Shown: positions 1 through 64,000 of the stretch, in pieces | Position numbering within the stretch: the first letter of the stretch is position 1 | Layout: the number at the start of each line of letters is the position of its first letter | Origin: Escherichia coli | GTDB lineage: Bacteria; Pseudomonadota; Gammaproteobacteria; Enterobacterales; Enterobacteriaceae | Assembly (NCBI RefSeq): GCF_003334765.1 | Contig: NZ_QOWT01000022.1 | Length of the DNA: 64,000 nt | Strand: one strand, 5' to 3' | The notes under the pieces: generated by a model | Database searches by the model: none | What the model was told of the DNA's origin: nothing | Seen by the model: only the letters and a program-made list of their open reading frames with translations | Made by a program: the position numbers and the translations under genes

Positions 1-1325
1 ATCCCGCCATCTGCGAATCCCTCAATATTTCTTATTGCATCCCCCTGTGAAGATAATAATTGTCGCCCGGCATCCACTCCACGTCCGTCATCCCAGCCAC
101 GAATAAATTCACCGCGTAAATCAGGCAATTTATTTGTCGGATAAACCTTTGCCAGTTCCGGGTATTCTTCAGCAGAAAAAGCCGCACCATTGCATTTTAG
201 CCAGCCTGTTGGCGGAGTGGCGGAAGGCCACGGGACAGGCACACCAACGGGTAATGCCGAACCTTCTCCCAAACCAAGGTATGTGAGAAGACCAGCTACA
301 TCCTTTCCACTCAAATTAGTCAGCGTATTGTCCAGCGGTTGTTTACCTGCCAGCGCATTAAGCATTGTCGTGGCAAAGTTCGGATCATTCCCCAGTGCCG
401 CCGCCAGTTCGTTCAGTGTATCCAGTGCCGCAGGTGCAGAACCCACCATTGCCGCAATCGCCGATTTCACAAAAGCCGTAGTGGCAATCTGTGTATTGTT
501 GACCGACTGCGCCGCCGTGGGGGCTGTTGGCGTTCCGGTGAGTGCCGGATTCGACAGCGGCGCTTTCAGTGCCAGCGCATTGTTAATGGTGGTACTGAAT
601 TTCGGGTCATTGTTAATGGCTGCGGCTATTTCTTTCAGCGTGTCCAGCGTGGCTGGCGCACCATTAATCAGGGCCGTCAGTGCCGCCTGAACAAATGCGG
701 TGGTCGCAAGCTGAGTGGTATTATTCCCCGCCGCTGGCGTTGGCGCTTTGGGGGTTCCGGTAAATGTCGGACTTTCTTTGGGTGCATACTGTGAATGCGG
801 GTCCAGTGCGGCAAGATGTTTTGCTATCAGGTCATCCACGTACACCTTCAGCTCCAGTGCCTTGTCATCCACATACTTGCGGGTTGCCAGCACTACAGCA
901 GGGTCGATTTTCAGGATGATATTGCCCGTACTGCTGGTAATCAGCACCATGCGCACGGTCTGGGTACGCCCACTGCCTTCAGCCAGTTGCGGCTTATAGC
1001 TTTCCGGGCAGTTACCCACGGCAATCAATGCCCCGGACTCATCAAACAAGCCCACTTCACGTATCCACCAACCGCCCTCGTTTTCAGGGATCACCTGTTC
1101 AGCAATAATCTGGCTGCTGTTCTGCGGGTCGATATAGAGCATATTCAGCGCAGCCCGGCGTTTCTCATTTACCAGTGCTGTCTGCTTTGCGTCCGGCGTT
1201 GGTAATGTTCCGCCGCCATCGCCGACCGCCATATGGGTAATTTTTAAAGGCACACCGAGCGCGGCGGCGCTGGCAAGTTTCGCCGCGCCAATATCCGTCA
1301 GCAGGGTATAAAATTTTGTGCTCAT
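1..1325 (-). CDS. Tail fibre protein (P2 gpH-like), N-terminal part only; 3' end lies beyond the window edge
   Basis: Hand translation of minus strand from ATG at 1325-1323 gives MSTKFYTLLTDIGAAKLA... with the conserved P2-type tail-fibre N-terminal domain; frame stays open to position 1; start overlaps gpI stop as ATGA; not in the ORF track because no stop lies inside the window. Confidence 0.8.
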   Translation of the reverse strand, partial: MSTKFYTLLTDIGAAKLASAAALGVPLKITHMAVGDGGGTLPTPDAKQTALVNEKRRAALNMLYIDPQNSSQIIAEQVIPENEGGWWIREVGLFDESGALIAVGNCPESYKPQLAEGSGRTQTVRMVLITSSTGNIILKIDPAVVLATRKYVDDKALELKVYVDDLIAKHLAALDPHSQYAPKESPTFTGTPKAPTPAAGNNTTQLATTAFVQAALTALINGAPATLDTLKEIAAAINNDPKFSTTINNALALKAPLSNPALTGTPTAPTAAQSVNNTQIATTAFVKSAIAAMVGSAPAALDTLNELAAALGNDPNFATTMLNALAGKQPLDNTLTNLSGKDVAGLLTYLGLGEGSALPVGVPVPWPSATPPTGWLKCNGAAFSAEEYPELAKVYPTNKLPDLRGEFIRGWDDGRGVDAGRQLLSSQGDAIRNIEGFADGG

Positions 1326-1927
1326 GGATTCACTCTCATTGTGTCAATAACATGGACCGCCCCGCCTTCATGCGCGGTGCCGCCGGAAATAATTGTTTCG
1401 TTGATATACGGATAGATCGTGATTTCTTCGCCAAGATAACTGGCGGCTCCCACCCAATGCGGGCCGCTGGTCTGCAGATTGATGGACATGCCGATCATGT
1501 GACGGCTACATGGTTTGGCATCGCTTATCAGTCGCTCAAGTTCCAGATAGGTATCTTCAGTGATGCCCTGATCCTGCACGCCGATATCCAGGCGAAACGT
1601 GCCTGGTGTTTCTCCGGTCTGCCACCACTCAATAATGCGGATCAGAAAGCCGAACGGCTCCACCACCCGCCGCACGGCACTGGTGGTTCCTTTATGCTGA
1701 TGAATATAAAAAGCATCCTTCACCACCTGGCGTTTGACACTTTCCGTCCAGTCCTCGTCCCAGCGATCCACAGAGAACGCCCAGGCGAGATAAGGCAGGA
1801 AACTGACCGGACAGGTCGTTGGATTCCACAAGTCACGCAGCGGCACCTGCAAATCAGAAATCCCGCTGCAGGTTTGCGCCAGTCGGCGCTCCAGTGAAGT
1901 TGAACCCGGTGGCAGCAGACTATTCAT
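1322..1927 (-). CDS. Baseplate assembly protein (P2 gpI-like)
   Basis: 201-aa ORF; position between J and H; ATGA-type overlaps with neighbours. Confidence 0.75.
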   Translation of the reverse strand: MNSLLPPGSTSLERRLAQTCSGISDLQVPLRDLWNPTTCPVSFLPYLAWAFSVDRWDEDWTESVKRQVVKDAFYIHQHKGTTSAVRRVVEPFGFLIRIIEWWQTGETPGTFRLDIGVQDQGITEDTYLELERLISDAKPCSRHMIGMSINLQTSGPHWVGAASYLGEEITIYPYINETIISGGTAHEGGAVHVIDTMRVNP

Positions 1928-2828
1928 CCGTTCCTCCGTTGGTTACGCTCCACTGCGTACATGATGCCGCCTGTGTTTTGTTCAGGACCACATCCGCCAG
2001 CGGCGAAGCCAGCTCCACACGCTGCACACCCTCAACATGCAGGGCGGCAAAGATGGCGCTACGGCGAATATCCCGGCCAAGACGCGTCTGACTGGCGATG
2101 TACTTCTGCAGACTGGCTTTTGCCGCTGCCATTACCGGCTCTGCTTCCGGTCCCGGATAGAGAAAAATGGTGGCTTCCACGCGGTACGGGATGATTTCTG
2201 CGCTGCGAACCGTCAGACGGTCAGCCACCGGGCGGACGTTCTCACTGTTCAGGGCTTTCTCCACCACATCCAGCAAGTCTTTTTCTGCTGTTCCATCGCC
2301 TTCGCGGCTAAGGACAGTCAGCACCACCTCTGCAGGTGCCGGACTGGTTGCACTGGCATCCGCCACCCGACCGTCGGCGCTTCGGGCATGAAATTCATAA
2401 GCTGCAGTTGGCCCCGCAACTGAAAGCCCTTCAAAGGCTGCAGGCACACGCAGGCGTAACGCTTCATCGCTTTCCATCACAGCTGCAACGGGCGGCACAG
2501 CGTCATCATCAGCAGGCGTCACCGTCAGGCGTTTCACGTTGTAGTTGGCAGCGAGCTGGTCAAGATCGCCGCCCATCGCATAAGCCACCATCACCGCCTG
2601 CGCGGCTTCGTTAATGCGCTGGCGCAGAAGCAACTCACGGTAAGCGTTCTCCTGCAACAATTTGGTGACGGGTTCAGATTCCAGTTCCAGCGTGCGGATC
2701 ACTGCTTCCTGCTCATCTTTCGGATGAAGCGCCACAAATTCTGCCTTGCGTTCGGCAAGCAGCGTCTCAAAGTCCGGCACATCCACAATCTGCGGCGCAG
2801 GCAACTGCGAAAGGTCAATCACTGCCAT
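1920..2828 (-). CDS. Baseplate assembly protein (P2 gpJ-like)
   Basis: ORF 1920-2867; start chosen at internal Met (MAVIDLSQLP...) giving 302 aa, the P2 gpJ size as recalled; position in W-J-I order. Confidence 0.75.
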   Translation of the reverse strand: MAVIDLSQLPAPQIVDVPDFETLLAERKAEFVALHPKDEQEAVIRTLELESEPVTKLLQENAYRELLLRQRINEAAQAVMVAYAMGGDLDQLAANYNVKRLTVTPADDDAVPPVAAVMESDEALRLRVPAAFEGLSVAGPTAAYEFHARSADGRVADASATSPAPAEVVLTVLSREGDGTAEKDLLDVVEKALNSENVRPVADRLTVRSAEIIPYRVEATIFLYPGPEAEPVMAAAKASLQKYIASQTRLGRDIRRSAIFAALHVEGVQRVELASPLADVVLNKTQAASCTQWSVTNGGTDE

Positions 2829-3174
2829 TCTCTGCTCCTGTTGATACGGAAAGGGAAACAGGCACACCGTTATTACGCCGCCCGGTCAGCTCCACCACCA
2901 TTGAACCGTCAAAATCGCTGTTGATGGTGATGGAATCCAGCGTCAGCCGTGGCTCCCAGCGACTCAGCGCCACATACACTGCCGACATGACCTGCAGGCG
3001 TAATGCCGGATTTTGTGGCTGGTCTATCAGTGCCGACAGCAGAGAACCATATTCCCGACGGGCAATACGGCTACCCTGCGGTGTCAGCAGAATGTCCCGC
3101 ACCGACTGGCGCAGATGGTCAATATCAGTAATGGCTTTGCCGCTGGTATTGTTCATCCCGCTATAAAGCGTCAT
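2815..3174 (-). CDS. Baseplate assembly protein (P2 gpW-like, GPW/gp25 family)
   Basis: 119-aa ORF; start overlaps gpV stop as ATGA; position between V and J. Confidence 0.75.
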   Translation of the reverse strand: MTLYSGMNNTSGKAITDIDHLRQSVRDILLTPQGSRIARREYGSLLSALIDQPQNPALRLQVMSAVYVALSRWEPRLTLDSITINSDFDGSMVVELTGRRNNGVPVSLSVSTGAENGSD

Positions 3175-3749
3175 ACCGGACCTCCGGTTGTGTCGCCGCC
3201 TTTCAGGACGCCAGTATGCTGATGCGCATCAACCACAATCCCGTTAGAGCTCATCGCTCCACCGCCCTGGGTAACGCCACCATTGATCACCACTTCGCTG
3301 TTAATACGCGTGCGGTCAGCCTCCAGCATAAACTCACTGGTTTTCAGGGTGATATTGTCAGCGGCCTCAATGACCATTGATTTGATGCCCCTGACATACC
3401 AGCGCCCGGTGGCGGGTTCGTATTCAAACCAGCCGCCGTCAGGATGTTCTGTCACGCAGGCGTCCGCCGACGTCGAAGGTGGCGCGAACTGATTCGAATA
3501 GATGGCGGGTAACGCAAAGGCGGTTTCCAGATTGCCGCCCAGACTCAGCAGCACCACCTGCTCACCTTCCGATGGTCGCCACCATGTGCGGGCATTACCC
3601 GCGCGCAGCGTCAGCCAGTTAATCCAGTTGGTTTCAAGGTCGCCCGTTTTCACCCGACAAAGCCAGTTTTCCCGGTCCACTTCGGTGACTACACCTATGC
3701 GGATCAGATTGGTGATAAGGCGCATGATTTCGGTTAGTTGTGCGTTCAT
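3171..3749 (-). CDS. Baseplate spike/assembly protein (P2 gpV-like)
   Basis: ORF 3171-3992; phage-like sequence begins at internal Met (MNAQLTEIMRLITNL...) at 3749; the upstream in-frame part is AT-rich insert DNA and unlikely to be coding. Confidence 0.7.
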   Translation of the reverse strand: MNAQLTEIMRLITNLIRIGVVTEVDRENWLCRVKTGDLETNWINWLTLRAGNARTWWRPSEGEQVVLLSLGGNLETAFALPAIYSNQFAPPSTSADACVTEHPDGGWFEYEPATGRWYVRGIKSMVIEAADNITLKTSEFMLEADRTRINSEVVINGGVTQGGGAMSSNGIVVDAHQHTGVLKGGDTTGGPV

Positions 3750-3852
3750 AGATATATGATGACAGCTGAAAACTTGTTTATAACTTCTTGCAAATTGTGG
3801 TATCGATGGTACAAATTGATAAAAGGATAAAAAACAACCAATAGGTGGATAA

Positions 3853-4659
3853 ATGAGTGTTATGAATCCAATAAGTTCTAATATATTTAATGCTGAATTT
3901 TTAAACACCCCGGCAGCGGCACTTGCCGCATGGATTTCCATTATTGGAGCTGTTATAACTTTGGTGACGATAGTTATAAGAGCACTATTCAAATATAGAA
4001 AATCTCATGATGTAATTTTGAAAAAATCAGGAATACCTGCGTTTATATTGAATTTTTTTCTTATACGAATATCATTAAAAAGGCTGCCTACTATCACATG
4101 GGCTGAAAAATCAATCACGGTTCTCTTTTCACTTCTTTTTTTGTGTGCAATTTATATTTTTGGTCCAGTTTTCATCCAAGCCATTAGAACCCCACCAAAT
4201 AGCACATTGCTTTATTGGATAAAATCCGGTGAATCATTTTATATGTCAAAAAAACTGGCGACTGCAGCTACAATATTAACCACTCCTGATTGGGAAATAT
4301 CAAAGGATGATTGCGAAGAGTCATCCTCTGCCAGTACAGAGAAGTACAAATCATTAACTATCGAACATAAAGAAATTCTTTGTAAACTACTAACCACTGA
4401 TGAAGGGAATGCTTACATTGATGAAGAAGTCAAGAATTTCGTTAAAGACAAATTCTTTATCTATTCCTTTGCCCCAACAACCATATTTATTCTATTATGG
4501 ATTTCTTTGGGTTTTATACTGACCATTCACTATTCTAAAAAAGTTAGGAAATATATTCTGACTGAACAAAAAAATGCAATTCATTGGGCATATGGTGAAT
4601 TCAAGACAGAAGGAATCTATTCAATATATCAAGAGTTAGAACGTAAGACTCACCATTAA
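3853..4659 (+). CDS. Hypothetical polytopic membrane protein (moron inserted between tail genes S and V)
   Basis: 268-aa ORF, strongly AT-rich unlike flanking tail genes; several hydrophobic segments (e.g. AALAAWISIIGAVITLVTIVI, ITVLFSLLFLCAIYIFGPVF, TTIFILLWISLGFILTI); no recognisable domain. Confidence 0.6.
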   Translation: MSVMNPISSNIFNAEFLNTPAAALAAWISIIGAVITLVTIVIRALFKYRKSHDVILKKSGIPAFILNFFLIRISLKRLPTITWAEKSITVLFSLLFLCAIYIFGPVFIQAIRTPPNSTLLYWIKSGESFYMSKKLATAATILTTPDWEISKDDCEESSSASTEKYKSLTIEHKEILCKLLTTDEGNAYIDEEVKNFVKDKFFIYSFAPTTIFILLWISLGFILTIHYSKKVRKYILTEQKNAIHWAYGEFKTEGIYSIYQELERKTHH

Positions 4660-5047
4660 GACCCAACAAACGACGCTCTGCGTAACGCACTTCCGGTCCT
4701 TTGCGGCTGACGCGATCGCGCAGGCCATAATGGTGAACGCGGGCAATGCGCTGCACCTTACCTTCAAACTGCACGCTGGCAGAATCGGCGCTGGCGGCAG
4801 TTTTCAGGTATTTGGTGGTGCGCAGCTTTGCAAACATCTGACGTTTGATGCGGCCTTTTTTACTGCGCGCCGTGACCTTGCGCGGTTCATAACTGCTGCC
4901 ATCTGGATTGCGCTGCATCCTGATATTCTGCTGCTGTGTCCGGCGCAGTTCCTGCGCCAGCTGGCGCATCATGCGGCTTCTTGCGACTGGTTCCAGATTC
5001 GCCAGTAAGGCACTAAGCCAGTCGTCCACCTTCTGCAGTTCAGCCAC
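4601..5047 (-). CDS. Tail completion / virion morphogenesis protein (P2 gpS-like); last ~19 codons encoded by AT-rich insert DNA
   Basis: 148-aa ORF with basic gpS-like sequence; position next to R; 3' end 4601-4659 overlaps the convergent moron ORF. Confidence 0.7.
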   Translation of the reverse strand: MAELQKVDDWLSALLANLEPVARSRMMRQLAQELRRTQQQNIRMQRNPDGSSYEPRKVTARSKKGRIKRQMFAKLRTTKYLKTAASADSASVQFEGKVQRIARVHHYGLRDRVSRKGPEVRYAERRLLGLNGESYVLTLDILNRFLLS

Positions 5048-5498
5048 GTTTCACCGTCCACATTTCTTCAGGTTCATCGGGTTCTGCTACCGCTTCAACG
5101 CTCGACACACTGCCGTCAGTGCTGACCAGCACACGTTCCGTCAGTTGCAGGTTAAGGCTGATATCACAGACATCGTTGCGCAGAATATCCACCTCAAAGG
5201 TAAATAGTTTTTCCCGTAACGCCGGGTTATTGATGGCATCGGGCTGGTTATCCCGCAGCCACAGCAAAACCGGGGCCATCAGCAGATTCTGGTCGCCGCT
5301 GAAATCCTCAATCACCACGTTCAGGGTGTAACCACGCAGCCCTACGAGTTCACTAAAGGCAGTATCTTTCACCTGATGGAGCCGGACCTGAACCAGGAAA
5401 TTTACGGCCTGCCGGAATATCTGTCCGCCATTCCGTCCGCCTTGCTGAACGAGTCCGCTACGCTGTTCCGGCGTAAATACTACATCAATGGCAGTCAT
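5040..5498 (-). CDS. Tail completion protein (P2 gpR-like); N-terminus possibly not native
   Basis: 152-aa ORF; C-terminal ~100 aa look gpR-like (YTLNVVIEDFSGD...LTERVLVS); N-terminal ~40 codons are antisense to the portal fragment. Confidence 0.65.
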   Translation of the reverse strand: MTAIDVVFTPEQRSGLVQQGGRNGGQIFRQAVNFLVQVRLHQVKDTAFSELVGLRGYTLNVVIEDFSGDQNLLMAPVLLWLRDNQPDAINNPALREKLFTFEVDILRNDVCDISLNLQLTERVLVSTDGSVSSVEAVAEPDEPEEMWTVKRG

Positions 5499-5906
5499 GC
5501 AGGGTTCATCATGTATATGACCGACGCCGCGCAGAACCAGGAGGACGTGAACAACATCCGCCAGGCCATGAAAAGCGCTAAAGGACCGGGCAACTTCCGC
5601 AACCTGTTTATGTATTCACCCAACGGCAAAAAGGACGGGATTCAGATAATCCCGCTGTCAGAGGTAGCGGCAAAGGATGAGTTTCTGAACATTAAGAACG
5701 TGAGCCGAGACGACATGATGGCTGCACACCGCGTTCCGCCGCAGATGATGGGGATTATGCCGAGTAATGTTGGGGGATTTGGGGATGTGGAAAAGGCGAG
5801 TAAGGTGTTTGTCCGTAACGAATTGATACCGCTGCAAAAGCGAATTAAAGAAATTAATGAATGGTTGAGTGATGAAATAATTTCTTTCCAACCATATGAA
5901 TTATAA
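5376..5906 (+). pseudogene. Portal protein fragment (P2 gpQ-like, C-terminal portion only)
   Basis: 176-aa ORF ending ...NVSRDDMMAAHRVPPQMMGIMP...; portal-like C-terminus, about half the expected length; directly abuts gpR on the opposite strand with no capsid, terminase or lysis genes between. Confidence 0.6.
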
Positions 5907-5907
5907 T

Positions 5908-5934
5908 AAAGTAGGGCAAATAATGCCCTACTTT
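5908..5934. terminator. Bidirectional stem-loop between convergent portal fragment and 285-aa cargo gene
   Basis: Perfect inverted repeat AAAGTAGGGC-(AAATAAT)-GCCCTACTTT flanked by A/T runs. Confidence 0.6.
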
Positions 5935-6785
5935 AACCAAATATTATAATCCAATCTTCCTACGTATCTTGAAAAAACAGCCAGAGCAATTGCTTGCCCT
6001 ACACTTGTTAATTCAATTCCTTGATAGTTGCTCTTTGAAAATTTTTCTAAAAATGCAGACACATGAGGGGCAACTAACTTAAGATTTGAAATATATGCAC
6101 TCTTATCTTTTATATCAGTCGGATATTTACTCATAAAATAGTCTTCAACATCCATCCCTAAAAAAGTATTCCATGAACAAGCCCCTGCATATTGAATGTG
6201 ATATATCTGGGCTTGAGACAAATTAAACCCATTAGTATACATTGATTCAAAGTTTCTAAAATTGTGCTCCAACAAATCCAATCGAACACCATTAACAGGG
6301 TCTTTGATCTCAACATTCTTGAGAAGAAAAACTATCGTTATAAGTGATATTTGTTGCTGTGTTAACTTGGGAACGACGGTAACTGCCTCCGTTAAAACTA
6401 TATCTCTAAAATCGTCATTGTTATTGGAGACTCGTTCAACTAACAACTGAGAAAGCACATCCATATTAGCTTTCTTTCCCTTCCTGGCTGATGACTTTAA
6501 TGCCTCAGTCAATGTAGCCTGAACGTCCGGATCGCAAAATTTATCAATAATCAATCTATCAACGTTTTTTGTTAAATCCGAAACGACACGCTCTTCAAAA
6601 TCTTTTGCATTCTCTTGAGCTGCAGCATAAGCAACATCTTTCAATTTTGGAAACTGATTTTCGAAGAGAATGTTGAATAGTTCTCTAACCTCGGAAAACG
6701 ACATCCCTGAAACATTTACATTATTTCCAGCTTGAATTGCATACGAATTATTACCTATTTGTTGCTTTTGCTTATCACTAAACAT
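5928..6785 (-). CDS. Hypothetical protein, 285 aa (AT-rich cargo, cos-proximal)
   Basis: Long ORF in AT-rich DNA; no domain recognised; N-terminal low-complexity motif IGNNSYAIQAGNNVNV. Confidence 0.65.
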   Translation of the reverse strand: MFSDKQKQQIGNNSYAIQAGNNVNVSGMSFSEVRELFNILFENQFPKLKDVAYAAAQENAKDFEERVVSDLTKNVDRLIIDKFCDPDVQATLTEALKSSARKGKKANMDVLSQLLVERVSNNNDDFRDIVLTEAVTVVPKLTQQQISLITIVFLLKNVEIKDPVNGVRLDLLEHNFRNFESMYTNGFNLSQAQIYHIQYAGACSWNTFLGMDVEDYFMSKYPTDIKDKSAYISNLKLVAPHVSAFLEKFSKSNYQGIELTSVGQAIALAVFSRYVGRLDYNIWLK

Positions 6786-6794
6786 ATATCCTCC

Positions 6795-7040
6795 TTATTT
6801 TTTATCACCTGTATTTATACAATCAATTTTAATATCACCTCTAGCCTGGACAGCAGTTGAATTATCACCAACTGATTGGCTCATAGAATTATATTTATTT
6901 TTTGTAGTGATAAGTAATCCAGCTAAAGCGCTAACTGCAGCCAAAAATGCAACAATAGAATCAAAACCAGGATCCATATAAAGCCATAATCCTGCAATCG
7001 ATGCCAGCATACATGTAATGACTATTGCAAAAATTTTCAT
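6795..7040 (-). CDS. Small membrane protein, 81 aa, two predicted TM helices; co-oriented 9 bp upstream of the 285-aa gene
   Basis: Hydrophobic segments IFAIVITCMLASIAGLWLY and IVAFLAAVSALAGLLIT; C-terminal tail VGDNSTAVQARGDIKI resembles the N-terminus of the downstream protein. Confidence 0.55.
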   Translation of the reverse strand: MKIFAIVITCMLASIAGLWLYMDPGFDSIVAFLAAVSALAGLLITTKNKYNSMSQSVGDNSTAVQARGDIKIDCINTGDKK

Positions 7041-7108
7041 AAATTCTCCTTCTAATGGAAGTGGTTATACCGAAAACAATTTCCTTTTACAACCACGCAC
7101 AGCGCGCG

Positions 7109-7127
7109 CTCGTATCCCCGCCACGCC
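7109..7127 (-). other. cos-like site (P2/186-type cohesive-end sequence)
   Basis: Minus strand reads GGCGTGGCGGGGATACGAG, close to the P2/186 cos overhang as I recall it (GGCG[A/T]GGCGGGGAAAGCA-); sits in a GC-rich island inside AT-rich DNA. Confidence 0.45.
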
Positions 7128-7345
7128 TGCCCGCTTTGTGTAGTGGTTTTCATGCACCTGCATGACATAAGTAAAAGCCCGCCAGAACTGGCGGGACTGA
7201 GCAAAAACGATCCTTTTGCGATCATTCATTTTCATGCGCTATAGTCATGCAACAAACGCATACGAACCATATGGTTAGATTACTCATCAAGTCAGATGGA
7301 TTTTCAGGCAGATTGCCACAGCAATTGTAAAGGAGCGAGATTGAA

Positions 7346-8347
7346 ATGGGTGGAGAGACTTCGGCTATACAACGAGTCGCGGGTAAGATTTCTGATGATA
7401 TTTTCTCAGTGTTCAAATGGGATCGTGCCGCTAGAGCGGACATGAATTGGGATTGTTGCCAAGAGGCTCATTCCAAGAAAACACATCCAAGCGATGTTGT
7501 ATTTTTCTACATAGATCCATATGAGGAGGAAATGGTCTATCTCAACACAGACCTCAAAAGCTATGCAGAAGGTACTATTGGGAAAAAAATAGTCGAGGGA
7601 GCTTTAACATCGCTTGCTTTAGCTACCGAGTGTGCAAATGTCAGTGAAGAATGGCGATTGAAATATGTTCATGATGATTCTTTAGGTTATAACGTAAGAG
7701 GGTTATTATTCTTATATAACCATGATAATTTATATGATAAAGACTTCTATGAGAATATTACAAAAAAATTAGATCACTCATCTATAAATTGCCCTCCAAA
7801 CATCAAACTACATTTGCTTGACCCTTATAAAATATCAGATTTGATAAACATATCTTCTGACATAACTAAGTTAATTGGTTCAGGCAAACTTCCTCAACCT
7901 GATAAGTTCACATATTATTATCCAGATCTTTCCCTAACAAGAATAAAGCACCCTATTAATCAGACAACACCTGCAACAATTGAATTATTAACATCACCAT
8001 ACATTATAATAAAGCATGAGGCTTTCAGTTGGCTCAGGGATAAAAACCCTGAGGGATATGTTGTTTATTACAATCAACCGGGGGATTCAGTAGACGAATT
8101 CGTTTACTTCTTTGATATGTTATCAACTTATCAGATATTAACCGAAGGTAAACCAATCGTATTACGCCATTGTCACATTCACCCAAATGAAAATGCCATT
8201 CATCATTTTGAAAGAGCGAAAAAGAAATACAGCACAGACTGGCTCTTAGGCGAGGATGAAAGACTTTTTCTTAAAATTGACTTCGACAAGACAGACAAAA
8301 TTGTTGTTGAATATAATCTTGAACAAATCGGCATGGAGCAACGATAA
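7346..8347 (+). CDS. Hypothetical protein A, 333 aa (first gene of three-gene cargo operon)
   Basis: ORF with AGGAG-like RBS ~10 nt upstream; AT-rich; stop overlaps next start (TAATG); no Walker A, RT or TIR motif seen. Confidence 0.7.
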   Translation: MGGETSAIQRVAGKISDDIFSVFKWDRAARADMNWDCCQEAHSKKTHPSDVVFFYIDPYEEEMVYLNTDLKSYAEGTIGKKIVEGALTSLALATECANVSEEWRLKYVHDDSLGYNVRGLLFLYNHDNLYDKDFYENITKKLDHSSINCPPNIKLHLLDPYKISDLINISSDITKLIGSGKLPQPDKFTYYYPDLSLTRIKHPINQTTPATIELLTSPYIIIKHEAFSWLRDKNPEGYVVYYNQPGDSVDEFVYFFDMLSTYQILTEGKPIVLRHCHIHPNENAIHHFERAKKKYSTDWLLGEDERLFLKIDFDKTDKIVVEYNLEQIGMEQR

Positions 8348-9426
8348 TGGCTAAAAAACTATATTTCGCAACTGATAAAAATATTTATGATGCATTACAT
8401 CATAAAAGGATAACCGCTGCAAAGTTGCATGAATTATTGTTGAATCGAGGTGTGTTTTTATCACCAGAACTCGACAAGGAAATACTAATCGAGGAAATAT
8501 CCAAACTTCCTCACGGATTTAATGAATTAGAACACATAAAAAAACTGGTCAAAACATATGACCCAAGGGAAAGCACTACTAGTGTGAGCTTCCAAACCTC
8601 AACAAATCAGGCCGAATTAAAAAGTGCTGCTGAAGCACTAAAAAAAACATGCTCCCCTAGTAAAGGTCAAAGCCTGAATATTGTAGCTAAAAAAGATGGC
8701 TCGCTTACAGTAGAATACAAATATGAAGAAATAGACCTGTCTAAAACTGCATTACGTCAGATCGACAAGCGGAATGTTATAATAGAACTTCGCCCTGGAG
8801 CTGACAAAGTTGAAGTACGTATGCCTCAAAACCCCGAGGCAAAAAAAGTTATTGAGAGCTTGCAAAACGAGCTATCTAAAATCAAGTCCGAACCTATCGA
8901 GCGCTTCGAAATATCATTACTAGCAATAACTGATCCTACATTGCGAAGTCAGTTTTTTCAGGAATTAATGAATGGTCTACGCGGTTATGAGACTGATGAC
9001 GTAACAAAAGTCGAATTAAATCGCAGTACTGATGCTAGTGAGGATGAAGACAAGGAAGAAACTATTGATACCGGATTTGTTAAGAAAGCCGTCCTTAATG
9101 GTGAAGGGGTAAATAGTTCAGCTATATTTTCTCAACTACATGAGAAAGGTTATTATATCGGGCGTATTGCATGGTCTTCAAAGCCGACAAGTGGAATTGG
9201 AGACAGAATCAACGTCGAAGCATTTTTCAAAGACTCAGAAAAATGCTGTGACTTTGCCTATCAAATTAAAGGTATAAACAATCAAAAAGAAGACGGTTTC
9301 AATGTAACCATTCGCGCGGCAACGGCACAAGAGAAAAAACATATTAGTGAATTAATTGAGTCCGCCGCTGAAAATGCCTATAATATAATAATAGGATCAG
9401 AGGTGAACGAAGATGAAAAAGGTTAA
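8347..9426 (+). CDS. Hypothetical protein B, 359 aa (second gene of three-gene cargo operon)
   Basis: ORF coupled to gene A by a 1-nt overlap and to gene C by a 14-nt overlap; acidic stretch DASEDEDKEE; no recognisable domain. Confidence 0.7.
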   Translation: MAKKLYFATDKNIYDALHHKRITAAKLHELLLNRGVFLSPELDKEILIEEISKLPHGFNELEHIKKLVKTYDPRESTTSVSFQTSTNQAELKSAAEALKKTCSPSKGQSLNIVAKKDGSLTVEYKYEEIDLSKTALRQIDKRNVIIELRPGADKVEVRMPQNPEAKKVIESLQNELSKIKSEPIERFEISLLAITDPTLRSQFFQELMNGLRGYETDDVTKVELNRSTDASEDEDKEETIDTGFVKKAVLNGEGVNSSAIFSQLHEKGYYIGRIAWSSKPTSGIGDRINVEAFFKDSEKCCDFAYQIKGINNQKEDGFNVTIRAATAQEKKHISELIESAAENAYNIIIGSEVNEDEKG

Positions 9427-10096
9427 ATGGCTTAAGTTAAACATACGGCTTGAGTTTGAAACAGCCGTTAGACGTCTTTCTCTTGATTCTTTTACAGAGG
9501 ATAAAGGGAAAGGGTTCATTTTTGATAAAATACGCCATGATTTTGCAAATGGTCGCTTTGTCGAGCGTATTGTTTATCATGATAAAATATTAAGCTTTGA
9601 CGGAAGCGAAACTACCGTTGAAAGAATCGAATATCGCACCACAAATTTTAGCGTGGCTTTAGACTCTCTTCCTGTAATGCAGATTACTAACCCACCCAGA
9701 ACTTTAAAGCCTTTTTCGCAGGCTTTGGTAAAAAATCTTGGCTTAGGTGTTAGTTTGGAAGAAATTGACATAAACCCTATAGACTGGCTTAATGAAATAT
9801 CTTCAAGTGTAAATATCAATTTAACACAACTTGATATTTCAAGGGTTAGAGTTTCTGATTACGCCACAGCTAAAATGCAAATAATTGGCAGCAATGATCT
9901 TAGGAAGTATTATAAAGAAGAATTAGAGGGTAAAAAAATAAGAATTGACAGGCTTGTTTGCTCTGTTAATTCATTAGAATATTCCGGTAAGCTCAAGATC
10001 ACCAATAGCGGCCTTGCTTATATTGATGTTAGAAATGAGAATGAGTTTACGAAAATCGTTTTTGATACGTTAAAAAAAGTCACCCTTCAATCATAG
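9413..10096 (+). CDS. Hypothetical protein C, 227 aa (third gene of three-gene cargo operon)
   Basis: ORF starting inside the end of gene B; followed by a strong hairpin; no recognisable domain. Confidence 0.65.
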   Translation: MKKVKWLKLNIRLEFETAVRRLSLDSFTEDKGKGFIFDKIRHDFANGRFVERIVYHDKILSFDGSETTVERIEYRTTNFSVALDSLPVMQITNPPRTLKPFSQALVKNLGLGVSLEEIDINPIDWLNEISSSVNINLTQLDISRVRVSDYATAKMQIIGSNDLRKYYKEELEGKKIRIDRLVCSVNSLEYSGKLKITNSGLAYIDVRNENEFTKIVFDTLKKVTLQS

Positions 10097-10152
10097 ATGG
10101 CTTATAAGGAGTTACTTCACCTAACGCCTCGCCTTACTCGTTGTTCAACCTC

Positions 10153-10183
10153 GTAGGCGTCAGAATCAAGTTCTGACGCCTAC
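10153..10183. terminator. Bidirectional stem-loop between cargo operon and DinI-like gene
   Basis: 13-bp perfect inverted repeat GTAGGCGTCAGAA-(TCAAG)-TTCTGACGCCTAC. Confidence 0.6.
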
Positions 10184-10191
10184 AATGTTTC

Positions 10192-10425
10192 TTAATGCAG
10201 CCAGCTATCGTCCTCCCAGACCTGCTGCATTATTTCCATCACTCGCTTTTTGTCTTCATCCAGTTTTAACCCGCTCAGCTCAACGCCATTGGCGCTGCCC
10301 TTACGGATACGAATTGCTGTTTTGGGATACAGAGGGCGCAAATTACGGTAAAGCTCGGATTCAAGGGCGTCCAGGGTAGACTGGCTAATCTTCTGCTCTT
10401 TATCGATCATTATTTCAATGCGCAT
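10192..10425 (-). CDS. DinI-like protein
   Basis: ORF 10192-10497; internal Met begins MRIEIMIDKEQ..., 77 aa, alignable by eye to E. coli DinI (MRIEVTIAK...WESADDW); downstream of a LexA box. Confidence 0.7.
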   Translation of the reverse strand: MRIEIMIDKEQKISQSTLDALESELYRNLRPLYPKTAIRIRKGSANGVELSGLKLDEDKKRVMEIMQQVWEDDSWLH

Positions 10426-10435
10426 AAAAGCCACC

Positions 10436-10624
10436 TCAGCTGATGACATCCATTGAGCGGTTGTATTCGTGGGTTCTGATTTTTGCCATGAGTTCATCTG
10501 TCAGTTCAGAAACCCACTGCAGAGCCAGCCCCTTCTCTTCATCACTACACTCACTAGCCGCTACAAGCTTAAGAAAAAAATCAATGCGCTGGAGCTTCAA
10601 AGACTCCAAAAAATAGTCCTGCAT
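10436..10624 (-). CDS. Small protein, 62 aa, first gene after the LexA box (possible Tum-like antirepressor)
   Basis: ORF ~40 bp downstream of the LexA box; position corresponds to the SOS-controlled tum module of 186-like phages; functional call is by position only. Confidence 0.35.
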   Translation of the reverse strand: MQDYFLESLKLQRIDFFLKLVAASECSDEEKGLALQWVSELTDELMAKIRTHEYNRSMDVIS

Positions 10625-10664
10625 CTTTCCTCCTATGACACCAAAGCAACACTGTATACATAAC

Positions 10665-10683
10665 CACTGTTTGTATTTACAGT
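10665..10683. promoter_or_regulatory. LexA operator (SOS box) upstream of the tum-like/DinI-like module
   Basis: ACTGTTTGTATTTACAGTA fits CTG-N10-CAG; AT-rich promoter-like context. Confidence 0.7.
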
Positions 10684-10775
10684 ATATAATAATATTACTG
10701 ATGTAAAACGTTTTTTACGTTCATCAGCCTGATATGCCTGGTATTATTAAGAGCACGAATTGTTAACCTGCGTAA

Positions 10776-13190
10776 TTAATACAGGTTCCGCCACTTATCA
10801 TCTTCCTGCAAACGCTGGTTCCGATAGAAGATACGCAGGCCTGCTCCTGACGGAATACTGCCACCACGTAGGAGTAAATCGACCTCTTTCTCGCTGCCAT
10901 CAAATCCTCTGGACTTCAGCTCATAGACGAGCTGCTGTCGCTGATGATCTGTAATTCGCTGTTTGTAGTCTTTACGCCGTTTCAGCTTAACTAGGCGTAA
11001 CCTCGCTGCCAGTTCCCGGCGCTCTTTTTTGCTCATACTGTGCAGGTAATCGTGCAATTCCTTGTCATCCATGCGGGTAATGTCCGTTCTGGTGTCCCCA
11101 TCAGCTGATTTATCTTTATCCTGTTGGTTCAAATTTTCAGCAAGGGGACAGTTATTGCCACGAGTCCAAGGGGCGCAAGCGCCCTGGTCGGCTGCCGCCT
11201 CCTGAACGTCAACGGCTTTACGAACCATTTTCCACTTCACTGCATGAGTGCAGATCTTGCCCTCTGCAATGGGTGACCAGATGCCATAAATACGAATGCC
11301 GTGATCGCCATAGGCGGTCGGCTCTTCGTTGATTTCATAAGCGGTTCTGATGAGGTGATATTTACGGGGAACCAGTACGCCGCCCTGCTTCATGATGTAG
11401 GTGGCAAAACAACCAGCATCAGCAGCAGCCAGAATGGCATCAAGACGCGGGTTATCCAGTACCGGCGCACCTGCTTTTTTGTCACCCTGTTGCCTTGCCG
11501 CCTGACCAGCCAGCAAGCGAAGTTCACGGTAAGCCTGACGCCCCGGAATACCAAAGAAGCGGAATTGCTGAACACGATGCAGAGACGCCCAGGCATTAAC
11601 GTATTCAGCGTTATCACGCAGGGATTTACCCGTTTCCTTGCTGATCTCGCCAGCCAGACCACGCCCGTCAATGTTCTTACTGATGTATTTCGCGATGTAG
11701 CTTGTTGGCGTACCTTTGCGCGGGTTTATCAGCTCAGACTTAAAGCGTGGCCCCGTGTTATTGCCCAGCTCCTCGCGGTCTTCACGGATGGCAAACTTAC
11801 GCAACAATGCAGTAATGGCGCGGCGGTCTTTTTTGCGCATGAAACACAACAGGTGCCAGTGAACTGTGCCGTCATGATGCGGTTCAGCCACCCGCACGCC
11901 ATACCAGCGCAACCCGGCTTTGTGCATAGCCTTACGAAATGCAGCAAACATGCCGACCAGATAATCGCTGCTTTGTCTTACCGTCGCGTTTGTCCAGGTC
12001 GGGTTTGGTCTGCCGTTATTGAGCGTGGAATGGAAACGCGACGGACAGGTGATAGTGTAGAAAACGGCACAGTCACTGCGCATTTCTGCGATAAGCTCCA
12101 GACCTTTAACACAGGCCATCATCTCATTGCGGCGATGCGCCGGGTTGCTGCTGCTGGCGTTTACCACATCCTCCATGTCCAGCGTGTCGCCGTCTTCGTT
12201 CACCAGTTCATGAGAACGGAAAAACTCCAGCGACTTACGGCGCTGCTCACGTTTATGCATCACGGCTTCATAGCTGACATAGGGAGATGCTTTTTTGCTG
12301 ACCAGGCAAACAGCACGCAACTGCTCTTCCCGCCATTCGCAACGCATCTTCCATAATTTCCGGTACCACCAATCGGCGCACAACATACGCGCCAGCGAAC
12401 CCGGAATGAGTTCATAGGGCACGGGTTTACGGCGGTTTCTTTTCCGACGAAGTTGCTCAAACGCAGGCGGGATAACATCCAGTCGCAGGGTTTCTGCTGC
12501 CACCTTTTCCCATGTCTTGCGGATTTCTTCTGGCTTAACATCATCGGTGGCGTACAAATCACCACAAGCGGCATCAAGACACATGCTCATATGCGCAGCG
12601 ACAAGAGTAGACAGGCGTTTCACCTGATCCTGACTCATTTCAGGCAGAATCAGCAGGCCGTCCAGCCCTACATGGCTTGCCATAAAACGAAAAGATGCAG
12701 ATAGCTGGCTGTCGCGTACATGCTCCAGTCGCTCCAAACATGGCTTAATCGTCTCACGCAAATAGCGGGAATAAGCCTTTGGCCTGCCCAGGCTGCTGAA
12801 GTATTCAATACGTTGCATCAGCGGCTTGCTGATATGGGAAGGCTGGGCATTGACGTCCGCCAGAATGACCATATCTGGATTAAAACGCTGCTGCTCATGC
12901 GCCAGCTTTGCCCGACTAATGAGCTTATCCTGCTCCATTTCGCGCTGGACAGGATCACGGGATTCATTAAAGAAATAACGCTCCCAGACCTGATCACTCA
13001 GTGCCTCGCGGCGCAGGTGTTCCTGTTCGTTATCGGCAGCGTACAGAGCGATCAGGTTTGAAAGCGCAGAAACCGGCGCAACTTCCGCCGGGTCCAGATA
13101 AGGGTTAATGGCCTTTTTCGGGCTGTTCCATGAGAACGCTGCGGCAGCCTCGTTAAAGCCGCAGCAGTTGTTCATATCGGCATGGCTCAT
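10776..13190 (-). CDS. Replication initiation protein A (P2/186 gpA-like rolling-circle replicase)
   Basis: 804-aa ORF, the size and position of P2-family gene A; start overlaps Dam stop. Confidence 0.75.
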
Positions 13191-14044
13191 GCACGTACTC
13201 CGTACACGGCAGAACTATCCACGCCACGCGAATAATCAAATCCCACCCAGCAGCGCGGCCCGGAAACAGCAATGATTTCTGTTGCTGATTTACCCTCGCC
13301 AGCTGCCACACCGATGCTGCGTTTTACCTTGATATAGTGGTGAGTAAAATTGCGATACAGCGAACGGATCAGGGATGTATCACTGTTAGAAACAATGACC
13401 GGATGTCCTTCTGATGACCGATGTTCAAGAACGGATGCCAGGTGATACTGGTCATCTTCAGTGAAACCATCAGTGTGATAGCCGGAAAACGTACCGTCAT
13501 ACGGCGGATCGCAATACACCACATCCCCCGCCTTCAACATCGCCAGCGTTTCATCAAAGCTGGCGCAGATAAACGTTGCTCGCTGGGCTTTTTCTGCAAA
13601 TGCGCGAATTTCTTTTTCAGGGAAATACGGATTTTTATAATTACCGTAGGGAATGTTGAAATGCCCGCTCTTGTTATAGCGACATAAACCACGGTAACCG
13701 TGACGATTGAGATACAGGAAATATACCGCTTTCATGAAATCAGTAATTTCAGTTGAGTAATTAAACTCCTGCCTTATGTTGTAATAAGCCCCCCCCCTGT
13801 TTGCGATCTCAAATAAAACTCTGGCGCGAGATATAAACGATTCACAATCAGCAGCAACCTTTTTATAGAGGTTGATTAAATCAGGATTAATATCCGCAAC
13901 AAGATAGCTGGGGTACTCCGTCTCCATCATCACTGCACAGGAACCCGCGAAAGGTTCAACCAGTCGCGGGCCAGCAGGAAGATGCTTTTTCAGTTCGGAC
14001 ATAATGGCGGTTTTATTTCCCGCCCATTTCAGGATGGTGCTCAT
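13187..14044 (-). CDS. DNA adenine methyltransferase (Dam-like, D12 class)
   Basis: ORF 13187-14104; start chosen at internal Met ([11 protein letters not shown]...); motifs EPFAGSCAV and DPPY typical of Dam-type N6-adenine methyltransferases. Confidence 0.85.
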
Positions 14045-14268
14045 ACAGCACCTCCGTTGTAATGTTTGCCTTTCAGCTCTGCGATTTCCTGACAGGTAAT
14101 GCAAAGCTGCACACCCGGAATGGCACGGCGGCGTGCTGGCGGAATTGGCGCTTCACACTCAATGCAAAGCACGCGGGACACGCCCGGCGTTTTGGCACGG
14201 GCAGCACGGATATGACGCTGGCGTTCTTCTTCAACGCGCTGCTGTACGAGATCCATTGCATCAGCCAT
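14041..14268 (-). CDS. TraR/DksA-family C4 zinc-finger protein
   Basis: 75 aa with CIEC...CITC cysteine pairs. Confidence 0.7.
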   Translation of the reverse strand: MADAMDLVQQRVEEERQRHIRAARAKTPGVSRVLCIECEAPIPPARRRAIPGVQLCITCQEIAELKGKHYNGGAV

Positions 14269-14507
14269 TAGTGGATCTCCTGCGCTTCGTTCTGGATTGC
14301 TTCAGCTGCCACACGCAGCAGTTCAGCCGCTTCAACGTGGTTTAGCTGGCGGGATGTGATATGGCACGCAAGGCTATCAAGGCGAGCTGCCATTGCTTCA
14401 GCTCTTGCCCGACGTTCTTCCAGACGAGCCTCTGTCAGTAAAATATTAAGTCCTGCGTCATCCGGTCCGGTTTTAGTCGAGAGGGTTTCAATATTACGCA
14501 TAATCAA
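14268..14507 (-). CDS. Hypothetical phage early-region protein, 79 aa
   Basis: ORF packed in the early operon between the TraR-like gene and upstream genes. Confidence 0.5.
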   Translation of the reverse strand: MIMRNIETLSTKTGPDDAGLNILLTEARLEERRARAEAMAARLDSLACHITSRQLNHVEAAELLRVAAEAIQNEAQEIH

Positions 14508-14568
14508 TTCTCCTGAATTTAGATAAAGGAATGCCCGGCGGGTTTACGCCATGAATTTCATTAATTGG

Positions 14569-14910
14569 TTAATTCGGCATGGCTAGCCGTCTGGGAAATA
14601 AGCTCACCACTGCACGAAGATGATTCATTACTTTAATCAACTCCCGCTTTTCGTCAGTGGTCAGCTCATTAATGCTGATGCTATGACGTTCAGCTGGAAT
14701 TTTTGCTATAAAGAATATAGCAGCCAGTGCTCGTTTATTTCGTTCATAATTAATATCCCGTGGATCACGCATATCTTTAATAAACCGCTCAAGCTCTGAC
14801 TCAATATTCAGGCCAAAAACTTTCGCCCTTAACTCTGCAATGTGATTAAGTCCATTCAGGCGTTCACCGGGGCTTAATGGAACAGTTGCTGCAGCGCCAT
14901 TAATTGCCAT
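14569..14910 (-). CDS. Hypothetical phage early-region protein, 113 aa
   Basis: ORF in early operon; no recognisable domain. Confidence 0.5.
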   Translation of the reverse strand: MAINGAAATVPLSPGERLNGLNHIAELRAKVFGLNIESELERFIKDMRDPRDINYERNKRALAAIFFIAKIPAERHSISINELTTDEKRELIKVMNHLRAVVSLFPRRLAMPN

Positions 14911-15027
14911 ACTTCATATCCCCCAAACGCAGCTATCGTTCTTTGTTCTTACGGTAACGCTCAAGAGGAGATACATTTTTTCGTATCGTCTCTTTAACCT
15001 GCTCTCCCCGTAAAAACGTCCCATCCT

Positions 15028-15324
15028 TTAACGTGAAAAAGTAACTGCCATCGCCCGACAATGACGGATAGCAACAGAGCAAATCATCTTCAGGTACTGA
15101 ATAACTCTCCCCTCTGTAACGAAACTGATAAACCACTTCACTTTCTGCCGCATACATTTGGACTTTCTCCGTTTCCTCGTGGTCAATTCAGACAGCAATT
15201 CATCTTGTGAATGACATGGATGCCAGCGTTTTCCATCCTCACCCGTGATCCAGCCGTGACCGTAGTGCATTGCCGGGCTTTGTTTTACCAGCAGCGATGC
15301 AAATGATGGTTCTTTCGTCAGCAT
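15028..15324 (-). CDS. Hypothetical early protein immediately downstream of cII (candidate Fil/Dhr-like); boundaries uncertain
   Basis: ORF 15028-15354 with start placed at internal Met (MLTKEPSF...); overlaps a second out-of-frame ORF 14933-15157, so only one is likely real. Confidence 0.35.
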   Translation of the reverse strand: MLTKEPSFASLLVKQSPAMHYGHGWITGEDGKRWHPCHSQDELLSELTTRKRRKSKCMRQKVKWFISFVTEGRVIQYLKMICSVAIRHCRAMAVTFSR

Positions 15325-15331
15325 AAGCACC

Positions 15332-15841
15332 TCACAGCAAACCGAATGAAGCACCGAGGCCAGTCACGGTATCAACTGCACTCGCCATCGCAGGATTAGC
15401 CTGTAAACGGGCCTGCAATGAAACAGCAGCCAGCGCCATCAGTCGTGTTACAGAGTTAATGCTGCTGATAGCATCACGACGACCGGCACTAGTTTTTACA
15501 TCACCAGATACCGCACCTGCTGCAACACGCCCGATCTCTGCAGTTGCGCTCATGACGTAATGCGGCAGTTTCTCTTTTGCTACCTCATTAATCGGTACAC
15601 ATGGCAGACAATGAATCTGTGCCAGAAAACCATCTACCAACGTTGAATCTTCAGTCAGATCGGTAAGCAGCCAGATTTCTGGTGCGGTTAATAAATGAGG
15701 TTGAGCTGGGTTCAGCTTGTTCCGCAGAATCTGCACATTCATGCCCGCACGTTCTGCCAGTTGCACCAGATTGTGGCGCAGTGCGAATGCACGACAGGCT
15801 TCATCAAAATGTGGATGTTTGGAAACTTGGTAATCAAACAT
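15332..15841 (-). CDS. cII: Phage regulatory protein CII (186-type, CP76 family)
   Basis: ORF 15332-15850; start at [19 protein letters not shown]... gives 169 aa; sequence matches what I recall of 186 CII. Confidence 0.75.
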
Positions 15842-15905
15842 GGTTTTCAACTCCGAACTTATCGCAAAATCGAACTCAGCGTCTTATTGCGAAAATAGAC
15901 GTCTA

Positions 15906-16109
15906 TTAAGCAGACAAAGCATCAACAGTCAGAGCAGCCAGGTTAATCATTACCTTTTCACGTTTTTTGTCTTTACGAAGACGATGACGAGGTAGTCGGC
16001 CATCAGCCAACATGTCGTTAATCGTATCAATAGAAAGGCCAGTCAGTTCGCTATAACGTTCGATTGTGACATGTGGTGTATTCAGAGTAATTGAAATGTT
16101 AGGTGTCAT
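15906..16109 (-). CDS. Apl/Cox-like excisionase and transcriptional regulator
   Basis: 67-aa ORF divergent from the repressor gene, first gene of the early operon. Confidence 0.6.
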
Positions 16110-16254
16110 AAGGCAACATTCCTTCTAGATATGGCTTGTGGCGAGCCGTTGTTTGTCGTGATTAGTAGTGAAGGCTCCAAAAGAACACTTCTGGTTCAAC
16201 TTTAAGATCGCTTTTGGAATCTGTCAACGAATTTTGGATTTCTTTGGAGGACTT
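16110..16254. promoter_or_regulatory. Lysis-lysogeny switch region between apl and cI
   Basis: Intergenic region between divergently oriented apl-like and CI-like genes; operators and promoters expected by analogy with 186 but not mapped. Confidence 0.5.
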
Positions 16255-16824
16255 GTGGATTTCAATAGCGGCGGTAAGAAAGCCATAGAACGTTTAGTTG
16301 AAGCATATGGGTTCGGTACCCGTCAGGCTCTATGTGATCATTTAGGTGTTTCTAAGAGCACCATGGCAACGCGCTATATGCGTGATATTTTTCCAGCAGA
16401 TTGGGTAATCCAGTGCGCCCTTGAAACGGGCACCTCGCTTAATTGGCTAACAACAGGGCATGGTTCAAAGCAAGCATCAGCAAATACAAATACTATAGAA
16501 GTAGAAAAATATTTATTGTCTGATGGAGCATTGCAGAAAGACGGTTTTTATATTTTTGATAAGGGATTTCTACCCTCTACGTTTAAAAAACCTTTTGTCA
16601 TCACAGATAACAATTCTGAATTTATTTGTGATAAAGAATTTGATGATATACGTGATGGTAAATGGGTAATAAGTATTGATGGCGAAATAACGATCCGTGA
16701 CATTACTCGTTTACCCGGTGGAAGAATCTTCGTCGAGGGTGGAAACAGAGCCTTCGAATGCAAGATAGAAGACATTGAAATAATTGGTAAAATTATAAGT
16801 TTAACAGTCAAGTATGTTAAATAG
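16255..16824 (+). CDS. cI: Immunity repressor (186 CI-type)
   Basis: ORF 16168-16824; start placed at GTG 16255 preceded by GGAGGA; product ...ERLVEAYGF...QCALETGTSLNWLTTG... fits the 186 CI N-terminal HTH region; length ~189 aa. Confidence 0.7.
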   Translation: MDFNSGGKKAIERLVEAYGFGTRQALCDHLGVSKSTMATRYMRDIFPADWVIQCALETGTSLNWLTTGHGSKQASANTNTIEVEKYLLSDGALQKDGFYIFDKGFLPSTFKKPFVITDNNSEFICDKEFDDIRDGKWVISIDGEITIRDITRLPGGRIFVEGGNRAFECKIEDIEIIGKIISLTVKYVK

Positions 16825-16839
16825 TACCGGGAGGAAACT

Positions 16840-17031
16840 ATGCTTGGTAAGGTATTTTTTGTGGTTTTGTCATGTTCTTTGTTATTAAACCCACTAACTA
16901 CCTATGCTAGAAATTATCCCTGCTCAGGGAAAAAGGGAGGTGTTTCTCACTGTACCTCAGATGGCAAATTCGTTTGCAATGATGGAACTATTAGTAAATC
17001 CAAAAAAATCTGTACTAAAAACTCACGATAA
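16840..17031 (+). CDS. Small cysteine-rich secreted peptide, 63 aa, between cI and int
   Basis: N-terminal hydrophobic signal-like segment [23 protein letters not shown] followed by ~40 residues with four Cys; AT-rich. Confidence 0.45.
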
Positions 17032-17219
17032 CTTTTGCTTTTATATCTGCGTCTAAAATAAAAATGAGCCGCAGGTTAACCGCAAAAGTTACATGCTCAC
17101 ATAGCAAAAAGAATAGCCAACTTAATTATGGCTTCAGTGAGATGTATGGTCGTAGGATTTCATACATTGACACTGGTTATACATACAGTGAAAATGCTCT
17201 CTACTGGAGGGCATTTTTT

Positions 17220-18296
17220 ATGGCAGTACGAAAACTCACCACTGGGAAATGGCTTTGCGAATGTTACCCCGCCGGACGAAGTGGGCGTCGTGTGCGTAAA
17301 CAATTCGTCACCAAAGGCGAAGCACTGGCTTTTGAGCGCCACACGATGGAAGAAACCGAAGCAAAGCCCTGGCTGGGTGAATCAGTGGATCGTCGAACAC
17401 TGAAAGACGTGGTTGAGCTATGGTTCAAACTACATGGTAAATCTCTGACAGCTGGGCAGCATGTCTATGACAAATTGCTGTTGATGGTTGACGCTCTGGG
17501 CAATCCTCTTGCAACCGATCTCACCTCTAAAATGTTTGCCCACTATCGAGATAAACGCCTGACAGGCGAGATCTACTTCAGCGAGAAATGGAAGAAAGGA
17601 GCAAGCCCGGTCACCATTAACCTGGAGCAAAGCTATCTAAGTAGTGTTTTTAGCGAACTATCCCGTCTGGGCGAATGGTCGTATCCGAACCCACTGGAGA
17701 ACATGCGAAAATTCACCATCGCAGAAAAAGAGATGGCATGGCTTACCCATGAGCAGATTGTTGAATTGCTGGCTGATTGCAAACGTCAGGACCCAATTCT
17801 GGCACTGGTAGTTAAGATATGCTTAAGCACAGGCGCACGCTGGCGTGAAGCCGTAAATCTTACCCGCTCACAGGTGACCAAATACCGAATTACCTTTGTC
17901 AGAACGAAGGGGAAGAAAAACAGAAGCATCCCTATCAGTAAAGAGCTTTACGAAGAGATCATGGCGCTTGATGGGTTCAATTTCTTCACAGACTGCTATT
18001 TTCAATTTTTATCCGTGATGGAAAAAACGTCTATCGTGCTCCCTCGCGGTCAACTCACACACGTTCTGCGCCATACGTTTGCGGCGCACTTCATGATGTC
18101 GGGTGGAAACATTCTGGCCTTACAAAAAATTCTCGGACACCACGATATAAAAATGACTATGCGTTACGCACATCTGGCACCGGATCATCTGGAAACGGCG
18201 CTCCGTTTCAATCCTCTGGCAACGCTGCCAAGTGGCGACAAAGTGGCGACAAAGTGGCGGCAGCGGTTGGCATTACCCCGTAATAACCACCACTGA
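17220..18296 (+). CDS. int: Tyrosine integrase (P2/186 type)
   Basis: ORF 17064-18296; start chosen at MAVRKLTTGKWLCECYP...; C-terminal region HVLRHTFAAH...MRYAHLAPDHL typical of tyrosine recombinases; 3' end abuts host DNA. Confidence 0.9.
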   Translation: MAVRKLTTGKWLCECYPAGRSGRRVRKQFVTKGEALAFERHTMEETEAKPWLGESVDRRTLKDVVELWFKLHGKSLTAGQHVYDKLLLMVDALGNPLATDLTSKMFAHYRDKRLTGEIYFSEKWKKGASPVTINLEQSYLSSVFSELSRLGEWSYPNPLENMRKFTIAEKEMAWLTHEQIVELLADCKRQDPILALVVKICLSTGARWREAVNLTRSQVTKYRITFVRTKGKKNRSIPISKELYEEIMALDGFNFFTDCYFQFLSVMEKTSIVLPRGQLTHVLRHTFAAHFMMSGGNILALQKILGHHDIKMTMRYAHLAPDHLETALRFNPLATLPSGDKVATKWRQRLALPRNNHH

Positions 18297-18301
18297 CCAC
18301 C

Positions 18302-18339
18302 AACCTAACTTATTGTTTTTAATCTAACTTATTGTTTTC
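18302..18339. repeat. Tandem 19-bp direct repeat just downstream of int (candidate att or arm-site region)
   Basis: AACCTAACTTATTGTTTTT followed by AATCTAACTTATTGTTTTC, 17/19 identical. Confidence 0.5.
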
Positions 18340-18387
18340 ATTAACCCGTTTACATAAATGGGTTTTTTGTTATCTAAAACTTATCTA

Positions 18388-18924
18388 CTACCCTGCAACC
18401 CTCTCAACCATCCTCAAAATCTCCTCGCGCGATAGCGGCTTACGGTCGGTGACAAAATGCAGCGTCATCCCCTCAATAAACGCATCAAGCGCGCGGGCGG
18501 TTCCGGGTTCAAACCATTGTTCGAGCGTTTGCTGACTGCGCTGCATCCAGTTTTGCATTACCGTTTTTAATAGCGGTTTTCGGCTAGCCAGCGCGTAGAG
18601 CTGGTACATCAGCTCCATGTTATCCGGCGTTGCAACCTGTGAGCTGTAGATCATATCGGTGATAGCCTGGCATGCGCCCGGAGCATCACTAACATCGCTA
18701 AAAAATGCCTGATATTGCCGGGACATGATCTCAGTAAAACTGCTGAACGCCTCCAGTAACAACTCATCAATTCCTGAAAAATAGTAGGTCATCGATCCCA
18801 ACGGTACCCCGGCAAGGGTAGCAATTTTGCGGTGCGTAACAGCATGTATTCCGTAAAGTTTCACCGCCTCCAGCGTGGCCTGGATAATTTTTTCTCGCCG
18901 TTGCGGATCGTTAGCGCGACGCAT
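18388..18924 (-). CDS. rcdA: TetR-family transcriptional regulator RcdA (YbjK)
   Basis: ORF 18388-18954; start at [14 protein letters not shown]... gives 178 aa. Confidence 0.85.
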
Positions 18925-19007
18925 GTCATTTCCTCTCTCTGCAATTGTGTACAAATGTACACAACCTTGCTAATGTTGTCTTCCCTCTTCTTATTTTGAC
19001 GTGATCT

Positions 19008-20216
19008 ATGACCGTAAATTCTTCACGTAATGCATTGAAACGCCGAACCTGGGCGCTGTTTATGTTCTTCTTTTTGCCAGGCCTGTTAATGGCGTCCTGG
19101 GCAACCCGTACGCCTGCTATCCGCGATATTCTCTCTGTCTCGATCGCTGAAATGGGCGGTGTTCTCTTTGGTCTGTCGATCGGTTCGATGAGCGGTATTC
19201 TCTGCTCGGCGTGGTTAGTGAAACGCTTTGGGACACGTAATGTCATCCTGGTCACGATGTCCTGCGCATTGATCGGGATGATGATATTAAGTCTGGCACT
19301 CTGGCTGACATCGCCCCTGCTCTTTGCCGTTGGTCTCGGCGTCTTTGGGGCAAGTTTTGGTTCTGCGGAAGTGGCGATAAACGTTGAAGGTGCTGCCGTT
19401 GAGCGAGAAATGAATAAGACGGTTTTGCCGATGATGCACGGTTTTTATAGCCTGGGCACGCTGGCAGGCGCAGGTGTCGGGATGGCACTGACGGCCTTTG
19501 GCGTTCCGGCAACGGTGCACATTTTATTGGCGGCGCTGGTAGGTATCGCACCTATTTATATCGCCATTCAGGCAATCCCTGACGGTACGGGCAAAAATGC
19601 TGCCGATGGCACCCAGCATGGCGAAAAAGGCGTACCTTTTTATCGCGATATCCAGTTGCTGCTGATAGGTGTTGTGGTGCTGGCGATGGCCTTTGCCGAA
19701 GGTTCTGCCAACGACTGGTTACCCTTATTAATGGTTGACGGTCACGGTTTTAGCCCTACTTCCGGCTCGCTGATTTATGCCGGTTTTACCCTGGGGATGA
19801 CCGTTGGACGCTTCACCGGCGGTTGGTTCATCGACCGTTACAGTCGCGTTGCCGTGGTTCGGGCCAGTGCACTAATGGGGGCGTTGGGTATTGGGCTGAT
19901 TATTTTTGTCGATAGCGCCTGGGTCGCTGGGGTGTCTGTTGTACTCTGGGGACTGGGTGCCTCGCTGGGCTTCCCGCTGACCATTTCTGCCGCCAGCGAT
20001 ACCGGCCCCGATGCACCAACCCGCGTCAGTGTGGTAGCAACGACCGGTTATCTGGCTTTCCTCGTCGGGCCGCCGCTGCTGGGCTATCTCGGCGAACATT
20101 ATGGATTACGTAGTGCAATGCTGGTTGTACTGGCGCTGGTTATTCTCGCGGCTATTGTCGCGAAAGCCGTCGCCAAACCCGATACCAAAACGCAGACGGC
20201 GATGGAGAATAGTTGA
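19008..20216 (+). CDS. ybjJ: MFS transporter YbjJ
   Basis: 402-aa multi-TM ORF; synteny. Confidence 0.85.
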
Positions 20217-21031
20217 TGAGCATTAAATTAATTGCGGTAGACATGGATGGTACTTTCTTAAGCGATCAAAAAACCTATAACCGTGAGCGGTTTATGGCTC
20301 AGTATCAGCAAATGAAAGCACAAGGAATTCGCTTTGTAGTCGCCAGCGGGAATCAATATTATCAGTTGATCTCTTTCTTCCCTGAAATTGCTAATGAAAT
20401 TGCCTTTGTGGCTGAAAACGGCGGCTGGGTAGTGAGCGAAGGCAAAGATGTTTTTAATGGCGAGCTATCGAAGGATGCGTTTGCTACTGTCGTGGAACAT
20501 TTGCTGACGCGCCCGGAAGTGGAAATTATTGCCTGCGGAAAAAATAGTGCCTATACACTCAAAAAATATGACGATGCCATGAAAACGGTGGCGGAAATGT
20601 ATTATCACCGTCTGGAATACGTCGATAACTTTGACAACTTAGAGGATATCTTCTTTAAGTTTGGCCTGAATCTTTCCGATGAACTGATTCCACAAGTACA
20701 AAAAGCATTACATGAGGCCATCGGCGATATTATGGTGTCGGTCCACACCGGCAACGGCAGCATCGATCTGATTATCCCCGGCGTACATAAAGCCAATGGC
20801 CTTCGCCAACTGCAGAAATTATGGGGAATAGACGACAGCGAAGTGGTGGTCTTTGGCGATGGCGGTAACGATATTGAGATGCTGCGTCAGGCAGGCTTTA
20901 GTTTTGCAATGGAAAATGCCGGTAGCGCGGTCGTCGCAGCGGCAAAATACCGCGCAGGCTCCAATAACCGTGAAGGCGTACTGGATGTGATCGATAAAGT
21001 TCTTAAACACGAAGCGCCATTTGACCAATAA
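20216..21031 (+). CDS. ybjI: HAD-family (Cof-like) phosphatase YbjI
   Basis: Motifs DMDGTF and GDGGND; 271 aa. Confidence 0.85.
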   Translation: MSIKLIAVDMDGTFLSDQKTYNRERFMAQYQQMKAQGIRFVVASGNQYYQLISFFPEIANEIAFVAENGGWVVSEGKDVFNGELSKDAFATVVEHLLTRPEVEIIACGKNSAYTLKKYDDAMKTVAEMYYHRLEYVDNFDNLEDIFFKFGLNLSDELIPQVQKALHEAIGDIMVSVHTGNGSIDLIIPGVHKANGLRQLQKLWGIDDSEVVVFGDGGNDIEMLRQAGFSFAMENAGSAVVAAAKYRAGSNNREGVLDVIDKVLKHEAPFDQ

Positions 21032-21116
21032 AACCGGCAGCACGCCCGGCAACACAATGCCTGAATGAAGGCTGCATAATTCGCGGAAATTAACCCGCTG
21101 CATTATTTCAGGCGAA

Positions 21117-21401
21117 ATGATTATGAAAAATTGTCTACTGTTGGGCGCGCTTTTAATGGGCTTTACTGGTGTGGCGATGGCGCAAAGTGTCACCGTCGAT
21201 GTGCCGAGTGGATACAAAGTGGTTGTGGTTCCTGATTCAGTCAGCGTTCCACAAGCGGTCAGCGTCGCGACTGTGCCGCAAACCGTCTATGTGGCTCCTG
21301 CGCCAGCTCCGGCTTACCGCCCGCATCCTTATGTTCGCCATCTTGCCAGCGTAGGTGAAGGGATGGTTATCGAACACCAGATTGACGACCATCACCATTA
21401 A
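21117..21401 (+). CDS. ybjH: Small secreted protein YbjH
   Basis: 94 aa with signal peptide; synteny. Confidence 0.75.
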   Translation: MIMKNCLLLGALLMGFTGVAMAQSVTVDVPSGYKVVVVPDSVSVPQAVSVATVPQTVYVAPAPAPAYRPHPYVRHLASVGEGMVIEHQIDDHHH

Positions 21402-21441
21402 TTCGAGAATGCCTGATCGCACAAAGCAGTCAGGCATTTTT

Positions 21442-22674
21442 TTACCCTTCGTGAGAATTTCCCATCTGTTTATCTTTTAAAAAGATAACCATCAGCGACA
21501 GCCACAAAATTCCGTTGACAAGGTTGAAGAGATTAAACAGTCCGTTGCCCCCGTTCAGCCAGGCATGTTTGCTGATTTCAATACCAACGGTAAAGATCAG
21601 CATTTGCAGCATTCCCATCGCGGCAGAAACCGTACCTTTACTCATATCGCTGGCAAACAGGGTTAATCGCACCAGTCCCGCATTCGCCAGACCAATACCG
21701 AAAGCATAAATACTTAACCCGGCAGTCATCCATAAATACGCGTGCGATGAGATAACCGTTGCCGCAGCAGCGACCAATAGACCAATCATAATCGGCCAGC
21801 CGCCCATAATAATCAGCGAACGTACGGTGCGGCGCGAGGTCAGACGCGCTAACAGCAAGTTACCCGCAATTAACGCCCCGAAAATAGGCACTTGCAGCAA
21901 GCCATATTCATAGCTGCTCAACTGCTCGCCGGTAATGATGATAATCGGCGACTGGGCGATCCACGCCAGCAACGGCAGACTAACGAATCCCAGCGCCAGC
22001 GCCCCCGCCACAAAGCGGCCGTTCTTCAGCACCAGCTTATAGTCACGACCGAGTTCTTTCAGTGACAGTTTCTCGCCTATACGCGTGGCGGTTTCAGGCA
22101 TGGCTCGTTGCAGACCGAAAAAGGAGATCGCTGCCAATGCGGCAAACAAAACAAACATCCCCTCCCAGGGCAGCACATGGATCCACGCCGCGCCCACCAG
22201 CGGACCAAGTAGCGGAGCAATCAGCGCCACGTTCGCCATCAGCGCGGTGATCTTGATACAAACCGCCTCTTCGAAGGATTCCTGAATTGCGGCGTATCCC
22301 ACAGCGCCAATGAAACAGAGGCTTATGCCCTGCAAGAAGCGCAACAGGGTGAATTGTTCAATGTTTTGCGCCAGCAATATTGCCAGACAGGTGACGATAA
22401 ACCACACCACTCCCGCCAGCATCACCGGACGGCGACCAATACGATCCGACAGCGGCCCCAGCAGCCATTGTAAAAACATCCCGCCCGCCAGATACGCGGT
22501 CATCGAAGTAGGAACCCAATCAATGCCCGCCTGATATTGTTCCACCACGGCCAACATACCGGGTTGAATCATATCGTTGCCGATATAGGTTGAAAATTCG
22601 TAAAGCACCAGACAGAGAGGGAAAAGTAACGCCTGACGTCCAAGCCTGGCACCGGAAGCTAATTTATTTTGCAT
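21442..22674 (-). CDS. mdfA: Multidrug efflux MFS transporter MdfA (Cmr)
   Basis: 410-aa multi-TM ORF; synteny next to ybjG. Confidence 0.9.
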
Positions 22675-22958
22675 GCAATTTCTTCGCCAATAATAATCGC
22701 GCAGAGTTTAATAAAAGCGCAGCTAACGAGAAAGCGAATTTTGTAGCTGAAACCACGGTTAAGCACATTCTTACATTATTACGAGTATAGCTACGCTTTC
22801 TTTAAGTTTTATTTAACCTATGCCCGTTACAATCACCCACCGTAAACAGGCCGCTTGAGGGAAATAAGACGATGCCGCTTTACCCAGTTTAACCTGCACT
22901 TTATTCTCAACGACTTGCCTGTATTGGCTCCCTTTTAATCACTTTGCGTCGGGAAGTT

Positions 22959-23555
22959 ATGCTGGAAAATTTGAATCTCTCTCTATTCTCTCTTATTAAC
23001 GCGACGCCAGACTCGGCTCCGTGGATGATCTCGTTGGCGATTTTTATTGCTAAAGATTTGATTACCGTGGTGCCGTTGCTGGCCGTGGTACTTTGGTTGT
23101 GGGGGCTTACAGCACAACGGCAACTGGTGATAAAAATCGCTATCGCGCTGGCGGTCAGCCTGTTTGTGTCCTGGACGATGGGACATCTTTTTCCGCACGA
23201 CCGACCCTTTGTCGAAAATATCGGCTATAACTTCCTGCATCATGCGGCGGATGACTCATTCCCAAGCGATCACGGTACGGTGATTTTCACCTTTGCACTG
23301 GCATTTTTATGCTGGCATCGCCTGTGGTCCGGCTCACTTTTAATGGTGCTGGCCGTCGTCATTGCCTGGTCGCGCGTTTATCTTGGCGTCCACTGGCCGC
23401 TGGATATGCTCGGTGGATTGCTGGCAGGTATGATTGGCTGCCTTAGTGCCCAGATTATCTGGCAAGCGATGGGGCATAAACTCTATCAACGTCTGCAATC
23501 GTGGTATCGCGTCTGTTTTGCATTACCGATCCGCAAAGGCTGGGTGCGTGACTGA
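22959..23555 (+). CDS. ybjG: Undecaprenyl-pyrophosphate phosphatase YbjG (PAP2 family)
   Basis: ORF 22944-23555; start at MLENLNL... gives 198 aa. Confidence 0.85.
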   Translation: MLENLNLSLFSLINATPDSAPWMISLAIFIAKDLITVVPLLAVVLWLWGLTAQRQLVIKIAIALAVSLFVSWTMGHLFPHDRPFVENIGYNFLHHAADDSFPSDHGTVIFTFALAFLCWHRLWSGSLLMVLAVVIAWSRVYLGVHWPLDMLGGLLAGMIGCLSAQIIWQAMGHKLYQRLQSWYRVCFALPIRKGWVRD

Positions 23556-23612
23556 TCTCTGCTAAAAAGTGTAGTATTGAGCGGCTCGCTTCAATAACTA
23601 TTCAGAGGGATT

Positions 23613-24371
23613 ATGGAAACACGTCGCGAAGAGCGTATCGGGCAGCTGCTGCAAGAATTAAAACGCAGCGATAAGTTACATCTTAAAGACGCCGCCGCCC
23701 TGCTTGGGGTTTCGGAGATGACGATTCGTCGCGATCTGAACAACCACAGTGCGCCCGTCGTTTTGCTCGGCGGCTATATTGTTCTGGAACCGCGCAGTGC
23801 CAGCCATTACCTGTTAAGCGATCAAAAATCCCGCCTGGTGGAAGAAAAACGCCGGGCGGCAAAACTGGCTGCGACGCTGGTAGAACCCGATCAGACCCTC
23901 TTTTTTGACTGTGGCACCACCACGCCGTGGATTATTGAAGCGATTGATAATGAAATCCCTTTTACCGCCGTTTGTTATTCGCTAAATACCTTTCTGGCGC
24001 TGAAAGAGAAACCCCATTGCCGCGCGTTTCTTTGCGGTGGTGAATTTCACGCCAGCAACGCCATTTTCAAACCCATCGATTTTCAGCAAACGCTGAATAA
24101 TTTTTGCCCGGATATCGCTTTTTATTCTGCGGCGGGCGTGCATGTCAGTAAAGGCGCTACCTGTTTTAATCTTGAAGAGTTGCCGGTAAAACACTGGGCC
24201 ATGTCGATGGCGCAAAAGCATGTGCTGGTTGTCGACCACAGTAAATTTGGCAAGGTGCGTCCGGCGCGCATGGGTGACCTGAAACGCTTTGATATTGTGG
24301 TGAGCGATTGTTGCCCGGAAGATGAGTATGTGAAGTACGCGCAGACGCAGCGCATTAAGTTGATGTATTAA
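23613..24371 (+). CDS. deoR: Deoxyribose operon repressor DeoR
   Basis: 252 aa with N-terminal HTH; synteny. Confidence 0.9.
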   Translation: METRREERIGQLLQELKRSDKLHLKDAAALLGVSEMTIRRDLNNHSAPVVLLGGYIVLEPRSASHYLLSDQKSRLVEEKRRAAKLAATLVEPDQTLFFDCGTTTPWIIEAIDNEIPFTAVCYSLNTFLALKEKPHCRAFLCGGEFHASNAIFKPIDFQQTLNNFCPDIAFYSAAGVHVSKGATCFNLEELPVKHWAMSMAQKHVLVVDHSKFGKVRPARMGDLKRFDIVVSDCCPEDEYVKYAQTQRIKLMY

Positions 24372-24417
24372 TGACGTATAACCGGATGACGTTTCGCGCC
24401 ATCCGGTTATCAGAAGA

Positions 24418-25620
24418 TTAAGAGAACCAGCTGCCGAACCACTGATGGAATTTCATCATCACGAAATCCCACACCCGACCAAAGAATCCGCCCTCTTCCA
24501 CATTTTCCATCACGATCAGCGGACGCTGCTCAATGGATTTACCGTTAAGCTGGAAATCAATGGTCCCGACAACCTGACCTTTTTTCAGCGGTGCGGTAAG
24601 CTGCGGTTCCGTTAACGTATAACTCGCTTTCAGGTTTTTCAGCTGCCCACGCGGTATGGTCACTGAGCCCGCTTCACCTGCCCCGAGATTCACTTCGCTC
24701 TTATCACCAAACCAGACGCGCTGAGTCACAAAGGTGGCATCAGGTTTAATTGGCGTCACGGTTTCAAAGAAGCGGAAACCCCAGGTCAATAATTTCTCAG
24801 ACTCATTAAAACGGATACGGTCGGTTTTCGCCCCCAACACTACGGAGATTAAACGCATATCGCCCTGGGTAGCCGAAGCAACCAGATTATATCCCGCGCC
24901 TGCCGTGGTTCCTGTCTTCATGCCATCAACATTCAGATTGCTGCTCCACAGCAGACGGTTACGGTTAGGCTGACGAATTTTGTTGAAGGTGAACTCTTTC
25001 TCTTTATGAATGGCGTACTCTTCCGGCACATCGTGGATCAATGCTTTACCCAGCAATGCCATATCGCGCGCGGTGCTGAACTGCCCCGGCGCATCCAGGC
25101 CGTGCACCGTCTGGAAGGTAGTGTTGGTCAGACCCAGTTTTTTGGCATAACCATTCATCAGACCAATAAATGACTCCTGGCTCCCGGCAACGTAATCAGC
25201 CAGCGCAATACAGGCGTCATTACCGGACTGGATAATCACACCTTTGTTCAAGTCTGCCACCGAAACCTGATCGCCCGGTTTGAGGAACATTACCGATGAA
25301 CCACGCAGTGCCGGATTTCCCGTCGCCCAGGCATCTTTACCGACCGTCACCATATCGGTGAGTTTAATCTTATCGGCCTTAAGCGCCTGCCCAACCACAT
25401 AGCTGGTCATGATTTTAGTCAGGCTCGCGGGATCCAGTTTCTCATCCGCATTGCCTTCTGCCAGCACTTTACCGCTGGCGTAATCCATTAAAATCCATGC
25501 ACGCGCATCCACGCTCGGCGCTTCAACGGTTTGTTCCGCCGCGAATGCCGTTGGGGCAAAAAGGAATAAAAATGCAGAACCCGCTGCAAGACCACGAAGG
25601 AGAGAGGAGTATTGCGTCAT
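24418..25620 (-). CDS. dacC: D-alanyl-D-alanine carboxypeptidase DacC (PBP6)
   Basis: ORF 24418-25641; start at [10 protein letters not shown]... gives 400 aa; SxxK motif SLTK. Confidence 0.9.
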
Positions 25621-25866
25621 AAATGCCACCCGAGTATCCATTCAAAAAAAATACGTTATATCGCCGTATGATAAGTTTGGTGATTAATAACGCACACACA
25701 AACTTAAAGAAACCGTAAGTTGGTAAAGTTTTTAAAGTTTATGCAATATCCTGCCGCTTCGCTGCTTCTGGTGTCATTTTTTTGCCAGCTGTTGCTTAAA
25801 AGTTAACTTTACTTCACCATCGGAGTCCTGTTCAGCCTGTGGCTGCCTGTCGGAAAAGGGGTGAGT

Positions 25867-26493
25867 ATGATTACGCTGTGGGGTCGGAATAATTCAACTA
25901 ACGTAAAAAAAGTATTGCTGACGCTCGAAGAACTGGAACTACCTTATGAGCAAATTCTCGCGGGCCGTGAGTTTGGGATAAATCACGATGCTGATTTTCT
26001 GGCGATGAACCCTAACGGGCTGGTGCCGTTGTTGCGTGACGACGAAAGTGATCTCATTCTTTGGGAATCAAACGCCATTGTCCGCTATCTGGCGGCACAG
26101 TACGGGCAAAAACGCCTGTGGATCGACTCACCGGCACGTCGTGCGGAAGCGGAAAAATGGATGGACTGGGCAAACCAGACGCTCAGTAATGCTCATCGCG
26201 GGATCCTGATGGGATTAGTCAGAACACCACCGGAAGAGCGCGATCAGGCCGCCATTGATGCCAGTTGCAAAGAGTGCGACGCCCTGTTTGCCCTGCTCGA
26301 TGCGGAACTGGCAAAAGTAAAATGGTTCTCTGGCGACGAGTTTGGTGTGGGCGATATCGCTATCGCACCGTTCATCTACAATTTGTTTAACGTTGGCCTG
26401 ACCTGGACACCGCGTCCAAATCTGCAACGCTGGTATCAGCAACTCACTGAACGCCCCGCAGTGCGCAAAGTGGTGATGATTCCCGTTAGCTAA
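25867..26493 (+). CDS. gstB: Glutathione S-transferase GstB (YliJ)
   Basis: 208 aa from MITLWGR...; synteny. Confidence 0.85.
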
Positions 26494-27605
26494 TTGCGTG
26501 GGCTAACTTTAAGTAATTCCCCACTGGACTCGTCGGTGAGAACGTATAAATAACCGTCGGGTCCAGTGCGAACATCACGAATTCGCTGCCCTCTGTCCGT
26601 TAAAATACGGCCATCTTCTGTCACTTTGTCGCCGTTGACGCTCATCACAATGACATCTTTATCTTTCAGCGCGCCAATAAATAATTTTTGCTGCCACTGG
26701 GGGAATTTATCGCTGTTATAGAAGGCCATGCCGCTCACAGCGGGCGAATCTTTCCAGTAAAAAACAGGTTGCTCGGTCCCGGCGACGATCTCCCCTTTCG
26801 CTTCCGGTATCTTAAAGCCTGAATAGTTGATTCCCCAGGTTGCCAGCGGCCAGCCGTAGTTTTTGCCTTTTTGCGGGATATTAATTTCATCACCACCGCG
26901 CGGGCCATGTTCATTCAGCCACAGTGCATTACTCCACGGATTCATCGCCATTCCTTGCGGATTACGAATGCCATAAGACCAGATCTCGGCGCGCGCACCG
27001 GATTCCTTTATAAAAGGATTATCATCCGGGATTTCGCCCTGGTCGGTCAGACGCACCAGTTTGCCCTGTAATTTATCCAGATCCTGCGCCGTCGGGCGCT
27101 GATTGTTTTCGCCCAGAGCAATAAAAAGATAACCTTTACCGTCGAATACCAGCCGCCCGCCAAAATGGTTGCCGGTAGACAGTTTTGGCATCTGGCGAAA
27201 GACGGTGCGGAAGTCGGTCACTTTTGAGAGATCATCACTTAAGCGGCCATAACCCACAGCAGTTCCGGCTTTGCCATCATCGCCAACTTCGGAATAACTT
27301 AACCAGATGCGGCGAGACTGAGCAAAATCAGGCGCTAAAACCACGTCCAGCAGGCCGCCCTGCCCGTGCGCCCAAACGTCCGGAACTCCGGAAAGCGGCG
27401 CAGATAATCCTTTTCCTGCTTGCCAGTGACGCAACTCGCCGCCGCGCAGAGTGATTAACATACCGTGATTATCGGGTAAAAAGGCCAGTGCCCAGGGATG
27501 GTCGAGTTTGTCTTGCAGTACTTCGACATTTACCGTTGCAGGAGCCGCCCAGAGAGCGGAAGAAAGACAAATAAGGGGCACAAGGAAAAAGGATTGTCGA
27601 TGCAT
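26490..27605 (-). CDS. yliI: Soluble aldose sugar dehydrogenase YliI (PQQ-dependent)
   Basis: 371 aa with signal peptide; synteny. Confidence 0.85.
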
Positions 27606-27715
27606 AACGCCTCCGGATTGACTCTGGCTTAAAGCGTAGTCAGTGGAGGAGATAACAAATTCATTTTTACAAAAACTTAAACATGAAGGGGGAGACGCTT
27701 TCTCCCCCTTAGTTT

Positions 27716-28099
27716 TCAGGCCTTCTCAAGCATGGCGTGCTTCTGCAGGCTCTGGATACTCAGCGTTAAGCTCATCAGACAATTTTCAAGCTTATCGGCG
27801 TTGACGGTAATAACAGTCGGGCAATCATGGTGCCCACTCATCAAACATACTGCGGCTGTCGCTAATGCTTCTTCAGCATGATGAAGAGCACTCCACTCTT
27901 CCTGATCCAGATGAAGATTCAACCGCAGCGATTTATCGTGCAGTTCGCGATTCAGTTTAAAAAAGTTATCTCGTAGATGATTGCTTTCGCTGACGGACAT
28001 GTATCCTTTTGCCTTCCTCAGTTGCACGTATGCGGCGAGGTCAACGCGTGCGTCGATCAACCGGTTCAGCAGATCGATTCGCTGTCTGTCAACGAACAT
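27716..28099 (-). CDS. bssR: Biofilm regulator BssR (YliH)
   Basis: ORF 27716-28132; start at MFVDRQRIDLL... gives 127 aa. Confidence 0.85.
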   Translation of the reverse strand: MFVDRQRIDLLNRLIDARVDLAAYVQLRKAKGYMSVSESNHLRDNFFKLNRELHDKSLRLNLHLDQEEWSALHHAEEALATAAVCLMSGHHDCPTVITVNADKLENCLMSLTLSIQSLQKHAMLEKA

Positions 28100-28311
28100 A
28101 CTTCGATCCTCCTCTTCCCAGCCTTGTTGCAATTAAATAGTATGGCTATTTTTTGAGCAAAATGCTGTCCAGGATCAATTCTTCACGCCGAATTAACAAA
28201 ATTTACATTTCCTTCGCCTCCGCCAGCGAATGAGATTGCGATACAAATTTTATCCAGAACTCTGTAGAATCCCTGCCCTGACCTTTCCTGTAACTGAATA
28301 TTTTTTAAGCT

Positions 28312-29637
28312 ATGAGCAAAGTAACTCCCCAGCCGAAAATCGGCTTTGTTTCCCTTGGCTGTCCGAAAAACCTTGTTGATTCAGAGCGTATTCTCACCGA
28401 ACTCCGCACTGAAGGTTATGACGTGGTACCGAGCTATGACGATGCGGACATGGTGATCGTCAACACCTGCGGCTTTATTGACAGCGCGGTACAAGAATCA
28501 CTGGAAGCCATTGGTGAAGCGTTGAATGAAAACGGCAAGGTTATTGTGACCGGTTGTCTGGGGGCAAAAGAAGATCAGATCCGCGAAGTCCACCCGAAAG
28601 TGCTGGAAATCACCGGGCCTCATAGCTATGAGCAGGTTCTGGAGCACGTTCATCACTACGTGCCAAAACCGAAACACAACCCATTCCTGAGCCTGGTGCC
28701 AGAACAAGGTGTGAAACTGACGCCGCGTCATTATGCCTATCTGAAAATTTCTGAAGGCTGTAATCACCGCTGCACCTTCTGCATTATTCCGTCTATGCGC
28801 GGCGACCTGGTGAGCCGTCCGATTGGCGAAGTGTTAAGTGAAGCGAAACGTCTGGTAGATGCGGGCGTTAAAGAGATTCTGGTGATCTCGCAGGATACTT
28901 CCGCCTATGGCGTTGATGTTAAACATCGTACTGGCTTCCACAACGGCGAGCCGGTAAAAACCAGCATGGTCAGCCTGTGCGAACAGTTATCGAAACTGGG
29001 GATCTGGACACGTCTGCACTACGTTTACCCTTATCCGCATGTGGACGACGTCATCCCACTGATGGCAGAAGGCAAAATCCTGCCGTATCTGGACATTCCG
29101 TTGCAGCACGCCAGCCCGCGCATTCTCAAACTGATGAAGCGTCCGGGTTCTGTAGATCGCCAACTGGCGCGCATCAAACAGTGGCGCGAAATCTGCCCGG
29201 AACTGACCCTACGCTCAACCTTTATTGTCGGCTTCCCTGGCGAGACAGAAGAAGATTTCCAGATGCTACTCGACTTCCTGAAAGAAGCGCGTCTGGATCG
29301 CGTTGGCTGCTTTAAATACAGCCCGGTTGAAGGTGCAGACGCCAATGCCCTGCCTGACCAGGTTCCGGAAGAAGTTAAAGAAGAACGCTGGAACCGTTTC
29401 ATGCAGCTGCAGCAGCAGATTTCCGCCGAGCGCCTGCAAGAGAAAGTGGGCCGTGAAATTCTGGTGATTATCGACGAAGTGGACGAAGAAGGCGCGATTG
29501 GTCGCAGCATGGCAGATGCACCGGAAATCGACGGCGCGGTTTATCTCAATGGTGAAACCAACGTTAAGCCGGGTGATATCCTGCGTGTGAAAGTCGAGCA
29601 CGCCGATGAGTACGATTTGTGGGGTAGCCGGGTTTAA
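28312..29637 (+). CDS. rimO: Ribosomal protein S12 methylthiotransferase RimO
   Basis: 441 aa radical-SAM MTTase with CxxxCxxC motif (CNHRCTFC). Confidence 0.9.
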
Positions 29638-29683
29638 TTAATTCAGGCCGGGCAAAATCATTTGTCCGGCCTGCGAATAATGA

Positions 29684-31012
29684 TTACTGCCAGCTAATCT
29701 GTGCCCTGCCGTTTTTCTTACTCTTATACAGCCGCTCATCCGCCAGCATTTTCAAGCGTTCGACGGTAGGACATTCATTTGAATGTGCTACACCGATACT
29801 GGTACTTAAATTAATGCTTCCCACCTGGAAATGAACGATTTCTTTTAGAATCGATAGCAACTCTTCCAGCGTTCCACCCGTATAAATCACCGCAAATTCG
29901 TCACCGCCGAAGCGGTAGACTTTACCTTTATCTACCGGGATCTGTGATTTAAGGATTTTCACCACTTTCATCAACACTTCATCGCCCAGCAAATGACCGA
30001 AGGTGTCGTTAATGTTTTTGAATTTATCGACGTCAAACAGGCACAAATAACCGCCTTTTTCCGGCAGCGCTTTTAAATCTTCGTCAAAGGATTTTCTGCC
30101 CATTGCTTTGGTCAGGTCGTCCAGGAACGCCGAGTTATACATACTGTAGAGTTTTTTGACATCGGCAGCCGAAAAGAAAAGCCCGCCATCCAGTACGCGT
30201 TCAAAATGGTTATTAATGATGGCTTCTTTCTCCACAATACCACGATTAATCACTCTGCGTACCAGATAGAGGCAACTGGCACCCGATATCACTGCCACCA
30301 ATGCGGCAAAGAAAATAATCAATGTACAAACCCGCAAATAAACATCTTTTTTATACGCAAATACATACAATCCGGTCGGCAAATAGGCGAAGTGCTCCAT
30401 CGCTTCCGAAACGGTGAAGATGGCGTTTTTAGCATTATATTCATCACCGGTCACCGGTTTACCGTTCTTAAATAGAGAGAACATCAGGTTCTCGCTGTCC
30501 ATCGCCAGCGATTTTGACAGTAAAGAAAAACGCTCCAGACCAAGCAAAAATATCAGACTACGATTGTGAGTTACCGGATAGAGGTAATAGACGAAGGTTT
30601 TACCGTCAAAAGAGATAAACCCTGTATTTTTGACATGTCGATACTTCACAACCTGCATAATATCTGCACAATAATTTTTCTCGAACTCCTTTACCTGAAT
30701 ACATTCGTCACTGGAAATCAGATAAGGACCGACATCGTACAAATAAGAGGGGGAAACCGAGTCGGCGTAAGCTGTGCGCAAACCAACCAACAGCTGTTCC
30801 TCCGTGGGATTTAGCGTGTTGATAAGATCAATTGCCACGCTACGCCGATATTCAGCAATATTTGCCACCGCAAAAGCAGTATCAATAACGGACTGTTTCA
30901 GGCTATACACCCGTTCCTTTACCATTTGAGTGTAGATCCCGCAGGCAACTGCTGAAATCATGATAAAAATCAGCAGACTGACTGTAAGTACGAACTTATT
31001 GATTCTGGACAT
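29684..31012 (-). CDS. dgcI: Diguanylate cyclase DgcI (YliF)
   Basis: 442 aa, TM region plus GGDEF domain (RFGGDEF). Confidence 0.85.
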
Positions 31013-31019
31013 ACGTAAA

Positions 31020-33368
31020 CTACTCTTTTACTAATTTTCCACTTTTATCCCAGGCGGAGAATGGCATGGGTTTCTGGTACAGATACCCCTGAGCCTGAAC
31101 ACATCCTAATTTGATTAATTCGCGCGCAACGTCTTCGCTCTCTACGCCTTCCGCAATCACCGGGATCCGGTTATAGCGTGCCAGGTCGAAAATAATGCGC
31201 ACAATTTTTCCCGCAGTACCGAAAATATCGCCGGTGAATTGCGAGTCCACCTTTATGCTGTCTGGATTAATTTCATAAAAACGTTTCAGGTTTGACAAAC
31301 CGGTGCCAAAGTCATCAATCGATATCCGTACCCCTTGTTTACGCAGTTGTTCAATATTGAGATAAAAATGTTCATTAATTCGCTCGATCACGGTTTCAGT
31401 GATCTCAACACAGAGGCTGTTCGCCTTCAGGCCATTTTCTTTCATGATGGTGGTAAAACGCTCATGAAAGTGTGGTTCGTTTAACTGCCAGGGCGAAACA
31501 TTAATATGCAGTAAGAAATCATCCTTCAGCGACGCACGCTGACTAAAATGTCTGAATTCACCCATTGCCGTTTTAATAATCTGATAACCCAGCTCATTGA
31601 TAAACCCGATATCTTCAGCAATGGTAATGAACTTCAGCGGTGAAATGATCCCCCGCTCCGCAGACACCCAACGGCACAACGCCTCCGCGCCCAGAATGGC
31701 GCGGGTGTTAATATCAACGATCGGTTGATAGACGAGGAATAGTTCGCCAATTTCCATTGCATGGCGAATATTACGCGCAATCCAGATATTCTCTTCTATT
31801 TCGTTGAGTTTCGCGTCATCACAGAAAATAAACTCTGAGAACATATGGTCACGGATACTGGAAATCGCCAGTTTCAGTTTTTCTGCGTAACTCCAGGCGT
31901 TTTCCCCCTGCAAAGGTTCACAAATGGCAGACTTATGGATGCGCAGATTGCGGTAGCCAAAGCTGCTGTCAAAATCGTTTACCATCGCTATTTTACGGGT
32001 AAATGTCTGTACATTTTCCCGACACAGAAGTAAATAGAGATCGGCATTGAATGTCACGATATCGCAGCATTGCGCATATTTCTCGGCAATTCGCTGACAC
32101 AATTTCCTGACGATTTTATTGCGCTCATCAACACCAAACACCGCTTCCACGGCTTCCAGACCACACAGTTTGATGATCCCCACAGCCAGATACTGATTAT
32201 TGTTAGACTCAATAATCGCCATATTTTTAATAAAACCACTTTCCTGATCGTAAGAGATCAGTGAGAGCAATTTATTTGACCGTTCAATTTCGGCATCTTT
32301 CATTTCCGCGATCGAATTTTTGATGCTGATAATCTCTTTCGCATCGCCTTCACGAATTTTCAGAGCCTCGATTTGATCCGTTGAGTCAGGCAAAAACGCC
32401 AGCGTATTAACCAGCTCTGTCATTTCAGAAAATTGCCGACGGAACACACGAGTGGTCATTAAATAAACCACCAGCAATACGATAATAATGAACGCAAACG
32501 GCAGATAAAAAAGTTTATCTGATGCGTTCAATAAATTACCGCCAGGATAATAAAAATAGATTTCGAATAATGCGTTGTTTGGCACCGCTGATGTTTTTTC
32601 GATATATTCAGTATCGACAGAATCAATAATATTATAATTACCTTCGCTATTATAAATAATCAGTTTTTCACGAGCGAGTTGATTCTTGGCAATGATCTCA
32701 TGGCCTTGTTTCAAAAATAGAACTTCATCATTAGCGCTGATTTGATCAAGATACTCGTTCAGATATCGCCAGTTTAAATCGACATGAATTTTATCCACCG
32801 CTAACAAATCGTGATCTTTGCCGTTGATGTGTAGCGTAAAAGAGATACATTTTTTACCCGGACGATCAAAGCAATTGTATGCCGGATTCCAGCTGTTGTT
32901 AGAGTCATCTGAAGCCACCGACCACGGTCGTTTCGATGGGTTAAAATCGGCAAAAATAACCCGCCCTGACTCGTCGACAAGCGGTCCATTTACTTGTTCC
33001 TGATGATAAACAACGATTTTATCATTCGCCCTCCGCGAAAAAAGATAATATTTATTATCATCAAGTACCAGTCCCACCGAGTCTAAAAATGGCATCATTT
33101 CCATTTTAAGAATCACGGCGCGTTGAATCTCCTCTGTATTTTTTAATAAATACAGTGAGTCCTTTAATGTCAGGGCCGAACGTTCAATATCTTTAAAGAA
33201 ATAGCCAACGTTTTTCTGAATAAGTTCAAAGCGGCTATCGGCACGTTTTACCGCGCGCTCCGATACCAGTTGATAGTTAATGATGAAAAAAAGACCAATA
33301 AATGACAGTGCTGCCAATAAAAATAAAATTATCAGCCTTATCTTTATCTTTTCGTATAAACTCAGCAT
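31020..33368 (-). CDS. pdeI: c-di-GMP phosphodiesterase PdeI (YliE)
   Basis: ORF 31020-33446; start at [10 protein letters not shown]... gives 782 aa; EAL domain. Confidence 0.85.
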
Positions 33369-33545
33369 GTTAATACATTTAACAAAATAACTATCTGAAC
33401 GCTGTGCCGCTGCAAAAATTGTCCCTTGCTGCGGCTTTTTAACCAAATTACCCGATTCTACAAAATCAGCAGAAAGTTACAACACTTGCTTAGGGCAATA
33501 ATTTCCTGTGAGGTGATTACCCTTTCAAGCAATATTCAAACGTAA

Positions 33546-34457
33546 CTATCCTTTAATTTTCGGATCCAGCGCATCGCGTAAACCATCGCCCAACAAATTG
33601 AACGCCAGTACGGTCAGAAAAATAGCCAGGGCCGGAAAAACAGCGACATGCGGCGCGATAACCATATCCGCTCGAGCCTCATTGAGCATTGCTCCCCACT
33701 CTGGTGTCGGCGGCTGCGCACCGAGGCCGAGAAATGAGAGGCTGGCGGCAGAGATAATCGAGGTACCAATGCGCATGGTGAAAAACACCACGATAGAAGA
33801 GACGGTCCCAGGCAGGATATGACGCAACAAAACGGTCATATCGCTGGCACCAATACTGCGTGCTGACTCAATAAAGGTTTGCTGTTTCAACACCAGCGTG
33901 TTGCCGCGCACCAGGCGGGCAAACGCGGGGATGGAAAAAATGGCGACTGCAATAATCACGTTAGCAATGCCGCTTCCCAACACCGCAACAACAGCGATCG
34001 CCAGTAAAATACCCGGGAAGGCAAACAGCACATCGCAAATGCGCATGATCAGCCGATCCCACCAGCCTTCATAATATCCAGTGAGCAAGCCCAGCAACGT
34101 CCCGATCGCCGCACCGATAAACACGGCAAACACGCCCGCCGCCAGCGAGATTTGCGCACCAACCAGGACACGGCTGAAAATGTCACGCCCCAGTGAATCG
34201 ACGCCAAACCAGTGCTGCAAAGAAGGTCCGTTATTCAGATTGTCATAATCAAAATAATTTTCGGCGTCATAGGGAGCGATCCAGCGTGCAAAAATGGCCA
34301 CCACAATCAATAAAATAACGAATAATGCGGCGGTCATCGCCATATGCTGACGGCGAAATCGTCGCCAGAATTCATGCCACGGTGTACGTACCTGGTCAGG
34401 TTTGACCAGTGGCATGGCGTTTAACACCGCCTGACGTCGCCAGTTAAATAGTCGCAT
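33546..34457 (-). CDS. gsiD: Glutathione ABC transporter permease GsiD
   Basis: 303-aa permease; synteny. Confidence 0.9.
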
Positions 34458-34459
34458 CC

Positions 34460-35380
34460 TTACTTGTACCTGATAGCCGGGTTAATGGCGGCGTAAAGCA
34501 CATCCACCACTAAGTTGATAAGAATAAATTCCAGCGAGAAAAGCAGAATTTCCGCCTGAATCACCGGGTAATCACGCATTTCTACGGAGTCAACGAGTAA
34601 GCGTCCAAGTCCCGGCCAGTTGAAAACTTTCTCCACAACGATGGAACCACCGAGCAAAAAGCCAAACTGTAAGCCCATCATGGTCACTACCGGGATCATC
34701 GCGTTACGTAGCCCGTGTTTGAGGACAACCCAGGTTTCGCTCACCCCTTTCGCCCTCGCGGTACGCATATAATCTTCGCTTAAAACATCGACAAACGACG
34801 CGCGGGTAAAGCGCGCCATCACGGCGGCCACTGCCGCGCCGAGCGTCAGGGAGGGTAAAATGTAGTGCTGCCAACTGTCTGCTCCCACGGTAGGCAGCCA
34901 GCCCAGTTCAACGGAGAATACCTGAATTAAAAGCATCCCCAGAGCAAATGCCGGAAACGAGATCCCCGACACCGCAATGGTCATACTCAATCGATCCGGC
35001 CAACGGTTACGCCAGACGGCGGCGATAATTCCCGCCGCCATACCAAATATAACCGCCCAGACCATACTGGTTATGGTCAGCCACAGCGTTGGCATAAAGC
35101 GGCTGGCAATCTCATCGGCAACCGGACGACGCGACACCATCGACAGGCCAAAATCCCCCTGCACAGCATTGCTGATATAGTGCCAGAACTGGTGATACAG
35201 CGGCTGATCCAACCCCAGCTGCTGACGCACCAGTTCTATAACCTGCGCATCAGCTTCGGGCCCGGCAATCAATCGCGCCGGATCGCCGGGCAGCATATGG
35301 ACAAATAAAAACACCAGCACCGAGACGATAAACAGCGTCGGAATCAACCCCAGTAAGCGTTTGATAACGTAATTAAGCAT
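34460..35380 (-). CDS. gsiC: Glutathione ABC transporter permease GsiC
   Basis: 306-aa permease; synteny. Confidence 0.9.
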
Positions 35381-35397
35381 TCCACTCCCTGCGTTGC

Positions 35398-36936
35398 TTA
35401 TTGCAAATCCGCGTCTTCAAAGCTGAAGCCGGTGTCTGGCATGATCCAAAAACCGGTCAGGTTTTTACTGTGTGCCGACACCAGTTTTTCTACCACCAGC
35501 GGGATCCACGGCGATTCTTGCCAGATGATATCCTGCGCCGCCTTATATAAGCGGGTCTTTTCCGCCGGATCATTAGTTTTCAGTGCCTGAGCCAGGAAGT
35601 CATCCACCTGTTTATTGCTGTAAAACGCGGTATTAAACAGCGTCGGTGGCCAGTTCTGCGAGGCAAACAGCGGCGATAGTGCCCAGTCCGCTTCGCCGGT
35701 TGAAGCCGACCAGCCAGTGTAGAACATCCGCACGCCGCTCTCTTTTTGCCCTTTACCTTCAACTTCTGCCGCCCGCTGTCCGGCATCCATCGCAGTCACC
35801 TGGGCTTTAATCCCGACCTGCGCTAACTGCTGCTGGGTAAATTGCAGCACTTTCTGCGCGGTGCTGTGGTTATGTGACGACCACAGCGTGGTACTGAAAC
35901 CGTTGGGATATCCCGCCTCTTTCAGTAATTCGCGCGCTTTCACTGGATCGTAAGGCCACGGTTTATAACTTTGCGCGTAGGCGATACTTGGCGGTACCAC
36001 ACCAGTAGCTGGCGTTGCATAGCCCGCAAAGGCAACTTTCACCAGCGCCGGACGGTTAATGGCGTAATTCAGCGCCTCACGGACCTTCGGGTTATCGAAC
36101 GGCTTTTGCGTCACGTTCATACTGATATAACGCTGCATAATTGACGGACTGGCCATCAACTCGATATTTTTGTTTTTCTCCAGCAGTGTGGCCTGCTCGT
36201 AAGGAATGGGGAAAGCAAACTGCGCTTCACCGGTTTGCAGCATTGCCGCGCGGGTGTTGTTATCCGCCACCGGACGCCAGGTTATGCTGTCCAGTTTGGG
36301 CAATCCTGGCTGCCAGTAACCCGCGAATTTTTTCACCTTCACAAAATCGGTCTGATTCCAGGTATCCAGTTCATACGGTCCGGTTCCCACCGGATAAAAA
36401 CCAATCTCCTTGCCATATTTTTCCAGCGCTGCCGGTGAAATCATCGCGGTCGCCGGATGGGCAAGAATATTAATAAACGCTGAGAACGGCTGTTTGAGGG
36501 TAATCTTTACCGTTGTCGGATCGATCGCTTCCGTTTTAGCAATATTCTTATACAGGTTATAGCGTTTAAGATGATTCGCCGGATCGCTGGCCCGGTCCAG
36601 ATTCGCTTTCACCGCCGCGGCGTTGAAATCGGTGCCATCCTGGAATTTAATGCCTTCCCGCAATTTCACGGTGTAAGTAATGCCGTCATCGGAAACGGTA
36701 TAACTCTCCGCCAGCACGTTTTTCAGTTTCATCTCTTTATCCAGACCGAACAGCCCCTGGTAAAACGATTTCGCTACGGCCTGAGATAACGTGTCATTTG
36801 CGTCATACGGATCGAGCGTGGTGAAATTCGATCCTACCGCCACCACCACATCTTTGGCAGCGAATGCACAAGATGCCATCAACGCTGTCGCAATGCCCAG
36901 CGCCACTAACCCACTACGGTGTACAGCTCTTGCCAT
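35398..36936 (-). CDS. gsiB: Glutathione-binding periplasmic protein GsiB
   Basis: ORF 35398-37203; start at [21 protein letters not shown]... gives 512 aa with signal peptide. Confidence 0.9.
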
Positions 36937-36955
36937 TTTATTCTCCGCCTGAATG

Positions 36956-38827
36956 TTATCTACGCATGAATGCGTATTCTGATTGTGGTTGTGCGACGTA
37001 ATGCCCCGGCCCGACGCATTGCAACGAGACGGCTGCCACCTCTTCGCCACGCAGATGAATATTGCTGGGAAGATCGTCCGACAGCAGTACACGCTGCGGT
37101 CGTTGTCGGGACGGTTCAGCGACCGGAACTGCCGCCAGTAATTTACGCGTATAAGGATGCTGCGGGTTTTCGAAGACCGCGCGCCGTGGACCAATTTCAA
37201 CAATTTGCCCGAGATACATCACCGCCACACGATGACTAATCCGCTCTACCACCGCCATATCGTGGGAGATAAACAGATACGCAATGCCGAAATCACGCTG
37301 GAGATCGAGCAACAAGTTGATAATCTGCCCGCGAATAGAAACATCCAGCGCCGAAACGGCTTCGTCGGCAATGATCACTTTTGGATTCAATGCCAACGCG
37401 CGAGCAATGCAGATGCGCTGGCGCTGACCGCCGGAAAACTCATGCGGGTAACGCCAGGCATGTTCAGGTAACAGGCCCACGCGCTCCAGCAACCACGCAA
37501 CGCGTGCAGCCGCGTCTTTACCTGGCAATAAACCGTGTACACGCAGCGGTTCGATAATCGAATCACCGATGGTCTGACGTGGGTCCAGCGAAGCGTAAGG
37601 GTCCTGAAAAATAAACTGAATATCCCGGCGTAATGCCTGAAGTTTGCCGGGTGACAAGGTATCGATTCGCTGACCGTTAAAGATAATTTCGCCGCCCTGC
37701 GATTCGACCAGGCGCAGCAACGCCCGCCCGGTAGTGGATTTACCGCTGCCAGACTCGCCCACCAGCGATAGCGTTTCGCCAGGCCAGAGATCAAAACTGA
37801 CTTTCTCAACGGCATGCACTTCCCGCGTTACGCGATTCAACAAACCGCTGCGCAAAGGGAAACGGGTGACAAGATTACGCACTCGTAAAACAGGTTCGCC
37901 ATCCACCACCGTTTTCTGCTCGATGGGGGGGGCCTGTTTCGCTGGATGTTCAAGCGATATCAACGGGAAACGTCGGGGATAATCTAACCCTTTCATCGCA
38001 CCAAGTTGCGGAACAGCAGCTAACAGCGCACGGGTGTAAGGATGTTGCGGTGCATGAAAAATCTGTTCGACGGTACCCGTTTCCACCGCCTCGCCCTGAT
38101 ACATCACCAGTACCCGATCGGCAATCTCTGCCACCACGCCCATATCGTGAGTGATAAAGATAACGCCCATCGACATCTCTTTTTGCAATACTTTGATTAA
38201 TTGCAGGATCTGCGCCTGAATAGTGACATCCAGCGCGGTGGTTGGCTCATCGGCAATCAGCACCGCCGGGCGGCATGACAGCGCCATCGCAATCATCACT
38301 CGCTGGCGCATCCCGCCAGAGAGTTGATGCGGATAACGTGAAAGAATGGTTTGTGCCTCAGGAATGCGTACCTGATCCAGCATCCGCTTCGCCTCGACCA
38401 TCGCTTCTTCACGACTGGCGTTCTGATGCAGACGAATTGATTCGGCAATCTGTTCACCCACAGTAAATACCGGGTTCAGCGATGTCATCGGCTCCTGAAA
38501 TATCATCGCCATATCCGCACCGCGAACATGGCGCATTTGTGCAGCGTTCTGCTCGCTAAGTTCAATCACTTCGCGACTGCGCCGCTGCAACAGCATTTTA
38601 TCGCACTGTACTAAACCGCCCGCCTGTTCCAACAGGCGCATCAATGCCAACGCAGTCACTGACTTACCGGAGCCGGATTCGCCAACAATTGCCAGCGTCT
38701 CACCGCGTTGCAGACTAAAAGAGAGATTGCGGACCGCAGCTATTTTCTGCTGGTCCTGCATAAAGGCAATATTCAGATTTTCAACCGCCAGCACATTACC
38801 GGCATCAAGTTCATCACTGTGTGGCAA
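36956..38827 (-). CDS. gsiA: Glutathione ABC transporter ATP-binding protein GsiA (probable TTG start)
   Basis: Two ABC domains (two GESGSGKS Walker A motifs); 623 aa if initiated at TTG 38827-38825, which reproduces the K-12 N-terminus MPHSDEL as I recall it; no in-frame ATG at that position. Confidence 0.85.
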
Positions 38828-39779
38828 CGGTGTCCCCTTTTTCACGGTAGATACCGGTGGTTGGCGTATCGCCTGCGTAGCCCCAGGCGCGATACATTCC
38901 TTCGGTGTTAAACGGTAGCGCGACATTCCCTTCATGGTCGATAGCGATTAAGCCACCGCTACCGCCAAGCGCAGGGAGTTTTTCCATTACTACCCGCTCG
39001 CAGGCTTCCGCGAGACTTAATCCGCCGTAATCCATTAACGCGGCGATGTCATATGCCGCCAGCGCGCGGATGAAGACTTCGCCCGTGCCGGTACAAGAAA
39101 CCGCCACACTGGCGTTATTGGCGTAGCATCCGGCACCCACTAAGGGACTATCGCCAACTCGTCCGGGTAATTTATTGGTCATTCCGCCTGTGGACGTGGC
39201 TGCCGCCAAATTGCCGTCTAAATCCAACGCCACGGCCCCCACGGTGCCCATTTTCTGTTTTTCATCCAGTGGCGCACCGCTATGGTCGAGGACGGTTGCC
39301 CCTTCCTTGCGCGCTGCCAGTAGTTGTTCATAACGCAAAGGCGTGGAGAAAATCTCCGGCGAGACGCGCTCCATGCCACGAGCAAACGCAAAATTTTCTG
39401 CCCCTTCGCCAATCATCATCACATGCGGGCTTTGCTCCATCACCAGCCGGGCGGCAAGAACCGGATTACGCAGATGACTAACGCCCGCCACCGCACCGGC
39501 TTTCAGGGTGTTACCATCCATCACACAGGCGTCCAGTTCATGGGTTTCATCACGCGTAAAGACAGCGCCAATTCCGGCGTTAAACAGTGGACACTCTTCC
39601 AGCAGACGCACCGCTTCCGTCACCACATCCAGCGCACTTTCGCCCGCTTCCAGCATTTTCTGCCCGGTTTCAACAATGGCAGACAACGCCTCGATGTAGC
39701 GTAATTCCTGTTGCAGACTCATCTGCGCGCGGCTAATTGCACCTGCGCCACCATGAATTGCAATGACTGCTTTGCCCAT
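38814..39779 (-). CDS. iaaA: Isoaspartyl peptidase / L-asparaginase IaaA
   Basis: 321 aa Ntn-hydrolase; synteny. Confidence 0.9.
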
Positions 39780-39982
39780 AGTATTCGTCCATTAAGGGTG
39801 GTTCGCCACTTTTGCTATAAATATCAGAATTTTTATGAATTACTCATTCAATTTTTGAATATAGAAAGATGGATATGGCATGTAAAGGCAGGACCCAGCG
39901 CTACGCCCGAGGTGGCATACAGTCTGTGGCGTTTTTCTGACATAATAGGCAAATTCGATTTTGCCTCCGCAGGAGTGTTTTC

Positions 39983-41218
39983 ATGGAATTTACCACCGGA
40001 TTGATGTCGCTCGACACCGCGCTTAATGAGATGCTTTCTCGCGTCACCCCACTGACCGCCCAGGAAACGCTGCCACTGGTACAGTGTTTTGGTCGTATTC
40101 TGGCGAGCGATGTCGTTTCGCCGCTTGATGTTCCGGGGTTTGATAACTCCGCAATGGACGGCTACGCGGTGCGTTTAGCCGATATTGCCTCCGGGCAACC
40201 GCTGCCCGTTGCCGGTAAATCCTTTGCCGGTCAGCCATACCATGGTGAATGGCCTGCGGGTACCTGCATTCGTATTATGACCGGTGCGCCGGTGCCGGAA
40301 GGCTGCGAAGCGGTGGTGATGCAGGAGCAGACTGAACAAATGGACAATGGCGTGCGTTTTACTGCTGAAGTGCGTAGCGGGCAAAATATTCGCCGTCGCG
40401 GTGAAGATATCTCTGCAGGTGCGGTTGTTTTCCCGGCGGGAACTCGCCTGACTACCGCAGAGCTGCCAGTAATTGCTTCACTGGGGATTGCCGAAGTTCC
40501 GGTGATTCGTAAAGTGCGTGTAGCGCTTTTTTCTACCGGTGATGAACTCCAGTTGCCCGGTCAGCCGCTGGGCGACGGCCAAATCTACGATACCAACCGT
40601 CTCGCCGTACACCTGATGTTAGAACAGTTGGGATGCGAGGTAATTAACTTAGGGATTATCCGCGACGATCCCCATGCCCTGCGCGCCGCATTTATTGAAG
40701 CCGACAGCCAGGCGGATGTGGTGATCAGTTCCGGCGGTGTTTCAGTGGGTGAGGCGGATTACACCAAAACGATTCTTGAAGAGCTGGGGGAGATCGCCTT
40801 CTGGAAGCTGGCGATTAAACCAGGTAAACCGTTCGCGTTCGGTAAACTCAGCAATAGCTGGTTCTGCGGCCTGCCGGGCAACCCGGTTTCAGCGACGCTG
40901 ACCTTCTATCAACTGGTACAGCCTTTGCTGGCAAAACTAAGCGGTAACACCGCCAGCGGCCTGCCCGCGCGCCAGCGCGTACGCACAGCGTCCCGCCTGA
41001 AAAAAACGCCAGGACGTCTTGATTTCCAGCGCGGCGTGCTGCAACGCAACGCCGATGGCGAACTGGAAGTGACGACCACCGGACATCAGGGTTCACATAT
41101 ATTTAGCTCCTTTAGCCTCGGCAACTGCTTTATCGTGCTGGAACGCGATCGCGGCAATGTGGAAGTGGGCGAATGGGTGGAAGTAGAACCGTTTAACGCG
41201 TTGTTCGGAGGCCTGTAA
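39983..41218 (+). CDS. moeA: Molybdopterin molybdenumtransferase MoeA
   Basis: 411 aa; stop overlaps moeB start. Confidence 0.9.
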
Positions 41219-41967
41219 TGGCGGAACTCAGCGATCAGGAGATGCTGCGCTACAACCGGCAAATCATTCTGCGCGGCTTTGATTTTGACGGCCAGGAGGC
41301 GCTGAAAGATTCTCGCGTGCTGATAGTGGGCCTGGGCGGCCTCGGCTGTGCAGCCTCGCAGTATCTGGCAAGCGCCGGTGTCGGTAACCTGACGCTGCTC
41401 GACTTCGACACGGTTTCGCTCTCGAATCTGCAACGCCAGACACTGCACAGTGATGCCACGGTCGGGCAACCGAAGGTGGAATCCGCCCGTGACGCCCTGA
41501 CGCGGATCAACCCACATATCGCGATTACGCCAGTCAATGCACTGCTGGATGACGCAGAACTTGCAGCATTGATTGCTGAACACGATCTGGTGCTCGACTG
41601 TACGGATAACGTTGCGGTACGTAATCAACTGAACGCAGGCTGTTTTGCCGCGAAGGTACCGCTGGTTTCCGGCGCGGCAATTCGTATGGAAGGTCAAATC
41701 ACCGTCTTTACTTATCAGGACGGTGAACCGTGCTATCGCTGCCTTAGCCGTTTGTTTGGTGAAAATGCATTAACCTGCGTGGAAGCAGGCGTAATGGCAC
41801 CGTTGATCGGCGTAATTGGTTCGTTGCAGGCAATGGAAGCGATCAAAATGCTGGCAGGTTATGGCAAACCGGCCAGCGGGAAAATCGTCATGTACGATGC
41901 GATGACCTGTCAGTTTCGCGAAATGAAACTGATGCGTAATCCGGGGTGTGAGGTGTGTGGGCAGTAA
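41218..41967 (+). CDS. moeB: Molybdopterin-synthase adenylyltransferase MoeB
   Basis: 249 aa, ThiF/MoeB fold with GLGGLG and C-terminal CxxC. Confidence 0.9.
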   Translation: MAELSDQEMLRYNRQIILRGFDFDGQEALKDSRVLIVGLGGLGCAASQYLASAGVGNLTLLDFDTVSLSNLQRQTLHSDATVGQPKVESARDALTRINPHIAITPVNALLDDAELAALIAEHDLVLDCTDNVAVRNQLNAGCFAAKVPLVSGAAIRMEGQITVFTYQDGEPCYRCLSRLFGENALTCVEAGVMAPLIGVIGSLQAMEAIKMLAGYGKPASGKIVMYDAMTCQFREMKLMRNPGCEVCGQ

Positions 41968-42042
41968 TTGCCACCTCCAGGCCTGATAAGACGCGGCACT
42001 CCGCCACGTCATCAGCAATTTATGAGGATGCAGAACGTCCGG

Positions 42043-42705
42043 TTAAATCGACGTTCTGCCAAACGCTCCCTGCCAGTCCTGCTCAAACTTCGCCACAGCG
42101 GCATCAACCGCCGGATAGCTAATCATCTGTTGTGCCACATCCAGTGGCAGAGTAATTGATTCACATCCTGCCAGTAAGCAGTCCAGCGCCTGACGCGGGG
42201 TTTTGAAACTCGCTGCCAGCACTTTCGCCTGCGGCGCATGCATTTTCAATAACTGGTGTAAGTCGGTCACAGTCTGAATGCCGCTACCGCCCTGAGCATC
42301 AATACGATTAACGTAAGGCGCAACATATTCCGCACCTGCCAGCGCCGACAGCAGCCCTTGTGCTGCGCCATATACCGCGGTTCCCAGCGTCGGAATCCCT
42401 TCCGCTTTTAACATCTTAATAGCTGCCAGCCCCTCGGCGGTCACCGGAACTTTCACCACGATATCCGCAATAATAGAACGCAGCTTAAGCGCGTCATTAA
42501 CCATCCCTTCGGCAGTGGTAGCCATTACCTGGGCAAACAGACGCCCCTGACCGCCCATCGCTTCATGAAGTTGCGGAAGCACAACATCCAGCGGTTTTTT
42601 ACCCGCGGCGATAATGCTTGGGTTAGTGGTCACACCCGCCAGCGGAAAAATACGTGACAGCGCCTTCACCGCAACAACGTCTGAAGTATCCAGATACAGT
42701 TCCAT
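42043..42705 (-). CDS. fsaA: Fructose-6-phosphate aldolase 1
   Basis: ORF 42043-42777; start at [10 protein letters not shown]... gives 220 aa. Confidence 0.9.
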
Positions 42706-42835
42706 AACCATCCTCAAAATGTACTTTTTGTCTGAATGTAGACTATCACGGGAAAACTCTCTGAACAGTTGACGCACATCAATCTAACTTTCATTCGAAA
42801 GTATTTTAATGCTTGAACGAAATAGAGAGGCAACT

Positions 42836-43735
42836 ATGATTTTCAATATTCAGCGCTACTCGACCCATGATGGCCCCGGTATCCGCACGGTCGTATTTCT
42901 TAAAGGCTGTTCGCTGGGCTGCCGCTGGTGTCAGAACCCGGAAAGCCGCGCCCGCACGCAGGATCTGCTGTATGACGCACGACTGTGTCTGGAAGGCTGC
43001 GAGCTGTGCGCTAAGGCCGCGCCGGAAGTGATTGAGCGCGCGCTGAATGGTTTGCTTATTCATCGGGAAAAGTTAACCCCGGAGCATCTGACGGCGTTAA
43101 CCGACTGCTGTCCGACACAGGCATTAACCGTGTGTGGTGAAGTGAAAAGCGTTGAGGAGATCATGACGACCGTTCTGCGCGATAAACCGTTTTACGATCG
43201 CAGCGGCGGCGGTTTAACGCTTTCGGGTGGTGAGCCCTTTATGCAGCCGGAAATGGCGATGGCGCTACTGCAAGCCAGCCACGAGGCAGGCATTCATACT
43301 GCGGTAGAAACCTGTCTGCATGTGCCGTGGAAATATATCGCCCCTTCTCTGCCCTATATCGATCTGTTTCTTGCCGATTTAAAACACGTTGCCGACGCGC
43401 CGTTTAAACAGTGGACCGACGGTAACGCCGCCAGAGTGCTGGATAACCTGAAAAAACTCGCCGCAGCGGGCAAAAAAATCATTATCCGCGTGCCGCTGAT
43501 TCAGGGCTTTAATGCCGACGAAACCTCTGTAAAAGCCATTACCGATTTTGCCGCCGACGAGCTGCACGTTGGCGAAATTCATTTTCTGCCCTACCACACG
43601 CTGGGCATCAACAAATATCACTTACTTAATCTGCCCTATGACGCCCCGGAAAAACCGCTTGATGCGCCAGAACTGCTCGACTTTGCCCAGCAGTATGCCT
43701 GCCAGAAAGGGTTAACCGCGACCTTACGAGGATAA
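42836..43735 (+). CDS. ybiY: Glycyl-radical enzyme activating protein YbiY (PflE)
   Basis: ORF 42809-43735; start at [18 protein letters not shown]... gives 299 aa; CxxxCxxC radical-SAM motif. Confidence 0.85.
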
Positions 43736-43740
43736 CAACC

Positions 43741-46173
43741 ATGACCACACTGAAACTGGACACGCTCAGCGACCGCATTAAAGCGCACAAAAATGCGCTG
43801 GTGCATATTGTGAAACCGCCAGTCTGTACCGAGCGCGCGCAGCACTATACCGAGATGTATCAACAACATCTCGATAAGCCGATCCCGGTACGTCGCGCGC
43901 TGGCACTGGCGCATCACCTGGCGAATCGCACCATCTGGATCAAACACGATGAGTTGATCATTGGCAACCAGGCAAGCGAAGTTCGCGCCGCGCCGATCTT
44001 CCCGGAATATACTGTCTCGTGGATCGAAAAAGAGATTGATGATCTGGCAGATCGTCCCGGTGCTGGCTTTGCGGTGAGCGAAGAGAACAAACGCGTTCTG
44101 CATGAAGTGTGCCCGTGGTGGCGCGGTCAGACCGTACAGGATCGCTGCTACGGCATGTTTACCGATGAGCAAAAAGGTCTGCTGGCGACCGGAATCATTA
44201 AAGCGGAAGGCAATATGACCTCCGGCGATGCGCACCTGGCGGTGAATTTCCCGCTGCTGCTGGAAAAAGGGCTTGATGGTCTGCGCGAGAAAGTAGCGGA
44301 ACGTCGCTCGCGCATCAACCTGACGGTGCTGGAAGATTTACACGGTGAGCAATTCCTGAAAGCGATTGATATCGTGCTGGTGGCAGTCAGTGAACACATT
44401 GAACGTTTCGCTGCCCTGGCGCGTGAAATGGCCGCGACCGAAACCCGCGAAAGCCGTCGCGATGAACTGCTGGCGATGGCAGAAAACTGCGATCTTATCG
44501 CCCACCAGCCGCCGCAGACTTTCTGGCAGGCGCTGCAACTGTGTTACTTCATCCAGTTGATTTTGCAGATCGAATCTAACGGTCACTCAGTATCGTTTGG
44601 TCGTATGGACCAGTATCTCTACCCGTACTATCGCCGCGACGTTGAACTCAACCAGACGCTGGATCGCGAACACGCCATCGAGATGCTGCATAGCTGCTGG
44701 CTGAAACTGCTGGAAGTGAACAAGATCCGCTCCGGCTCACACTCAAAAGCCTCTGCGGGAAGTCCGCTGTATCAGAACGTCACTATTGGCGGGCAAAATC
44801 TGGTTGATGGTCAACCAATGGACGCGGTGAATCCACTCTCTTACGCGATCCTCGAATCCTGCGGTCGCCTGCGTTCCACTCAGCCTAACCTCAGCGTGCG
44901 TTACCATGCAGGAATGAGCAACGATTTCCTCGACGCCTGCGTACAGGTGATCCGTTGCGGCTTCGGGATGCCGGCGTTCAACAACGACGAAATCGTGATC
45001 CCGGAATTTATTAAACTCGGTATTGAACCGCAGGACGCTTATGACTACGCAGCGATTGGTTGTATAGAAACCGCCGTCGGTGGCAAATGGGGCTATCGCT
45101 GTACCGGCATGAGCTTTATCAACTTCGCCCGCGTGATGCTGGCGGCGCTGGAAGGCGGGCATGATGCCACCAGCGGCAAAGTGTTCCTGCCACAAGAAAA
45201 AGCGTTGTCGGCAGGTAACTTCAACAACTTCGATGAAGTGATGGACGCGTGGGATACGCAAATCCGTTACTACACCCGCAAATCAATCGAAATCGAATAT
45301 GTCGTCGACACCATGCTGGAAGAGAACGTGCACGATATTCTCTGCTCGGCGCTGGTGGATGACTGTATTGAGCGAGCGAAAAGTATCAAGCAAGGCGGCG
45401 CGAAATATGACTGGGTTTCTGGCCTGCAGGTCGGCATTGCCAACCTCGGCAACAGCCTGGCGGCAGTGAAGAAACTGGTGTTTGAACAAGGTGCGATTGG
45501 TCAGCAACAGCTTGCTGCCGCACTGGCAGATGACTTCGACGGCCTGACTCACGAGCAGCTGCGTCAGCGGCTGATTAACGGTGCGCCGAAGTACGGCAAC
45601 GACGATGATACTGTCGATACGCTGCTGGCTCGCGCTTATCAGACCTATATCGACGAACTGAAACAGTACCATAATCCGCGCTACGGTCGTGGTCCGGTTG
45701 GCGGCAACTATTACGCGGGTACGTCATCAATCTCCGCTAACGTACCGTTTGGCGCGCAGACTATGGCAACACCGGACGGGCGTAAAGCCCACACCCCGCT
45801 GGCAGAAGGCGCAAGCCCGGCCTCCGGTACTGACCATCTTGGCCCTACTGCGGTCATTGGCTCAGTGGGTAAACTGCCTACGGCAGCGATTCTCGGCGGC
45901 GTGTTGCTCAACCAGAAACTGAATCCGGCAACGCTGGAGAACGAATCTGACAAGCAGAAACTGATGATCCTGCTGCGTACCTTCTTTGAAGTGCATAAAG
46001 GCTGGCATATTCAGTACAACATCGTTTCCCGCGAAACGCTGCTGGATGCGAAAAAACATCCCGATCAGTATCGCGATCTGGTAGTGCGTGTCGCGGGCTA
46101 TTCCGCGTTCTTCACCGCGCTCTCTCCAGACGCTCAGGACGATATCATCGCCCGTACTGAACATATGCTGTAA
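43741..46173 (+). CDS. ybiW: Glycyl radical enzyme YbiW (PflD-like)
   Basis: 810 aa; C-terminal glycyl-radical motif RVAGYSA. Confidence 0.9.
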   Translation: MTTLKLDTLSDRIKAHKNALVHIVKPPVCTERAQHYTEMYQQHLDKPIPVRRALALAHHLANRTIWIKHDELIIGNQASEVRAAPIFPEYTVSWIEKEIDDLADRPGAGFAVSEENKRVLHEVCPWWRGQTVQDRCYGMFTDEQKGLLATGIIKAEGNMTSGDAHLAVNFPLLLEKGLDGLREKVAERRSRINLTVLEDLHGEQFLKAIDIVLVAVSEHIERFAALAREMAATETRESRRDELLAMAENCDLIAHQPPQTFWQALQLCYFIQLILQIESNGHSVSFGRMDQYLYPYYRRDVELNQTLDREHAIEMLHSCWLKLLEVNKIRSGSHSKASAGSPLYQNVTIGGQNLVDGQPMDAVNPLSYAILESCGRLRSTQPNLSVRYHAGMSNDFLDACVQVIRCGFGMPAFNNDEIVIPEFIKLGIEPQDAYDYAAIGCIETAVGGKWGYRCTGMSFINFARVMLAALEGGHDATSGKVFLPQEKALSAGNFNNFDEVMDAWDTQIRYYTRKSIEIEYVVDTMLEENVHDILCSALVDDCIERAKSIKQGGAKYDWVSGLQVGIANLGNSLAAVKKLVFEQGAIGQQQLAAALADDFDGLTHEQLRQRLINGAPKYGNDDDTVDTLLARAYQTYIDELKQYHNPRYGRGPVGGNYYAGTSSISANVPFGAQTMATPDGRKAHTPLAEGASPASGTDHLGPTAVIGSVGKLPTAAILGGVLLNQKLNPATLENESDKQKLMILLRTFFEVHKGWHIQYNIVSRETLLDAKKHPDQYRDLVVRVAGYSAFFTALSPDAQDDIIARTEHML

Positions 46174-46318
46174 TCTCCTCGGCCCGGCGGCGTCGTCGCC
46201 GGGCTAAATCATTCACATCATCAATTTCATCCTTACTTTCATTCGAAATATAATTTGTGCTCTGCGTCACATTGTTATTACACTGTTACGGTTTCATTTT
46301 CGAGCCAGGAGCACACCT

Positions 46319-47134
46319 ATGAGCGTAAAAGTTATCGTCACAGACATGGACGGTACTTTTCTTAACGACGCCAAAACGTACAACCAACCACGTTTTATGG
46401 CGCAATATCAGGAACTGAAAAAGCGCGGCATTAAGTTCGTTGTTGCCAGCGGTAATCAGTATTACCAGCTTATTTCATTCTTTCCTGAGCTAAAGGATGA
46501 GATCTCTTTTGTCGCGGAAAACGGCGCACTGGTTTACGAACATGGCAAGCAGTTGTTCCACGGCGAACTGACCCGACATGAATCGCGGATTGTTATTGGC
46601 GAGTTGCTAAAAGATAAGCAACTCAATTTTGTCGCCTGCGGTCTGCAAAGTGCATATGTCAGCGAAAATGCCCCCGAAGCATTTGTCGCACTGATGGCAA
46701 AACACTACCATCGCCTGAAACCTGTAAAAGATTATCAGGAGATTGACGACGTACTGTTCAAGTTTTCGCTCAACCTGCCGGATGAACAAATCCCGTTAGT
46801 GATCGACAAACTGCACGTAGCGCTCGATGGCATTATGAAACCCGTTACCAGTGGTTTTGGCTTTATCGACCTGATTATTCCCGGTCTACATAAAGCAAAC
46901 GGTATTTCGCGGTTACTGAAACGCTGGGATCTGTCACCGCAAAATGTGGTAGCGATTGGCGACAGCGGTAACGATGCGGAGATGCTGAAAATGGCGCGTT
47001 ATTCCTTTGCGATGGGCAATGCTGCGGAAAACATTAAACAAATCGCCCGTTACGCTACCGATGATAATAATCATGAAGGCGCGCTGAATGTGATTCAGGC
47101 GGTGCTGGATAACACATCCCCTTTTAACAGCTGA
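46319..47134 (+). CDS. ybiV: Sugar phosphatase YbiV (SupH), HAD/Cof family
   Basis: 271 aa; motifs DMDGTF and GDSGND. Confidence 0.9.
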
Positions 47135-47285
47135 CCTCTCTACCGGAGCCGTGCGCTCCGGTTTTCCCTTCTTTTTACATCCTGTACATCACATCAAATC
47201 ATTAAACTTGCATTAACTTATTTATAACTTATATTGTCACATGCAAATCAGAATGGTTTCGAATGAAAGTTAATGAGAGGTGGTT

Positions 47286-48551
47286 ATGGCTTCTACTTTT
47301 ACCAGCGACACATTGCCTGCCGATCACAAAGCAGCTATCCGTCAGATGAAGCACGCGCTGCGGGCGCAGCTTGGCGACGTCCAGCAGATCTTTAATCAGC
47401 TAAGCGATGACATTGCCACGCGAGTGGCTGAAATCAACGCACTCAAAGCACAGGGCGATGCCGTCTGGCCGGTGCTGTCTTATGCCGATATCAAAGCAGG
47501 TCATGTTACTGCAGAGCAGCGCGAACAGATTAAACGTCGCGGTTGTGCGGTGATAAAAGGCCATTTCCCCCGCGAACAAGCGCTAGGCTGGGATCAGTCG
47601 ATGCTGGACTATCTGGACCGCAACCGCTTTGACGAGGTCTACAAAGGCCCCGGCGATAATTTCTTCGGGACGCTCAGCGCTTCACGTCCCGAGATTTACC
47701 CCATCTACTGGTCGCAGGCGCAAATGCAGGCCCGCCAGAGTGAAGAAATGGCGAATGCGCAGTCGTTTCTCAATCGTCTGTGGACATTTGAAAGTGATGG
47801 AAAGCAATGGTTTAACCCGGATGTGAGCGTCATCTACCCTGACCGTATCCGCCGCCGTCCGCCCGGAACGACCTCCAAAGGTCTTGGAGCGCATACCGAC
47901 TCCGGGGCACTGGAACGCTGGCTGCTTCCAGCGTATCAGCGCGTTTTCGCCAACGTCTTTAATGGCAATCTGGCGCAATATGATCCCTGGCATGCGGCAC
48001 ATCGTACGGAAGTTGAAGAGTACACGGTGGACAACACCACCAAATGTTCCGTGTTTCGGACATTCCAGGGCTGGACAGCGCTCTCTGATATGCTGCCTGG
48101 TCAGGGGCTGCTGCACGTCGTGCCCATTCCTGAAGCTATGGCGTACGTACTGTTACGTCCGCTGCTTGATGATGTGCCGGAGGATGAACTGTGCGGCGTA
48201 GCGCCCGGAAGAGTATTGCCGGTATCAGAGCAATGGCATCCACTGTTGATTGAGGCGTTAACCAGCATTCCAAAACTCGAAGCCGGAGACTCCGTCTGGT
48301 GGCACTGCGACGTCATCCATTCCGTTGCCCCCGTTGAAAATCAACAAGGTTGGGGCAACGTGATGTACATTCCTGCGGCACCGATGTGCGAGAAAAATCT
48401 TGCCTACGCGCACAAGGTGAAGGCCGCACTGGAAAAAGGCGCATCGCCGGGCGACTTCCCGCGCGAGGACTATGAAACAAACTGGGAAGGACGCTTTACG
48501 CTTGCCGACCTCAACATTCACGGTAAGCGAGCGTTGGGCATGGATGTTTGA
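47286..48551 (+). CDS. ybiU: DUF1479-family protein YbiU
   Basis: ORF 47280-48551; start at MASTFTSD... gives 421 aa. Confidence 0.85.
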   Translation: MASTFTSDTLPADHKAAIRQMKHALRAQLGDVQQIFNQLSDDIATRVAEINALKAQGDAVWPVLSYADIKAGHVTAEQREQIKRRGCAVIKGHFPREQALGWDQSMLDYLDRNRFDEVYKGPGDNFFGTLSASRPEIYPIYWSQAQMQARQSEEMANAQSFLNRLWTFESDGKQWFNPDVSVIYPDRIRRRPPGTTSKGLGAHTDSGALERWLLPAYQRVFANVFNGNLAQYDPWHAAHRTEVEEYTVDNTTKCSVFRTFQGWTALSDMLPGQGLLHVVPIPEAMAYVLLRPLLDDVPEDELCGVAPGRVLPVSEQWHPLLIEALTSIPKLEAGDSVWWHCDVIHSVAPVENQQGWGNVMYIPAAPMCEKNLAYAHKVKAALEKGASPGDFPREDYETNWEGRFTLADLNIHGKRALGMDV

Positions 48552-48633
48552 GAATTAATGGAAGTGAATTGATGTGGGATTAAGAAAATCGATTCGACGT
48601 TACTCAGATTGCTGACAAATGCGCTTTGTTAAT

Positions 48634-48731
48634 GCCTGATGCGGCGTTAACGCCTTATCCGGCCTACAAAGTCCTGCAGATTCAATATATTGCAGGTACT
48701 GCGTAGGCCTGATAAGCGTAGCGCATCAGGC
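48634..48731. repeat. REP/BIME elements between ybiU and ybiT
   Basis: GCCTGATGCGGCGTTAACGCCTTATCCGGCCTAC and inverted GTAGGCCTGATAAGCGTAGCGCATCAGGC are typical E. coli REP palindromes. Confidence 0.8.
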
Positions 48732-48791
48732 TATTTTGCATTTGTCATCAGCCGCCGTCACCCCGACAGTATCGGGGTGACGGATAATCAC

Positions 48792-50384
48792 TTACTCGAT
48801 CCCTTTACTACGCAGGTAATCTTCGTAATTACCGCTAAAGTCGATCACGCGTTCCGGGGTGATTTCCAGAATGCGGGTCGCCAGGGAGCTTACGAACTCA
48901 CGGTCGTGTGAAACAAAGATCAGCGTGCCCTGATACAGTTCCAGTGCCATGTTCAGCGACTCAATGGATTCCATATCCAGGTGGTTGGTCGGTTCGTCCA
49001 TGATCAGAATGTTCGGCTTCTGCATCATTAACTTACCAAACAGCATCCGCCCTTTTTCCCCACCGGAAAGCACTTTAGCTGGCTTTTTGATGTCGTCCTG
49101 GCTGAACAGCAAACGACCGAGAATACTGCGTACCGCCTGCTCGTCATCGCCTTCCTGCTTCCACTGGCTCATCCATTCGAACACGGTCAGATCATTTTCA
49201 AACTCATATTCGTGGTCCTGAGCATAGTAACCAATGCGCGCGTTCTCAGACCATTTTACGGTGCCGCTGTCCGGTTGCAGATCGCCCACCAGCGTTTTCA
49301 GCAGCGTTGATTTACCGACGCCGTTGGTACCCAGTACCGCCAGTTTTTCACCCACTTCCAGCAGCAGGTTGAGATTTTTAAACAGCGGACCGTTATCAAA
49401 CCCTTTGGTCAGACCTTCCACTTCCAGCGCGTTACGGAACAGTTTCTTATCCTGTTCAAAACGGATGAACGGGTTCTGACGGCTGGAGGCTTTCACCTCT
49501 TCCAGTTTGATTTTATCAATCTGGCGCGCGCGCGAAGTTGCCTGGCGAGATTTCGAGGCGTTGGCGCTAAAGCGGCTAACGAAAGATTGCAACTCAGCAA
49601 TCTGCGCTTTCTTCTTGGCGTTATCGGCCAGCAGACGTTCACGCGCCTGGGTCGCCGCCGTCATGTACTCATCGTAGTTACCCGGATAAACGCGCAGCTC
49701 GCCGTAATCCAGATCCGCCATGTGGGTACAGACCATGTTAAGGAAGTGACGGTCGTGCGAGATGATGATCATGGTGCTGTCACGCTCGTTCAGCACCTGT
49801 TCCAGCCAGCGAATGGTGTCGATGTCGAGGTTGTTGGTCGGTTCGTCGAGCAGGAGAATATCCGGATCAGCAAACAGCGCCTGCGCCAGAAGCACACGCA
49901 GCTTCCAGCCAGGAGCAACTTCACTCATCGGGCCGTAGTGCTGTTCCACTGGAATTCCCACGCCAAGCAACAGTTCACCGGCGCGAGCTTCCGCAGAGTA
50001 ACCGTCCATTTCGCCGTATTTAACTTCCAGATCGGCCACTTTATAGCCGTCTTCTTCACTCATTTCCGGCAAAGCATAGATGCGGTCGCGCTCCTGCTTC
50101 ACTTCCCACAACTCTTTATGCCCCATGATCACCGTATCCAGCACAGTGAACTCTTCAAAGGCAAACTGATCCTGACGCAGTTTACCAATGCGCTCGTTGG
50201 GATCGAGGGAAACGTTACCCAGCGTCGGCTCAAGGTCGCCGCCGAGGATCTTCATAAAGGTGGATTTACCACTACCGTTCGCGCCAATCAGGCCGTAACG
50301 GTTGCCGCCGCCAAATTTGACGGAAATGTTTTCAAACAACGGCTTACTGCCGAACTGCATGGTGACGTTACTGGAAACTAACAC
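48792..50384 (-). CDS. ybiT: ABC-F family ATPase YbiT
   Basis: 530 aa with two ABC cassettes. Confidence 0.9.
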
Positions 50385-50602
50385 AGGCGTATCCTGAAAA
50401 GAGATATGACAAACCGCGCATTATGCCATAAGTCTGAAAGAAGATCCTGCTCCTCGCTTAAGGTCTACACTCAAGCCAAAGGCAAAAAATGTGATTTCGT
50501 ACACATCTGATTTCACTGTGAGCTGGAATGAACTTATAATGCGCTTCCAATACTCTAATATTCTCAACCCAATGGCCTGCCAGGCACAAAATCTCGCTTA
50601 AC

Positions 50603-51523
50603 ATGAATATGAAATTGAAAACATTATTCGCAGCGGCCTTCGCTGTTGTCGGCTTTTGCAGTACCGCCTCTGCGGTAACTTATCCTCTGCCAACCGACGG
50701 GAGTCGCCTGGTTGGTCAGAATCAGGTGATCACCATTCCTGAAGGTAACACTCAGCCGCTGGAGTATTTTGCCGCCGAGTACCAGATGGGGCTTTCCAAT
50801 ATGATGGAAGCGAACCCGGGTGTGGATACCTTCCTGCCGAAAGGCGGTACTGTACTGAACATTCCGCAGCAGCTGATCCTGCCGGATACCGTTCATGAAG
50901 GCATCGTCATTAACAGTGCTGAGATGCGTCTTTATTACTATCCGAAAGGGACCAACACCGTTATCGTGCTGCCGATCGGCATTGGTCAGTTAGGCAAAGA
51001 TACGCCTATCAACTGGACCACCAAAGTTGAGCGTAAAAAAGCAGGCCCGACCTGGACGCCGACCGCCAAAATGCACGCAGAGTACCGCGCTGCGGGCGAA
51101 CCGCTTCCGGCTGTCGTTCCGGCAGGTCCGGATAACCCGATGGGGCTGTATGCACTCTATATCGGTCGCCTGTATGCTATCCATGGCACCAACGCCAACT
51201 TCGGTATCGGCCTGCGTGTAAGTCATGGTTGTGTGCGTCTGCGTAACGAAGACATCAAATTCCTGTTCGAGAAAGTACCGGTCGGTACCCGCGTACAGTT
51301 TATTGATGAGCCGGTAAAAGCGACCACCGAGCCAGACGGCAGCCGTTATATTGAAGTCCATAACCCGCTGTCTACCACCGAAGCCCAGTTTGAAGGTCAG
51401 GAAATTGTGCCAATTACCCTGACGAAGAGCGTGCAGACAGTGACCGGTCAGCCAGATGTTGACCAGGTTGTTCTTGATGAAGCGATTAAAAACCGCTCCG
51501 GGATGCCGGTTCGTCTGAATTAA
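50603..51523 (+). CDS. ldtB: L,D-transpeptidase LdtB (YbiS)
   Basis: 306 aa with signal peptide; YkuD-type active site SHGCVRL. Confidence 0.9.
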
Positions 51524-51540
51524 TCTTCAAAACTTAAAGC

Positions 51541-51572
51541 AAAAGGCGGACTCATAATCCGCCTTTTTTATT
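51541..51572. terminator. Rho-independent terminator after ldtB (bidirectional with ybiR)
   Basis: AAAAGGCGGA-(CTCATAA)-TCCGCCTTTT stem-loop followed by TTTTATTT. Confidence 0.7.
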
Positions 51573-51581
51573 TGCCAGACC

Positions 51582-52700
51582 CTAGTTGGCCGGGAGTATA
51601 ACTAACAAAACATATCCCACCAACGCCGCCCACAACAGCATCGGTATTGAATAGAGATGGAAACGCCACCAGATGCGGCGATCGTTCGCCATACGTAGCG
51701 CAATCAAATTTGCCAGCGATCCGGGTAATAACCCAAAGCCACCTACGTTTACCGCCCATACCAGTAATAAAGACGGCGGCACATAGTTCAGCAACAATAT
51801 GGTACTCGGCACGTTACTGATCACCTGCGATAAACCGATTGCCGTTAACCATAACCCGGGTTCAGATAGATGACTCACGTTACCCAACACGCCTTGCAAC
51901 GCTGGAAGCTGGGTCAGTAAATGGACGTCGATAAACATCGCCATAAACACCAGCAGCAGCGTCCAGTCCACACTGAGCACCACGCGACGTGCCAGCAGCG
52001 CAAAGCCTGCCGCCACAATCACCAGTCCCCACAGCTCTTGTTTGAACTCCAGCGCCGTCAGAAAGACGATATACAGCCCCAGACAACTCCACACCAGCCG
52101 CGGTTTCCACTCCGGTGTTTGCACCCCCGTATGGTATTGCATCGCCTTTCCAGGGAAACAACACCAGCACAGGAGCAGGAGCGTCAGCATCATTGCGCCA
52201 GCCAGCGGTGCCATTTGGGCAATAAATCCGGCAAACGAAAGACCAGAACGTCCCCAGATAAGAATATTTTGCGGGTTGCCAATTGGCGTCAGTAGCGAAC
52301 CAGCGTTGACTGCCAGCGCCTCAAAAATAATCAGCCGATTAACCGGGATCTCACACAGTCTTTTTAGCGTGATAGTCAGCGGAACAACAATAAACAGCGC
52401 GACATCGTTGGTCAGAAAGGTAGAAAGCAGCGCCGCCGCCAGCACCATAAACATCGCCAGCCGACGCTCCGTAGCAAAGCGGCGCACCATTTTGCGCCCC
52501 AGCACATCAAAATAACCGCTTAACTCCACACCTTTGGTCAGCAGCATCAGGCCGCTTAAGGTGATGATGGTGTGCCAGTCGATAGCAGCAGGCCAGGATT
52601 TCGGTGCAAAGGGCACGAAAAAGCTTAATCCGATACCAACAAGAATTAATAACTGAAAAAAACGATCGCCTTGCAGCGTGCGTAAAAAAGGCAGGCTCAT
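51582..52700 (-). CDS. ybiR: Putative transporter YbiR
   Basis: 372-aa multi-TM ORF; stop overlaps mntR start. Confidence 0.85.
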
Positions 52701-53164
52701 TTGGCACCGTGTTTCTGGGTAAACAAACGAAAAGCGTCGAGCGTCTCTTCACTAACATGGTGCTCCATGCCTTCCGCGTCGCGACGGGCGATTTCCGGAC
52801 TGACGCCCAACACCAACAAGAAATTTTCGACTATCTGATGTCGCTCGCGGCTTTCCTGCGCCAGCTTCTCTCCTTCTGCCGTTAAAAACACGCCACGCCA
52901 GGGGATCATTTCAATCAGCCCCATGGTTGCCAGCCGCTTAAGCATTTTAGCCACCGTCGGTTGCGAAACTCCCAGACGAGCAGCCATGTCCACCTGACGA
53001 GCTTCCCCCACTTCCCTGATCAAGTCAGAAATCAGCTCAACGTAATCATCAATAAGCTCGCGCCGATGCGCCTCTCTGACCTGGCGGAACCCTTCAACGT
53101 GCTCTTCCACGTTCACTAACTGCGTCACTTTTTTTGCTGTTGGCGTACCTGCGCGACGACTCAT
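52697..53164 (-). CDS. mntR: Manganese transport regulator MntR
   Basis: 155 aa DtxR-family repressor. Confidence 0.9.
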
Positions 53165-53749
53165 TGTGCTTCCTCATTATGGTGACGCATACATAGCGTT
53201 CTCATTTCGTGCGCACATTGTAAACCAGAGTTGCGAAGGTACAAAAAATTAACGTTTTAGCAATAGCTATATAATATAGCCTGTGCTATATCTGTATGTA
53301 ATGCAATCATCCCTCAAGGATCGACGGGATTAGCAAGTCAGGAGGTCTTATGAATGAGTTCAAGAGGTGTATGCGCGTGTTTAGTCATTCTCCCTTTAAA
53401 GTACGGTTAATGCTGCTCTCTATGTTGTGCGATATGGTCAACAACAAACCGCAGCAAGATAAACCTTCCGATAAATAGCGGCGTCGCGGTACGCCGCTTC
53501 ACTCCTGCTTTCATGCAGGCATAACGCGTTTTGGTCTGAAAAACCCCACTTTTTGTCGGATTTGCAATCCCCTTCGCAAAAGATTTGTTCGTCAGTAGTT
53601 GACCTGAACGGCGGCTCGCTCTATCTTCTTGCAGCCCTGCGTATATTGCGGCTCGCGGATGCGGACCCCTTTCCACTCTTCACGCACTCTTGCAGGTATT
53701 GACCCTTGACGCCAGGGTAAGCACATGGCGTTTGTTACGATAGTGGCAT

Positions 53750-55333
53750 ATGAATTTAACCCTCAAAGAATCGCTTGTTACCCGTAGCCGGGTATTTAGC
53801 CCGTGGACTGCGTTCTACTTTTTACAGTCGCTATTAATTAACCTCGGCTTAGGTTACCCCTTCAGTTTGCTCTACACCGCTGCGTTTACGGCTATTTTGC
53901 TTTTGCTATGGCGAACATTGCCTCGCGTACAAAAAGTTCTGGTCGGTGTCAGTTCGCTGGTGGCGGCTTGTTATTTCCCTTTTGCTCAGGCCTACGGCGC
54001 GCCTAATTTCAATACATTGCTGGCATTGCACTCCACCAATATGGAAGAGTCGACCGAAATCCTGACGATTTTTCCGTGGTACAGCTACCTGGTCGGCTTA
54101 TTTATTTTTGCGCTCGGCGTAATAGCAATCAGGCGAAAAAAAGAGAATGAAAAAGCGCGCTGGAATACCTTCGACAGCCTGTGTCTGGTATTCAGTGTGG
54201 CGACATTTTTTGTTGCTCCCGTGCAAAACCTGGCCTGGGGTGGCGTATTTAAACTGAAAGATACTGGCTATCCGGTATTTCGTTTTGCTAAGGATGTCAT
54301 CGTCAATAATAACGAGGTGATTGAAGAGCAAGAACGGATGGCAAAACTTTCCGGAATGAAAGATACCTGGACGGTCACTGCCGTTAAGCCGAAGTATCAG
54401 ACCTATGTGGTGGTGATCGGTGAAAGCGCGCGTCGCGATGCCCTCGGTGCCTTTGGCGGTCACTGGGACAATACCCCGTTTGCCAGCAGCGTTAACGGTT
54501 TGATATTTGCTGACTACATTGCCGCCAGTGGCTCCACGCAGAAATCGCTTGGCTTAACGCTCAATCGCGTTGTCGATGGCAAACCACAGTTTCAGGATAA
54601 CTTTGTCACCCTGGCAAATCGCGCGGGCTTCCAGACCTGGTGGTTTTCCAACCAGGGTCAAATCGGCGAATACGATACCGCTATCGCCAGCATCGCCAAA
54701 CGAGCAGATGAAGTGTACTTCCTGAAAGAAGGTAATTTTGAAGCAGATAAAAACACCAAAGACGAAGCGTTACTGGATATGACCGCTCAAGTGCTGGCGC
54801 AAGAGCACTCGCAACCGCAGCTGATTGTTCTACATCTGATGGGCTCACATCCGCAGGCCTGCGACAGGACACAAGGAAAATACGAAACCTTTGTGCAATC
54901 GAAAGAAACGTCGTGCTATCTCTATACCATGACGCAAACGGACGATTTACTGCGCAAGCTGTACGATCAGTTACGCAACAGCGGCAGCAGCTTCTCGCTG
55001 GTTTACTTTTCTGACCACGGTCTGGCCTTTAAAGAGCGCGGTAAAGACGTGCAATACCTTGCCCATGATGATAAATATCAGCAAAATTTCCAGGTGCCTT
55101 TTATGGTCATTTCCAGCGACGATAAAGCGCATCGTGTGATTAAAGCCCGCCGCTCAGCCAATGACTTCTTAGGCTTTTTCTCCCAGTGGACGGGGATTAA
55201 AGCGAAGGAAATTAACATCAAATACCCGTTTATATCTGAGAAGAAAGCCGGGCCGATATACATCACCAACTTCCAGTTACAGAAGGTGGATTACAACCAT
55301 CTCGGAACCGATATTTTCGACCCGAAACCTTAA
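53750..55333 (+). CDS. opgE: Phosphoethanolamine transferase OpgE (YbiP)
   Basis: 527 aa, N-terminal TM region plus sulfatase-like domain. Confidence 0.85.
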   Translation: MNLTLKESLVTRSRVFSPWTAFYFLQSLLINLGLGYPFSLLYTAAFTAILLLLWRTLPRVQKVLVGVSSLVAACYFPFAQAYGAPNFNTLLALHSTNMEESTEILTIFPWYSYLVGLFIFALGVIAIRRKKENEKARWNTFDSLCLVFSVATFFVAPVQNLAWGGVFKLKDTGYPVFRFAKDVIVNNNEVIEEQERMAKLSGMKDTWTVTAVKPKYQTYVVVIGESARRDALGAFGGHWDNTPFASSVNGLIFADYIAASGSTQKSLGLTLNRVVDGKPQFQDNFVTLANRAGFQTWWFSNQGQIGEYDTAIASIAKRADEVYFLKEGNFEADKNTKDEALLDMTAQVLAQEHSQPQLIVLHLMGSHPQACDRTQGKYETFVQSKETSCYLYTMTQTDDLLRKLYDQLRNSGSSFSLVYFSDHGLAFKERGKDVQYLAHDDKYQQNFQVPFMVISSDDKAHRVIKARRSANDFLGFFSQWTGIKAKEINIKYPFISEKKAGPIYITNFQLQKVDYNHLGTDIFDPKP

Positions 55334-55338
55334 AAACA

Positions 55339-55367
55339 AAAATCCGCCCCGAGAGGCGGATTTTTTA
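55339..55367. terminator. Bidirectional Rho-independent terminator between opgE and ompX
   Basis: AATCCGCC-(CCGAGA)-GGCGGATT stem followed by TTTTT. Confidence 0.7.
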
Positions 55368-55381
55368 TATCACCAAAGTGA

Positions 55382-55897
55382 TTAGAAGCGGTAACCAACA
55401 CCGGCAATCCAGGTGCCTACGTCAACGCTACGAATACGGCTCTGCTCGTAAGAGAAGTCCAGAGCAACGTTTTCCATCGGGTTGAACTGCAGACCCGCAC
55501 CGTAGGAGAAACCGTAGTCGCTGGTGTCGTGTTTGTAGGTCGGGTATTCAGTGGTCTGGAATTTACCATAACCCACACCCACTACACCGTAGATGCTTGC
55601 CCAGTCGTTAATGCGGTAAGCCGGACCAGCAGTGATGCCGTAGTACTGGTTTTTGTTGTAGTCACCAGAGCTTGCAGTACGGCTTTTCTCGGTGTAAGTG
55701 AAAGAACCGATCACACCCAGCGGGCTGTTGTCTTCTTCATAGCGGTATTTCAGGTTGAAACCGCCCATTTTGTTCATTTGGCCCTGAGCGTCGCTCTGTG
55801 CGTAACCGCCAGTTACAGTAGAAGTCGCAGCTACGGAAGTACCTGCGGTGAAAGCCAGAACTGCGGCCAGTGCTGAAAGACATGCAATTTTTTTCAT
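55382..55897 (-). CDS. ompX: Outer membrane protein OmpX
   Basis: ORF 55382-55903; start at MKKIACLSALAAVLAFTAGTSVA... gives 171 aa, ends in the beta-barrel signature ...GVGYRF. Confidence 0.95.
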   Translation of the reverse strand: MKKIACLSALAAVLAFTAGTSVAATSTVTGGYAQSDAQGQMNKMGGFNLKYRYEEDNSPLGVIGSFTYTEKSRTASSGDYNKNQYYGITAGPAYRINDWASIYGVVGVGYGKFQTTEYPTYKHDTSDYGFSYGAGLQFNPMENVALDFSYEQSRIRSVDVGTWIAGVGYRF

Positions 55898-56249
55898 AAC
55901 CACCTCAAATGTGATTCAAATAAGTCCTAAGTTTTAAATATATCAAAAATTAATGGGAAACTCTTCGCGATTTGTGATGTCTAACGGGCCATTTCATGTA
56001 ACAGAACGTTTCCATACACCGCTATCCATCTAAATTTAAATCACTTTTTCAGAGAACTGCGTAAGTATTACGCATGTTTTCCCTGTCATTCATCCAGATT
56101 ATTCCTAATCACCAGACTAATGATTCCATCAATCCTGGCGCATTTTAGTCAAAACGGGGGAAAATTTTTTCAACAAATGCTCAACCAGCATTGGGTATAT
56201 CCAGTACACTCCACGCTTTACTTAAGTCTAGATATTTGTGGGAGAAAGG

Positions 56250-57137
56250 ATGCCTGGTTCATTACGTAAAATGCCGGTCTGGTTACCAATAGTCATATTG
56301 CTCGTTGCCATGGCGTCTATTCAGGGTGGAGCCTCGTTAGCTAAGTCACTTTTTCCTCTGGTGGGCGCACCGGGTGTCACTGCGCTGCGTCTGGCATTAG
56401 GAACGCTGATCCTCATCGCGTTCTTTAAGCCATGGCGACTGCGCTTTGCCAAAGAGCAACGGTTACCGCTGTTGTTTTACGGCGTTTCGCTGGGTGGGAT
56501 GAATTATCTTTTTTATCTTTCTATTCAGACAGTACCGCTGGGTATTGCGGTGGCGCTGGAGTTCACCGGACCACTGGCGGTGGCGCTGTTCTCTTCTCGT
56601 CGCCCGGTAGATTTCGTCTGGGTTGTGCTGGCGGTTCTTGGTCTGTGGTTCCTGCTACCGCTGGGGCAAGACGTTTCCCATGTCGATTTAACCGGCTGTG
56701 CGCTGGCACTGGGGGCCGGGGCTTGTTGGGCTATTTACATTTTAAGTGGGCAACGCGCAGGAGCGGAACATGGCCCTGCGACGGTGGCAATTGGTTCGTT
56801 GATTGCAGCGTTAATTTTCGTGCCAATTGGAGCGCTTCAGGCTGGTGAAGCACTCTGGCACTGGTCGGTTATTCCATTGGGTCTGGCTGTCGCTATTCTC
56901 TCGACCGCTCTGCCTTATTCGCTGGAAATGATTGCCCTCACCCGTTTGCCAACACGGACATTTGGTACGCTGATGAGCATGGAACCGGCGCTGGCTGCCG
57001 TTTCCGGGATGATTTTCCTCGGAGAAACACTGACACCCATACAGCTACTGGCGCTCGGCGCTATCATCGCCGCTTCAATGGGGTCTACGCTGACAGTACG
57101 CAAAGAGAGCAAAATAAAAGAATTAGACATTAATTAA
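56250..57137 (+). CDS. rhtA: Threonine/homoserine exporter RhtA (YbiF), DMT family
   Basis: ORF 56238-57137; start at MPGSLRKMPVWLP... gives 295 aa. Confidence 0.85.
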   Translation: MPGSLRKMPVWLPIVILLVAMASIQGGASLAKSLFPLVGAPGVTALRLALGTLILIAFFKPWRLRFAKEQRLPLLFYGVSLGGMNYLFYLSIQTVPLGIAVALEFTGPLAVALFSSRRPVDFVWVVLAVLGLWFLLPLGQDVSHVDLTGCALALGAGACWAIYILSGQRAGAEHGPATVAIGSLIAALIFVPIGALQAGEALWHWSVIPLGLAVAILSTALPYSLEMIALTRLPTRTFGTLMSMEPALAAVSGMIFLGETLTPIQLLALGAIIAASMGSTLTVRKESKIKELDIN

Positions 57138-57291
57138 ATTTACATTTCTGCATGGTTATGCATAACCATGCAGAATTTCTCGCTACTTTTCCTCTACACC
57201 GTCTTTATATATCGAATTATGCAAAAGCATATTTATTCCGAAAATTCCTGGCGAGCAGATAAATAAGAATTGTTCTTATCAATATATCTAA

Positions 57292-57939
<648 letters not shown>

Positions 57940-58149
57940 ATCCATCGCTGATGGTGCAGAACTTTAGTACCCGATAAAAGCGGCTTCCTGACAGGAGGCC
58001 GTTTTGTTTTGCAGCCCACCTCAACGCACTTATTTAGTGCATCCATCTGCTATCTCCAGCTGATTAAGTAAATTTTTTGTATCCACATCATCACACAATC
58101 GTTACATAAAGATTGTTTTTTCATCAGGTTTTACGCTAAATAATCACTG

Positions 58150-58201
58150 TGTTGAGTGCACAATTTTAGCGCACCAGATTGGTGCCCCAGAATGGTGCAT
58201 C
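58150..58201. promoter_or_regulatory. NtrC (NRI) binding sites upstream of glnH
   Basis: Palindrome GCACCAGATTGGTGC and adjacent TGGTGCA half-site resemble NtrC sites. Confidence 0.55.
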
Positions 58202-58272
58202 TTCAGGGTATTGCCCTATAAATCGTGCATCACGTTTTTGCCGCATCTCGAAAAATCAAGGAGTTGCAAAAC

Positions 58273-58288
58273 TGGCACGATTTTTTCA
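58273..58288 (+). promoter_or_regulatory. Sigma-54 promoter glnHp2
   Basis: TGGCACGATTTTTTCA, -24 GG / -12 element spacing, ~55 bp upstream of glnH start. Confidence 0.6.
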
Positions 58289-58327
58289 TATATGTGAATG
58301 TCACGCAGGGGATCGTCCCGTGGATAG

Positions 58328-59089
<762 letters not shown>

Positions 59090-59227
59090 TAACGCTACAC
59101 CTGTAAAACGCACTGGCAGTTCCCTCTCCCCTATGGGGAGAGGATTAGGGTGAGGGGCGCAAACCCGCTCCGGGGCCATTAATTACCCTGAATTTGATTA
59201 TTTACACCACGGTAACAGGAACAACAT

Positions 59228-59887
59228 ATGCAGTTTGACTGGAGTGCCATCTGGCCTGCCATTCCGCTTCTGATTGAAGGTGCCAAAATGACCCTGTGGA
59301 TTTCGGTCCTCGGTCTGGCAGGCGGTCTGGTAATCGGATTGCTGGCAGGTTTTGCACGCACCTTCGGAGGTTGGATAGCCAACCACGTCGCGCTGGTCTT
59401 TATTGAAGTGATCCGCGGCACACCTATCGTCGTCCAGGTGATGTTTATTTATTTCGCCCTGCCGATGGCGTTTAACGACTTACGCATCGACCCATTTACT
59501 GCGGCGGTGGTCACCATCATGATCAACTCCGGCGCGTATATTGCGGAAATCACGCGTGGTGCGGTGCTGTCTATCCACAAAGGTTTTCGTGAAGCAGGAC
59601 TGGCGCTCGGTCTTTCACGTTGGGAAACCATTCGCTACGTCATTTTACCGCTGGCACTGCGTCGTATGCTGCCGCCGCTGGGTAACCAGTGGATCATCAG
59701 CATTAAAGACACCTCGCTGTTTATTGTGATCGGCGTGGCGGAACTGACCCGTCAGGGGCAAGAAATTATTGCCGGTAACTTCCGCGCCCTTGAGATCTGG
59801 AGCGCCGTGGCGGTGTTCTATCTGATTATTACCCTGGTGCTGAGCTTTATTCTGCGTCGTCTGGAAAGAAGGATGAAAATCCTGTGA
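59228..59887 (+). CDS. glnP: Glutamine ABC transporter permease GlnP
   Basis: 219-aa permease; stop overlaps glnQ start. Confidence 0.95.
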
Positions 59888-60606
59888 TTGAATTTAAAAA
59901 CGTCTCCAAGCACTTTGGCCCAACCCAGGTGCTGCACAATATCGATTTGAACATTGCCCAGGGCGAAGTCGTGGTGATTATCGGGCCGTCCGGTTCCGGT
60001 AAATCGACCCTGCTGCGCTGCATCAACAAACTGGAAGAAATCACCTCCGGCGATCTGATTGTCGATGGCCTGAAGGTTAACGATCCGAAAGTTGACGAGC
60101 GCCTGATTCGCCAGGAAGCAGGTATGGTGTTCCAGCAGTTTTACCTCTTCCCGCATCTGACAGCGCTGGAAAACGTCATGTTTGGCCCGCTACGCGTGCG
60201 TGGCGCGAACAAAGAAGAGGCGGAAAAACTGGCACGTGAGCTGCTGGCGAAAGTCGGTCTGGCAGAACGTGCACATCACTACCCTTCCGAACTTTCTGGT
60301 GGTCAACAGCAGCGTGTGGCGATTGCCCGCGCGCTGGCGGTGAAGCCGAAAATGATGCTGTTTGATGAACCGACTTCCGCTCTTGACCCGGAACTGCGCC
60401 ATGAAGTGCTGAAGGTTATGCAGGATCTGGCTGAAGAAGGGATGACGATGGTGATCGTGACCCACGAAATCGGTTTTGCCGAGAAAGTAGCTTCGCGGCT
60501 GATCTTTATCGACAAAGGCCGGATTGCGGAAGATGGCAATCCGCAGGTGTTGATCAAGAACCCGCCGAGCCAGCGCTTGCAGGAATTTTTGCAGCACGTC
60601 TCTTAA
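59884..60606 (+). CDS. glnQ: Glutamine ABC transporter ATP-binding protein GlnQ
   Basis: 240 aa; Walker [10 protein letters not shown] and LSGGQQQR signature. Confidence 0.95.
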
Positions 60607-60617
60607 TAAGACACATT

Positions 60618-60717
60618 GCCTGATGCGCTACGCTTATCAGGCCTACAGGATATCTGGCAACTTATTAAAATTGCATGAACTTGTAGGACGGATAAGGCGT
60701 TCACGCCGCATCCGGCA
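60618..60717. repeat. REP elements between glnQ and ybiO
   Basis: GCCTGATGCGCTACGCTTATCAGGCCTAC and GTAGGACGGATAAGGCGTTCACGCCGCATCCGGCA are typical REP palindromes. Confidence 0.8.
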
Positions 60718-60866
60718 AAAAAGCCCGCACGTTGTCAGCAACCTGCTTAATATCCCTTCCTCCCTTTCACCCGAAAGGGAGGCACACCAGATTCCTCTCA
60801 TTTAAAATCGCCCCTCCTCCAGCATCTATACTTATCTTTTTGCTCTATTTTCTCACTGGAGGAGTC

Positions 60867-63092
60867 ATGCGGTGGATCCTGTTCATCCTCTTCTGCCTGC
60901 TGGGCGCACCTGCCCACGCGGTATCCATACCCGGCGTTACAACCACAACGACAACGGACTCAACGACTGAACCGGCCCCGGAACCGGATATCGAACAAAA
61001 AAAAGCAGCCTATGGCGCACTGGCGGATGTGCTGGATAATGACACCTCGCGTAAAGAGTTGATCGACCAGTTGCGCACCGTTGCCGCTACGCCCCCTGCT
61101 GAACCGGTACCAAAAATAGTGCCGCCGACGCTGGTCGAAGAGCAAACCGTGCTGCAAAAGGTCACCGAAGTCAGCCGCCATTATGGTGAAGCCCTTTCCG
61201 CCCGCTTCGGGCAACTTTATCGCAATATCACCGGCTCCCCGCATAAGCCGTTTAATCCACAAACCTTCAGCAATGCGCTGACCCATTTTTCAATGTTAGC
61301 GGTATTAGTGTTTGGTTTTTACTGGCTGATTCGCCTGTGCGCACTGCCGCTGTATCGCAAAATGGGTCAGTGGGCGCGGCAAAAAAATCGTGAGCGCAGC
61401 AACTGGTTGCAGCTTCCGGCGATGATTATCGGGGCGTTTATTATCGACCTGCTGTTACTGGCCCTGACATTATTTGTCGGCCAGGTATTAAGCGACAACC
61501 TGAATGCAGGCAGTCGCACCATCGCTTTCCAACAAAGTTTGTTTCTCAACGCCTTTGCCCTCATTGAATTTTTCAAAGCCGTACTACGCCTGATTTTTTG
61601 CCCAAACGTGGCGGAGCTGCGCCCGTTCACGATTCAGGACGAGAGCGCCCGTTACTGGAGTCGTCGCCTGAGCTGGTTAAGCAGTTTGATAGGTTATGGC
61701 CTGATTGTGGCCGTGCCGATTATCTCTAATCAGGTGAATGTACAGATAGGTGCGCTGGCGAACGTCATCATTATGCTGTGCATGACCGTCTGGGCGTTGT
61801 ACCTGATCTTTCGTAATAAAAAAGAGATTACCCAGCATTTGCTCAACTTCGCGGAGCATTCGCTGGCCTTTTTCAGCCTGTTTATCCGCGCCTTTGCGCT
61901 GGTGTGGCACTGGCTGGCAAGCGCCTATTTTATCGTGCTGTTTTTCTTTTCGTTGTTCGATCCGGGCAACAGCCTGAAATTTATGATGGGTGCAACGGTG
62001 CGCAGCCTGGCGATTATTGGTATCGCAGCGTTTGTTTCCGGTATGTTTTCCCGCTGGCTGGCGAAAACCATCACTCTCTCGCCACATACTCAGCGTAACT
62101 ATCCGGAGCTGCAAAAACGGTTGAATGGCTGGCTGTCGGCGGCGCTGAAAACGGCGCGTATTCTGACAGTCTGCGTGGCGGTAATGTTGCTGTTGAGCGC
62201 ATGGGGATTGTTCGATTTCTGGAACTGGCTGCAAAACGGCGCGGGGCAGAAAACCGTAGATATCCTGATCCGTATCGCACTCATTCTTTTCTTCTCGGCG
62301 GTTGGCTGGACGGTGCTCGCCAGTTTGATCGAAAACCGGCTGGCTTCGGATATTCATGGCCGCCCGCTACCCAGCGCCCGCACGCGTACCCTGCTTACGC
62401 TGTTTCGTAACGCGCTGGCGGTGATTATCAGTACCATCACCATCATGATTGTGTTGTCGGAAATCGGCGTCAATATCGCGCCATTGCTGGCAGGTGCCGG
62501 GGCATTAGGTCTGGCTATCTCGTTTGGTTCGCAAACGCTGGTGAAAGATATTATCACCGGGGTATTTATTCAGTTTGAAAACGGCATGAACACTGGAGAT
62601 TTGGTGACTATCGGGCCGTTGACCGGCACAGTGGAACGGATGTCGATTCGCTCCGTGGGCGTACGACAGGATACCGGGGCGTATCACATCATTCCGTGGT
62701 CTTCGATAACCACCTTTGCTAACTTTGTCCGCGGCATTGGTTCGGTGGTGGCAAATTATGATGTTGATCGCCATGAAGATGCTGATAAAGCCAATCAGGC
62801 ACTGAAAGATGCGGTAGCGGAATTAATGGAAAACGAAGAAATTCGCGGGCTGATTATTGGTGAACCGAATTTTGCCGGGATTGTCGGCTTAAGCAATACC
62901 GCGTTTACACTGCGTGTTTCGTTCACCACGCTGCCACTCAAACAGTGGACGGTACGCTTTGCCCTCGACAGCCAGGTGAAAAAACATTTCGACCTGGCGG
63001 GCGTTCGCGCGCCAGTGCAGACTTATCAGGTGCTGCCTGCTCCGGGCGCGACCCCGGCTGAACCGTTACCGCCGGGGGAACCAACGCTTTAA
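60867..63092 (+). CDS. ybiO: Mechanosensitive channel YbiO (MscS family)
   Basis: ORF 60732-63092; start at [18 protein letters not shown] (signal peptide) preceded by GGAGG gives 741 aa. Confidence 0.9.
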
Positions 63093-64000
63093 CGCTGGCG
63101 ATTGACAAAACGGCGGCGCTGCTCGTCGTTCATAAAGGTCCAGGCAATAAAGCGACTCTGCTTTTGCCCCTGGGCCATCTCTTTTTTAACCACCTTCACC
63201 GCGCCCACGTCCGTCAGGGCACGATACAACGGCGGTAAGTTTTCACCACGAGATACCAGTGATGTAAACCACATCACCTGCTTCGCGAAGCCTTTGCTCT
63301 CTTCAATCATCTTTTTGATAAAGGTGACTTCACCGCCTTCACACCACAACTCCTGTTGCTGGCCGCCAAAGTTCAGTGCATCGTCTTTGTTCAGCCCCAG
63401 GTTACGGCGTTTACGCTCACTACCTGCCCGTGCCGCAGCGGCGGAATCGTGGAATGGCGGGTTACACAAGGTCGCGTCGTATTGCTCGTTTTTATGGATG
63501 ATGCCGTTAAAAATCGCCCCACTCTCTTTTTGCCGACGCAGACGAATGGCGCGGTTAAGCCCCGGATTAGAACTGATAATCGCCTGCGCACTGCTTAACG
63601 CCTGGCTGCTGGTTTCACTACCGGTAAAACGCCAGCCATATTCATGTACGCCAATCAGCGGATAAATACAGTTCGCACCAACGCCGATATCCAGAATGCT
63701 GGCATTCGCTGGAATTGTTCCGCTTGCTTCTGCCAGTAAATCGGCAAGGTGATGAATATAATCCGCCCGGCCCGGTACTGGTGGGCAGAGAAAACCGTCG
63801 GGGATATCCCAGTTCGCTACGGCGTAAAAATGGGCCAGCAACGCCTTATTGAGCGCCTTCACCGCCAGCGGATTGGCAAAGTCTACGCTTTGCTCCCCGG
63901 CGGGTGTAAGCGTGAGGAATTGCCTGAGTTCAGGATTGACCTGACAAAGCGTGGCGAGATCGTAGCGGCTGTGATGACGGTTGCGCGGATGCAACCCCGG
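63089..64000 (-). CDS. rlmF: 23S rRNA m6A1618 methyltransferase RlmF (YbiN); 5' end beyond the window edge
   Basis: Product ...[26 protein letters not shown]... with DPPF-like motif NPPFH; frame stays open upstream of the listed Met to the window end. Confidence 0.85.

Follow-up and report, generated by a model that had tools for sequence, protein, structure and literature searches.

A horizontally exchanged DUF6216-family membrane-protein gene in the S-V slot of a P2-like Escherichia coli prophage and its probable relationship to P2 Orf30

Introduction

What is a strongly AT-rich gene for a membrane protein doing between the tail genes V and S of a P2-like prophage, how did it come to lie there, and is it related to anything that P2 itself carries? 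The gene lies in a window of 64,000 nucleotides from Escherichia coli (assembly GCF_003334765.1, contig NZ_QOWT01000022.1), in a P2-like prophage that is integrated beside ybjL and is defective in this window. A sequence-only reading of the window had described the gene as a horizontally acquired moron, possibly for a membrane protein of superinfection exclusion or abortive infection. Morons, in the sense of Hendrix and colleagues, are extra genes of distinct composition with a promoter and a terminator of their own, from which they are expressed in a repressed prophage.

Horizontally acquired genes have been described at three loci of P2, the orf30 region among them (PMC3091744; also PMC6823313). 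The P2 defence-hotspot papers of 2022 named the A-portal and fun(Z) loci only (PMC9122126; PMC9519451), and a 2026 preprint, in the part of it available to us, places defence hotspots inside P2 late genes. PMC13100340 contained nothing on hotspots. The S-V slot and its kind are already known, and the DUF6216 family is already annotated. Our literature search found no functional study of DUF6216, ybl42 or P2 orf30. Here we tie Orf30 and DUF6216 together as probable relatives, with a predicted topology and a candidate disulfide.

Results

The cargo gene is real and of foreign composition

The features of the locus are listed in Table 1. The cargo ORF starts with ATG, with a Shine-Dalgarno-like AGGTGG read from the sequence at 3843-3848, and its product is identical to RefSeq WP_001573379.1, which is named "DUF6216 family protein". 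The counterpart in BL21(DE3) is WP_000115390.1, and the region is about 99% identical at the DNA level. The gpV and gpS assignments match the RefSeq annotation of identical or near-identical DNA, and gpV was 95-97% identical to the gpV of relatives. A 273-aa minus-strand ORF at 3171-3992 was rejected as an ORF-calling artefact that extends gpV upstream. In fact gpV begins with the ATG at 3749, which gives it the extent listed in Table 1.

Table 1. Features of the S-V slot and its flanks in the window
Feature	Position	Strand	Basis
gpV, baseplate spike/assembly protein, 192 aa; anchors the slot on the left	3171-3749	-	RefSeq annotation of identical DNA
AT-rich exchange cassette, about 905 bp, GC 0.33: V-promoter/Ogr-box region, cargo gene and diverged gpS 3' end	3750-4655		GC profile; similarity to 4LV2017
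Divergent control region, 103 bp, gpV start to cargo start; conserved across genera	3750-3852		six-genus alignment
Putative sigma-70 promoter of the cargo gene: -35 TTGCAA (3788-3793), 16-nt spacer, extended -10 TGgTACAAA (3807-3815)	3788-3815	+	inferred; invariant bases
TGT-N12-ACA dyad, Ogr/Delta-type late-activator box of the gpV promoter	3796-3813		sequence reading; aligned with P2 and 4LV2017 dyads
Cargo (moron) gene, DUF6216-family inner-membrane protein, 268 aa	3853-4659	+	ORF; Pfam PF19723; RefSeq annotation; dN/dS; three TM segments; AF2
Convergent overlap, 59 bp, cargo gene and gpS	4601-4659		last 19 codons of each, antisense
gpS, tail completion / virion morphogenesis protein, 148 aa; anchors the slot on the right	4601-5047	-	ORF list; RefSeq annotation

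The cargo gene is AT-rich relative to the tail genes (GC 0.33 against about 0.56), as had been claimed. GC was 0.327 over positions 3750-4650 of the cassette and 0.33 in the cargo ORF (GC3 0.27), compared with 0.565 in gpV, 0.576 in the first 129 codons of gpS and 0.557 in positions 1-3749 of the window. Within gpS itself, the part that overlaps the cargo gene had a GC of 0.33 and the remainder 0.58.

With stops making up about 7.5% of random codons at this composition, a run of 268 open codons has, by arithmetic, a chance probability of about 1e-9. The dN/dS between the cargo gene and its orthologues across genera was 0.15-0.33. These two results and the Pfam-recognised homologues speak against a chance origin of the ORF and mark it as a real gene that evolves under purifying selection. 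The opposing view, that a recombination scar left AT-rich junk DNA with a spurious or decaying frame in it, can point to a hydrophobic, low-complexity product and to the absence of a known function. It has to contend with the chance probability, the Pfam membership and the dN/dS values, and equally with the confident AF2 model and the conserved upstream signals described below. We consider it scarcely credible and rejected it on the purifying selection. That the locus holds a real, horizontally exchanged cargo gene within a known slot is, in our judgement, close to certain.

The gene lies in an exchange cassette within a recurrent variable slot

Similarity to Klebsiella phage 4LV2017 ended just past the gpV ATG and restarted at about 4650-4660, within gpS. 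From the sequence comparison, the cassette was probably swapped between P2-like phages by recombination within gpS and at the gpV start codon, and not inserted into an empty gap. The cassette comes with an Ogr-box version of its own and with a version of the final 19 codons of gpS; the C-terminal 19 residues of gpS are cassette-encoded. The cargo ORF does lie between gpV and gpS, as had been stated, but not cleanly, since it overlaps gpS in antisense over 59 bp.

The S-V slot was compared among 78 close relatives. It was empty, with a length of 78 bp, in 58 of them; 8 carried the cargo gene and 12 carried other cargo. S and V are likewise 78 bp apart in 4LV2017. The 12 relatives with other cargo held eight different AT-rich cargos, and all slot cargos among the 78 relatives had a GC of 0.31-0.37. 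The cargos in the S-V slot of these sister phages included SIR2- (LmuA/ThsA-like, about 1e-20), TIR- (PDC-S66, 9e-7) and ApeA-like (1.4e-13) proteins. A conserved structural gene was rejected as an explanation of the ORF because most relatives are without it.

The earlier view that S and V are normally adjacent thus holds for 58 of the 78 relatives and for 4LV2017, but not for P2 itself, in which Orf30, annotated as non-essential, occupies the gap on the same antisense strand as the cargo gene. With Orf30 already there in P2, the gap is no newly used insertion site; it is the variable "orf30" locus documented for P2-like phages. The designation as a horizontally acquired moron was upheld by the AT-richness, by the absence of the gene from most close relatives, by the unrelated AT-rich cargos in the same slot and by the literature on the orf30 locus. 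The gene is an extra one between genes that are adjacent in related phages, and its GC of 0.33 is unlike that of the flanking phage genes (0.56-0.58). A strict consensus scan for promoters and terminators near the cargo gene found neither.

The control region between gpV and the cargo gene showed a mean identity of 84% among 6 genera, with the blocks TCTTGCAA and TGGTACAAATT invariant. P2 has an annotated activator binding site equivalent to the TGT-N12-ACA dyad, at an equal distance from V. The putative promoter of the cargo gene overlaps this Ogr box, and its bases were invariant in the 6 genera even where the adjoining gpV is a pseudogene. The invariance of the TTGCAA and TGGTACAAATT blocks was counted in favour of a cargo promoter, and the arrangement of TTGCAA, a 16-nt spacer and TGgTACAAA plausibly represents an extended -10 promoter.

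A position among the late genes, with an Ogr box directly upstream, would also suit an accessory of P2-type development that benefits the phage and not the host, for instance a lysis timer of holin/antiholin type or a tail-assembly aid, and over TM1 Pfam gave a weak match to the HP1 holin family (i-E 0.098). That match is non-significant, however, and the gene is antisense to the late operons, absent from 58 of the 78 close relatives, and intact where lysis, head and tail genes have been deleted or have decayed. The non-essential annotation of P2 Orf30 also speaks against such a role, which we regard as very unlikely. A holin of the HP1/P2 gpY type (PF16080; about 70-150 aa) was rejected because the cargo protein has 268 aa, the match covers one TM segment, and the gene lies outside the lysis cassette on the opposite strand.

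The product is a DUF6216 protein with a predicted periplasmic domain

The cargo protein matched Pfam DUF6216 (PF19723) with an i-E of 7e-12, over residues 72-237 only. The homologues (n=32) were 50-99% identical, and all 31 full-length ones carry precomputed PF19723. A family search of 1.84 billion proteins gave 49 representative clusters. The hallmarks of the family, as derived here, are a length of about 230-300 aa, three TM helices and an invariant Cys pair between TM2 and TM3, and the cargo protein has all of them; W147, P114 and F129 are listed with the Cys pair among the hallmarks. C154 and C177 were the only invariant columns in 41 diverse members.

Searches with the cargo protein gave no match in PHROGs at E<=0.01, 0 families in PADLOC-DB v2 at E<=1, no match or noise only in NCBIfam, and noise only against PDB sequence profiles, with no similar solved structure. 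It matched no known defence, superinfection-exclusion or holin family in these comparisons. Structure searches with the model returned uncharacterised proteins only, and BFVD gave no structural match.

The Kyte-Doolittle profile showed three strong hydrophobic segments (about 23-45, 87-108 and 203-225), and the AF2 model (pLDDT 85.1, pTM 0.70) agreed; the 268-aa plus-strand ORF with hydrophobic helices in the sequence-only reading is thereby confirmed, with three TM segments. The model also contains a very long helix at 183-247. The K/R counts were 0 in the N-tail, 9 in the loop 46-86 and 8 in the C-tail. Hydropathy, the positive-inside rule, the conserved Cys pair and the AF2 model lead to a predicted topology that is N-out, with three TM helices and a periplasmic alpha/beta domain that holds both invariant cysteines. 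In such an arrangement a domain of about 90 residues would be displayed in the periplasm and held by a C154-C177 disulfide, and a basic helical C-terminal tail would lie in the cytoplasm. The C-terminal extension (about 246-268) is present in the enterobacterial P2-slot clade and missing from distant members, and it corresponds exactly to the overlap with gpS.

Three TM helices followed by the very long helix would be compatible with a membrane-acting abortive-infection (Abi) effector or sensor, one that depolarises or permeabilises the inner membrane on infection, in the manner of RexB or other single-protein membrane Abi systems, and kills the cell before the phage matures. Abi-type genes (SIR2, TIR, HEPN/ApeA-like) occupy the same S-V slot, and mobile elements carry the gene as a cargo of one gene only. 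The protein has no PADLOC match, however, and no recognisable sensor or enzymatic domain, and a conserved disulfide domain in the periplasm would be better placed for an extracytoplasmic interaction than for sensing a phage product in the cytoplasm. The stable presence of the gene, alone and constitutively placed, in eroded prophages further argues against a strongly toxic product. We consider an Abi effector quite unlikely.

P2 Orf30 is probably a remote member of the same superfamily

P2 Orf30 (NP_046770.1; phrog_2407) is like the cargo gene in lying in the S-V slot, in antisense, with its start just past the Ogr box of the V promoter. The two are near in size (261 and 268 aa) and their slots in composition (GC 0.35 in P2 and 0.33 here). 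Orf30 also has three TM segments in similar places, and both proteins have two invariant cysteines between TM2 and TM3 in a DC...C-x-LL context. The predicted order of elements after TM2 is shared as well, with four strands, a short helix with Cys1, a helix with Cys2 and a long helix that leads into TM3. The structure model of Orf30 was only moderately confident (pLDDT 76), and this, like the missing structural match in BFVD, counts against the link.

The cargo protein gave no direct sequence or profile match to Orf30 (BLASTP E 0.04, Orf30 HMM E 0.16, shallow hhalign E 0.24), and Orf30 had no Pfam match. Direct hhalign of the cargo clade against Orf30 with a deep alignment was weak, with 46% probability and E 2e-4. 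A bridge family, A4, which carries the Pfam label DUF6216, aligned with both, at 96% probability and E 1e-9 with the cargo clade and at 85% probability and E 6e-6 over 189 columns with Orf30. Among all slot cargos, the A4 HMM matched only the cargo clade and Orf30. The link to Orf30 is further marked by a shared motif, D-x-[KR]-L-K...E-x-R-D-[IL]-[QE]-x-F-[KR]-[IF]-I-x-G-I-x-V, and by the shared Cys pair.

The two differ in the cytoplasmic region between TM1 and TM2, which is helical, about 80 residues long and has a conserved RD[IL]Q.F in Orf30, and is about 40 residues long in the cargo protein. They differ also at the S end of the slot. In P2 a terminator separates S from orf30 and the two genes do not overlap, whereas here the 59-bp gpS overlap is present and no terminator was detected. 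From the comparison of profiles, motifs and predicted structures, P2 Orf30 is probably a remote member of the DUF6216 superfamily, and we hold this relationship together with the predicted topology to be likely. If Orf30 is such a member, the cargo gene is a divergent allele of the classical occupant of the slot, not a novel intruder.

The gene is retained in decayed prophages and in other contexts

RefSeq annotation places the cargo gene in 111 of 5,426 E. coli genomes, BL21(DE3) among them, and it is called Ybl42 in E. coli B. A tblastn search of 50,697 deposited phage records did not find it even at E<=1, so carriage by viable phages is undocumented among these records. The cargo gene was intact in Citrobacter, Klebsiella and Serratia, where the adjoining V, S and R are fragmented. 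More distant hosts carry a lone cargo gene beside ybjL, a context that also occurs with TetR/MFS genes. Decayed remnants have the gene alongside CI, Old-like, GIY-YIG or RT genes, and a distant member adjoins a GAAD-GASH-DO-GTPase conflict system.

Other relatives lie in non-mobile chromosomal contexts, near gyrB in Bordetella and, in another case, beside MlaC/PRC genes. Contexts of the Bordetella type fit a housekeeping envelope role equally. The gene may be read as a factor of lysogenic conversion or of the host envelope that has nothing to do with phages, and which would give immunity to or protection from periplasm- or membrane-acting toxins (colicins, tailocins, contact-dependent effectors) or would modify an envelope process. 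Solitary relatives without nearby phage genes (Bordetella; MlaC/PRC; ybjL with TetR/MFS), purifying selection that persists without a functional prophage, and a conserved disulfide in the periplasmic domain are all in keeping with such a factor. The protein showed no similarity to known immunity protein families, however, no toxin gene was adjacent in the contexts examined, and its neighbours in the prophage slot are defence-type genes. We think an envelope factor of this kind unlikely.

Discussion

The cargo gene is a single, horizontally exchanged gene of the orf30 slot, transcribed antisense to the tail operons. We propose that a weak extended -10 promoter of the gene itself drives it in the lysogen; because this promoter overlaps the Ogr box, it would be occluded once the late genes switch on. 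The gene probably benefits the host, and the benefit would come from a protein that acts at the envelope against other incoming phages. The likeliest mode would be superinfection exclusion at the DNA-entry step, with a membrane-damaging Abi effector less likely.

The defence-type genes in the S-V slot and the retention of the gene in decayed prophages are compatible with an anti-phage role. Its company in decayed remnants, the conflict system beside a distant member and the preprint on late-gene hotspots were counted on the same side, and the lack of similarity to known families and solved structures on the other. Such a role at the envelope, argued from guilt by association, is a reasonable but tentative proposal that we place somewhat below even chances. 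Superinfection exclusion specifically is more doubtful. A wider reading would join DUF6216 and P2 Orf30 in one superfamily of single-protein inner-membrane anti-phage factors, acting by exclusion or by envelope-level Abi, with the S-V slot as a third P2 defence hotspot and the gene kept after prophage decay, BL21(DE3) included. It is possible, but we would not call it probable.

If exclusion were true, DUF6216 would be a new membrane-level defence family, and the S-V slot would be confirmed as a defence hotspot and as an anchor for discovery. If the wider superfamily reading were true, a gene that has stood as an orphan in a model phage for 25 years would be given a function, and the common laboratory strain BL21(DE3) would carry an unrecognised defence gene. 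If there were no exclusion, this would be an ordinary uncharacterised cargo gene.

T4 Imm, P22 SieA, HK97 gp15 and lactococcal Sie2009 are inner-membrane superinfection-exclusion proteins. Like them, the cargo protein is small, encoded by a single gene and predicted to be integral to the inner membrane with an extracytoplasmic portion, and it would be expressed independently of the virion genes. The likeness is a functional analogy only, as comparison of sequence, profile and fold with these four proteins detected no similarity.

Closer parallels in genome organisation are found in P2-like phages themselves. Old, Tin and Fun have demonstrated exclusion phenotypes. Their loci, old/tin (between gene A and the portal gene) and fun(Z), are P2 defence hotspots that, like the orf30 slot, hold AT-rich, exchanged cargo between conserved genes and vary among close relatives. 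The orf30 region is the third variable locus beside these two (PMC3091744), and defence-type domains occur in its slot too.

The cargo gene and its flanks

The sequence-only reading had placed a horizontally acquired moron, an extra cargo gene between otherwise adjacent phage genes, between tail genes V and S of the P2-like prophage, and the AT-rich 268-aa ORF was present there on the plus strand. GC was 0.327 across the cassette (3750-4650), against 0.565 in gpV, 0.576 in the first 129 codons of gpS and 0.557 over window positions 1-3749, and GC3 of the ORF was 0.27, so that the claimed AT richness held on calculation. The composition change at the cassette edges was sharp. The layout of gpV, cargo gene and gpS matched the RefSeq annotation of identical or near-identical DNA. 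A 273-aa minus-strand ORF was rejected as gpV, its upstream extension having been made by ORF calling.

With a composition this rich in AT, stops make up about 7.5% of random codons, and the computed chance of 268 open codons was about 1e-9. The protein matched Pfam DUF6216 (PF19723, i-E 7e-12), is named "DUF6216 family protein" in RefSeq, and gave a dN/dS of 0.15-0.33 against orthologues from five genera (Nei-Gojobori). The ORF is a genuine gene belonging to a small and uncharacterised family; that it is a spurious reading frame is exceedingly improbable. The full 1.2-kb region was found in 111 of 5,426 complete E. coli genomes, including the E. coli B lineage (BL21(DE3), C41, C43, BLR), where the gene is called ybl42. 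Among 5.8 billion proteins searched there were 32 homologues of 50-99% identity, from Escherichia, Salmonella, Klebsiella, Citrobacter and Serratia, and only 49 clusters were recovered when 1.84 billion cluster representatives were searched with a profile. The protein had no match in PHROGs, PADLOC or NCBIfam, and a literature search turned up nothing on what DUF6216 or ybl42 does.

Features of the cargo cassette and of the rest of the window
Feature	Position	Strand	Remarks
gpV, tail gene	3171-3749	-	true start codon, ATG at 3749
Invariant TCTTGCAA	3786-3793
TGT-N12-ACA dyad	3796-3813
Invariant TGGTACAAATT	3807-3817
Shine-Dalgarno-like AGGTGG	3843-3848	+	before cargo ORF
DUF6216 cargo ORF	3853-4659	+	ATG start, 268 aa
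gpS-cargo overlap	4601-4659		last 19 codons of each gene, antisense
gpS, tail gene	4601-5047	-	other flank of cargo ORF
Region affected by deletion	5040-5906
152-aa ORF	5040-5498		truncated gpR fused to portal-antisense sequence
Deletion junction	5325-5332		8-bp microhomology
LPO_1073/Vpar_1526-family protein; 81-aa protein	5928-7040	-	285 aa, NCBIfam NF045477, 3e-72; hydrophobic N-terminus in the 81-aa protein
Hp1, Hp2, Hp3	7346-10096	+	end-to-end PADLOC matches, E 1e-239, 3e-248, 2e-157
ES036 (CssrF) sRNA	48668-48710	+	41.6 bits; chromosomal part of window

The S-V slot as a variable locus

The interval between S and V had long been recognised as orf30, a textbook example of a variable P2 locus; the insertion point is not new. 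In the P2 annotation the non-essential Orf30 (261 aa) sits here on the antisense strand, and orf30 begins just past the site where the activator of the V promoter binds. P2-like phages have three loci of horizontally acquired genes, the orf30, TO and Z/fun regions (PMC3091744), and phage R18C has yet another ORF in the orf30 region (PMC6823313).

We surveyed the slot in the 80 IMG/VR contigs whose gpS was most similar, 78 of which had both S and V. The slot was empty in 58 of these 78 loci (78 bp, GC 0.53), held the DUF6216 gene in eight (855-856 bp, GC 0.32-0.33) and held eight other cargo types in 12 (752-1,902 bp, GC 0.31-0.37). Most cargos consisted of one gene, transcribed antisense to S and V. 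The claim that S and V are normally adjacent stood for the 58 relatives but not for P2 itself; the assignment to horizontally acquired cargo was correct as to class, although RefSeq had already annotated the gene and the slot was a known variable locus.

Sister P2-like prophages carried in this slot a 409-aa SIR2-domain protein (L096; PADLOC LmuA/ThsA-like, about 1e-20), a 266-aa TIR-like protein (L087; PADLOC PDC-S66 9e-7, SpbK 1e-4) and a 584-aa ApeA-like protein (L049; PADLOC 1.4e-13). The five further types had no defence-database match: two other membrane proteins of ~253 aa (L026, L027), a 271-aa protein whose N-terminal part shows a CxxC...CxxC pattern (L042), a gene pair of 202 and 96 aa (L090) and a 481-aa protein (L037). 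The other two variable loci of P2 have been established as defence hotspots (PMC9122126; PMC9519451), and a 2026 preprint reports further ones inside P2 late genes. This genomic context favours an anti-phage role for the cargo gene; that the protein has any such role we put at somewhat short of an even chance.

Junctions and expression signals

Likeness to Klebsiella phage 4LV2017, a relative with an empty slot, broke off directly after the gpV start codon and returned near codon 129 of gpS. The cassette thus supplies its own version of the V-promoter region, the TGT-N12-ACA dyad included, and of the gpS 3' end. The spacing of this dyad from V equals that of the annotated activator site in P2, and the last 19 gpS codons are cassette-borne, AT-rich and diverged. 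This pattern is a better fit for P2-like phages exchanging the cassette through recombination in the genes on either side than for its insertion into a gap that was empty. The C-terminal ~20 residues of the cargo protein were missing in distant DUF6216 members outside P2 contexts, and this extension is specific to the gpS-overlapped arrangement.

A strict scan called no promoter or terminator for the cargo gene. The 103-bp spacer from V to the ORF showed 84% identity across six genera, with two segments (see table) invariant across six genera even where gpV was a pseudogene. On the plus strand, TTGCAA, a 16-nt spacer and TGgTACAAA form a plausible extended -10 promoter, which overlaps the box of Ogr, the P2-type late-gene activator. 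Because of this overlap the cargo gene could be on in the lysogen, expressed from the putative promoter, and off at late-gene activation, when Ogr activates the V promoter and the cargo promoter could be occluded.

Predicted protein anatomy and candidate function

Three strong hydrophobic segments (~23-45, 87-108 and 203-225) bore out the hydrophobic helices of the sequence-only reading. Lysine and arginine numbered none in the N-tail, nine in loop 46-86 and eight in the C-tail, a distribution that by the positive-inside rule predicts the N-terminus outside, the C-terminus inside and residues 112-200 in the periplasm. C154 and C177 were the only invariant residues across 41 diverse members; both fall in the predicted periplasmic domain and fit a putative disulfide. 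No lipobox or enzymatic motif was found. We infer that the gene encodes one integral-membrane protein, which has a domain in the periplasm and lacks an enzymatic one.

The mechanism rated most likely, itself doubtful, is superinfection exclusion at the inner membrane, in which the protein would hinder genome entry by incoming phages. That the same membrane protein acts as an abortive-infection effector is improbable.

Retention in eroded prophages

The DUF6216 gene was intact in several prophage remnants, and relatives of it occurred in other contexts (see table below). The ybjL gene marks the attachment locus used in the window and in BL21.

Contexts of the DUF6216 gene and its relatives
Host or locus	DUF6216 gene	Other genes	Adjoins
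Citrobacter youngae (L099)	intact	V, S, R fragments	ybjL
Klebsiella-type contig with homologue P0008 (L100, 895-1668)	intact	S frameshifted; V, R fragments; reverse-transcriptase gene kept	ybjL
Enterobacterial remnant (L098, 1836-6804)	intact	CI, Old-like AAA ATPase, GIY-YIG gene kept	ybjL
Serratia rubidaea (L097)	intact	gpS intact; V first 80 residues only	rpoD-mug
Klebsiella aerogenes (L004)	intact	gpS near full length; V, R fragmented	rpoD-mug
Hosts of 35-40% identical relatives	alone	no phage gene detectable	ybjL
Bordetella bronchialis	chromosomal	non-mobile context	near gyrB
Integrative island (L102, 5001-5741)	26% identical, directly after AlpA gene	CbtA, DUF932	GAAD/GASH/DO-GTPase/GAP1 set, predicted conflict system, which follows it immediately

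Survival of the gene under purifying selection during phage decay indicates a host benefit not dependent on phage propagation; a phage-benefiting lysis or assembly accessory is very improbable. A non-phage envelope or immunity function is unlikely. L098 and L100 have lost their virion genes and retain the DUF6216 gene alongside the other kept genes in the table, which suggests that defence-type cargo is retained selectively as prophages decay.

The rest of the prophage and window

Set against an intact copy that is 100% identical elsewhere (NZ_CP148585.1), the window prophage had a 7,058-bp deletion of the first ~46 gpR codons, lysC/B, lysozyme, holin, X, L, M, N, O, P and the start of the portal gene; it is therefore defective, without capsid, terminase or lysis genes. 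The intact copy is a 55.6-kb record labelled plasmid that also holds ordinary chromosomal genes (rcdA, ybjJ, mdfA, dacC, gsiABCD, moeAB) and is probably a stretch of chromosome that was assigned wrongly. Between the portal and replication genes, at the classical P2 hotspot, were the three consecutive AT-rich genes of Hp1-Hp2-Hp3, a catalogued candidate defence system, and the 285-aa and 81-aa proteins, neither of which matched PADLOC. Only one Rfam hit in the window, the ES036 sRNA, exceeded the gathering score.

Probable link to P2 Orf30

Direct comparison of the cargo protein with Orf30 gave no significant match (BLASTP E 0.04; shallow profiles E 0.24), and Orf30 had no Pfam match. P0085, the weakest match of the DUF6216 profile search, matched the N-terminal half of Orf30 (BLASTP 9e-5); it and its ten relatives, among them a Bordetella "DUF6216 family protein", all had precomputed PF19723. 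This bridge family aligned with the cargo clade (hhalign 96% probability, E 1e-9) and with the Orf30 family (85%, E 6e-6, 189 columns), and a deeper DUF6216 alignment reached E 2e-4 against Orf30. Run on all slot cargos, the bridge-family HMM matched only the cargo protein and Orf30. Common to both in the joint alignment were the motif D-x-[KR]-L-K...E-x-R-D-[IL]-[QE]-x-F-[KR]-[IF]-I-x-G-I-x-V, a second one, W-x-D, and the invariant pair of cysteines. AlphaFold2 models of the cargo protein (pLDDT 85.1, pTM 0.70) and Orf30 (pLDDT 75.7) had the same order after TM2: four short strands, a D-C short helix, a second-Cys helix and a very long helix including TM3. A BFVD structure search gave no match. 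Together, profiles and models make remote homology of the two proteins likely.

A probable DUF6216-Orf30 link is a contribution of this analysis, which also adds a topology model and disulfide prediction open to test, the recombination junctions and antisense gpS overlap, the mix of defence-type genes in the S-V slot and the persistence of the cargo gene in prophages that have eroded. The cargo gene resembles P2 orf30 in occupying the same S-V slot on the antisense strand, and its product is of similar length, 268 aa against 261 aa for Orf30.

Follow-up and report, generated by a model that had tools for sequence, protein, structure and literature searches.

Accessory cassettes at the S-V site of 186-like prophages probably bring their own gpS C-terminus

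We have analyzed a stretch of 64,000 nucleotides of Escherichia coli DNA (contig NZ_QOWT01000022.1, here referred to as the window) in which the prophage gene for the tail completion protein gpS ends in AT-rich DNA, in an antisense overlap with a convergent accessory gene. In all likelihood, what is found here is an accessory site between genes S and V whose cassettes bring along a gpS tail and a promoter box together with the cargo, so that the gpS of the window is an intact mosaic. In this 186-like lineage the exchangeable unit would be larger than the accessory gene, with its left edge at gpS codons 126–135 and its right edge at the start codon of V, and each cassette would carry its own version of the last ~19 gpS codons (an amphipathic C-terminal helix), an accessory gene and the late-activator box of the V promoter. 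Such cassettes presumably pass from one phage backbone to another when the conserved gpS body and gpV recombine. The window carries the one with a DUF6216 gene, and its gpS is mosaic and yet complete. The site shows the traits of a moron (accessory gene) site, being located between gpS and gpV, with a composition unlike that of the phage and a content that varies among close relatives.

The gene of gpS (tail completion or virion morphogenesis protein) is an intact ORF on the minus strand, at positions 4601–5047, with a GTG start and coding for 148 aa. Its C-terminal end reads ...NGESYVLTLDILNRFLLS in the ORF list, the closing residues of the minus strand ORF being ...RRLLGLNGESYVLTLDILNRFLLS in the sequence. 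Two family profiles matched the protein over its full length, C-terminus included, namely Pfam PF05069 Phage_tail_S (E = 9.8e-40, residues 3–146 against model positions 2–147 of 148) and PHROG 26 (E = 3.2e-48). The length falls within the ~147–152 aa typical of the family, and the C-terminal helix pattern described below is also present. Klebsiella phage 4LV2017 and Escherichia phage 500465-1 have a gpS 88–89% identical to it; for P2 the figure is 39%. The gene comes directly after gpR, the end of which it overlaps, and precedes gpV in the late tail cluster, with R upstream of it; I, J, W and V follow downstream, and all these genes share the minus strand. The order in the window, I-J-W-V-(cassette)-S-R, is the same as in P2, 186 and 500465-1.

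The composition changes sharply before the gene ends. The final 60 nt of gpS have a GC of 0.35 vs. 0.59 in the 120 nt before, and along the region the values go from ~0.53–0.62 in the flanking phage genes to 0.30–0.36 across positions 3701–4700. In the insert-free relatives 4LV2017 and 500465-1 the S stop and the V start are 68 nt apart, and gpS has also 148 aa. DNA identity to these relatives holds at ~95% as far as position 4670, the third base of codon R126, and is ~47% beyond, the amino acid differences beginning at residue 130. Identity is back up at the V ATG, and the first 400 nt of gpV (baseplate assembly protein, 3171–3749, minus strand), which shows high identity to relatives from its ATG on, are 94.5% identical to those of the related locus L003. 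Since identity breaks at 4670 and returns at the V start, the replaced segment is 3750–4670, i.e., the whole AT-rich S-V cassette, which stands in place of the 68-nt spacer of the insert-free relatives and includes the last ~22 gpS codons. The cassette-linked 3' end of gpS (4601–4670, minus strand) begins at the third base of codon 126, takes in the stop codon and encodes the C-terminal helix LNGESYVLTLDILNRFLLS. The GC switch was found at the same place of gpS in every insert-bearing relative examined, and for this reason it is not a chance fluctuation; the left junctions are all within gpS codons 126–135, right after the conserved motif YAERRLLG. The first-pass annotation had put the switch near 4660, leaving ~19 codons in the insert, which was correct to ~10 nt, and its 59-nt overlap between gpS and the convergent ORF is found exactly where it was placed, at 4601–4659.

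The tail is inherited with the cassette. In locus L013, a carrier of the DUF6216 cassette, the gpS body and the 5' end of gpV are 83.1 and 82.5% identical at the DNA level to those of the window, and the tail is 98.3% identical. The opposite is found in loci L003, L014, L015, L026, L037 and L078, with other inserts or none, where the gpS bodies are 93–94% identical and the tails 47–58%. The tail thus follows the DUF6216 cassette rather than the gpS body, and in this sense the gpS of the window is chimeric, as had been proposed; that the DNA brought in is unrelated to gpS was not supported (see below). At the other end of the cassette there is a TGT-N12-ACA box, TGTACCATCGATACCACA (3796–3813, minus strand), starting 64 nt upstream of the V ATG, which is the copy that the cassette has of the late-activator (Ogr-type) site of the V-operon promoter. 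The insert-free relative has a box also at -64 from the V ATG, and the P2 record annotates the activator binding site of the V promoter at the corresponding place. All 10 insert-bearing representatives examined have the box at -63 to -66, with a different sequence in each. Because the tail follows the cassette and the box differs from cassette to cassette, the exchangeable unit is made up of the gpS tail, the cargo and the late-promoter box.

When the tails are compared across the family they turn out to be variants of one another. Among 80 related IMG/VR loci, 58 lack the insert and have the 68-nt S-V gap together with the tail VNDDVEAMTRDMILQWLAG/E. We identified nine distinct insert types in IMG/VR loci, with S-V gaps of 748, 851/852, 872, 967, 989 (two different ones), 1393, 1536 and 1892 nt, each with its own gpS tail. 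In all nine, gpS has 147–149 aa and the tail conforms to a common pattern, N-x(6)-T/I-x-D-I/L-L-x-x-W/F/Y-L, with a tail GC of 0.28–0.42 vs. 0.54 in insert-free gpS. A survey of 120 database gpS homologues with 80% or more identity to the query gave at least 55 distinct tails after the RRLLG motif, 42 of them 18–20 residues long. The gpS of phage vB_EcoM-720R8 was discarded as a further variant: its translation holds X residues and the family sequence is lost downstream of them.

To this pattern we can add a score. A PSSM built from 31 gpS tails of 19 residues belonging to other types gives the tail of the window 22.0 bits, which is below the 31–45 bits of the training tails themselves, and none of 20,000 shuffles of the tail reached that value (mean -18.6, z = 5.3). 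The highest value among 615 stop-free 19-mers translated from the cassette was 6.9 bits. In an AlphaFold2 model computed from a 40-sequence alignment, residues 132–147 form a predicted helix with block-mean pLDDT of 83–87, one of the best-scored parts of a model that is poor overall (pTM 0.31). With such a pTM the fold comparison is uninformative: Foldseek gave no matches of the model to the PDB at E ≤ 0.001. Neither did a search of the PDB sequences with gpS (phmmer and a 40-sequence profile) give anything meaningful, the sole match being the ribosomal eL38 at E = 0.36. Judging from the sequence, the tail of the window is a homologous gpS C-terminus of the exact family length, and the protein is a mosaic and not a broken one. 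The replacement of the native C-terminus by unrelated insert DNA, as initially suggested, is not supported in view of the 148 aa length, the family pattern and its score, the Pfam match up to residue 146 and the predicted helix. Conservation of homologues through their last 19 residues, which had been named as the finding that would speak against the claim, is seen among those with the same cassette; among those without it, it extends to length and pattern only.

The cargo of the window is a single accessory gene on the plus strand (3853–4659), coding for a protein of 268 aa with several hydrophobic segments. It matches Pfam PF19723 (DUF6216) with E = 7e-12, residues 72–237 against model positions 114–265 of 270, and is annotated by PGAP/RefSeq in E. 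coli genomes as 'DUF6216 family protein'. There were no matches for it in PADLOC or PHROG, nor any informative literature. The Orf30 of P2 was considered as a homologue and rejected, as BLASTP gave an E of 0.042 over 66 residues and hhalign a probability of 0.5%, and Pfam did not match it. A promoter consensus scan of positions 3750–3852 found none, and neither did a terminator scan of 3600–5100; the RNA fold of the S 3' region had a z of -0.14, and the sole inverted repeat at the S/DUF6216 junction is an imperfect one of 9 nt. In the 59 nt shared by both strands, residues 130–148 and the stop codon of gpS (minus) face residues 250–268 and the stop codon of DUF6216 (plus).

Full-length DUF6216 homologues span 22–99% identity. 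The distant ones (22–35% identity, 232–246 aa) end at about residue 247 of the window protein, directly ahead of GEFK, so the protein of the window and its subfamily do not have the C-terminus typical of the family and carry ~21 extra residues (GEFK...). This extension is confined to the one subfamily to which the S-V cassette copies of phages belong, and is lineage-specific, given that the distant relatives end before the overlap segment. Within the subfamily (50–99% identity) DUF6216 is most conserved at its C-terminus, in the segment GEFKxEGIYxIYQEL that makes up the overlap.

A conserved antisense frame raises the question of which of the two proteins is under selection. One could think that the last ~19 residues of gpS are dispensable or nearly unconstrained and that their conservation is a by-product of selection on DUF6216 in the opposite strand. 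We consider this improbable, although it accounts for part of the data: there are at least 55 tail variants on a conserved body, and the DUF6216 tail is conserved in decayed prophage remnants with no intact gpS. In loci L085, L086 and L095, DUF6216 stands beside a gpS pseudogene or a truncated gpS, L088 keeps only a 35-codon 3' remnant of gpS, and L089 and L094 have almost no gpS. The LTLDIL core persists in remnants where gpS is gone, and hence its conservation could reflect selection on DUF6216 alone. However, tail length is held at 18–20 residues, and the amphipathic pattern extends to cassettes whose accessory genes overlap gpS by 12 nt or less. Besides, in the gpS-less loci the S frame gains a stop codon (L094) and prolines (L089 and L094), in part by changes that do not alter DUF6216, unlike in loci with an intact gpS, where changes in the S frame are conservative. 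With 3–4 loci per class the comparison is small, and on this small sample the pattern fits selection acting on both frames when both genes are present. Both reading frames are conserved at present.

A more adventurous reading, which we would also hold to be improbable, takes selection on gpS further. The helix would be a selected hypervariable determinant, for example to evade a host or satellite system that recognizes gpS or to match a partner, or else the overlap would be regulatory, with late transcription through gpS silencing a DUF6216 gene expressed in lysogeny, and with the DUF6216 transcript antisense to the 3' end of the gpS mRNA. If this were true, the S-V cassettes would be functional modules of three parts, i.e., tail helix, cargo and late promoter.

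Whether such a mosaic gpS is likely to work can be gauged in part from the carriers. Of 5,426 complete E. coli genomes, 111 have the DUF6216 cassette, among them those of the E. coli B, BL21 and REL606 lineage (99.4% identity in E. coli B and BL21), and in all 12 carriers listed among the 111 gpS is annotated as a normal CDS. Six loci (L005, L008, L010, L012, L013 and L087) have the cassette and the tail in locally intact X-holin-lysozyme-lysB-R-S-V-W-J clusters, over backbones that are 68–100% identical at the protein level. The two E. coli carriers inspected in detail, the window and strain H3, are both defective prophages, and a tblastn of DUF6216 against 50,697 INPHARED phage records gave no matches. 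Phage R18C, described as isolated as a plaque-forming virus (PMC6823313), has its own S-V accessory gene and a distinct gpS tail, with a GC of 0.30 in the last 63 nt vs. 0.50 in the body. AT-rich tails linked to a cassette are therefore compatible with viability, since a plaque-forming phage has one.

The defect of the window prophage lies elsewhere. The gene of gpR (tail terminator; 5040–5332, minus strand) is truncated at its 5' end and, by alignment with intact gpR, only residues from ~47 on are left. It is fused at 5325–5332 to the C-terminal part of the portal gene, the gpQ homologue (5325–5906, plus strand; TIGR01540 positions 139–316 of 320, E = 3.9e-70). In pZ1322HEC0001-3, 100% identical over positions 3100–5332 of the window, the two sides of this junction are ~7 kb apart, which indicates a deletion of ~7 kb that removes the lysis genes, X, L, terminase, capsid, scaffold and the 5' part of the portal gene. 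The junction was absent from all the complete E. coli genomes examined. Due to this R-Q deletion the element of the window cannot make particles whatever gpS does, and the prophage is defective for a reason other than gpS.

These data bear on the explanation offered in the first-pass annotation, i.e., an insertion inside gpS with the frame running into unrelated DNA, to give a chimeric and possibly non-functional protein. It is very improbable. Consistent with it, the DNA of the last ~22 codons is AT-rich and its identity to the insert-free relatives is lost, the window prophage and several carriers are defective, and INPHARED holds no isolated phage with the DUF6216 cassette. Yet a broken frame would hardly keep the exact family length, a tail pattern that no shuffle equals, a Pfam match to residue 146 and a predicted helix, nor would gpS stay at 147–149 aa in nine out of nine insert types, when the chance for a frame to stay open and to stop no more than one codon away from the family length is ~5% per case (a hand estimate, at 33% GC). 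Diverged backbones have the same tail in late clusters that are locally intact, the defects of the window map to the R-Q deletion, and the analogous tail of R18C likewise goes against a loss of function. Under the mosaic reading, gpS would function in tail assembly.

Regarding the origin of the overlap, the most likely course is that DUF6216 was extended over the antisense of the gpS tail. The DUF6216 ORF would have lost its original stop codon and been prolonged by ~21 codons over a gpS tail that already existed. Outgroups lack the extension, the gpS frame has its homologues in its own family, and conservation is higher in the overlap than in its flanks: in the four most diverged comparisons, identity is 81–85% over the 48 nt common to all forms vs. 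61–65% over the remainder of the DUF6216 gene. It counts on the other side that the short DUF6216 relatives (243–246 aa) are found at a chromosomal site, ybjL-rcdA, without any gpS remnant. The reverse direction, an older DUF6216 C-terminus on the antisense of which a gpS tail was re-created after the insertion, could explain the insert composition of the overlap DNA and the strong conservation of the extension, but it is scarcely credible when DUF6216 relatives outside the subfamily have no extension and the S-frame peptide is homologous to the gpS tails of unrelated cassettes, P2 and 186.

Some practical consequences can be drawn. A gpS gene with a GC switch and a convergent overlap at its 3' end should not be annotated as disrupted, because both are the normal state in this lineage whenever the S-V site is occupied. 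Where to place the limits of a hotspot, when P2-like prophages are surveyed, also depends on such data: the S-V site has an edge inside a gene, and its cassettes come with a gpS helix and a V-promoter box of their own. The retention of DUF6216 alone in decayed prophage remnants hints at a benefit of this gene for the host.

The overlap between DUF6216 and gpS is also a small and clean example of likely overprinting with conservation in both frames. As in known cases, there is a lineage-specific extension absent in outgroups, the older frame is homologous to its family and conservation is raised in the overlap; in contrast, the overlap is here only 47–59 nt and the function of the extension is putative.

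The genomes of phages, lambdoid and P2-like ones among them, are mosaics with junctions that may be found inside genes or at domain boundaries. The window has in common with them the sharp breaks of identity and a module shared by diverged backbones. What is different is that the junction recurs within ~10 codons of one gene for nine cargoes, and that the piece swapped is a homologous helix of 19 residues.

Hypervariable hotspots of P2-like prophages, for defence and accessory genes, have been described in which cargo is swapped rapidly between conserved core genes, with different cargo over identical cores (PMC9122126; bioRxiv 10.64898/2026.02.27.708500; bioRxiv 10.1101/2024.10.15.618418), one of them within the late and tail genes (bioRxiv 10.64898/2026.02.27.708500). 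Text searches of these three sources found no mention of gpS, of a gpS tail or of a V promoter travelling with the cargo. Compared with the defence cargo of such hotspots, DUF6216 differs in having no PADLOC match.

The closest known system is P2 itself. The S-V region is counted, in PMC6823313 with a citation of the review by Christie and Calendar, among the three classical accessory-gene (moron) regions of P2-like phages, and P2 holds there orf30 (record NC_001895). The orf30 locus is in the same place, between gpS and gpV, has a higher AT content than the phage, consists of a single non-essential ORF convergent with gpS and varies in content among relatives. The difference is at the boundary: in P2 the cargo sits cleanly between the genes, with a gpS tail of 0.51 GC, an annotated terminator between S and orf30 and no overlap, whereas in the window the start of the variable unit lies within gpS, with an overlap of 59 nt. 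The S-V accessory class is thus already known, and what we add to it is a modest twist, a boundary located inside a gene and an overlap that codes on both strands.

In each cassette exchanged between gpS and gpV (tail completion and baseplate assembly genes), a copy of the TGT-N12-ACA motif, the box of the Ogr-type late activator, was found upstream of gpV, at a distance of 63-66 nt from its ATG (3796-3813 in the window). When these boxes were compared among the window and ten related loci (L003, L013-L016, L026, L037, L075, L078 and L084), the AT-rich sequence in which the motif lies differed from cassette to cassette. Since every cassette thus has a box of its own, the V operon's late promoter is exchanged together with the cargo. 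A further variable spot of the late cluster would be the lysA/lysB region. Comparing the loci that carry the DUF6216 accessory gene (L005-L013 and L087) with L003, no counterpart of the lysA-like gene of phage 500465-1 was found in the former, and their lysB had a different N-terminus, the alignment beginning at residue 17 in most.

The DUF6216 gene was also found alone in chromosomes. In Citrobacter and other Enterobacterales (L088, L089, L094, L095 and L097-L099) it lies between the Asp:Ala antiporter gene ybjL and rcdA/ybjJ, the integration site of the window's prophage family in E. coli, where the prophage of E. coli H3 (L096) is located. Some of these copies are accompanied by remnants of the gpS 3' end, which suggests that the accessory gene may persist after the prophage is lost. 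Shorter relatives of 243 aa are found at the same site without the gpS remnant. Prophage remnants retaining DUF6216 were detected at a second site, adjoining rpoD and a gene of the uracil-DNA glycosylase family (L085, L086 and L093). One of them (L093) has also kept an ogr/delta-like gene and an intact-looking gpS; the other two contain an IS3-family transposase, and their gpS, interrupted by in-frame stops, is a pseudogene.

Among chromosomal relatives, the one closest to the window's prophage is that of E. coli H3 (NZ_CP028732.1). It is also degenerate: D and the tape-measure gene are truncated, tail-fibre genes are frameshifted, and a deletion runs from lysC to the terminase small subunit. 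In the window, the tail terminator gene gpR has lost its first ~47 codons and what remains is joined head-on to the portal gene, of which the C-terminal ~55% is left (5040-5906, junction at ~5325-5332), implying that a ~7 kb internal deletion took out lysis and head genes. This junction was found in none of the complete E. coli RefSeq genomes. Judging from these gene remains, several independent routes of decay are apparently under way in this lineage.

The known hotspot on the gpQ side of P2-like phages, past the portal gene, holds an AT-rich cargo (5928-9426) that was also found in the H3 prophage. Its members are a minus-strand gene (5928-6785) whose product belongs to the LPO_1073/Vpar_1526 family and two genes with full-length matches to the PADLOC candidate-system models Hp1 (7346-8347) and Hp2 (8347-9426).

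Phage R18C (L090) is reported to have a genome ~98% identical to that of phage WPhi (PMC6823313), and despite this its gpS (NC_049461.1, 8910-9368) is only 55% identical overall to that of P2. The two proteins are the same over the first ~26 residues and divergent thereafter, so that mosaic junctions within gpS can fall far deeper than in the window's lineage.

Follow-up and report, generated by a model that had tools for sequence, protein, structure and literature searches.

A probable single deletion from portal gene Q to tail gene R in a cryptic P2/186-family prophage of Escherichia coli

In phage P2, the genes from the portal gene to tail gene S follow the order Q-P-O-N-M-L-X-Y-K-lysA-lysB-lysC-R-S. 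In the stretch of DNA analysed here, 64,000 nucleotides of an Escherichia coli contig (NZ_QOWT01000022.1 of assembly GCF_003334765.1; hereafter the window), an open reading frame (ORF) resembling the C-terminal part of Q lies on the plus strand directly beside, and partly over, a minus-strand ORF resembling R. The question raised by this locus is whether everything between the two genes is truly gone, by what event it was lost, and what kind of element has been left behind. The original prediction took the arrangement for a portal fragment fused directly to R, with the capsid, terminase and lysis modules deleted, and suggested that the element had been domesticated for its cargo genes or kept as a tailocin-like tail remnant, or both. 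Our analysis indicates that the window very probably carries a defective (cryptic) prophage of the P2/186 family (Peduoviridae), from which one illegitimate deletion of about 7.4 kb, running from Q to R between imperfect 8-base repeats, has removed the genes in between. The features on which this reading is based are collected in Table 1.

The element and its relatives at the ybjL-rcdA site

The prophage is located in the ybjL-rcdA interval of the E. coli chromosome, and the chromosome around it is that of an ordinary E. coli, 11.7 kb of it being 100% identical to many genomes. Related phages often occupy this rcdA-ybjL site, which is also the insertion site of the intact prophages of E47 (NZ_CP121151) and CUVET17-972 (NZ_CP115370), the latter a same-family prophage of about 35 kb. 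An element of the type found on contig L006, measured with the candidate 14-bp att core, has a length of about 23.6 kb, while about 35 kb is expected of an intact one.

Membership of the P2/186 family is indicated by a gene order collinear with that of P2 and by the presence of tail, early and regulatory homologues. The order common to the window and to P2/186-type phages is ogr-D-U-T-E-FII-FI ... H-I-J-W-V-(orf30 slot)-S-R ... Q-cos-hotspot-tum-A ... cII-apl-cI-int, and both order and orientation are those of E47, CUVET17-972, P2 and 186. The deletion apart, the window matches annotated P2-like prophages end to end at 88-99.9% nucleotide identity. The Q, R and S proteins of both P2 and 186 align to the window by tblastn, and proteins identical to its products carry the Pfam matches Phage_GPA, Phage_CP76, Tail_P2_I, Baseplate_J, GPW_gp25, Phage_base_V, Phage_tail_S and P2_Phage_GpR. 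The element is not a functional phage: Q and R are truncated, and the complete set of portal, terminase, scaffold, capsid, head-completion and lysis genes is not present.

Table 1. Features of the prophage in window coordinates; lengths of V, W, J, I and H are those of gene calls on contig L006 (one difference from the window in 15,906 bases)
Feature	Position	Strand	Remarks
H (tail fibre)	runs off the left edge of the window	-	504 aa called on L006
I	1322-1927	-	full length, 201 aa
J	1920-2828	-	full length, 302 aa
W	2815-3174	-	full length, 119 aa
V	3171-3749	-	full length, 192 aa
TGT-N12-ACA motif upstream of V	3796-3813	-	motif match only
DUF6216 membrane protein gene (cargo)	3853-4659	+	P2 orf30 position, between S and V
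S (tail completion / virion morphogenesis)	4601-5047	-	full length, 148 aa; tblastn, PF05069
R' remnant	5040-5332	-	R codons 48-143 and stop; PF06891
Deletion junction	5325-5332		8-base imperfect direct repeat, one copy kept; overlap of two alignments
Chimeric 5' extension of the R' ORF	5333-5498	-	antisense of the portal fragment, not R
Q' remnant	5333-5906	+	portal residues ~153-343 of 343; PF04860 and tblastn
Hairpin, 12-bp stem	5907-5935		between the stops of Q' and the Vpar_1526 gene; position of P2 tQ / 186 tW
Cargo hotspot	5928-10096		between the portal gene and tum
Vpar_1526/LPO_1073 gene	5928-6785	-	
81-aa membrane ORF	6795-7040	-	
cos-like site GGCGTGGCGGGGATACGAG	7109-7127	-	186 alignment
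Hp1	7346-8347	+	333 aa
Hp2	8347-9426	+	359 aa
Hp3	9413-10096	+	227 aa
DinI-family (tum-like) gene	10192-10425	-	
62-aa ORF	10436-10624	-	
LexA-box-like site CTGTTTGTATTTACAG (CTGT-N8-ACAG)	10667-10682		upstream of the 62-aa ORF and the tum-like gene
Retained early region	10776-18371		
A (replication)	10776-13190	-	
cI		+	
int	ends 18296	+	
Candidate att core ATGGGTTTTTTGTT	18358-18371		adjoins rcdA

The deletion junction and the fragments beside it

The junction emerges from two collinear BLAST matches to the prophage of H3 (NZ_CP028732, locus L001), in which window 1-5332 corresponds to L001 5603-10935 at 99.94% and window 5325-14910 to L001 16001-25586 at 98.6%, the two blocks overlapping by 8 bases at 5325-5332. 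As the H3 prophage bears a different deletion of its own, the E47 prophage (locus L004) was taken as the intact reference. Window 4650-5332 corresponds to L004 3884-4566 and window 5325-14910 to L004 12001-21586 at 98.6%, and the part missing from the window is L004 4567-12008, that is 7,442 bp reaching from R codon 47 to Q codon ~152. The left arm has its nearest match in H3, and for the right arm H3 and E47 are about equally close; because the true parent is not at hand, the length of the microhomology, 4 to 8 bases, and that of the deletion are both estimates.

At the join the window reads GGTGTAAC, which is identical to the R side and agrees with the Q side (GGTCTAAC) at 7/8 bases. The first of these repeat copies, GGTGTAAC, lies in R codons 46-48 and the second, GGTCTAAC, in Q codons 151-153; compared base by base, the R-side parent agrees with the window through GGTGTAAC and then diverges, and the Q-side parent agrees from GGTCTAAC on. 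Alignment of the P2 and 186 proteins places the breakpoints at R codon 47/48 and at about Q codon 150. The single internal Q-to-R deletion that had been predicted thus holds: it fits the P2 gene order, and the alignment of Q and R locates its junction. A deletion between 8-base repeats that leaves one copy is the classic sign of illegitimate, microhomology-mediated recombination, and we infer such a mechanism here; it may have been RecA-independent slippage or microhomology-mediated end joining. An inversion or other rearrangement was considered and rejected, since both arms are oriented as in the intact prophages and no displaced genes are seen.

According to the annotation of E47, the deleted interval holds R codons 1-47, lysC, lysB, the lysA-like gene, the lysozyme (endolysin) and holin genes, tail gene X, head-completion gene L, the small terminase subunit gene M, the major capsid gene N, the scaffold gene O, the large terminase subunit gene P and codons 1-150 of portal gene Q. 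In the 64-kb window, tblastn gave no match for E47 lysC, lysB, lysA-like, K, Y, X, L, M, N, O and P, nor for P2 P, O, N, M, L, X, Y, K, lysA and lysB. The whole element from ybjL to rcdA is spanned by the window and related contigs taken together, and in those contigs, which cover the rest of it, tblastn found no head, terminase or lysis homologues. The earlier claim that the element can neither make capsids nor lyse the cell is therefore sound, and capsid or terminase genes moved to another part of the prophage were not found anywhere from ybjL to rcdA.

The deletion also bears on transcription. On the annotated map of P2, the divergent late promoters pP and pO and their shared activator site all lie between P and O, and R and S end the O operon. 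The O-P intergenic region, where the divergent late promoters are located in P2 and 186, falls within the lost interval, so that R'-S and Q' would be promoterless if the phage was organised like P2.

On the right of the junction, the plus-strand ORF ending at 5906 is indeed the C-terminal part of a P2-family portal protein, as had been proposed. The fragment Q' shares 99.5% identity with residues 151-343 of the E47 portal, a protein of 343 aa (tblastn E 6.5e-130), and 64% with P2 gpQ 151-339 and 186 W 147-336. Its N-terminal 150-152 codons, the 5' 44% of the gene, are gone, and a full-length portal of the P2 gpQ type (about 340 aa) is no longer encoded; the description of Q as roughly half length is apt, about 56% of the full length being kept. 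No start codon occurs in frame before the ATG at 5376 (M168), from which an ORF of 176 aa (5376-5906) is read, and a protein identical to its product matches Pfam PF04860 (Phage_portal).

On the left, the reading of 5040-5498 as a gpR gene stands for 5040-5332 and fails for 5333-5498, where the minus strand is antisense to the portal gene and the ORF is chimeric. R' aligns with P2 R 48-123, 186 N 48-135 and E47 R 48-143, and the 5' third of R, its first 47 codons, is deleted. Of the 152 residues of the ORF only the C-terminal 96 come from R; the antisense portal stretch stays open by chance up to the ATG at 5498, and the first 56 residues that it contributes are unrelated to R and stand in for R residues 1-47. 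The native N-terminus of gpR has accordingly not been kept. An alignment of R residues 2-47 to this extension was rejected, being a gapped, low-identity tblastn extension off a strong C-terminal core. The apparent overlap of the two genes, 123 bases between ORFs 5376-5906 and 5040-5498, is not a real one and comes from the extension of the ORF across the join. A full-length P2 gpR of 143-155 aa, with its native N-terminus and expressed from the O operon, is not found here.

Next to R', gene S matches residues 1-146 of E47 S at 88% (tblastn) and also matches P2 S and 186 O; it is without the upstream region that in P2 holds the operon promoter pO. In a simple consensus scan, which is a weak test, no sigma-70-like promoter suited to Q' or R' was detected, and no promoter-like site was seen on the minus strand upstream of the chimeric ORF. 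The terminator-like hairpin beyond the stop of Q' would block read-through from the cargo gene into R'-S. From the consensus scan and the P2 operon map, Q' and R'-S are probably transcriptionally silent pseudogene remnants. Q' or R' as expressed new small proteins were rejected on the same weak test, no promoter being placed for them and the hairpin separating them from the cargo gene.

Retained regions and further decay

The TGT-N12-ACA motif upstream of V is of the same kind as the annotated activator site of P2 pV, and the V-W-J-I-H operon keeps in it a candidate late promoter. The DUF6216 gene between S and V is present in the window and not in E47, while the Vpar_1526 and Hp1-3 cargo is common to both. 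The DUF6216 gene and S overlap at their 3' ends, over 59 bases. The orf30 slot has no gene in E47 and, in CUVET17-972, an AAA-family ATPase gene in place of the DUF6216 gene; it looks like a second variable cargo site.

In the main hotspot, Hp1, Hp2 and Hp3 give full-length PADLOC matches (E 1e-239 to 2e-157), and proteins identical to their products match Pfam PDDEXK_GAPS4 and GAPS4b_N; on these matches they are a known three-gene anti-phage system in the P2 hotspot adjoining cos. A defence hotspot of P2 beside cos, in the gpA-gpQ interval, has already been described (bioRxiv 10.1101/2021.01.21.427644). The cos-like site was found by reading the intergenic sequence and aligning to it the circularised ends of 186 (GGGCA|GGCGTGGCGGGGA), which together with the flanks agree at 78% over 65 nt (E 1e-11). 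The P2 cos sequence gave no match with up to 3 mismatches, and a looser cos pattern matched P2 alone among the fetched loci. The site lies inside the cargo hotspot and does not adjoin the portal gene as it does in P2 and 186; as the Vpar_1526/LPO_1073 gene and the 81-aa ORF come between it and the portal stop, there is cargo on both sides of cos. Two side observations concern the same segment. In an otherwise intact relative (L005, NZ_LT883142, 12620-14731), the IS5-family element ISKpn26 replaces most of the Vpar_1526 gene and a 5' part of the Hp genes, which is a loss of cargo and not of structural genes. Within the complete-genome set, two records of about 55 kb from human E. coli (H28 and H29; NZ_CP148585 and NZ_CP148400) carry the same portal-plus-cargo segment at 99.9%.

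Besides A, cI and int, the early region holds a dam-type methylase gene, a TraR/DksA-family gene, DUF2732, DUF5347, fil, cII and an apl-like gene. The layout of the LexA-box-like site and the tum-like gene matches the annotated p95/LexA/tum position of 186, and by this placement the defective element may still respond to the SOS signal. The immunity and replication (A) genes, the LexA-box/tum-like operon and the cargo genes are retained, as the original prediction had it, all as full-length ORFs, and so is the integrase gene. The element should still be able to maintain immunity, and on SOS induction it would probably still be derepressed, excise and replicate. Assembly of heads, completion of tails, DNA packaging and cell lysis would all be beyond it.

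Copies nearly identical to the window have lost two to three more pieces of the tail genes, in a nested series. Contigs L006, L008 and L009 (99.98-100% identical to the window) lack 3.4 kb, from the N-terminal half of T through E and the tube gene FII and across most of the sheath gene FI, as well as 0.9 kb with the start of the sheath gene, an invertase gene and the start of a gp53-like gene beside it; in L007 a further 5.6 kb is gone, from the remnant of T into V. These extra deletions lie to the left of the window (L006 1-4626, L007 5583-7898, L009 16253-20459). The Q-R deletion would then be one step in an ongoing, stepwise deletional decay. The H3 prophage occupies the same site, carries the same cargo and is also defective through an internal deletion, but a different one, in which lysC is joined to a truncated M (L001 11037-11730) and Q, P, O, N and R are intact; the H3 and window elements decayed independently. 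In the H3 prophage, the tape-measure gene T is also truncated and the fibre genes are frameshifted.

Alternative readings and significance

It might be asked whether the junction exists at all, because a join of R' and Q' could be a chimeric contig join or a collapsed repeat. Looked for in 5,426 complete RefSeq E. coli genomes, it occurs in none, every match there ending at 5325 or 5332; the allele is known only from draft, GenBank-only and metagenome assemblies. Such an assembly artefact is nevertheless practically inconceivable. An identical 61-nt junction is found in 12/12 contigs fetched from different samples (ENA metagenomes and Logan SRA assemblies), which are independent assemblies from different pipelines and studies; these contigs, which include two with lengths of 110 and 168 kb, agree with the window at 99.97-100% along as much as 15.9 kb, and over about 15 kb the junction copies show 0-4 differing bases. 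The exact 176-aa portal fragment, named by NCBI "phage portal protein [Escherichia coli]", occurs on 67 contigs, the longest of 4.9 Mb, and the chimeric 152-aa product on 29, and an 8-base repeat is too short for an assembly collapse. With the deletion taken as real, the tailocin-like remnant of the original prediction is to be weighed, in which the kept tail genes would still yield contractile tail particles that serve the host as a bacteriocin. R-type pyocins and P2-derived tailocins derive from a P2-like tail module without head genes, the V, W, J, I, H and S ORFs are intact in the window, and the motif upstream of V persists. Tailocins, however, keep the full sheath, tube and tape measure, R/S-type completion proteins, a lysis cassette and a regulator, and the element does not. 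Here R is without its 47 N-terminal codons, X is deleted, R'-S appear promoterless, and the element has no lysis cassette of its own, the holin, endolysin and spanin genes having lain in the deleted interval and having no homologue in the window. Nor is the tail set complete, as judged for its left part from L006, L008 and L009 because the window ends inside H: near-identical contigs are without E, the tube gene and the greater part of the sheath gene and keep only half of T, and one of them (L007) has lost everything from T to V. The tailocin proposal therefore finds no footing, and tail particles from this element are extremely improbable.

Two further readings grant that the prophage is defective and give its cargo a role. 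Domestication of defective prophages is a theme reportedly treated by Bobay, Touchon and Rocha in 2014; applied here, it would mean that the deletion was selected to disarm an SOS-inducible prophage, while immunity and the defence cargo (the Hp1-3/GAPS4-type system, Vpar_1526 and DUF6216) stay under purifying selection. In its favour, every cargo gene has its full length, as have cI, int, A and the tum-like operon; four separate deletions have each struck morphogenesis genes; and the allele has spread widely, being recorded on 67 contigs. Defective P2-like elements whose defence genes are nearly identical to those of intact phages have moreover been reported, with domestication left open (bioRxiv 10.64898/2026.02.27.708500); in them, as here, morphogenesis genes are lost or pseudogenised and the hotspot beside cos is intact, and the window element differs from them in nothing of kind, being one specific allele with its breakpoints mapped. 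On the other side, copies that are 99.97-100% identical have had too little time for neutral decay to show; the cargo may still be there simply because the deletion is recent; most of the genome consists of morphogenesis genes, where deletions will often fall by chance; and recent clonal spread of the host accounts equally well for the prevalence and for the retention of the cargo. We regard domestication as conceivable but rather doubtful. Still less can be said for a helper-dependent element, which we hold to be quite unlikely. By this proposal, the remnant of about 23.6 kb, with its cos, int/apl for integration and excision, A with its origin and tum-like inducer, would upon induction have its DNA packaged by a hetero-immune P2-like helper, either co-resident or superinfecting, with satellite-like spread of the defence cargo. 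The element keeps the cos-like site with its 186-like flanks and intact int, cI, cII, A and LexA-box/tum-like operon, and the phages that so often sit at the rcdA-ybjL site are potential helpers; the satellite-type features (cos-like site, int, A and cI) are simply what is left of a phage. All junction copies are seen at one chromosomal site and are about 99.99% identical, as fits vertical descent rather than transfer, and evidence of horizontal spread was not found. Nothing like P4 Sid or Psu is encoded, the annotated or called genes of the element including no helper-remodelling gene (Sid, Psu, Delta, Eps); 23.6 kb would underfill a head of P2 size; and the element's own cI would repress homo-immune helpers.

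We thus return to a cryptic prophage with a single Q-R deletion, an element of a known kind and a case of ordinary prophage decay. Its significance beyond annotation is little. ORFs 5040-5498 and 5376-5906 are to be annotated as the pseudogene fragments R' and Q', not as genes; the prophage is ruled out as a source of virions or tail particles; and the defence cargo beside cos sits in an immobile, at best helper-dependent, element. Together with the H3 prophage, the nested deletions show that P2-like prophages at ybjL-rcdA decay fast with their defence hotspots intact, a pattern already present in the literature.

Follow-up and report, generated by a model that had tools for sequence, protein, structure and literature searches.

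We identified, in a defective P2-like prophage of Escherichia coli, a cassette of two genes that encode a small membrane protein of 81 aa and an all-alpha protein of 285 aa, and found that the predicted cytoplasmic tail of the first and the N-terminus of the second carry the same short motif. With moderate confidence we propose that the pair is a self-contained two-gene anti-phage module, acting by abortive infection or exclusion, in which a sensor would be coupled to a membrane anchor through the shared motif. The anatomy of the cassette, the family membership of its products, their strict co-occurrence, the motif itself and the mobile and defence-related contexts of the pair were all observed. 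The window analysed is a stretch of 64,000 nucleotides of contig NZ_QOWT01000022.1, to which all coordinates refer.

The two minus-strand ORFs are co-oriented and separated by a gap of 9 bp, as the first-pass annotation of this DNA had read them. The elements of the cassette and its boundary are as follows.

5907-5935, no strand: perfect hairpin with a 12-bp stem and a 5-nt loop, followed by a T-rich tail.
5928-6785, minus strand: gene for the 285-aa all-alpha protein of the LPO_1073/Vpar_1526 family (NF045477, PF28206, phrog_19542, AF2, Foldseek, Rousset Table S5B #141).
6790-6794, minus strand: GGAGG Shine-Dalgarno sequence of the 285-aa gene, within the 9 bp between the two genes (read from the sequence).
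6795-7040, minus strand: gene for the 81-aa two-TM hairpin protein, with N and C termini predicted to be cytoplasmic (phrog_27656, AF2 fusion model).
7046-7050, minus strand: AGGAG Shine-Dalgarno sequence of the 81-aa gene (read from the sequence).
7064-7092, minus strand: candidate sigma-70 promoter, TTGTAA-17 nt-TATAAC, found by eye at the right edge of the cassette.
7109-7127, minus strand: cos-like core GGCGTGGCGGGGATACGAG, at the cassette boundary and outside the cassette proper.

A Shine-Dalgarno sequence precedes each ORF, and the spacing of GGAGG within the 9-bp gap suggests translational coupling or an operon. The cassette is AT-rich, in agreement with its earlier description, with a GC content of 0.34-0.37 over 5751-7000 vs 0.54 in the flanking phage genes. 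Its left edge is marked by the hairpin, which overlaps the stop codon of the 285-aa ORF, lies 1 nt past the stop of the convergent portal ORF and is likely a bidirectional intrinsic terminator; the perfect hairpin terminator first placed at 5908-5934 is present, with bounds of 5907-5935. At the right edge, the sequence at 7064-7092 is a possible sigma-70 promoter, which a consensus promoter scan did not report and whose -10 element lacks the final T.

The pair lies between a portal remnant and cos. The portal ORF (5376-5906, plus strand) is incomplete, with a match to TIGR01540 that spans positions 139-316 of 320, and was truncated by a deletion of ~7 kb relative to the intact prophage in NZ_CP148585. 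On the other side, P2-like phages of Klebsiella, Salmonella and Yersinia share 7091-7250 and nothing else of the region, and the minus strand at 7109-7134 reads AAGCGGGCAGGCGTGGCGGGGA, a string found identically in P4-like element clones that contain cos (Rousset Table S2A). Judged by these sequence matches, the cos-like site is real, and both of the flanks assigned to the pair by the first-pass annotation hold.

This position, between gpQ and cos, falls within the gpA-gpQ hotspot of P2-like phages, which has been shown to hold anti-phage systems (Rousset et al. 2022) and is known for exclusion genes such as old and tin. The pair is not new cargo: exactly this combination is already catalogued, under the labels DUF6358 and Abi_alpha, as P2-hotspot system #141 with 14 occurrences (Rousset Table S5B), and it is absent from the table of tested systems in that study. 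Across cos lies a three-gene anti-P1 system validated by Rousset et al., whose proteins match PADLOC Hp1-3 (E 1e-157 to 1e-248); two of them have N-termini that reappear in Rousset Table S2 of tested systems. With ribosome-binding sites and a terminator of its own, an AT-rich composition, a small two-TM protein beside a larger soluble one and a place in the gpA-gpQ/cos hotspot, the pair is indeed a phage cargo cassette, as was first suggested.

The 285-aa protein, in which no motif had been recognised earlier, is a full-length member of a named family. It matches NF045477 at E 3e-72 (243.4 bits vs a cutoff of 45), residues 27-284 aligning with profile positions 1-257 of 257, and it matches phrog_19542; RefSeq names the gene after the LPO_1073/Vpar_1526 family, and homologues carry PF28206 in precomputed annotation. 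Members of this family are strongly conserved (64% mean column identity). The AF2 model (pLDDT 81) is all-alpha and had no match among solved folds, we found no NTPase, TPR or PIN domain, and Pfam-A returned only insignificant matches to T4_Cef and CBM64. Two checks proposed with the first-pass annotation were run: the search of a defence database (PADLOC-DB v2) matched 0 families for either protein at E<=0.01, and structure prediction gave the all-alpha fold. The literature on LPO_1073, Vpar_1526, PF28206 and the WP accessions yielded one proteome table only, and Vpar_1526 has been detected in the membrane-fraction proteome of Veillonella. A packaging or structural role, which had been named as the outcome that would overturn the cargo interpretation, is rejected, as the protein has homologues outside phages.

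The abortive-infection reading gains indirect support from the structural neighbours of the 285-aa protein and from its existing label. In a Foldseek search of AFDB50, the nearest neighbours outside the family are proteins named DUF4393 domain-containing protein (E 8e-14 to 5e-10, TM 0.68-0.83, 22-26% identity), and Rousset Table S5B labels exactly this protein Abi_alpha, domains in that study having been identified with HHpred/HH-suite (Rousset et al. 2022). In HMMER searches, the PF14337 profile gave no match to the 285-aa protein at E<=10 and none at E<=0.1 among 26 + 7 members of the LPO_1073/Vpar_1526 family; the protein matched no Abi-related family in PHROGs, and NCBI and Pfam hold its family (NF045477, PF28206) apart from PF14337. 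An hhalign comparison with a single phiNM1 protein, guessed to be DUF4393, was negative. Among the phiNM1 candidates for a DUF4393 protein, gp14 proved to be AAA_24, gp03 matched nothing in Pfam and the identity of gp17 was a guess. A homologue search seeded with a divergent 357-aa relative returned two proteins.

Abi-alpha itself (EF2833, PF14337 DUF4393/Abi_alpha), from prophage 6 of E. faecalis V583, is a proven abortive-infection protein that brings about premature lysis. Like Abi-alpha, the 285-aa protein is prophage-borne cargo, falls in a size range of about 270-285 aa and lacks an enzymatic motif. Unlike the protein described here, Abi-alpha acts as a single gene, with no membrane partner or shared terminal motif described.

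In the 81-aa product, the two hydrophobic helices reported at first reading were confirmed. A DPGFDS turn separates them and basic residues flank both ends.

6978-7037, minus strand: TM helix 1, residues 2-21.
6906-6959, minus strand: TM helix 2, residues 28-45, after the conserved P-G-F-D-S turn.

The AF2 fusion model places helices at residues 2-22 and 26-43 (pLDDT 77-90), and a C-terminal tail of ~35 residues is predicted to be cytoplasmic. The protein matches phrog_27656, Pfam-A returned nothing useful for it, and its family comprises 632 representatives at 50% identity. We propose that it is a membrane anchor and effector. The small partner gene is often missed by gene callers, and the system is consequently under-annotated.

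The small membrane gene lies directly upstream of the large one in 24/24 distinct loci with upstream sequence, at a gap of -14 to +14 nt, and these loci span Proteobacteria, Chlorobi, Brocadiaceae and Actinobacteria. Chance ORFs are ruled out because the pair is conserved across phyla, and the same distribution removes the concern, voiced in the first-pass annotation, that the pair might never co-occur outside this strain. The pair is present in 6/5,426 E. coli genomes and absent from most P2-like phages; a tblastn search of 50,697 phage records did not find the large protein. In a plasmid collection, only two E. coli records listed as plasmids contain the pair, and the presence of rcdA/ybjJ on both makes it probable that these contigs are chromosomal. 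Because different cargo adjoins the pair in strain PEC422, we consider it an independent unit.

At three loci, other P2-like phages carry divergent alleles in the corresponding slot, at 39-42% identity. Elsewhere, the pair is found between terminase and RusA of an HK97-type prophage (three loci), between the relaxase and TraG of a conjugative element (ICE), and in a Vibrio cassette array with toxin-antitoxin genes (PhdYeFM/ParE, HipA). It adjoins RT+AAA_15, a DUF262-like gene and a type II REase at one locus each, and several further loci lie among housekeeping genes (miaA, SbcC, GST/MarR).

The tail of the anchor and the N-terminal end of the large protein have in common a motif of ~21 residues, Q.Q.V...S.[GA][IV]QAG[RG][DN]V.V, rich in Q, G, N and S with alternating hydrophobic positions.

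6822-6884, minus strand: shared motif in the C-terminal tail of the 81-aa protein (residues 53-73), MSQSVGDNSTAVQARGDIKID.
6708-6770, minus strand: shared motif at the N-terminal end of the 285-aa protein (residues 6-26), QKQQIGNNSYAIQAGNNVNVS, disordered in the monomer model.

An HMM built from 17 large-protein N-termini alone retrieved every anchor tail from 5,856 ORF segments at E 2.5e-8 to 0.2, the best unrelated ORF scoring E 3.7, and the reciprocal profile search, from the anchor side to the large-protein side, was also successful. Among all ORFs of the examined loci, the motif is confined to the small and large families. At the residue after QAG, partners compare as 10 R/R, 8 G/(G or N) and 3 discordant, a correspondence confounded by shared ancestry. 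The 81-aa allele of the window has T62/A63/R67 at positions that are I/G/G in the family consensus and in the PEC422 allele; with an arginine in place of the nearly invariant QAG glycine, the window allele might be impaired. AlphaFold predicted three short strands per motif in an artificial anchor-linker-large fusion, at a pLDDT of only ~50. We considered and rejected the motif as a broadly shared adaptor, as even the divergent small partners are paired with no proteins other than relatives of Vpar_1526. The account given in the first-pass annotation does not include this motif.

The closest parallel in arrangement is Bab/Agp of an E. coli ECOR25 prophage (BASS11), an abortive-infection pair in which the effector C-terminus and the sensor N-terminus share an amyloid motif. 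As in Bab/Agp, the genes are adjacent and collinear in a prophage defence island, and a G/N/Q-rich motif of ~20-25 residues at the C-terminus of a small membrane-targeting protein is also the N-terminal motif of the next protein. The same positional rule, one motif at the effector C-terminus and the partner N-terminus encoded by adjacent collinear genes, characterises pairs of the BASS/FASS type, for which fungal HET-S/NWD2 is the paradigm. The architecture of those pairs, a Bell/HeLo effector with an NLR or TGP partner, is not found here, where a two-TM hairpin accompanies an all-alpha partner. Unlike in Bab/Agp, the putative effector is a constitutive two-TM hairpin rather than a soluble Bell/HeLo-type domain, and the motif seems restricted to this one family pair, whereas BASS11 is common to TIR, CHAT and NACHT proteins.

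The motif core, [I/V/L]-Q-A-G, matches 3/4 positions of the RHIM/BASS3/PP tetrad V/I-Q-V/I-G; S-x-[G/A] lies before it and [D/N]-hydrophobic-x-hydrophobic after it. Unlike in RHIM, the third core position is Ala, not Val/Ile. The Pfam model of RHIM, the sole described motif family compared, matched no examined member of either family, and the resemblance may be convergent.

Lambda RexA/RexB and the TIR + TM proteins of phage AC1 (P2/P4 hotspots) likewise combine a cytoplasmic and a membrane component as two-gene prophage cargo, and in such pairs the membrane protein is considered the effector that kills the cell. RexB is a channel with four TM segments. The cassette described here has no sequence or fold relationship to RexA/RexB-type pairs, none of which is known to be coupled via a shared terminal peptide. 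The first-pass annotation had described a membrane component with an effector; the combination of a membrane protein with a larger soluble protein stands, but the roles may be reversed. If the analogy to Bab/Agp and RexAB is a guide, the effector may be the membrane protein, and the 285-aa protein, which we propose to be a cytoplasmic sensor or trigger, may sense the phage.

For the module as proposed, we infer the contact through the motif, the roles of sensor and killer, the trigger and the anti-phage phenotype. The 81-aa protein would form a two-helix hairpin in the inner membrane, its ~35-residue tail reaching into the cytoplasm, where the 285-aa protein would also reside, and the shared motif would couple the two through beta-strand pairing. 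An infecting phage would be detected by the large protein, which would change state or oligomerise; through its N-terminal motifs it would next recruit the tails of the 81-aa protein or act as a template for them. Clustering of the two-TM hairpins would breach or depolarise the membrane, and cell death or early lysis would lead to a collapse of phage yield. The coupling is possibly an amyloid-like templating, as in Bab/Agp. More tentatively, and with considerable doubt, we speculate that this is a new, widespread amyloid-like signalling motif with an RHIM-like core, [I/V]-Q-A-G, which couples a non-NLR, Abi-alpha-type sensor to a bare two-TM hairpin, as small an effector as there could be, and that templated stacking of the tails aligns the hairpins into a membrane lesion.

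Alternatively, the module may exclude superinfecting phages without cell death, the anchor holding the 285-aa protein at the inner membrane so that incoming phages, P2 relatives among them, would be blocked at DNA entry or at early steps. A prophage-borne, membrane-anchored and constitutive-looking module with its own ribosome-binding sites and terminator would suit this function, as would the precedents of old and tin in the same hotspot and the membrane-fraction detection of Vpar_1526. We nevertheless consider it unlikely: Abi-alpha, the closest relative to have been characterised, acts by killing infected cells, not by blocking adsorption, and a phage-specific entry block is less obvious for the copies of the pair at plain chromosomal sites, in a cassette array and on an ICE.

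A toxin-antitoxin or addiction function, in which the two-TM protein would be a membrane toxin restrained by the 285-aa protein through the shared motif and the mobile element would be stabilised, is distinctly unlikely. The strict two-gene operon on prophages, on an ICE and in a Vibrio array rich in toxin-antitoxin genes is compatible with it, as is the small, hydrophobic anchor, but the small-membrane-gene-first order and the size of the strongly conserved 285-aa partner are unusual for an antitoxin, and the module is kept in a defective prophage and at chromosomal sites, where addiction would be purposeless. Toxin-antitoxin function and abortive infection are compatible with one another and not mutually exclusive.

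We regard it as quite improbable that the two products make no contact through the motif and that it serves them as a common tag, recognised by a third factor (such as a phage protein, chaperone or host protease) by which both are regulated. The motif is terminal and predicted to be disordered in the monomer, and AlphaFold gave no confident pairing, as such a tag would have it; its limitation to two families among all ORFs of the examined loci, the variable positions that track between partners and the placement at a C-terminus and the N-terminus of the next product, which is the rule of known homotypic signalling pairs, argue against such a tag. Very improbable is a lysis-timing accessory, with the two-TM protein as a class II holin/antiholin-like factor regulated by the large protein for lysis by the carrier phage: the anchor resembles class II holins in its ~80 aa, two TM helices and charged C-terminal tail, and Abi-alpha shifts lysis timing, but the pair lies outside the lysis cassette and away from an endolysin gene, P2-like phages, including the intact prophage, hold a complete lysis cassette elsewhere (holin, lysozyme, LysA/B/C), and the pair is missing from most of these phages and present in non-phage settings.

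The module we propose would represent a branch of the Abi-alpha superfamily in which a membrane partner is obligatory and the coupling element can be seen, a hint at where and how the family may act. If the amyloid-like reading of the motif is true, it would provide the first mechanistic handle on the Abi-alpha superfamily. Motif-mediated immune signalling, if the motif is homotypic or amyloid-like, would extend beyond fungi, filamentous bacteria and one E. coli system, and its reach would grow to many unicellular Proteobacteria and to a minimal effector. The module is tiny (1.2 kb), already catalogued and available as two natural alleles that differ in the motif core, which makes it experimentally tractable.

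The cassette consists of two co-oriented genes, a small gene for a protein with two transmembrane (TM) helices (the anchor) and a large gene, separated by 9 bp and laid out as follows:

5907-5935: perfect hairpin with a 12-bp stem, 5-nt loop and T-rich tail
5928-6785, minus strand: large gene (ORF), 285 aa
6790-6794, minus strand: Shine-Dalgarno GGAGG of the 285-aa gene, read from the sequence
6795-7040, minus strand: small gene (ORF), 81 aa
7046-7050, minus strand: Shine-Dalgarno AGGAG of the 81-aa gene, read from the sequence

The hairpin overlaps the stop codon of the 285-aa gene and lies just past the stop of the convergent portal ORF. GC content is 0.34-0.37 across 5751-7000, as against ~0.54 in neighboring phage genes. 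ORF, GC and hairpin checks thus bear out the first-pass annotation in full as to the two minus-strand ORFs, their 9-bp gap, AT-richness and the hairpin. Another hairpin, GC-rich and ending in a T run (CCCGCCAGTTCTGGCGGG CTTTTAC; 7178-7195, minus strand), lies upstream of the possible promoter of the cassette, within a cos-adjoining block conserved in P2-like phages.

A P2-like prophage inserted beside rcdA/ybjJ in E. coli H3 and two South Korean isolates matches the region at 100% identity. Relative to an intact copy (L003, NZ_CP148585), the prophage in the window is missing ~7 kb, including the genes for lysis, capsid, terminase and the N-terminal half of the portal. The junction is an 8-bp overlap at 5325-5332 that fuses the side of tail gene R with mid-portal sequence, and the portal remnant (5376-5906) is therefore reduced to the C-terminal 176 residues. 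Both cargo cassettes are intact despite this deletion. The L003 records NZ_CP148585.1 and NZ_CP148400.1 (55 kb) were deposited as E. coli plasmids, yet carry the prophage together with chromosomal rcdA and ybjJ, and look like chromosomal contigs.

Within 5900-7250, P2-like phages of Klebsiella, Salmonella and Yersinia share only the block at 7091-7250. On the minus strand this block reads AAGCGGGCAGGCGTGGCGGGGA, a match to cos-containing P4-like clones (Rousset et al. 2022, Table S2A), which places the cassette (5907 to ~7090) between cos and gpQ. The gpA-gpQ interval around cos is a hotspot for anti-phage systems (Rousset et al. 2022). That survey contains both proteins, identical in sequence, as its system #141 (‘DUF6358 | Abi_alpha’, Table S5B), found 14 times and annotated ‘2 TM in protein 1’; the pair is not among the cloned and tested systems of Table S2. 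Besides this survey, the only literature found on the Vpar_1526 family was a Veillonella membrane-fraction proteome list naming Vpar_1526.

On the opposite side of cos (7346-10096, plus strand), three proteins match PADLOC Hp1, Hp2 and Hp3 end to end, and the N-termini of the first two are found among the tested systems of Rousset et al. (Table S2). From these matches, we identify the genes as the validated three-gene system of that study protecting against P1. The Hp2-matching protein also has a weak NCBIfam GapS4b match (2e-5, far below cutoff). In E. coli PEC422, the pair is present beside different genes on the Hp side of cos, and it is therefore an independent unit. A second AT-rich insertion (3853-4659, plus strand, GC 0.32-0.33) lies between P2 tail genes V and S; the PEC422 prophage lacks it. 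Its 268-aa product contains hydrophobic segments, is named a DUF6216 family protein in RefSeq and has no match in PADLOC, NCBIfam or PHROG.

The 285-aa protein belongs, as a full-length member, to NCBIfam NF045477 (LPO_1073/Vpar_1526 family, 3e-72), and its homologues bear Pfam PF28206. Outside a near-identical E. coli/Salmonella cluster, the nearest relatives are ~43% identical and occur in Klebsiella, Vibrio, Photobacterium, Pseudoalteromonas, Comamonas, Burkholderia, Kuenenia and many metagenomes. The alignment is highly conserved (64% mean column identity), for example in the blocks DPDVQAAINDAVQASARKG, SEAVxVVPKLT and LTSVGQAIAIA, and contains no recognizable catalytic motif. HMMER finds no link between this family and Abi_alpha (Pfam DUF4393), so that the putative kinship rests on Foldseek and the HHpred label of Rousset et al. 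The founding protein of Abi_alpha is EF2833 from E. faecalis prophage 6, a 272-aa abortive-infection factor acting as a single gene, which leaves adsorption unaffected, lowers ECOI, and kills infected cells with lysis ~10 min earlier.

In the 81-aa protein, a conserved P-G-F-D-S turn separates two hydrophobic helices (residues 2-21 and 28-45; AlphaFold pLDDT 77-90). Both termini are predicted to be cytoplasmic, given the basic residues at the N-terminus and following helix 2. Searching with a profile of this protein gives 632 representatives at 50% identity, of 74-104 aa with few exceptions; 275 of them have E<=1e-10.

Starting from the large gene, we found the small gene directly upstream in all 24 distinct loci with upstream sequence, with gaps of -14 to +14 nt. 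The set comprises E. coli (two alleles), Klebsiella, Comamonas, Burkholderia, Vibrio, a metagenomic chromosome, three further viral contigs, thirteen genomes from Beta-, Gamma-, Alpha- and Deltaproteobacteria, Chlorobiaceae and Brocadiaceae, and an Arthrobacter locus with a one-TM version of the anchor. Exact-word seeding constrained the searches for homologues and loci, and the counts from them are therefore lower bounds. Public gene calls omit the small gene in Burkholderia (L010-L013, ~7760-7992) and the metagenomic chromosome (L036, 8741-9004), where ORF and motif are intact; the pair is thus under-annotated. Among three divergent small proteins looked up, two are followed by a Vpar_1526 relative; the third, P0172 (L028-L030), is extended by ~100 aa at its C-terminus and lacks such a neighbor.

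At least three other P2-like phages carry the pair in the same gpQ-proximal slot, as alleles 39-42% identical. It also lies between the terminase genes and RusA of an HK97-type prophage, in a conjugative element between relaxase RlxS and TraG, alongside ParE/Phd and HipA genes in a Vibrio aestuarianus cassette array, beside an RT and AAA_15 pair at one locus and, at others, beside genes coding for a DUF262-like protein or a type II restriction endonuclease, and in ordinary chromosomal neighborhoods. The pair is rare in E. coli (6 of 5,426 complete genomes), and tblastn against 50,697 phage records detected no sequenced phage isolate with it.

Anchor and large protein share a ~21-residue pattern, the former in its cytoplasmic tail and the latter at its N-terminus: Q-x-Q-x-[V/I/A]-x-x-x-[S/G]-x-[G/A]-[I/V/L]-Q-A-G-[R/G/N]-[D/N]-[V/I/A]-x-[V/I/Y], present in the window as MSQSVGDNSTAVQARGDIKID and QKQQIGNNSYAIQAGNNVNVS, respectively. 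An HMM made from 17 large-protein N-termini only, searched against 5,856 six-frame ORF segments, finds every small-partner tail (E 2.5e-8 to 0.2; best unrelated ORF, E 3.7), with a tandem large-gene paralogue in L023 as the sole additional match. Reciprocally, the small-family HMM matches large proteins at residues ~6-30. Such a tandem paralogue of the large gene, also bearing the N-terminal motif, lies directly downstream of the pair at 8964-9893 in L023 and 2441-3370 in L051 (Burkholderiaceae genome or viral contig). The residue following QAG is concordant in 18 of 21 partner pairs (10 R/R, 8 G/(G or N)), which fits co-evolution, although shared descent confounds the comparison.

The motif core [I/V]-Q-A-G agrees with the RHIM tetrad V/I-Q-V/I-G at three of four positions; the Pfam RHIM model matches neither family. 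The P0243 small partner (L032/L033) has two pseudo-repeats in its tail, GNVNIGNFGH and GDVNTGNLGH, as do some amyloid-signaling effectors. AlphaFold modeling of an artificial anchor-GS10-large fusion (16-row paired alignment) gave three short strands per motif in the same register, weakly, at pLDDT of only ~50.

Two small-gene alleles differ at three motif-core residues, T62I, A63G and R67G (codons 62-67, window 6840-6857): T62/A63/R67 in the window, and I/G/G in PEC422 and four IMG/VR contigs (L002, L043-L046). With these three departures from consensus, one of them at the QAG glycine that is otherwise nearly invariant, the window allele could be altered or reduced in activity. Five of the seven nucleotide differences between small-gene alleles are non-synonymous; the large-gene alleles show 5 amino-acid changes for 20 nucleotide differences.

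We take as established that the membrane hairpin has a tail in the cytoplasm, that its Abi_alpha-like partner is cytoplasmic, that the two share a terminal motif and are strictly linked genetically, and that the pair occurs in mobile and defense-type contexts. An abortive-infection or exclusion module coupled through the shared motif has, in our judgment, an even chance of being correct. On this reading, the two proteins would make contact through the motif, the larger one may sense infection, and the anchor may carry out membrane damage. The premature lysis caused by Abi-alpha is likewise consistent with an end-point at the membrane. Bab/Agp and BASS pairs show the same positional logic (effector C-terminus and partner N-terminus, adjacent collinear genes, prophage defense island), and in those systems the effector tail takes on an amyloid fold templated by the partner. 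Should the module be motif-coupled, we would give about half the weight to amyloid-like coupling as opposed to a simple 1:1 beta-strand contact. Alternatively, the pair may confer non-lethal superinfection exclusion, act as a toxin-antitoxin or addiction pair, or be a lysis-timing accessory, or the motif may be read by a third party.

The cassette (system #141), its hotspot and the named family of the large protein, probably related to a known abortive-infection protein, were already known. As far as our searches reach, what is new is that the two-TM partner is obligatory across phyla, that the two proteins have a motif in common, and the mechanism that we propose from this.

Follow-up and report, generated by a model that had tools for sequence, protein, structure and literature searches.

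Fungi and one Escherichia coli system, Bab/Agp, offer established cases of shared-motif (amyloid) signalling from a sensor to a cell-death effector, whereas bacterial amyloid signalling had earlier been viewed as mostly confined to the NLR proteins of multicellular bacteria. In Bab/Agp (E. coli ECOR25, BASS11; Ibarlosa et al., bioRxiv 10.1101/2024.11.07.622273), two neighbouring genes of a defence hotspot in an E. coli prophage encode a small membrane-targeting protein with a C-terminal motif and a larger, non-NLR cytoplasmic protein with an N-terminal motif. The NLR-associated pairs (BASS1-10 Bell/NLR, HET-S/NWD2, PP and the RHIM-related BASS3; Dyrka et al., bioRxiv 10.1101/2020.01.06.895854) likewise place the motif at the effector C-terminus and the receptor N-terminus of adjacent genes. 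A third point of comparison is Abi-alpha (EF2833, DUF4393/PF14337) of Enterococcus faecalis prophage 6, an all-alpha protein whose phenotype is premature lysis (PMC6356687).

The locus described here lies in a window of 64,000 nucleotides of E. coli DNA (NCBI RefSeq assembly GCF_003334765.1, contig NZ_QOWT01000022.1). It consists of a gene for a small membrane protein followed by a gene of the LPO_1073/Vpar_1526 family, and it belongs to the cos-proximal defence hotspot of P2, where it is flanked by the portal gene and gpA and adjoins the Rst_3HP system (PMC9122126). The pair resembles Bab/Agp in its adjacent genes, its prophage setting and the distribution of the motif between a small membrane protein and a larger non-NLR cytoplasmic one. 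In both systems the motif spans about 22-25 residues with glycine breaks, a likeness drawn by description. The effectors differ, being an integral membrane protein of one or two helices here and a Bell-type helical domain in Bab/Agp, and so do the sensors (LPO_1073/Vpar_1526 versus TPR-GreA/B-C-PIN). Moreover, defence and fibril formation have been shown experimentally for Bab/Agp, whereas for the window pair they would be predictions.

With the NLR-associated pairs, the locus shares a motif of about 25 residues enriched in G, N, Q, V and I and depleted in P and L, as well as the alternation of an N-terminal effector domain with the short motif, which is found among LPO relatives too. The G-phi-Q-phi-G signature of those pairs is matched by GIQAG of the small protein if alanine is taken as the second phi; in that signature G precedes phi-Q, whereas the receptor side here usually has A. 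The NB-ARC/NACHT NTPase and the repeats of the NLR-associated pairs are absent from the LPO pair, which is encoded mostly by unicellular Proteobacteria, Bacteroidota and prophages rather than by multicellular Actinobacteria and Cyanobacteria. Unlike in the NLR-associated pairs, single-chain forms in the LPO family retain the motif. Given the precedent of Bab/Agp with its non-NLR sensor, an NLR/STAND receptor is not obligatory. No published description of an LPO_1073/Vpar_1526 protein paired with a small membrane protein was found in the literature, and an amyloid-signalling-type layout appears to be previously undescribed for this family.

The gene pair and its two protein families

The coordinates of the locus are collected in Table 1. 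The junction has a layout typical of translational coupling, and in the distant relatives sampled the two ORFs overlap by 4-35 nt. Strong Shine-Dalgarno sites precede both minus-strand ORFs, and the terminator-like hairpin is common to the end of the operon and the convergent portal gene remnant.

Table 1. Features of the two-gene locus in the window (positions counted from the first nucleotide).
Feature	Position	Strand	Basis or remark
Terminator-like hairpin, end of two-gene operon	5907..5935	minus	Consensus scan only
LPO_1073/Vpar_1526 family gene, 285 aa	5928..6785	minus	NF045477, PF28206, phrog_19542; all-alpha domain from aa 30
N-terminal motif copy, aa 5-26, KQKQQIGNNSYAIQAGNNVNVS	6708..6773	minus	Outside NCBIfam domain model (starts aa 27)
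Gene junction	6786..6797	minus	Small-gene stop (6795-6797), GGAGG (6790-6794), 4 nt, large-gene ATG (6783-6785)
Small membrane protein gene, 81 aa	6795..7040	minus	ORF and AAGGAG Shine-Dalgarno; phrog_27656, no named family
C-terminal motif copy, aa 52-73, SMSQSVGDNSTAVQARGDIKID	6822..6887	minus	Conserved in all small-protein homologues examined
Two hydrophobic helices, aa 2-22 and 26-44	6909..7037	minus	AF2 secondary structure and homologue alignment
AAGGAG Shine-Dalgarno of small gene	7046-7051	minus	Read from sequence

The large protein matches the NF045477 HMM with 243.4 bits against a curated cut-off of 45, its residues 27-284 covering model positions 1-257. The PF28206 assignment is precomputed for all homologues, and the RefSeq annotation of the window gene agrees with the family. 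This family is large: clustered at 50% identity it yields more than 2000 groups, from many phyla and from prophages, and its members occur in P2-like prophages and other mobile-element contexts of at least a dozen bacterial lineages; one locus adjoins a phage integrase. Scans with a Pfam set that does not include PF28206 returned nothing useful for the window proteins, one HNH-fused and one 350-aa relative or 25 distant members. The PADLOC-DB 2.0 HMMs gave no match to the 285-aa protein, and two distant members weakly matched the candidate PDC-S47 (E 5e-6 and 3e-3). Family scans, the AF2 model and structure comparison revealed no NTPase domain in this all-alpha protein, and it is neither an NLR/STAND protein nor equipped with a known oligomerisation domain.

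Among its structural relatives found by Foldseek are DUF4393-annotated entries (E about 1e-14, 27% identity). These matches, the one basis of the link, suggest that the protein may be distantly similar in fold to Abi-alpha, which is likewise prophage-encoded, all-alpha and about 270-285 aa long; PF14337 itself matched neither the window protein, even at E <= 10, nor any of the 25 distant members. The premature lysis caused by Abi-alpha would be compatible with a membrane effector. Abi-alpha has been described as a single-gene system with no reported motif-bearing membrane partner, whereas the LPO pair has one.

Other architectures occur within the family. Four relatives (P0301, P0339, P0351 and P0381) are single chains with a membrane helix, one motif and the LPO domain, and in one single-chain relative the sequence IQIGGD is present; P0366 combines a membrane helix and the LPO domain with a weak motif-like stretch. 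In further relatives, an HNH-like nuclease domain stands in place of the N-terminal motif.

The small protein has 127 homologues of about 77-90 aa in a profile search. Neither Pfam nor NCBIfam holds a family matching it, and in PADLOC-DB 2.0 it weakly matches the 2TM effector model PDLC00710 (E 0.017). In the homologue alignment its two helices are joined by a conserved W..KPGFDS turn, in which W19 is invariant and P24 nearly so. A helical hairpin whose two ends lie in the cytoplasm is predicted; this topology follows from the positive-inside rule, as K2 and K47/K49 flank the helices and D23/D27 lie in the loop. The window's allele reads AVQAR where near-identical Salmonella-type alleles read GVQAG, so that its motif copy could be weakened or re-tuned.

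A motif common to both proteins

The two proteins share a G/Q/S/N-rich motif of ~22 residues, Q-x-Q-x-V-x-G-G-S-x-(G/A)-I-Q-A-G-(R/G)-D-V-N-V. A reading made from the DNA sequence alone (hereafter the sequence-only reading) had pointed to a likeness between the facing ends of the two proteins at about 9 of 16 positions; in fact VGDNSTAVQARGDIKI and IGNNSYAIQAGNNVNV agree at 12 of 16 (6 identities and 6 BLOSUM62-positive pairs), and the match continues upstream with SQ against KQ. The local BLOSUM62 score of 45 was equalled in 6-11 of 2000 whole-protein shuffles and in none of 5000 tail-only shuffles. At the DNA level the signal is weak, since the best local alignment score of 14 was equalled in 24 of 2000 shuffles and the ungapped nucleotide identity of the motif-coding segments is 53%.

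We regard as decisive for a shared motif the comparative evidence, namely its conservation in both protein families across phyla. The motif is present at the N-terminus of 120/120 closest homologues of the large protein, and a sample of 147 distant representatives, taken from 2363 clusters, has it in most members. It is thus a conserved N-terminal signature of that family, as the sequence-only reading had thought worth checking, and a C-terminal signature of the small-protein family as well. In every locus examined with a motif-bearing LPO gene and obtainable upstream DNA, a small membrane ORF of one or two helices that ends in the motif lies directly upstream on the same strand (13/13 genome loci, 11/11 viral loci and 6/6 individually sampled distant members, one of whose upstream ORFs was unannotated). 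Across 47 pairs, the motif lies mostly 9-16 aa from the small-protein C-terminus (up to 23 in L036/L037) and 9-20 aa from the start of the large protein. As an independent cross-match, the N-terminus of P0345 aligns with positions 51-73 of the small protein's PHROG. No third conserved gene accompanies the pair in the neighbourhoods of the genome loci and the sampled distant members.

Around an invariant Q-A-G core, conservation is strong in both copies. The G-phi-Q-phi-G signature takes the form G-I/V-Q-A-G on the small side in 39/41 pairs and A-I/L-Q-A-G on the large side. The copies within a locus resemble each other more than copies from different loci: of the 22 positions, 10.5 are identical between cognate motifs and 8.96 between non-cognate ones (24 non-redundant pairs), and the BLOSUM scores are 52.3 and 41.4 (p < 2e-5 in permutation tests that treat the phylogenetically related pairs as independent). 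Position +3 is R/R in 10 pairs, G/G in 9 and mismatched in 5, and at position -2 the distant clades have N/N or G/G. These comparisons of sequences show that the two copies co-vary within loci. The nucleotide identity between the copies is 0.45-0.65 in 24 loci, and at 245 positions with identical residues the codons coincide 96 times, the expected number being 96.1; codon choice being random there, selection acts on the peptide and not on the DNA.

The composition over the 22 columns (G 12-16%, Q 14-16%, P 0%, L 0.3-2%) favours G, Q, S, V, A, I and N, a bias also reported in bacterial amyloid signalling motifs (bioRxiv 10.1101/2020.01.06.895854). In addition, the motif core NSTGIQxG / S-x-G/A-I-Q-A-G resembles the mammalian RHIM of RIPK1, whose N-S-T-G-I-Q-x-G core matches the motif consensus. 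The RHIM sequences of RIPK1 and RIPK3 were confirmed in the PDB (9hr6, 8z93, 7dac) and then scored on the position matrix of the motif: RIPK1 reached 10.4 bits, a value attained by 6 of 11,455 background windows (about 5e-4), and RIPK3 5.7 bits, attained by 40 of 11,455. A search of PDB sequences with the motif profile (hmmsearch) gave no match. The flanks are unlike, and at position +1 the motif has A where RHIM has I or V; the resemblance, extending over about 8 residues, is too short for establishing homology.

In the AF2 monomer model of the large protein, the motif is coil with a pLDDT of 63-74. In an AF2 model of the two proteins as a fusion, built on a paired alignment, both copies become three matching short strands, those of the small protein at aa 54-57, 62-66 and 70-72 with low confidence. 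The strands, predicted only in the paired model and with a pLDDT of only about 48-59, may pair across the two motif copies. Solved RIPK3 fibrils have a serpentine fold with a strand number comparable to these three.

A putative sensor and membrane effector: proposed coupling and rival readings

On balance, we consider it probable, by a modest measure, that the locus encodes an abortive-infection module in which a sensor and a membrane effector are coupled by homotypic beta association of the shared motif. The cytoplasmic all-alpha LPO_1073/Vpar_1526 protein would be the sensor or regulator, with its motif in a disordered N-terminal tail, and the minimal membrane protein would be the effector, with its motif in a cytoplasmic C-terminal tail. 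We infer that the copies bind each other through in-register beta-sheet stacking. Phage infection would trigger the sensor, whose N-terminal motifs would cluster and draw in, or template, the membrane protein's tails; clustering of the helical hairpins would follow and the inner membrane would be permeabilised, leading to abortive infection. The association may be a self-propagating amyloid, as in HET-S/NWD2 and Bab/Agp, or an ordinary finite beta-zipper. By analogy with the E. coli system, it is possibly amyloid-like.

The sequence-only reading had offered three explanations of the similarity, a local duplication, a frameshifted or split ancestral gene, and a shared interaction or targeting peptide, and these fared differently. 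The interaction peptide is supported by the signature found in both families and by the co-variation within loci. A duplication as a recent DNA event is contradicted by the low nucleotide identity in the 24 loci and by the codon counts, which likewise speak against gene conversion; an ancient duplication is a possible origin of the two copies. A split or frameshifted gene, or a pseudogene, is at odds, for this locus, with a two-gene layout that carries one motif copy per gene in more than 40 diverse loci and with the good ribosome-binding sites on both ORFs. The single fused ORF that this idea called for does exist among relatives, in the single chains described above; as these join the membrane helix, the motif and the LPO domain, the two genes would functionally form one unit. 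That the similarity is a functionless leftover of such events, or low complexity arising by chance, is highly improbable. The nucleotide alignment in the window is indeed marginally above shuffled sequence, and the N-terminus of P0298 (MSQKVGDNSTAVQAARDVNI), identical to the window's small-protein tail at 15 of 20 positions, hints at a past exchange of motif segments. Shared codons are not in excess, however, and across phyla both families keep the motif, always at a fixed distance from the terminus; the protein shuffles, together with this conservation, argue against chance as well.

A more serious rival, though one that we hold to be rather doubtful, is constitutive anchoring: a finite beta-zipper would permanently tether the LPO_1073 protein to its membrane partner without templating, regulation would lie elsewhere, and the two chains would reconstitute what relatives build as one. 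The single chains that keep the motif, the fusion model with no more than a small sheet and the lack of an evident oligomerisation domain in the sensor are all consistent with it, and a single motif in a single chain would suit a structural or oligomerisation role no less well than that of a templating switch. However, the monomer model leaves the motif disordered, and in composition and RHIM-like core it is of the amyloid signalling type; moreover, it was the alternation of an N-terminal effector domain with a short motif common to a neighbouring effector gene that first revealed amyloid signalling pairs (bioRxiv 10.1101/2020.01.06.895854). It is unlikely that the pair is instead a toxin-antitoxin system, in which the tail of a holin-like small toxin would be sequestered by the LPO_1073 motif and freed upon phage infection. 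The gene order and tight coupling do resemble two-gene toxin-antitoxin or Abi modules, and the weak likeness to the 2TM effector model and the premature lysis caused by Abi-alpha (PMC6356687) point the same way; activation and inhibition are indistinguishable on present evidence, but the HNH-LPO and membrane-helix-motif-LPO chains better fit an effector plus a sensor in cis. Binding of both copies to a common third party, such as a protein of host or phage, a protease, or some part of the membrane or cell wall, might account for their strong conservation around the Q-A-G core. Yet co-variation that preserves identity (R/R versus G/G, N/N, G/G) is unexpected for a fixed external ligand, and the pair has no third conserved gene, which makes this reading very improbable.

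Extending the proposed coupling to the whole family is more tentative. It is conceivable, though we would not expect it, that the LPO_1073/Vpar_1526 family and its partners form a large unrecognised class of RHIM-like amyloid-signalling death switches in unicellular bacteria; the sensors, Abi-alpha-like and not of the NLR type, would then template the tails of minimal pore-formers with one or two helices.

Possible meaning for antiphage defence

The window locus suggests that the wiring known from fungi and Bab/Agp is also used by a different family of far greater size, whose sensor would be of a new kind and whose effectors would be as small as can be conceived. It offers a function-level hypothesis for two families that have so far been annotated only as hypothetical or by locus tags, and it suggests a mechanism for Abi-alpha relatives. 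At about 1.1 kb, with two genes and a 22-residue motif, the system is compact enough for the hypothesis to be easily tested by mutagenesis and peptide biophysics. If the family as a whole did form such a class of switches, prion-like signalling would be common rather than exotic in antiphage defence, and the RHIM-type core would date back to conflicts between phages and bacteria.

A shared motif at the facing termini of two genes

In the window, residues 52–73 of a small two-helix membrane protein (SMSQSVGDNSTAVQARGDIKID) align with residues 5–26 of the large LPO_1073/Vpar_1526 protein encoded directly downstream (KQKQQIGNNSYAIQAGNNVNVS). The sequence-only reading had pointed to this likeness over 16 positions, and rightly so: 6 are identical and 6 more are conservative substitutions. 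In local alignment the proteins score 45 (BLOSUM62), a value reached in none of 5000 shuffles restricted to the tails and in 6–11 of 2000 whole-protein shuffles, and the DNA-level similarity of the tails is marginal (equalled in 24 of 2000 shuffles). Taken by itself, before the comparative evidence, the similarity in the window is only suggestive.

The GGAGG right behind the stop codon of the small gene is an arrangement typical of translational coupling. On the NCBIfam NF045477 model the large protein scores 243 bits (cut-off 45), which places it in the LPO_1073/Vpar_1526 family; the model starts only at residue 27, so the motif region lies outside it. Family model scans left the small protein without a match in Pfam or NCBIfam and without a convincing one in PADLOC; both proteins match PHROG families of unknown function.

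Features of the gene pair and its surroundings
Feature	Position	Strand	Remarks
Small-protein ORF, 81 aa	7040..6795	minus	Strong Shine-Dalgarno sequence
Large-protein ORF, 285 aa	6785..5928	minus	Strong Shine-Dalgarno sequence; 9 nt after small ORF
GGAGG Shine-Dalgarno of large gene	6790-6794		Directly after stop codon of small gene
Terminator-like hairpin	5907-5935		End of two-gene unit
Three-gene system (PADLOC Hp1, Hp2, Hp3)	7346-10096	plus	Full-length matches, E 1e-240, 3e-248, 2e-157
DUF6216 family protein, 268 aa, hydrophobic segments	3853-4659	plus	Opposite orientation, between baseplate gene V and virion-morphogenesis gene

The sequence-only reading asked whether the motif is a conserved N-terminal signature in homologues of the 285-aa protein, and it is: all 120 closest homologues start with xGDKQxQxxxxGSTAIQAG(R/G)D(V/I)xxxG. 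An exhaustive profile search for the large protein returned 2363 representative clusters; of the 147 listed, the majority retain the signature. A same-strand ORF of about 80 aa directly adjoins the large gene upstream in 13 of 13 full-length reference-genome loci and in all 11 viral-contig loci with upstream sequence; these ORFs encode two hydrophobic helices, a W..KPGFDS turn between them and a tail ...QSQxVSxxSxGIQAG(R/G)DxN(V/I). The small-protein profile finds 127 proteins, nearly all of 77–90 aa and a few of up to 110. Six distant members with differing N-terminal variants were sampled (P0298, P0345, P0270, P0333, P0306 and P0368), and each has a small ORF upstream, usually overlapping and in one locus unannotated. 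These ORFs are of another, single-helix type (NKEWxFSGIG...) and end in their own partner's motif variant. When all retrieved loci were scanned in six frames, the clear motif lay at just these two sites per locus, two Burkholderiaceae loci excepted; the remaining few regex matches are unlike it. In the Burkholderiaceae loci L011 (4949–5893) and L026, the first LPO_1073 gene is followed by a paralogue with its own N-terminal motif (GEGAVALQAGGNIVIQ), so one small membrane protein may serve two sensors there.

Co-variation of the two copies and modular relatives

Aligned on the invariant Q, 47 motif pairs were compared: 17 from the first set of loci, 6 from the sampled distant loci and 24 assigned by a heuristic, namely equal size of the contigs bearing the large and small homologues. 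Over 24 non-redundant pairs, cognate motifs exceed non-cognate ones in identities (10.5 versus 8.96 of 22) and in BLOSUM score (52.3 versus 41.4; permutation p < 2e-5, treating phylogenetically related pairs as independent). Counted from the Q, 10 pairs have R/R at position +3, 9 have G/G and 5 are mismatched; position -5 is N/N or G/G between partners, and position -2 shows G/A within the main clade and N/N or G/G in distant clades. Such same-residue matching is seen again in separate clades. Of 245 identical-residue positions in 24 loci, 96 share their codon (96.1 expected), and the two motif-coding segments share a nucleotide identity of 0.45–0.65. With no excess of shared codons and such low identity, recent duplication or gene conversion is rejected, and the local duplication offered by the sequence-only reading falls as a recent event. 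The two copies thus appear to co-evolve, with selection acting on the peptides and not through DNA homogenisation.

The N-terminus of the distant member P0298 (L028, 2501–3337; MSQKVGDNSTAVQAARDVNI) is identical at 15 of 20 positions to the small-protein tail of the window (MSQSVGDNSTAVQARGDIKI) and closer to it than is the window's own large protein, which hints that the two gene families have exchanged motif segments. Residues 4–26 of P0345 independently match the small protein's PHROG model at positions 51–73.

The fused ORF that a split ancestral gene would predict was found in part: single-chain relatives exist, and window-type loci keep two separate ORFs. P0301, P0339, P0351 (with IQIGGD) and P0381 combine a membrane helix, one motif and the LPO domain; P0366 has the helix and the domain, and its motif-like stretch is weak. 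The N-termini of these chains look like free small proteins. Six further relatives (P0337, P0363, P0370, P0371, P0379 and P0385, locus L032) carry an N-terminal HNH-like domain (CxxC...HIEA...N...), which matches the 'HNH endonuclease' 9om4_A of the PDB (E 0.0027), and have neither the motif nor a small upstream partner. Across these architectures the LPO domain is a constant C-terminal module, and what varies is the presumed N-terminal effector: either a nuclease or a membrane helix is present in cis, or a membrane protein would be recruited in trans via the shared motif. Fungal and bacterial amyloid signalling pairs were found through a like alternation of 'effector domain or short shared motif' (bioRxiv 10.1101/2020.01.06.895854).

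Against 98%-identical Salmonella-type alleles (viral contigs L018–L021), codons 62, 63 and 67 of the small gene (6840–6856) differ, with NSTAVQARGD in the window versus NSIGVQAGGD and hence a core AVQAR versus GVQAG. These are 3 of the 5 non-synonymous differences in that gene (2 are synonymous), whereas in the large gene 6 differences are non-synonymous and 13 synonymous, none of them in its motif; the window copy of the small-protein motif may therefore be re-tuned or weakened.

A defence hotspot in a P2-like prophage

In a P2-like prophage, the gene pair sits between gpQ, the portal gene, and gpA, a replication gene. The Hp1–Hp3 system, presumably the one named Rst_3HP, directly adjoins it and is divergently transcribed; its second protein is weakly like GapS4b (E 2e-5). 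This cos-proximal P2 hotspot, the old/tin site in P2, is a reservoir of anti-phage systems, among them 'three genes with no clear predicted domain' that guard against P1 (Rousset et al. 2022, PMC9122126), to which the Hp1–Hp3 genes appear to correspond. At 100% identity the window matches E. coli H3 and a small number of further genomes; among 5426 complete E. coli genomes, the whole pair is present in only 6.

At about 5325–5332, some 5.06 kb are missing relative to the otherwise about 99–100% identical H3 prophage (L001 3461–8525), comprising lysC and small-terminase remnants, capsid, scaffold, large terminase and the N-terminal half of the portal; the prophage is thus defective, with its defence hotspot retained. 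The DUF6216 gene looks like another moron or accessory gene. Elsewhere (L031 958–3974; L038 105–2550), a holin (Phage_holin_4_1)/amidase lysis cassette directly follows the small-ORF and LPO pair, or a phage integrase directly precedes it, so the module is carried by several kinds of mobile element.

From motif to a proposed mechanism

AlphaFold2 (113-sequence alignment) predicts an all-alpha domain from residue 30 of the large protein (mean pLDDT 93.6) and a coil for the motif (63–74). In a paired-alignment model of an artificial fusion that joins the small to the large protein by a 30-residue GS linker, membrane helices span small-protein residues 2–22 and 26–44, and each motif forms three short strands at equivalent positions (small 54–57, 62–66, 70–72; large 7–10, 15–19, 23–25), the strands being of low confidence (block mean pLDDT about 48–59). 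Pairing across the two motifs is the likeliest reading of these strands, because the monomer model forms none. Foldseek against AFDB50 retrieved for the large protein family members and several 'DUF4393 domain-containing' entries (E about 1e-14). DUF4393 is Abi-alpha, an abortive-infection protein of an E. faecalis prophage that causes premature lysis (PMC6356687); the likeness is at fold level only, since neither the window protein nor any of 25 distant members scanned matches Pfam PF14337.

Proline is absent from the motif and leucine almost so, while G, Q, S, V, A, I and N abound, a bias also described for bacterial amyloid signalling sequences. In 39 of 41 pairs the small-protein side reads G-I/V-Q-A-G, in agreement with the G-phi-Q-phi-G signature of RHIM, PP and BASS3 if alanine counts as the second phi. 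On the motif position matrix anchored at Q, the RHIM sequences of RIPK1 (TIYNSTGIQIGAYNYMEIGG) and RIPK3 (VNIYNCSGVQVGDNNYLTMQ), checked in the PDB, score 10.4 and 5.7 bits, equalled by 6 and 40 of 11,455 background windows (4e-4, random sequence, and 4e-3). The matching part is the core N-S-T-G-I-Q-x-G of RIPK1; the flanks are unlike, and the motif profile had no match among PDB sequences; we regard this as a resemblance, short of proving homology.

The peptide-level motif at the facing termini is conserved and co-varies, the relatives are modular and the pair lies in a hotspot. We propose that the two copies would associate directly through beta-sheet stacking, that the LPO domain would sense infection and cluster its N-terminal tails, and that these would recruit or template the cytoplasmic tails of the membrane protein, whose helical hairpins would then cluster and breach the inner membrane, leading to abortive infection. 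Among known systems the nearest is E. coli Bab/Agp (BASS11 motif), where each corresponding step has experimental support (bioRxiv 10.1101/2024.11.07.622273). Direct coupling of the two motifs is quite likely and a defence role is rather favoured; towards the composite mechanism we lean slightly, and true amyloid-like templating is doubtful. The chief rival reading, a constitutive beta-zipper of finite size, is favoured by the retention of the motif in single-chain forms. Less probably, the polarity would be that of a toxin–antitoxin pair, one protein inhibiting rather than activating the other.

We found no paper on the LPO_1073/Vpar_1526 family, its accessions or the pairing, and HMM scans showed the family to be absent among PADLOC systems. 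While signalling through a shared motif is already known as a principle, what is new here is the putative sensor family, its minimal putative membrane effectors and their wide spread in unicellular bacteria and prophages.
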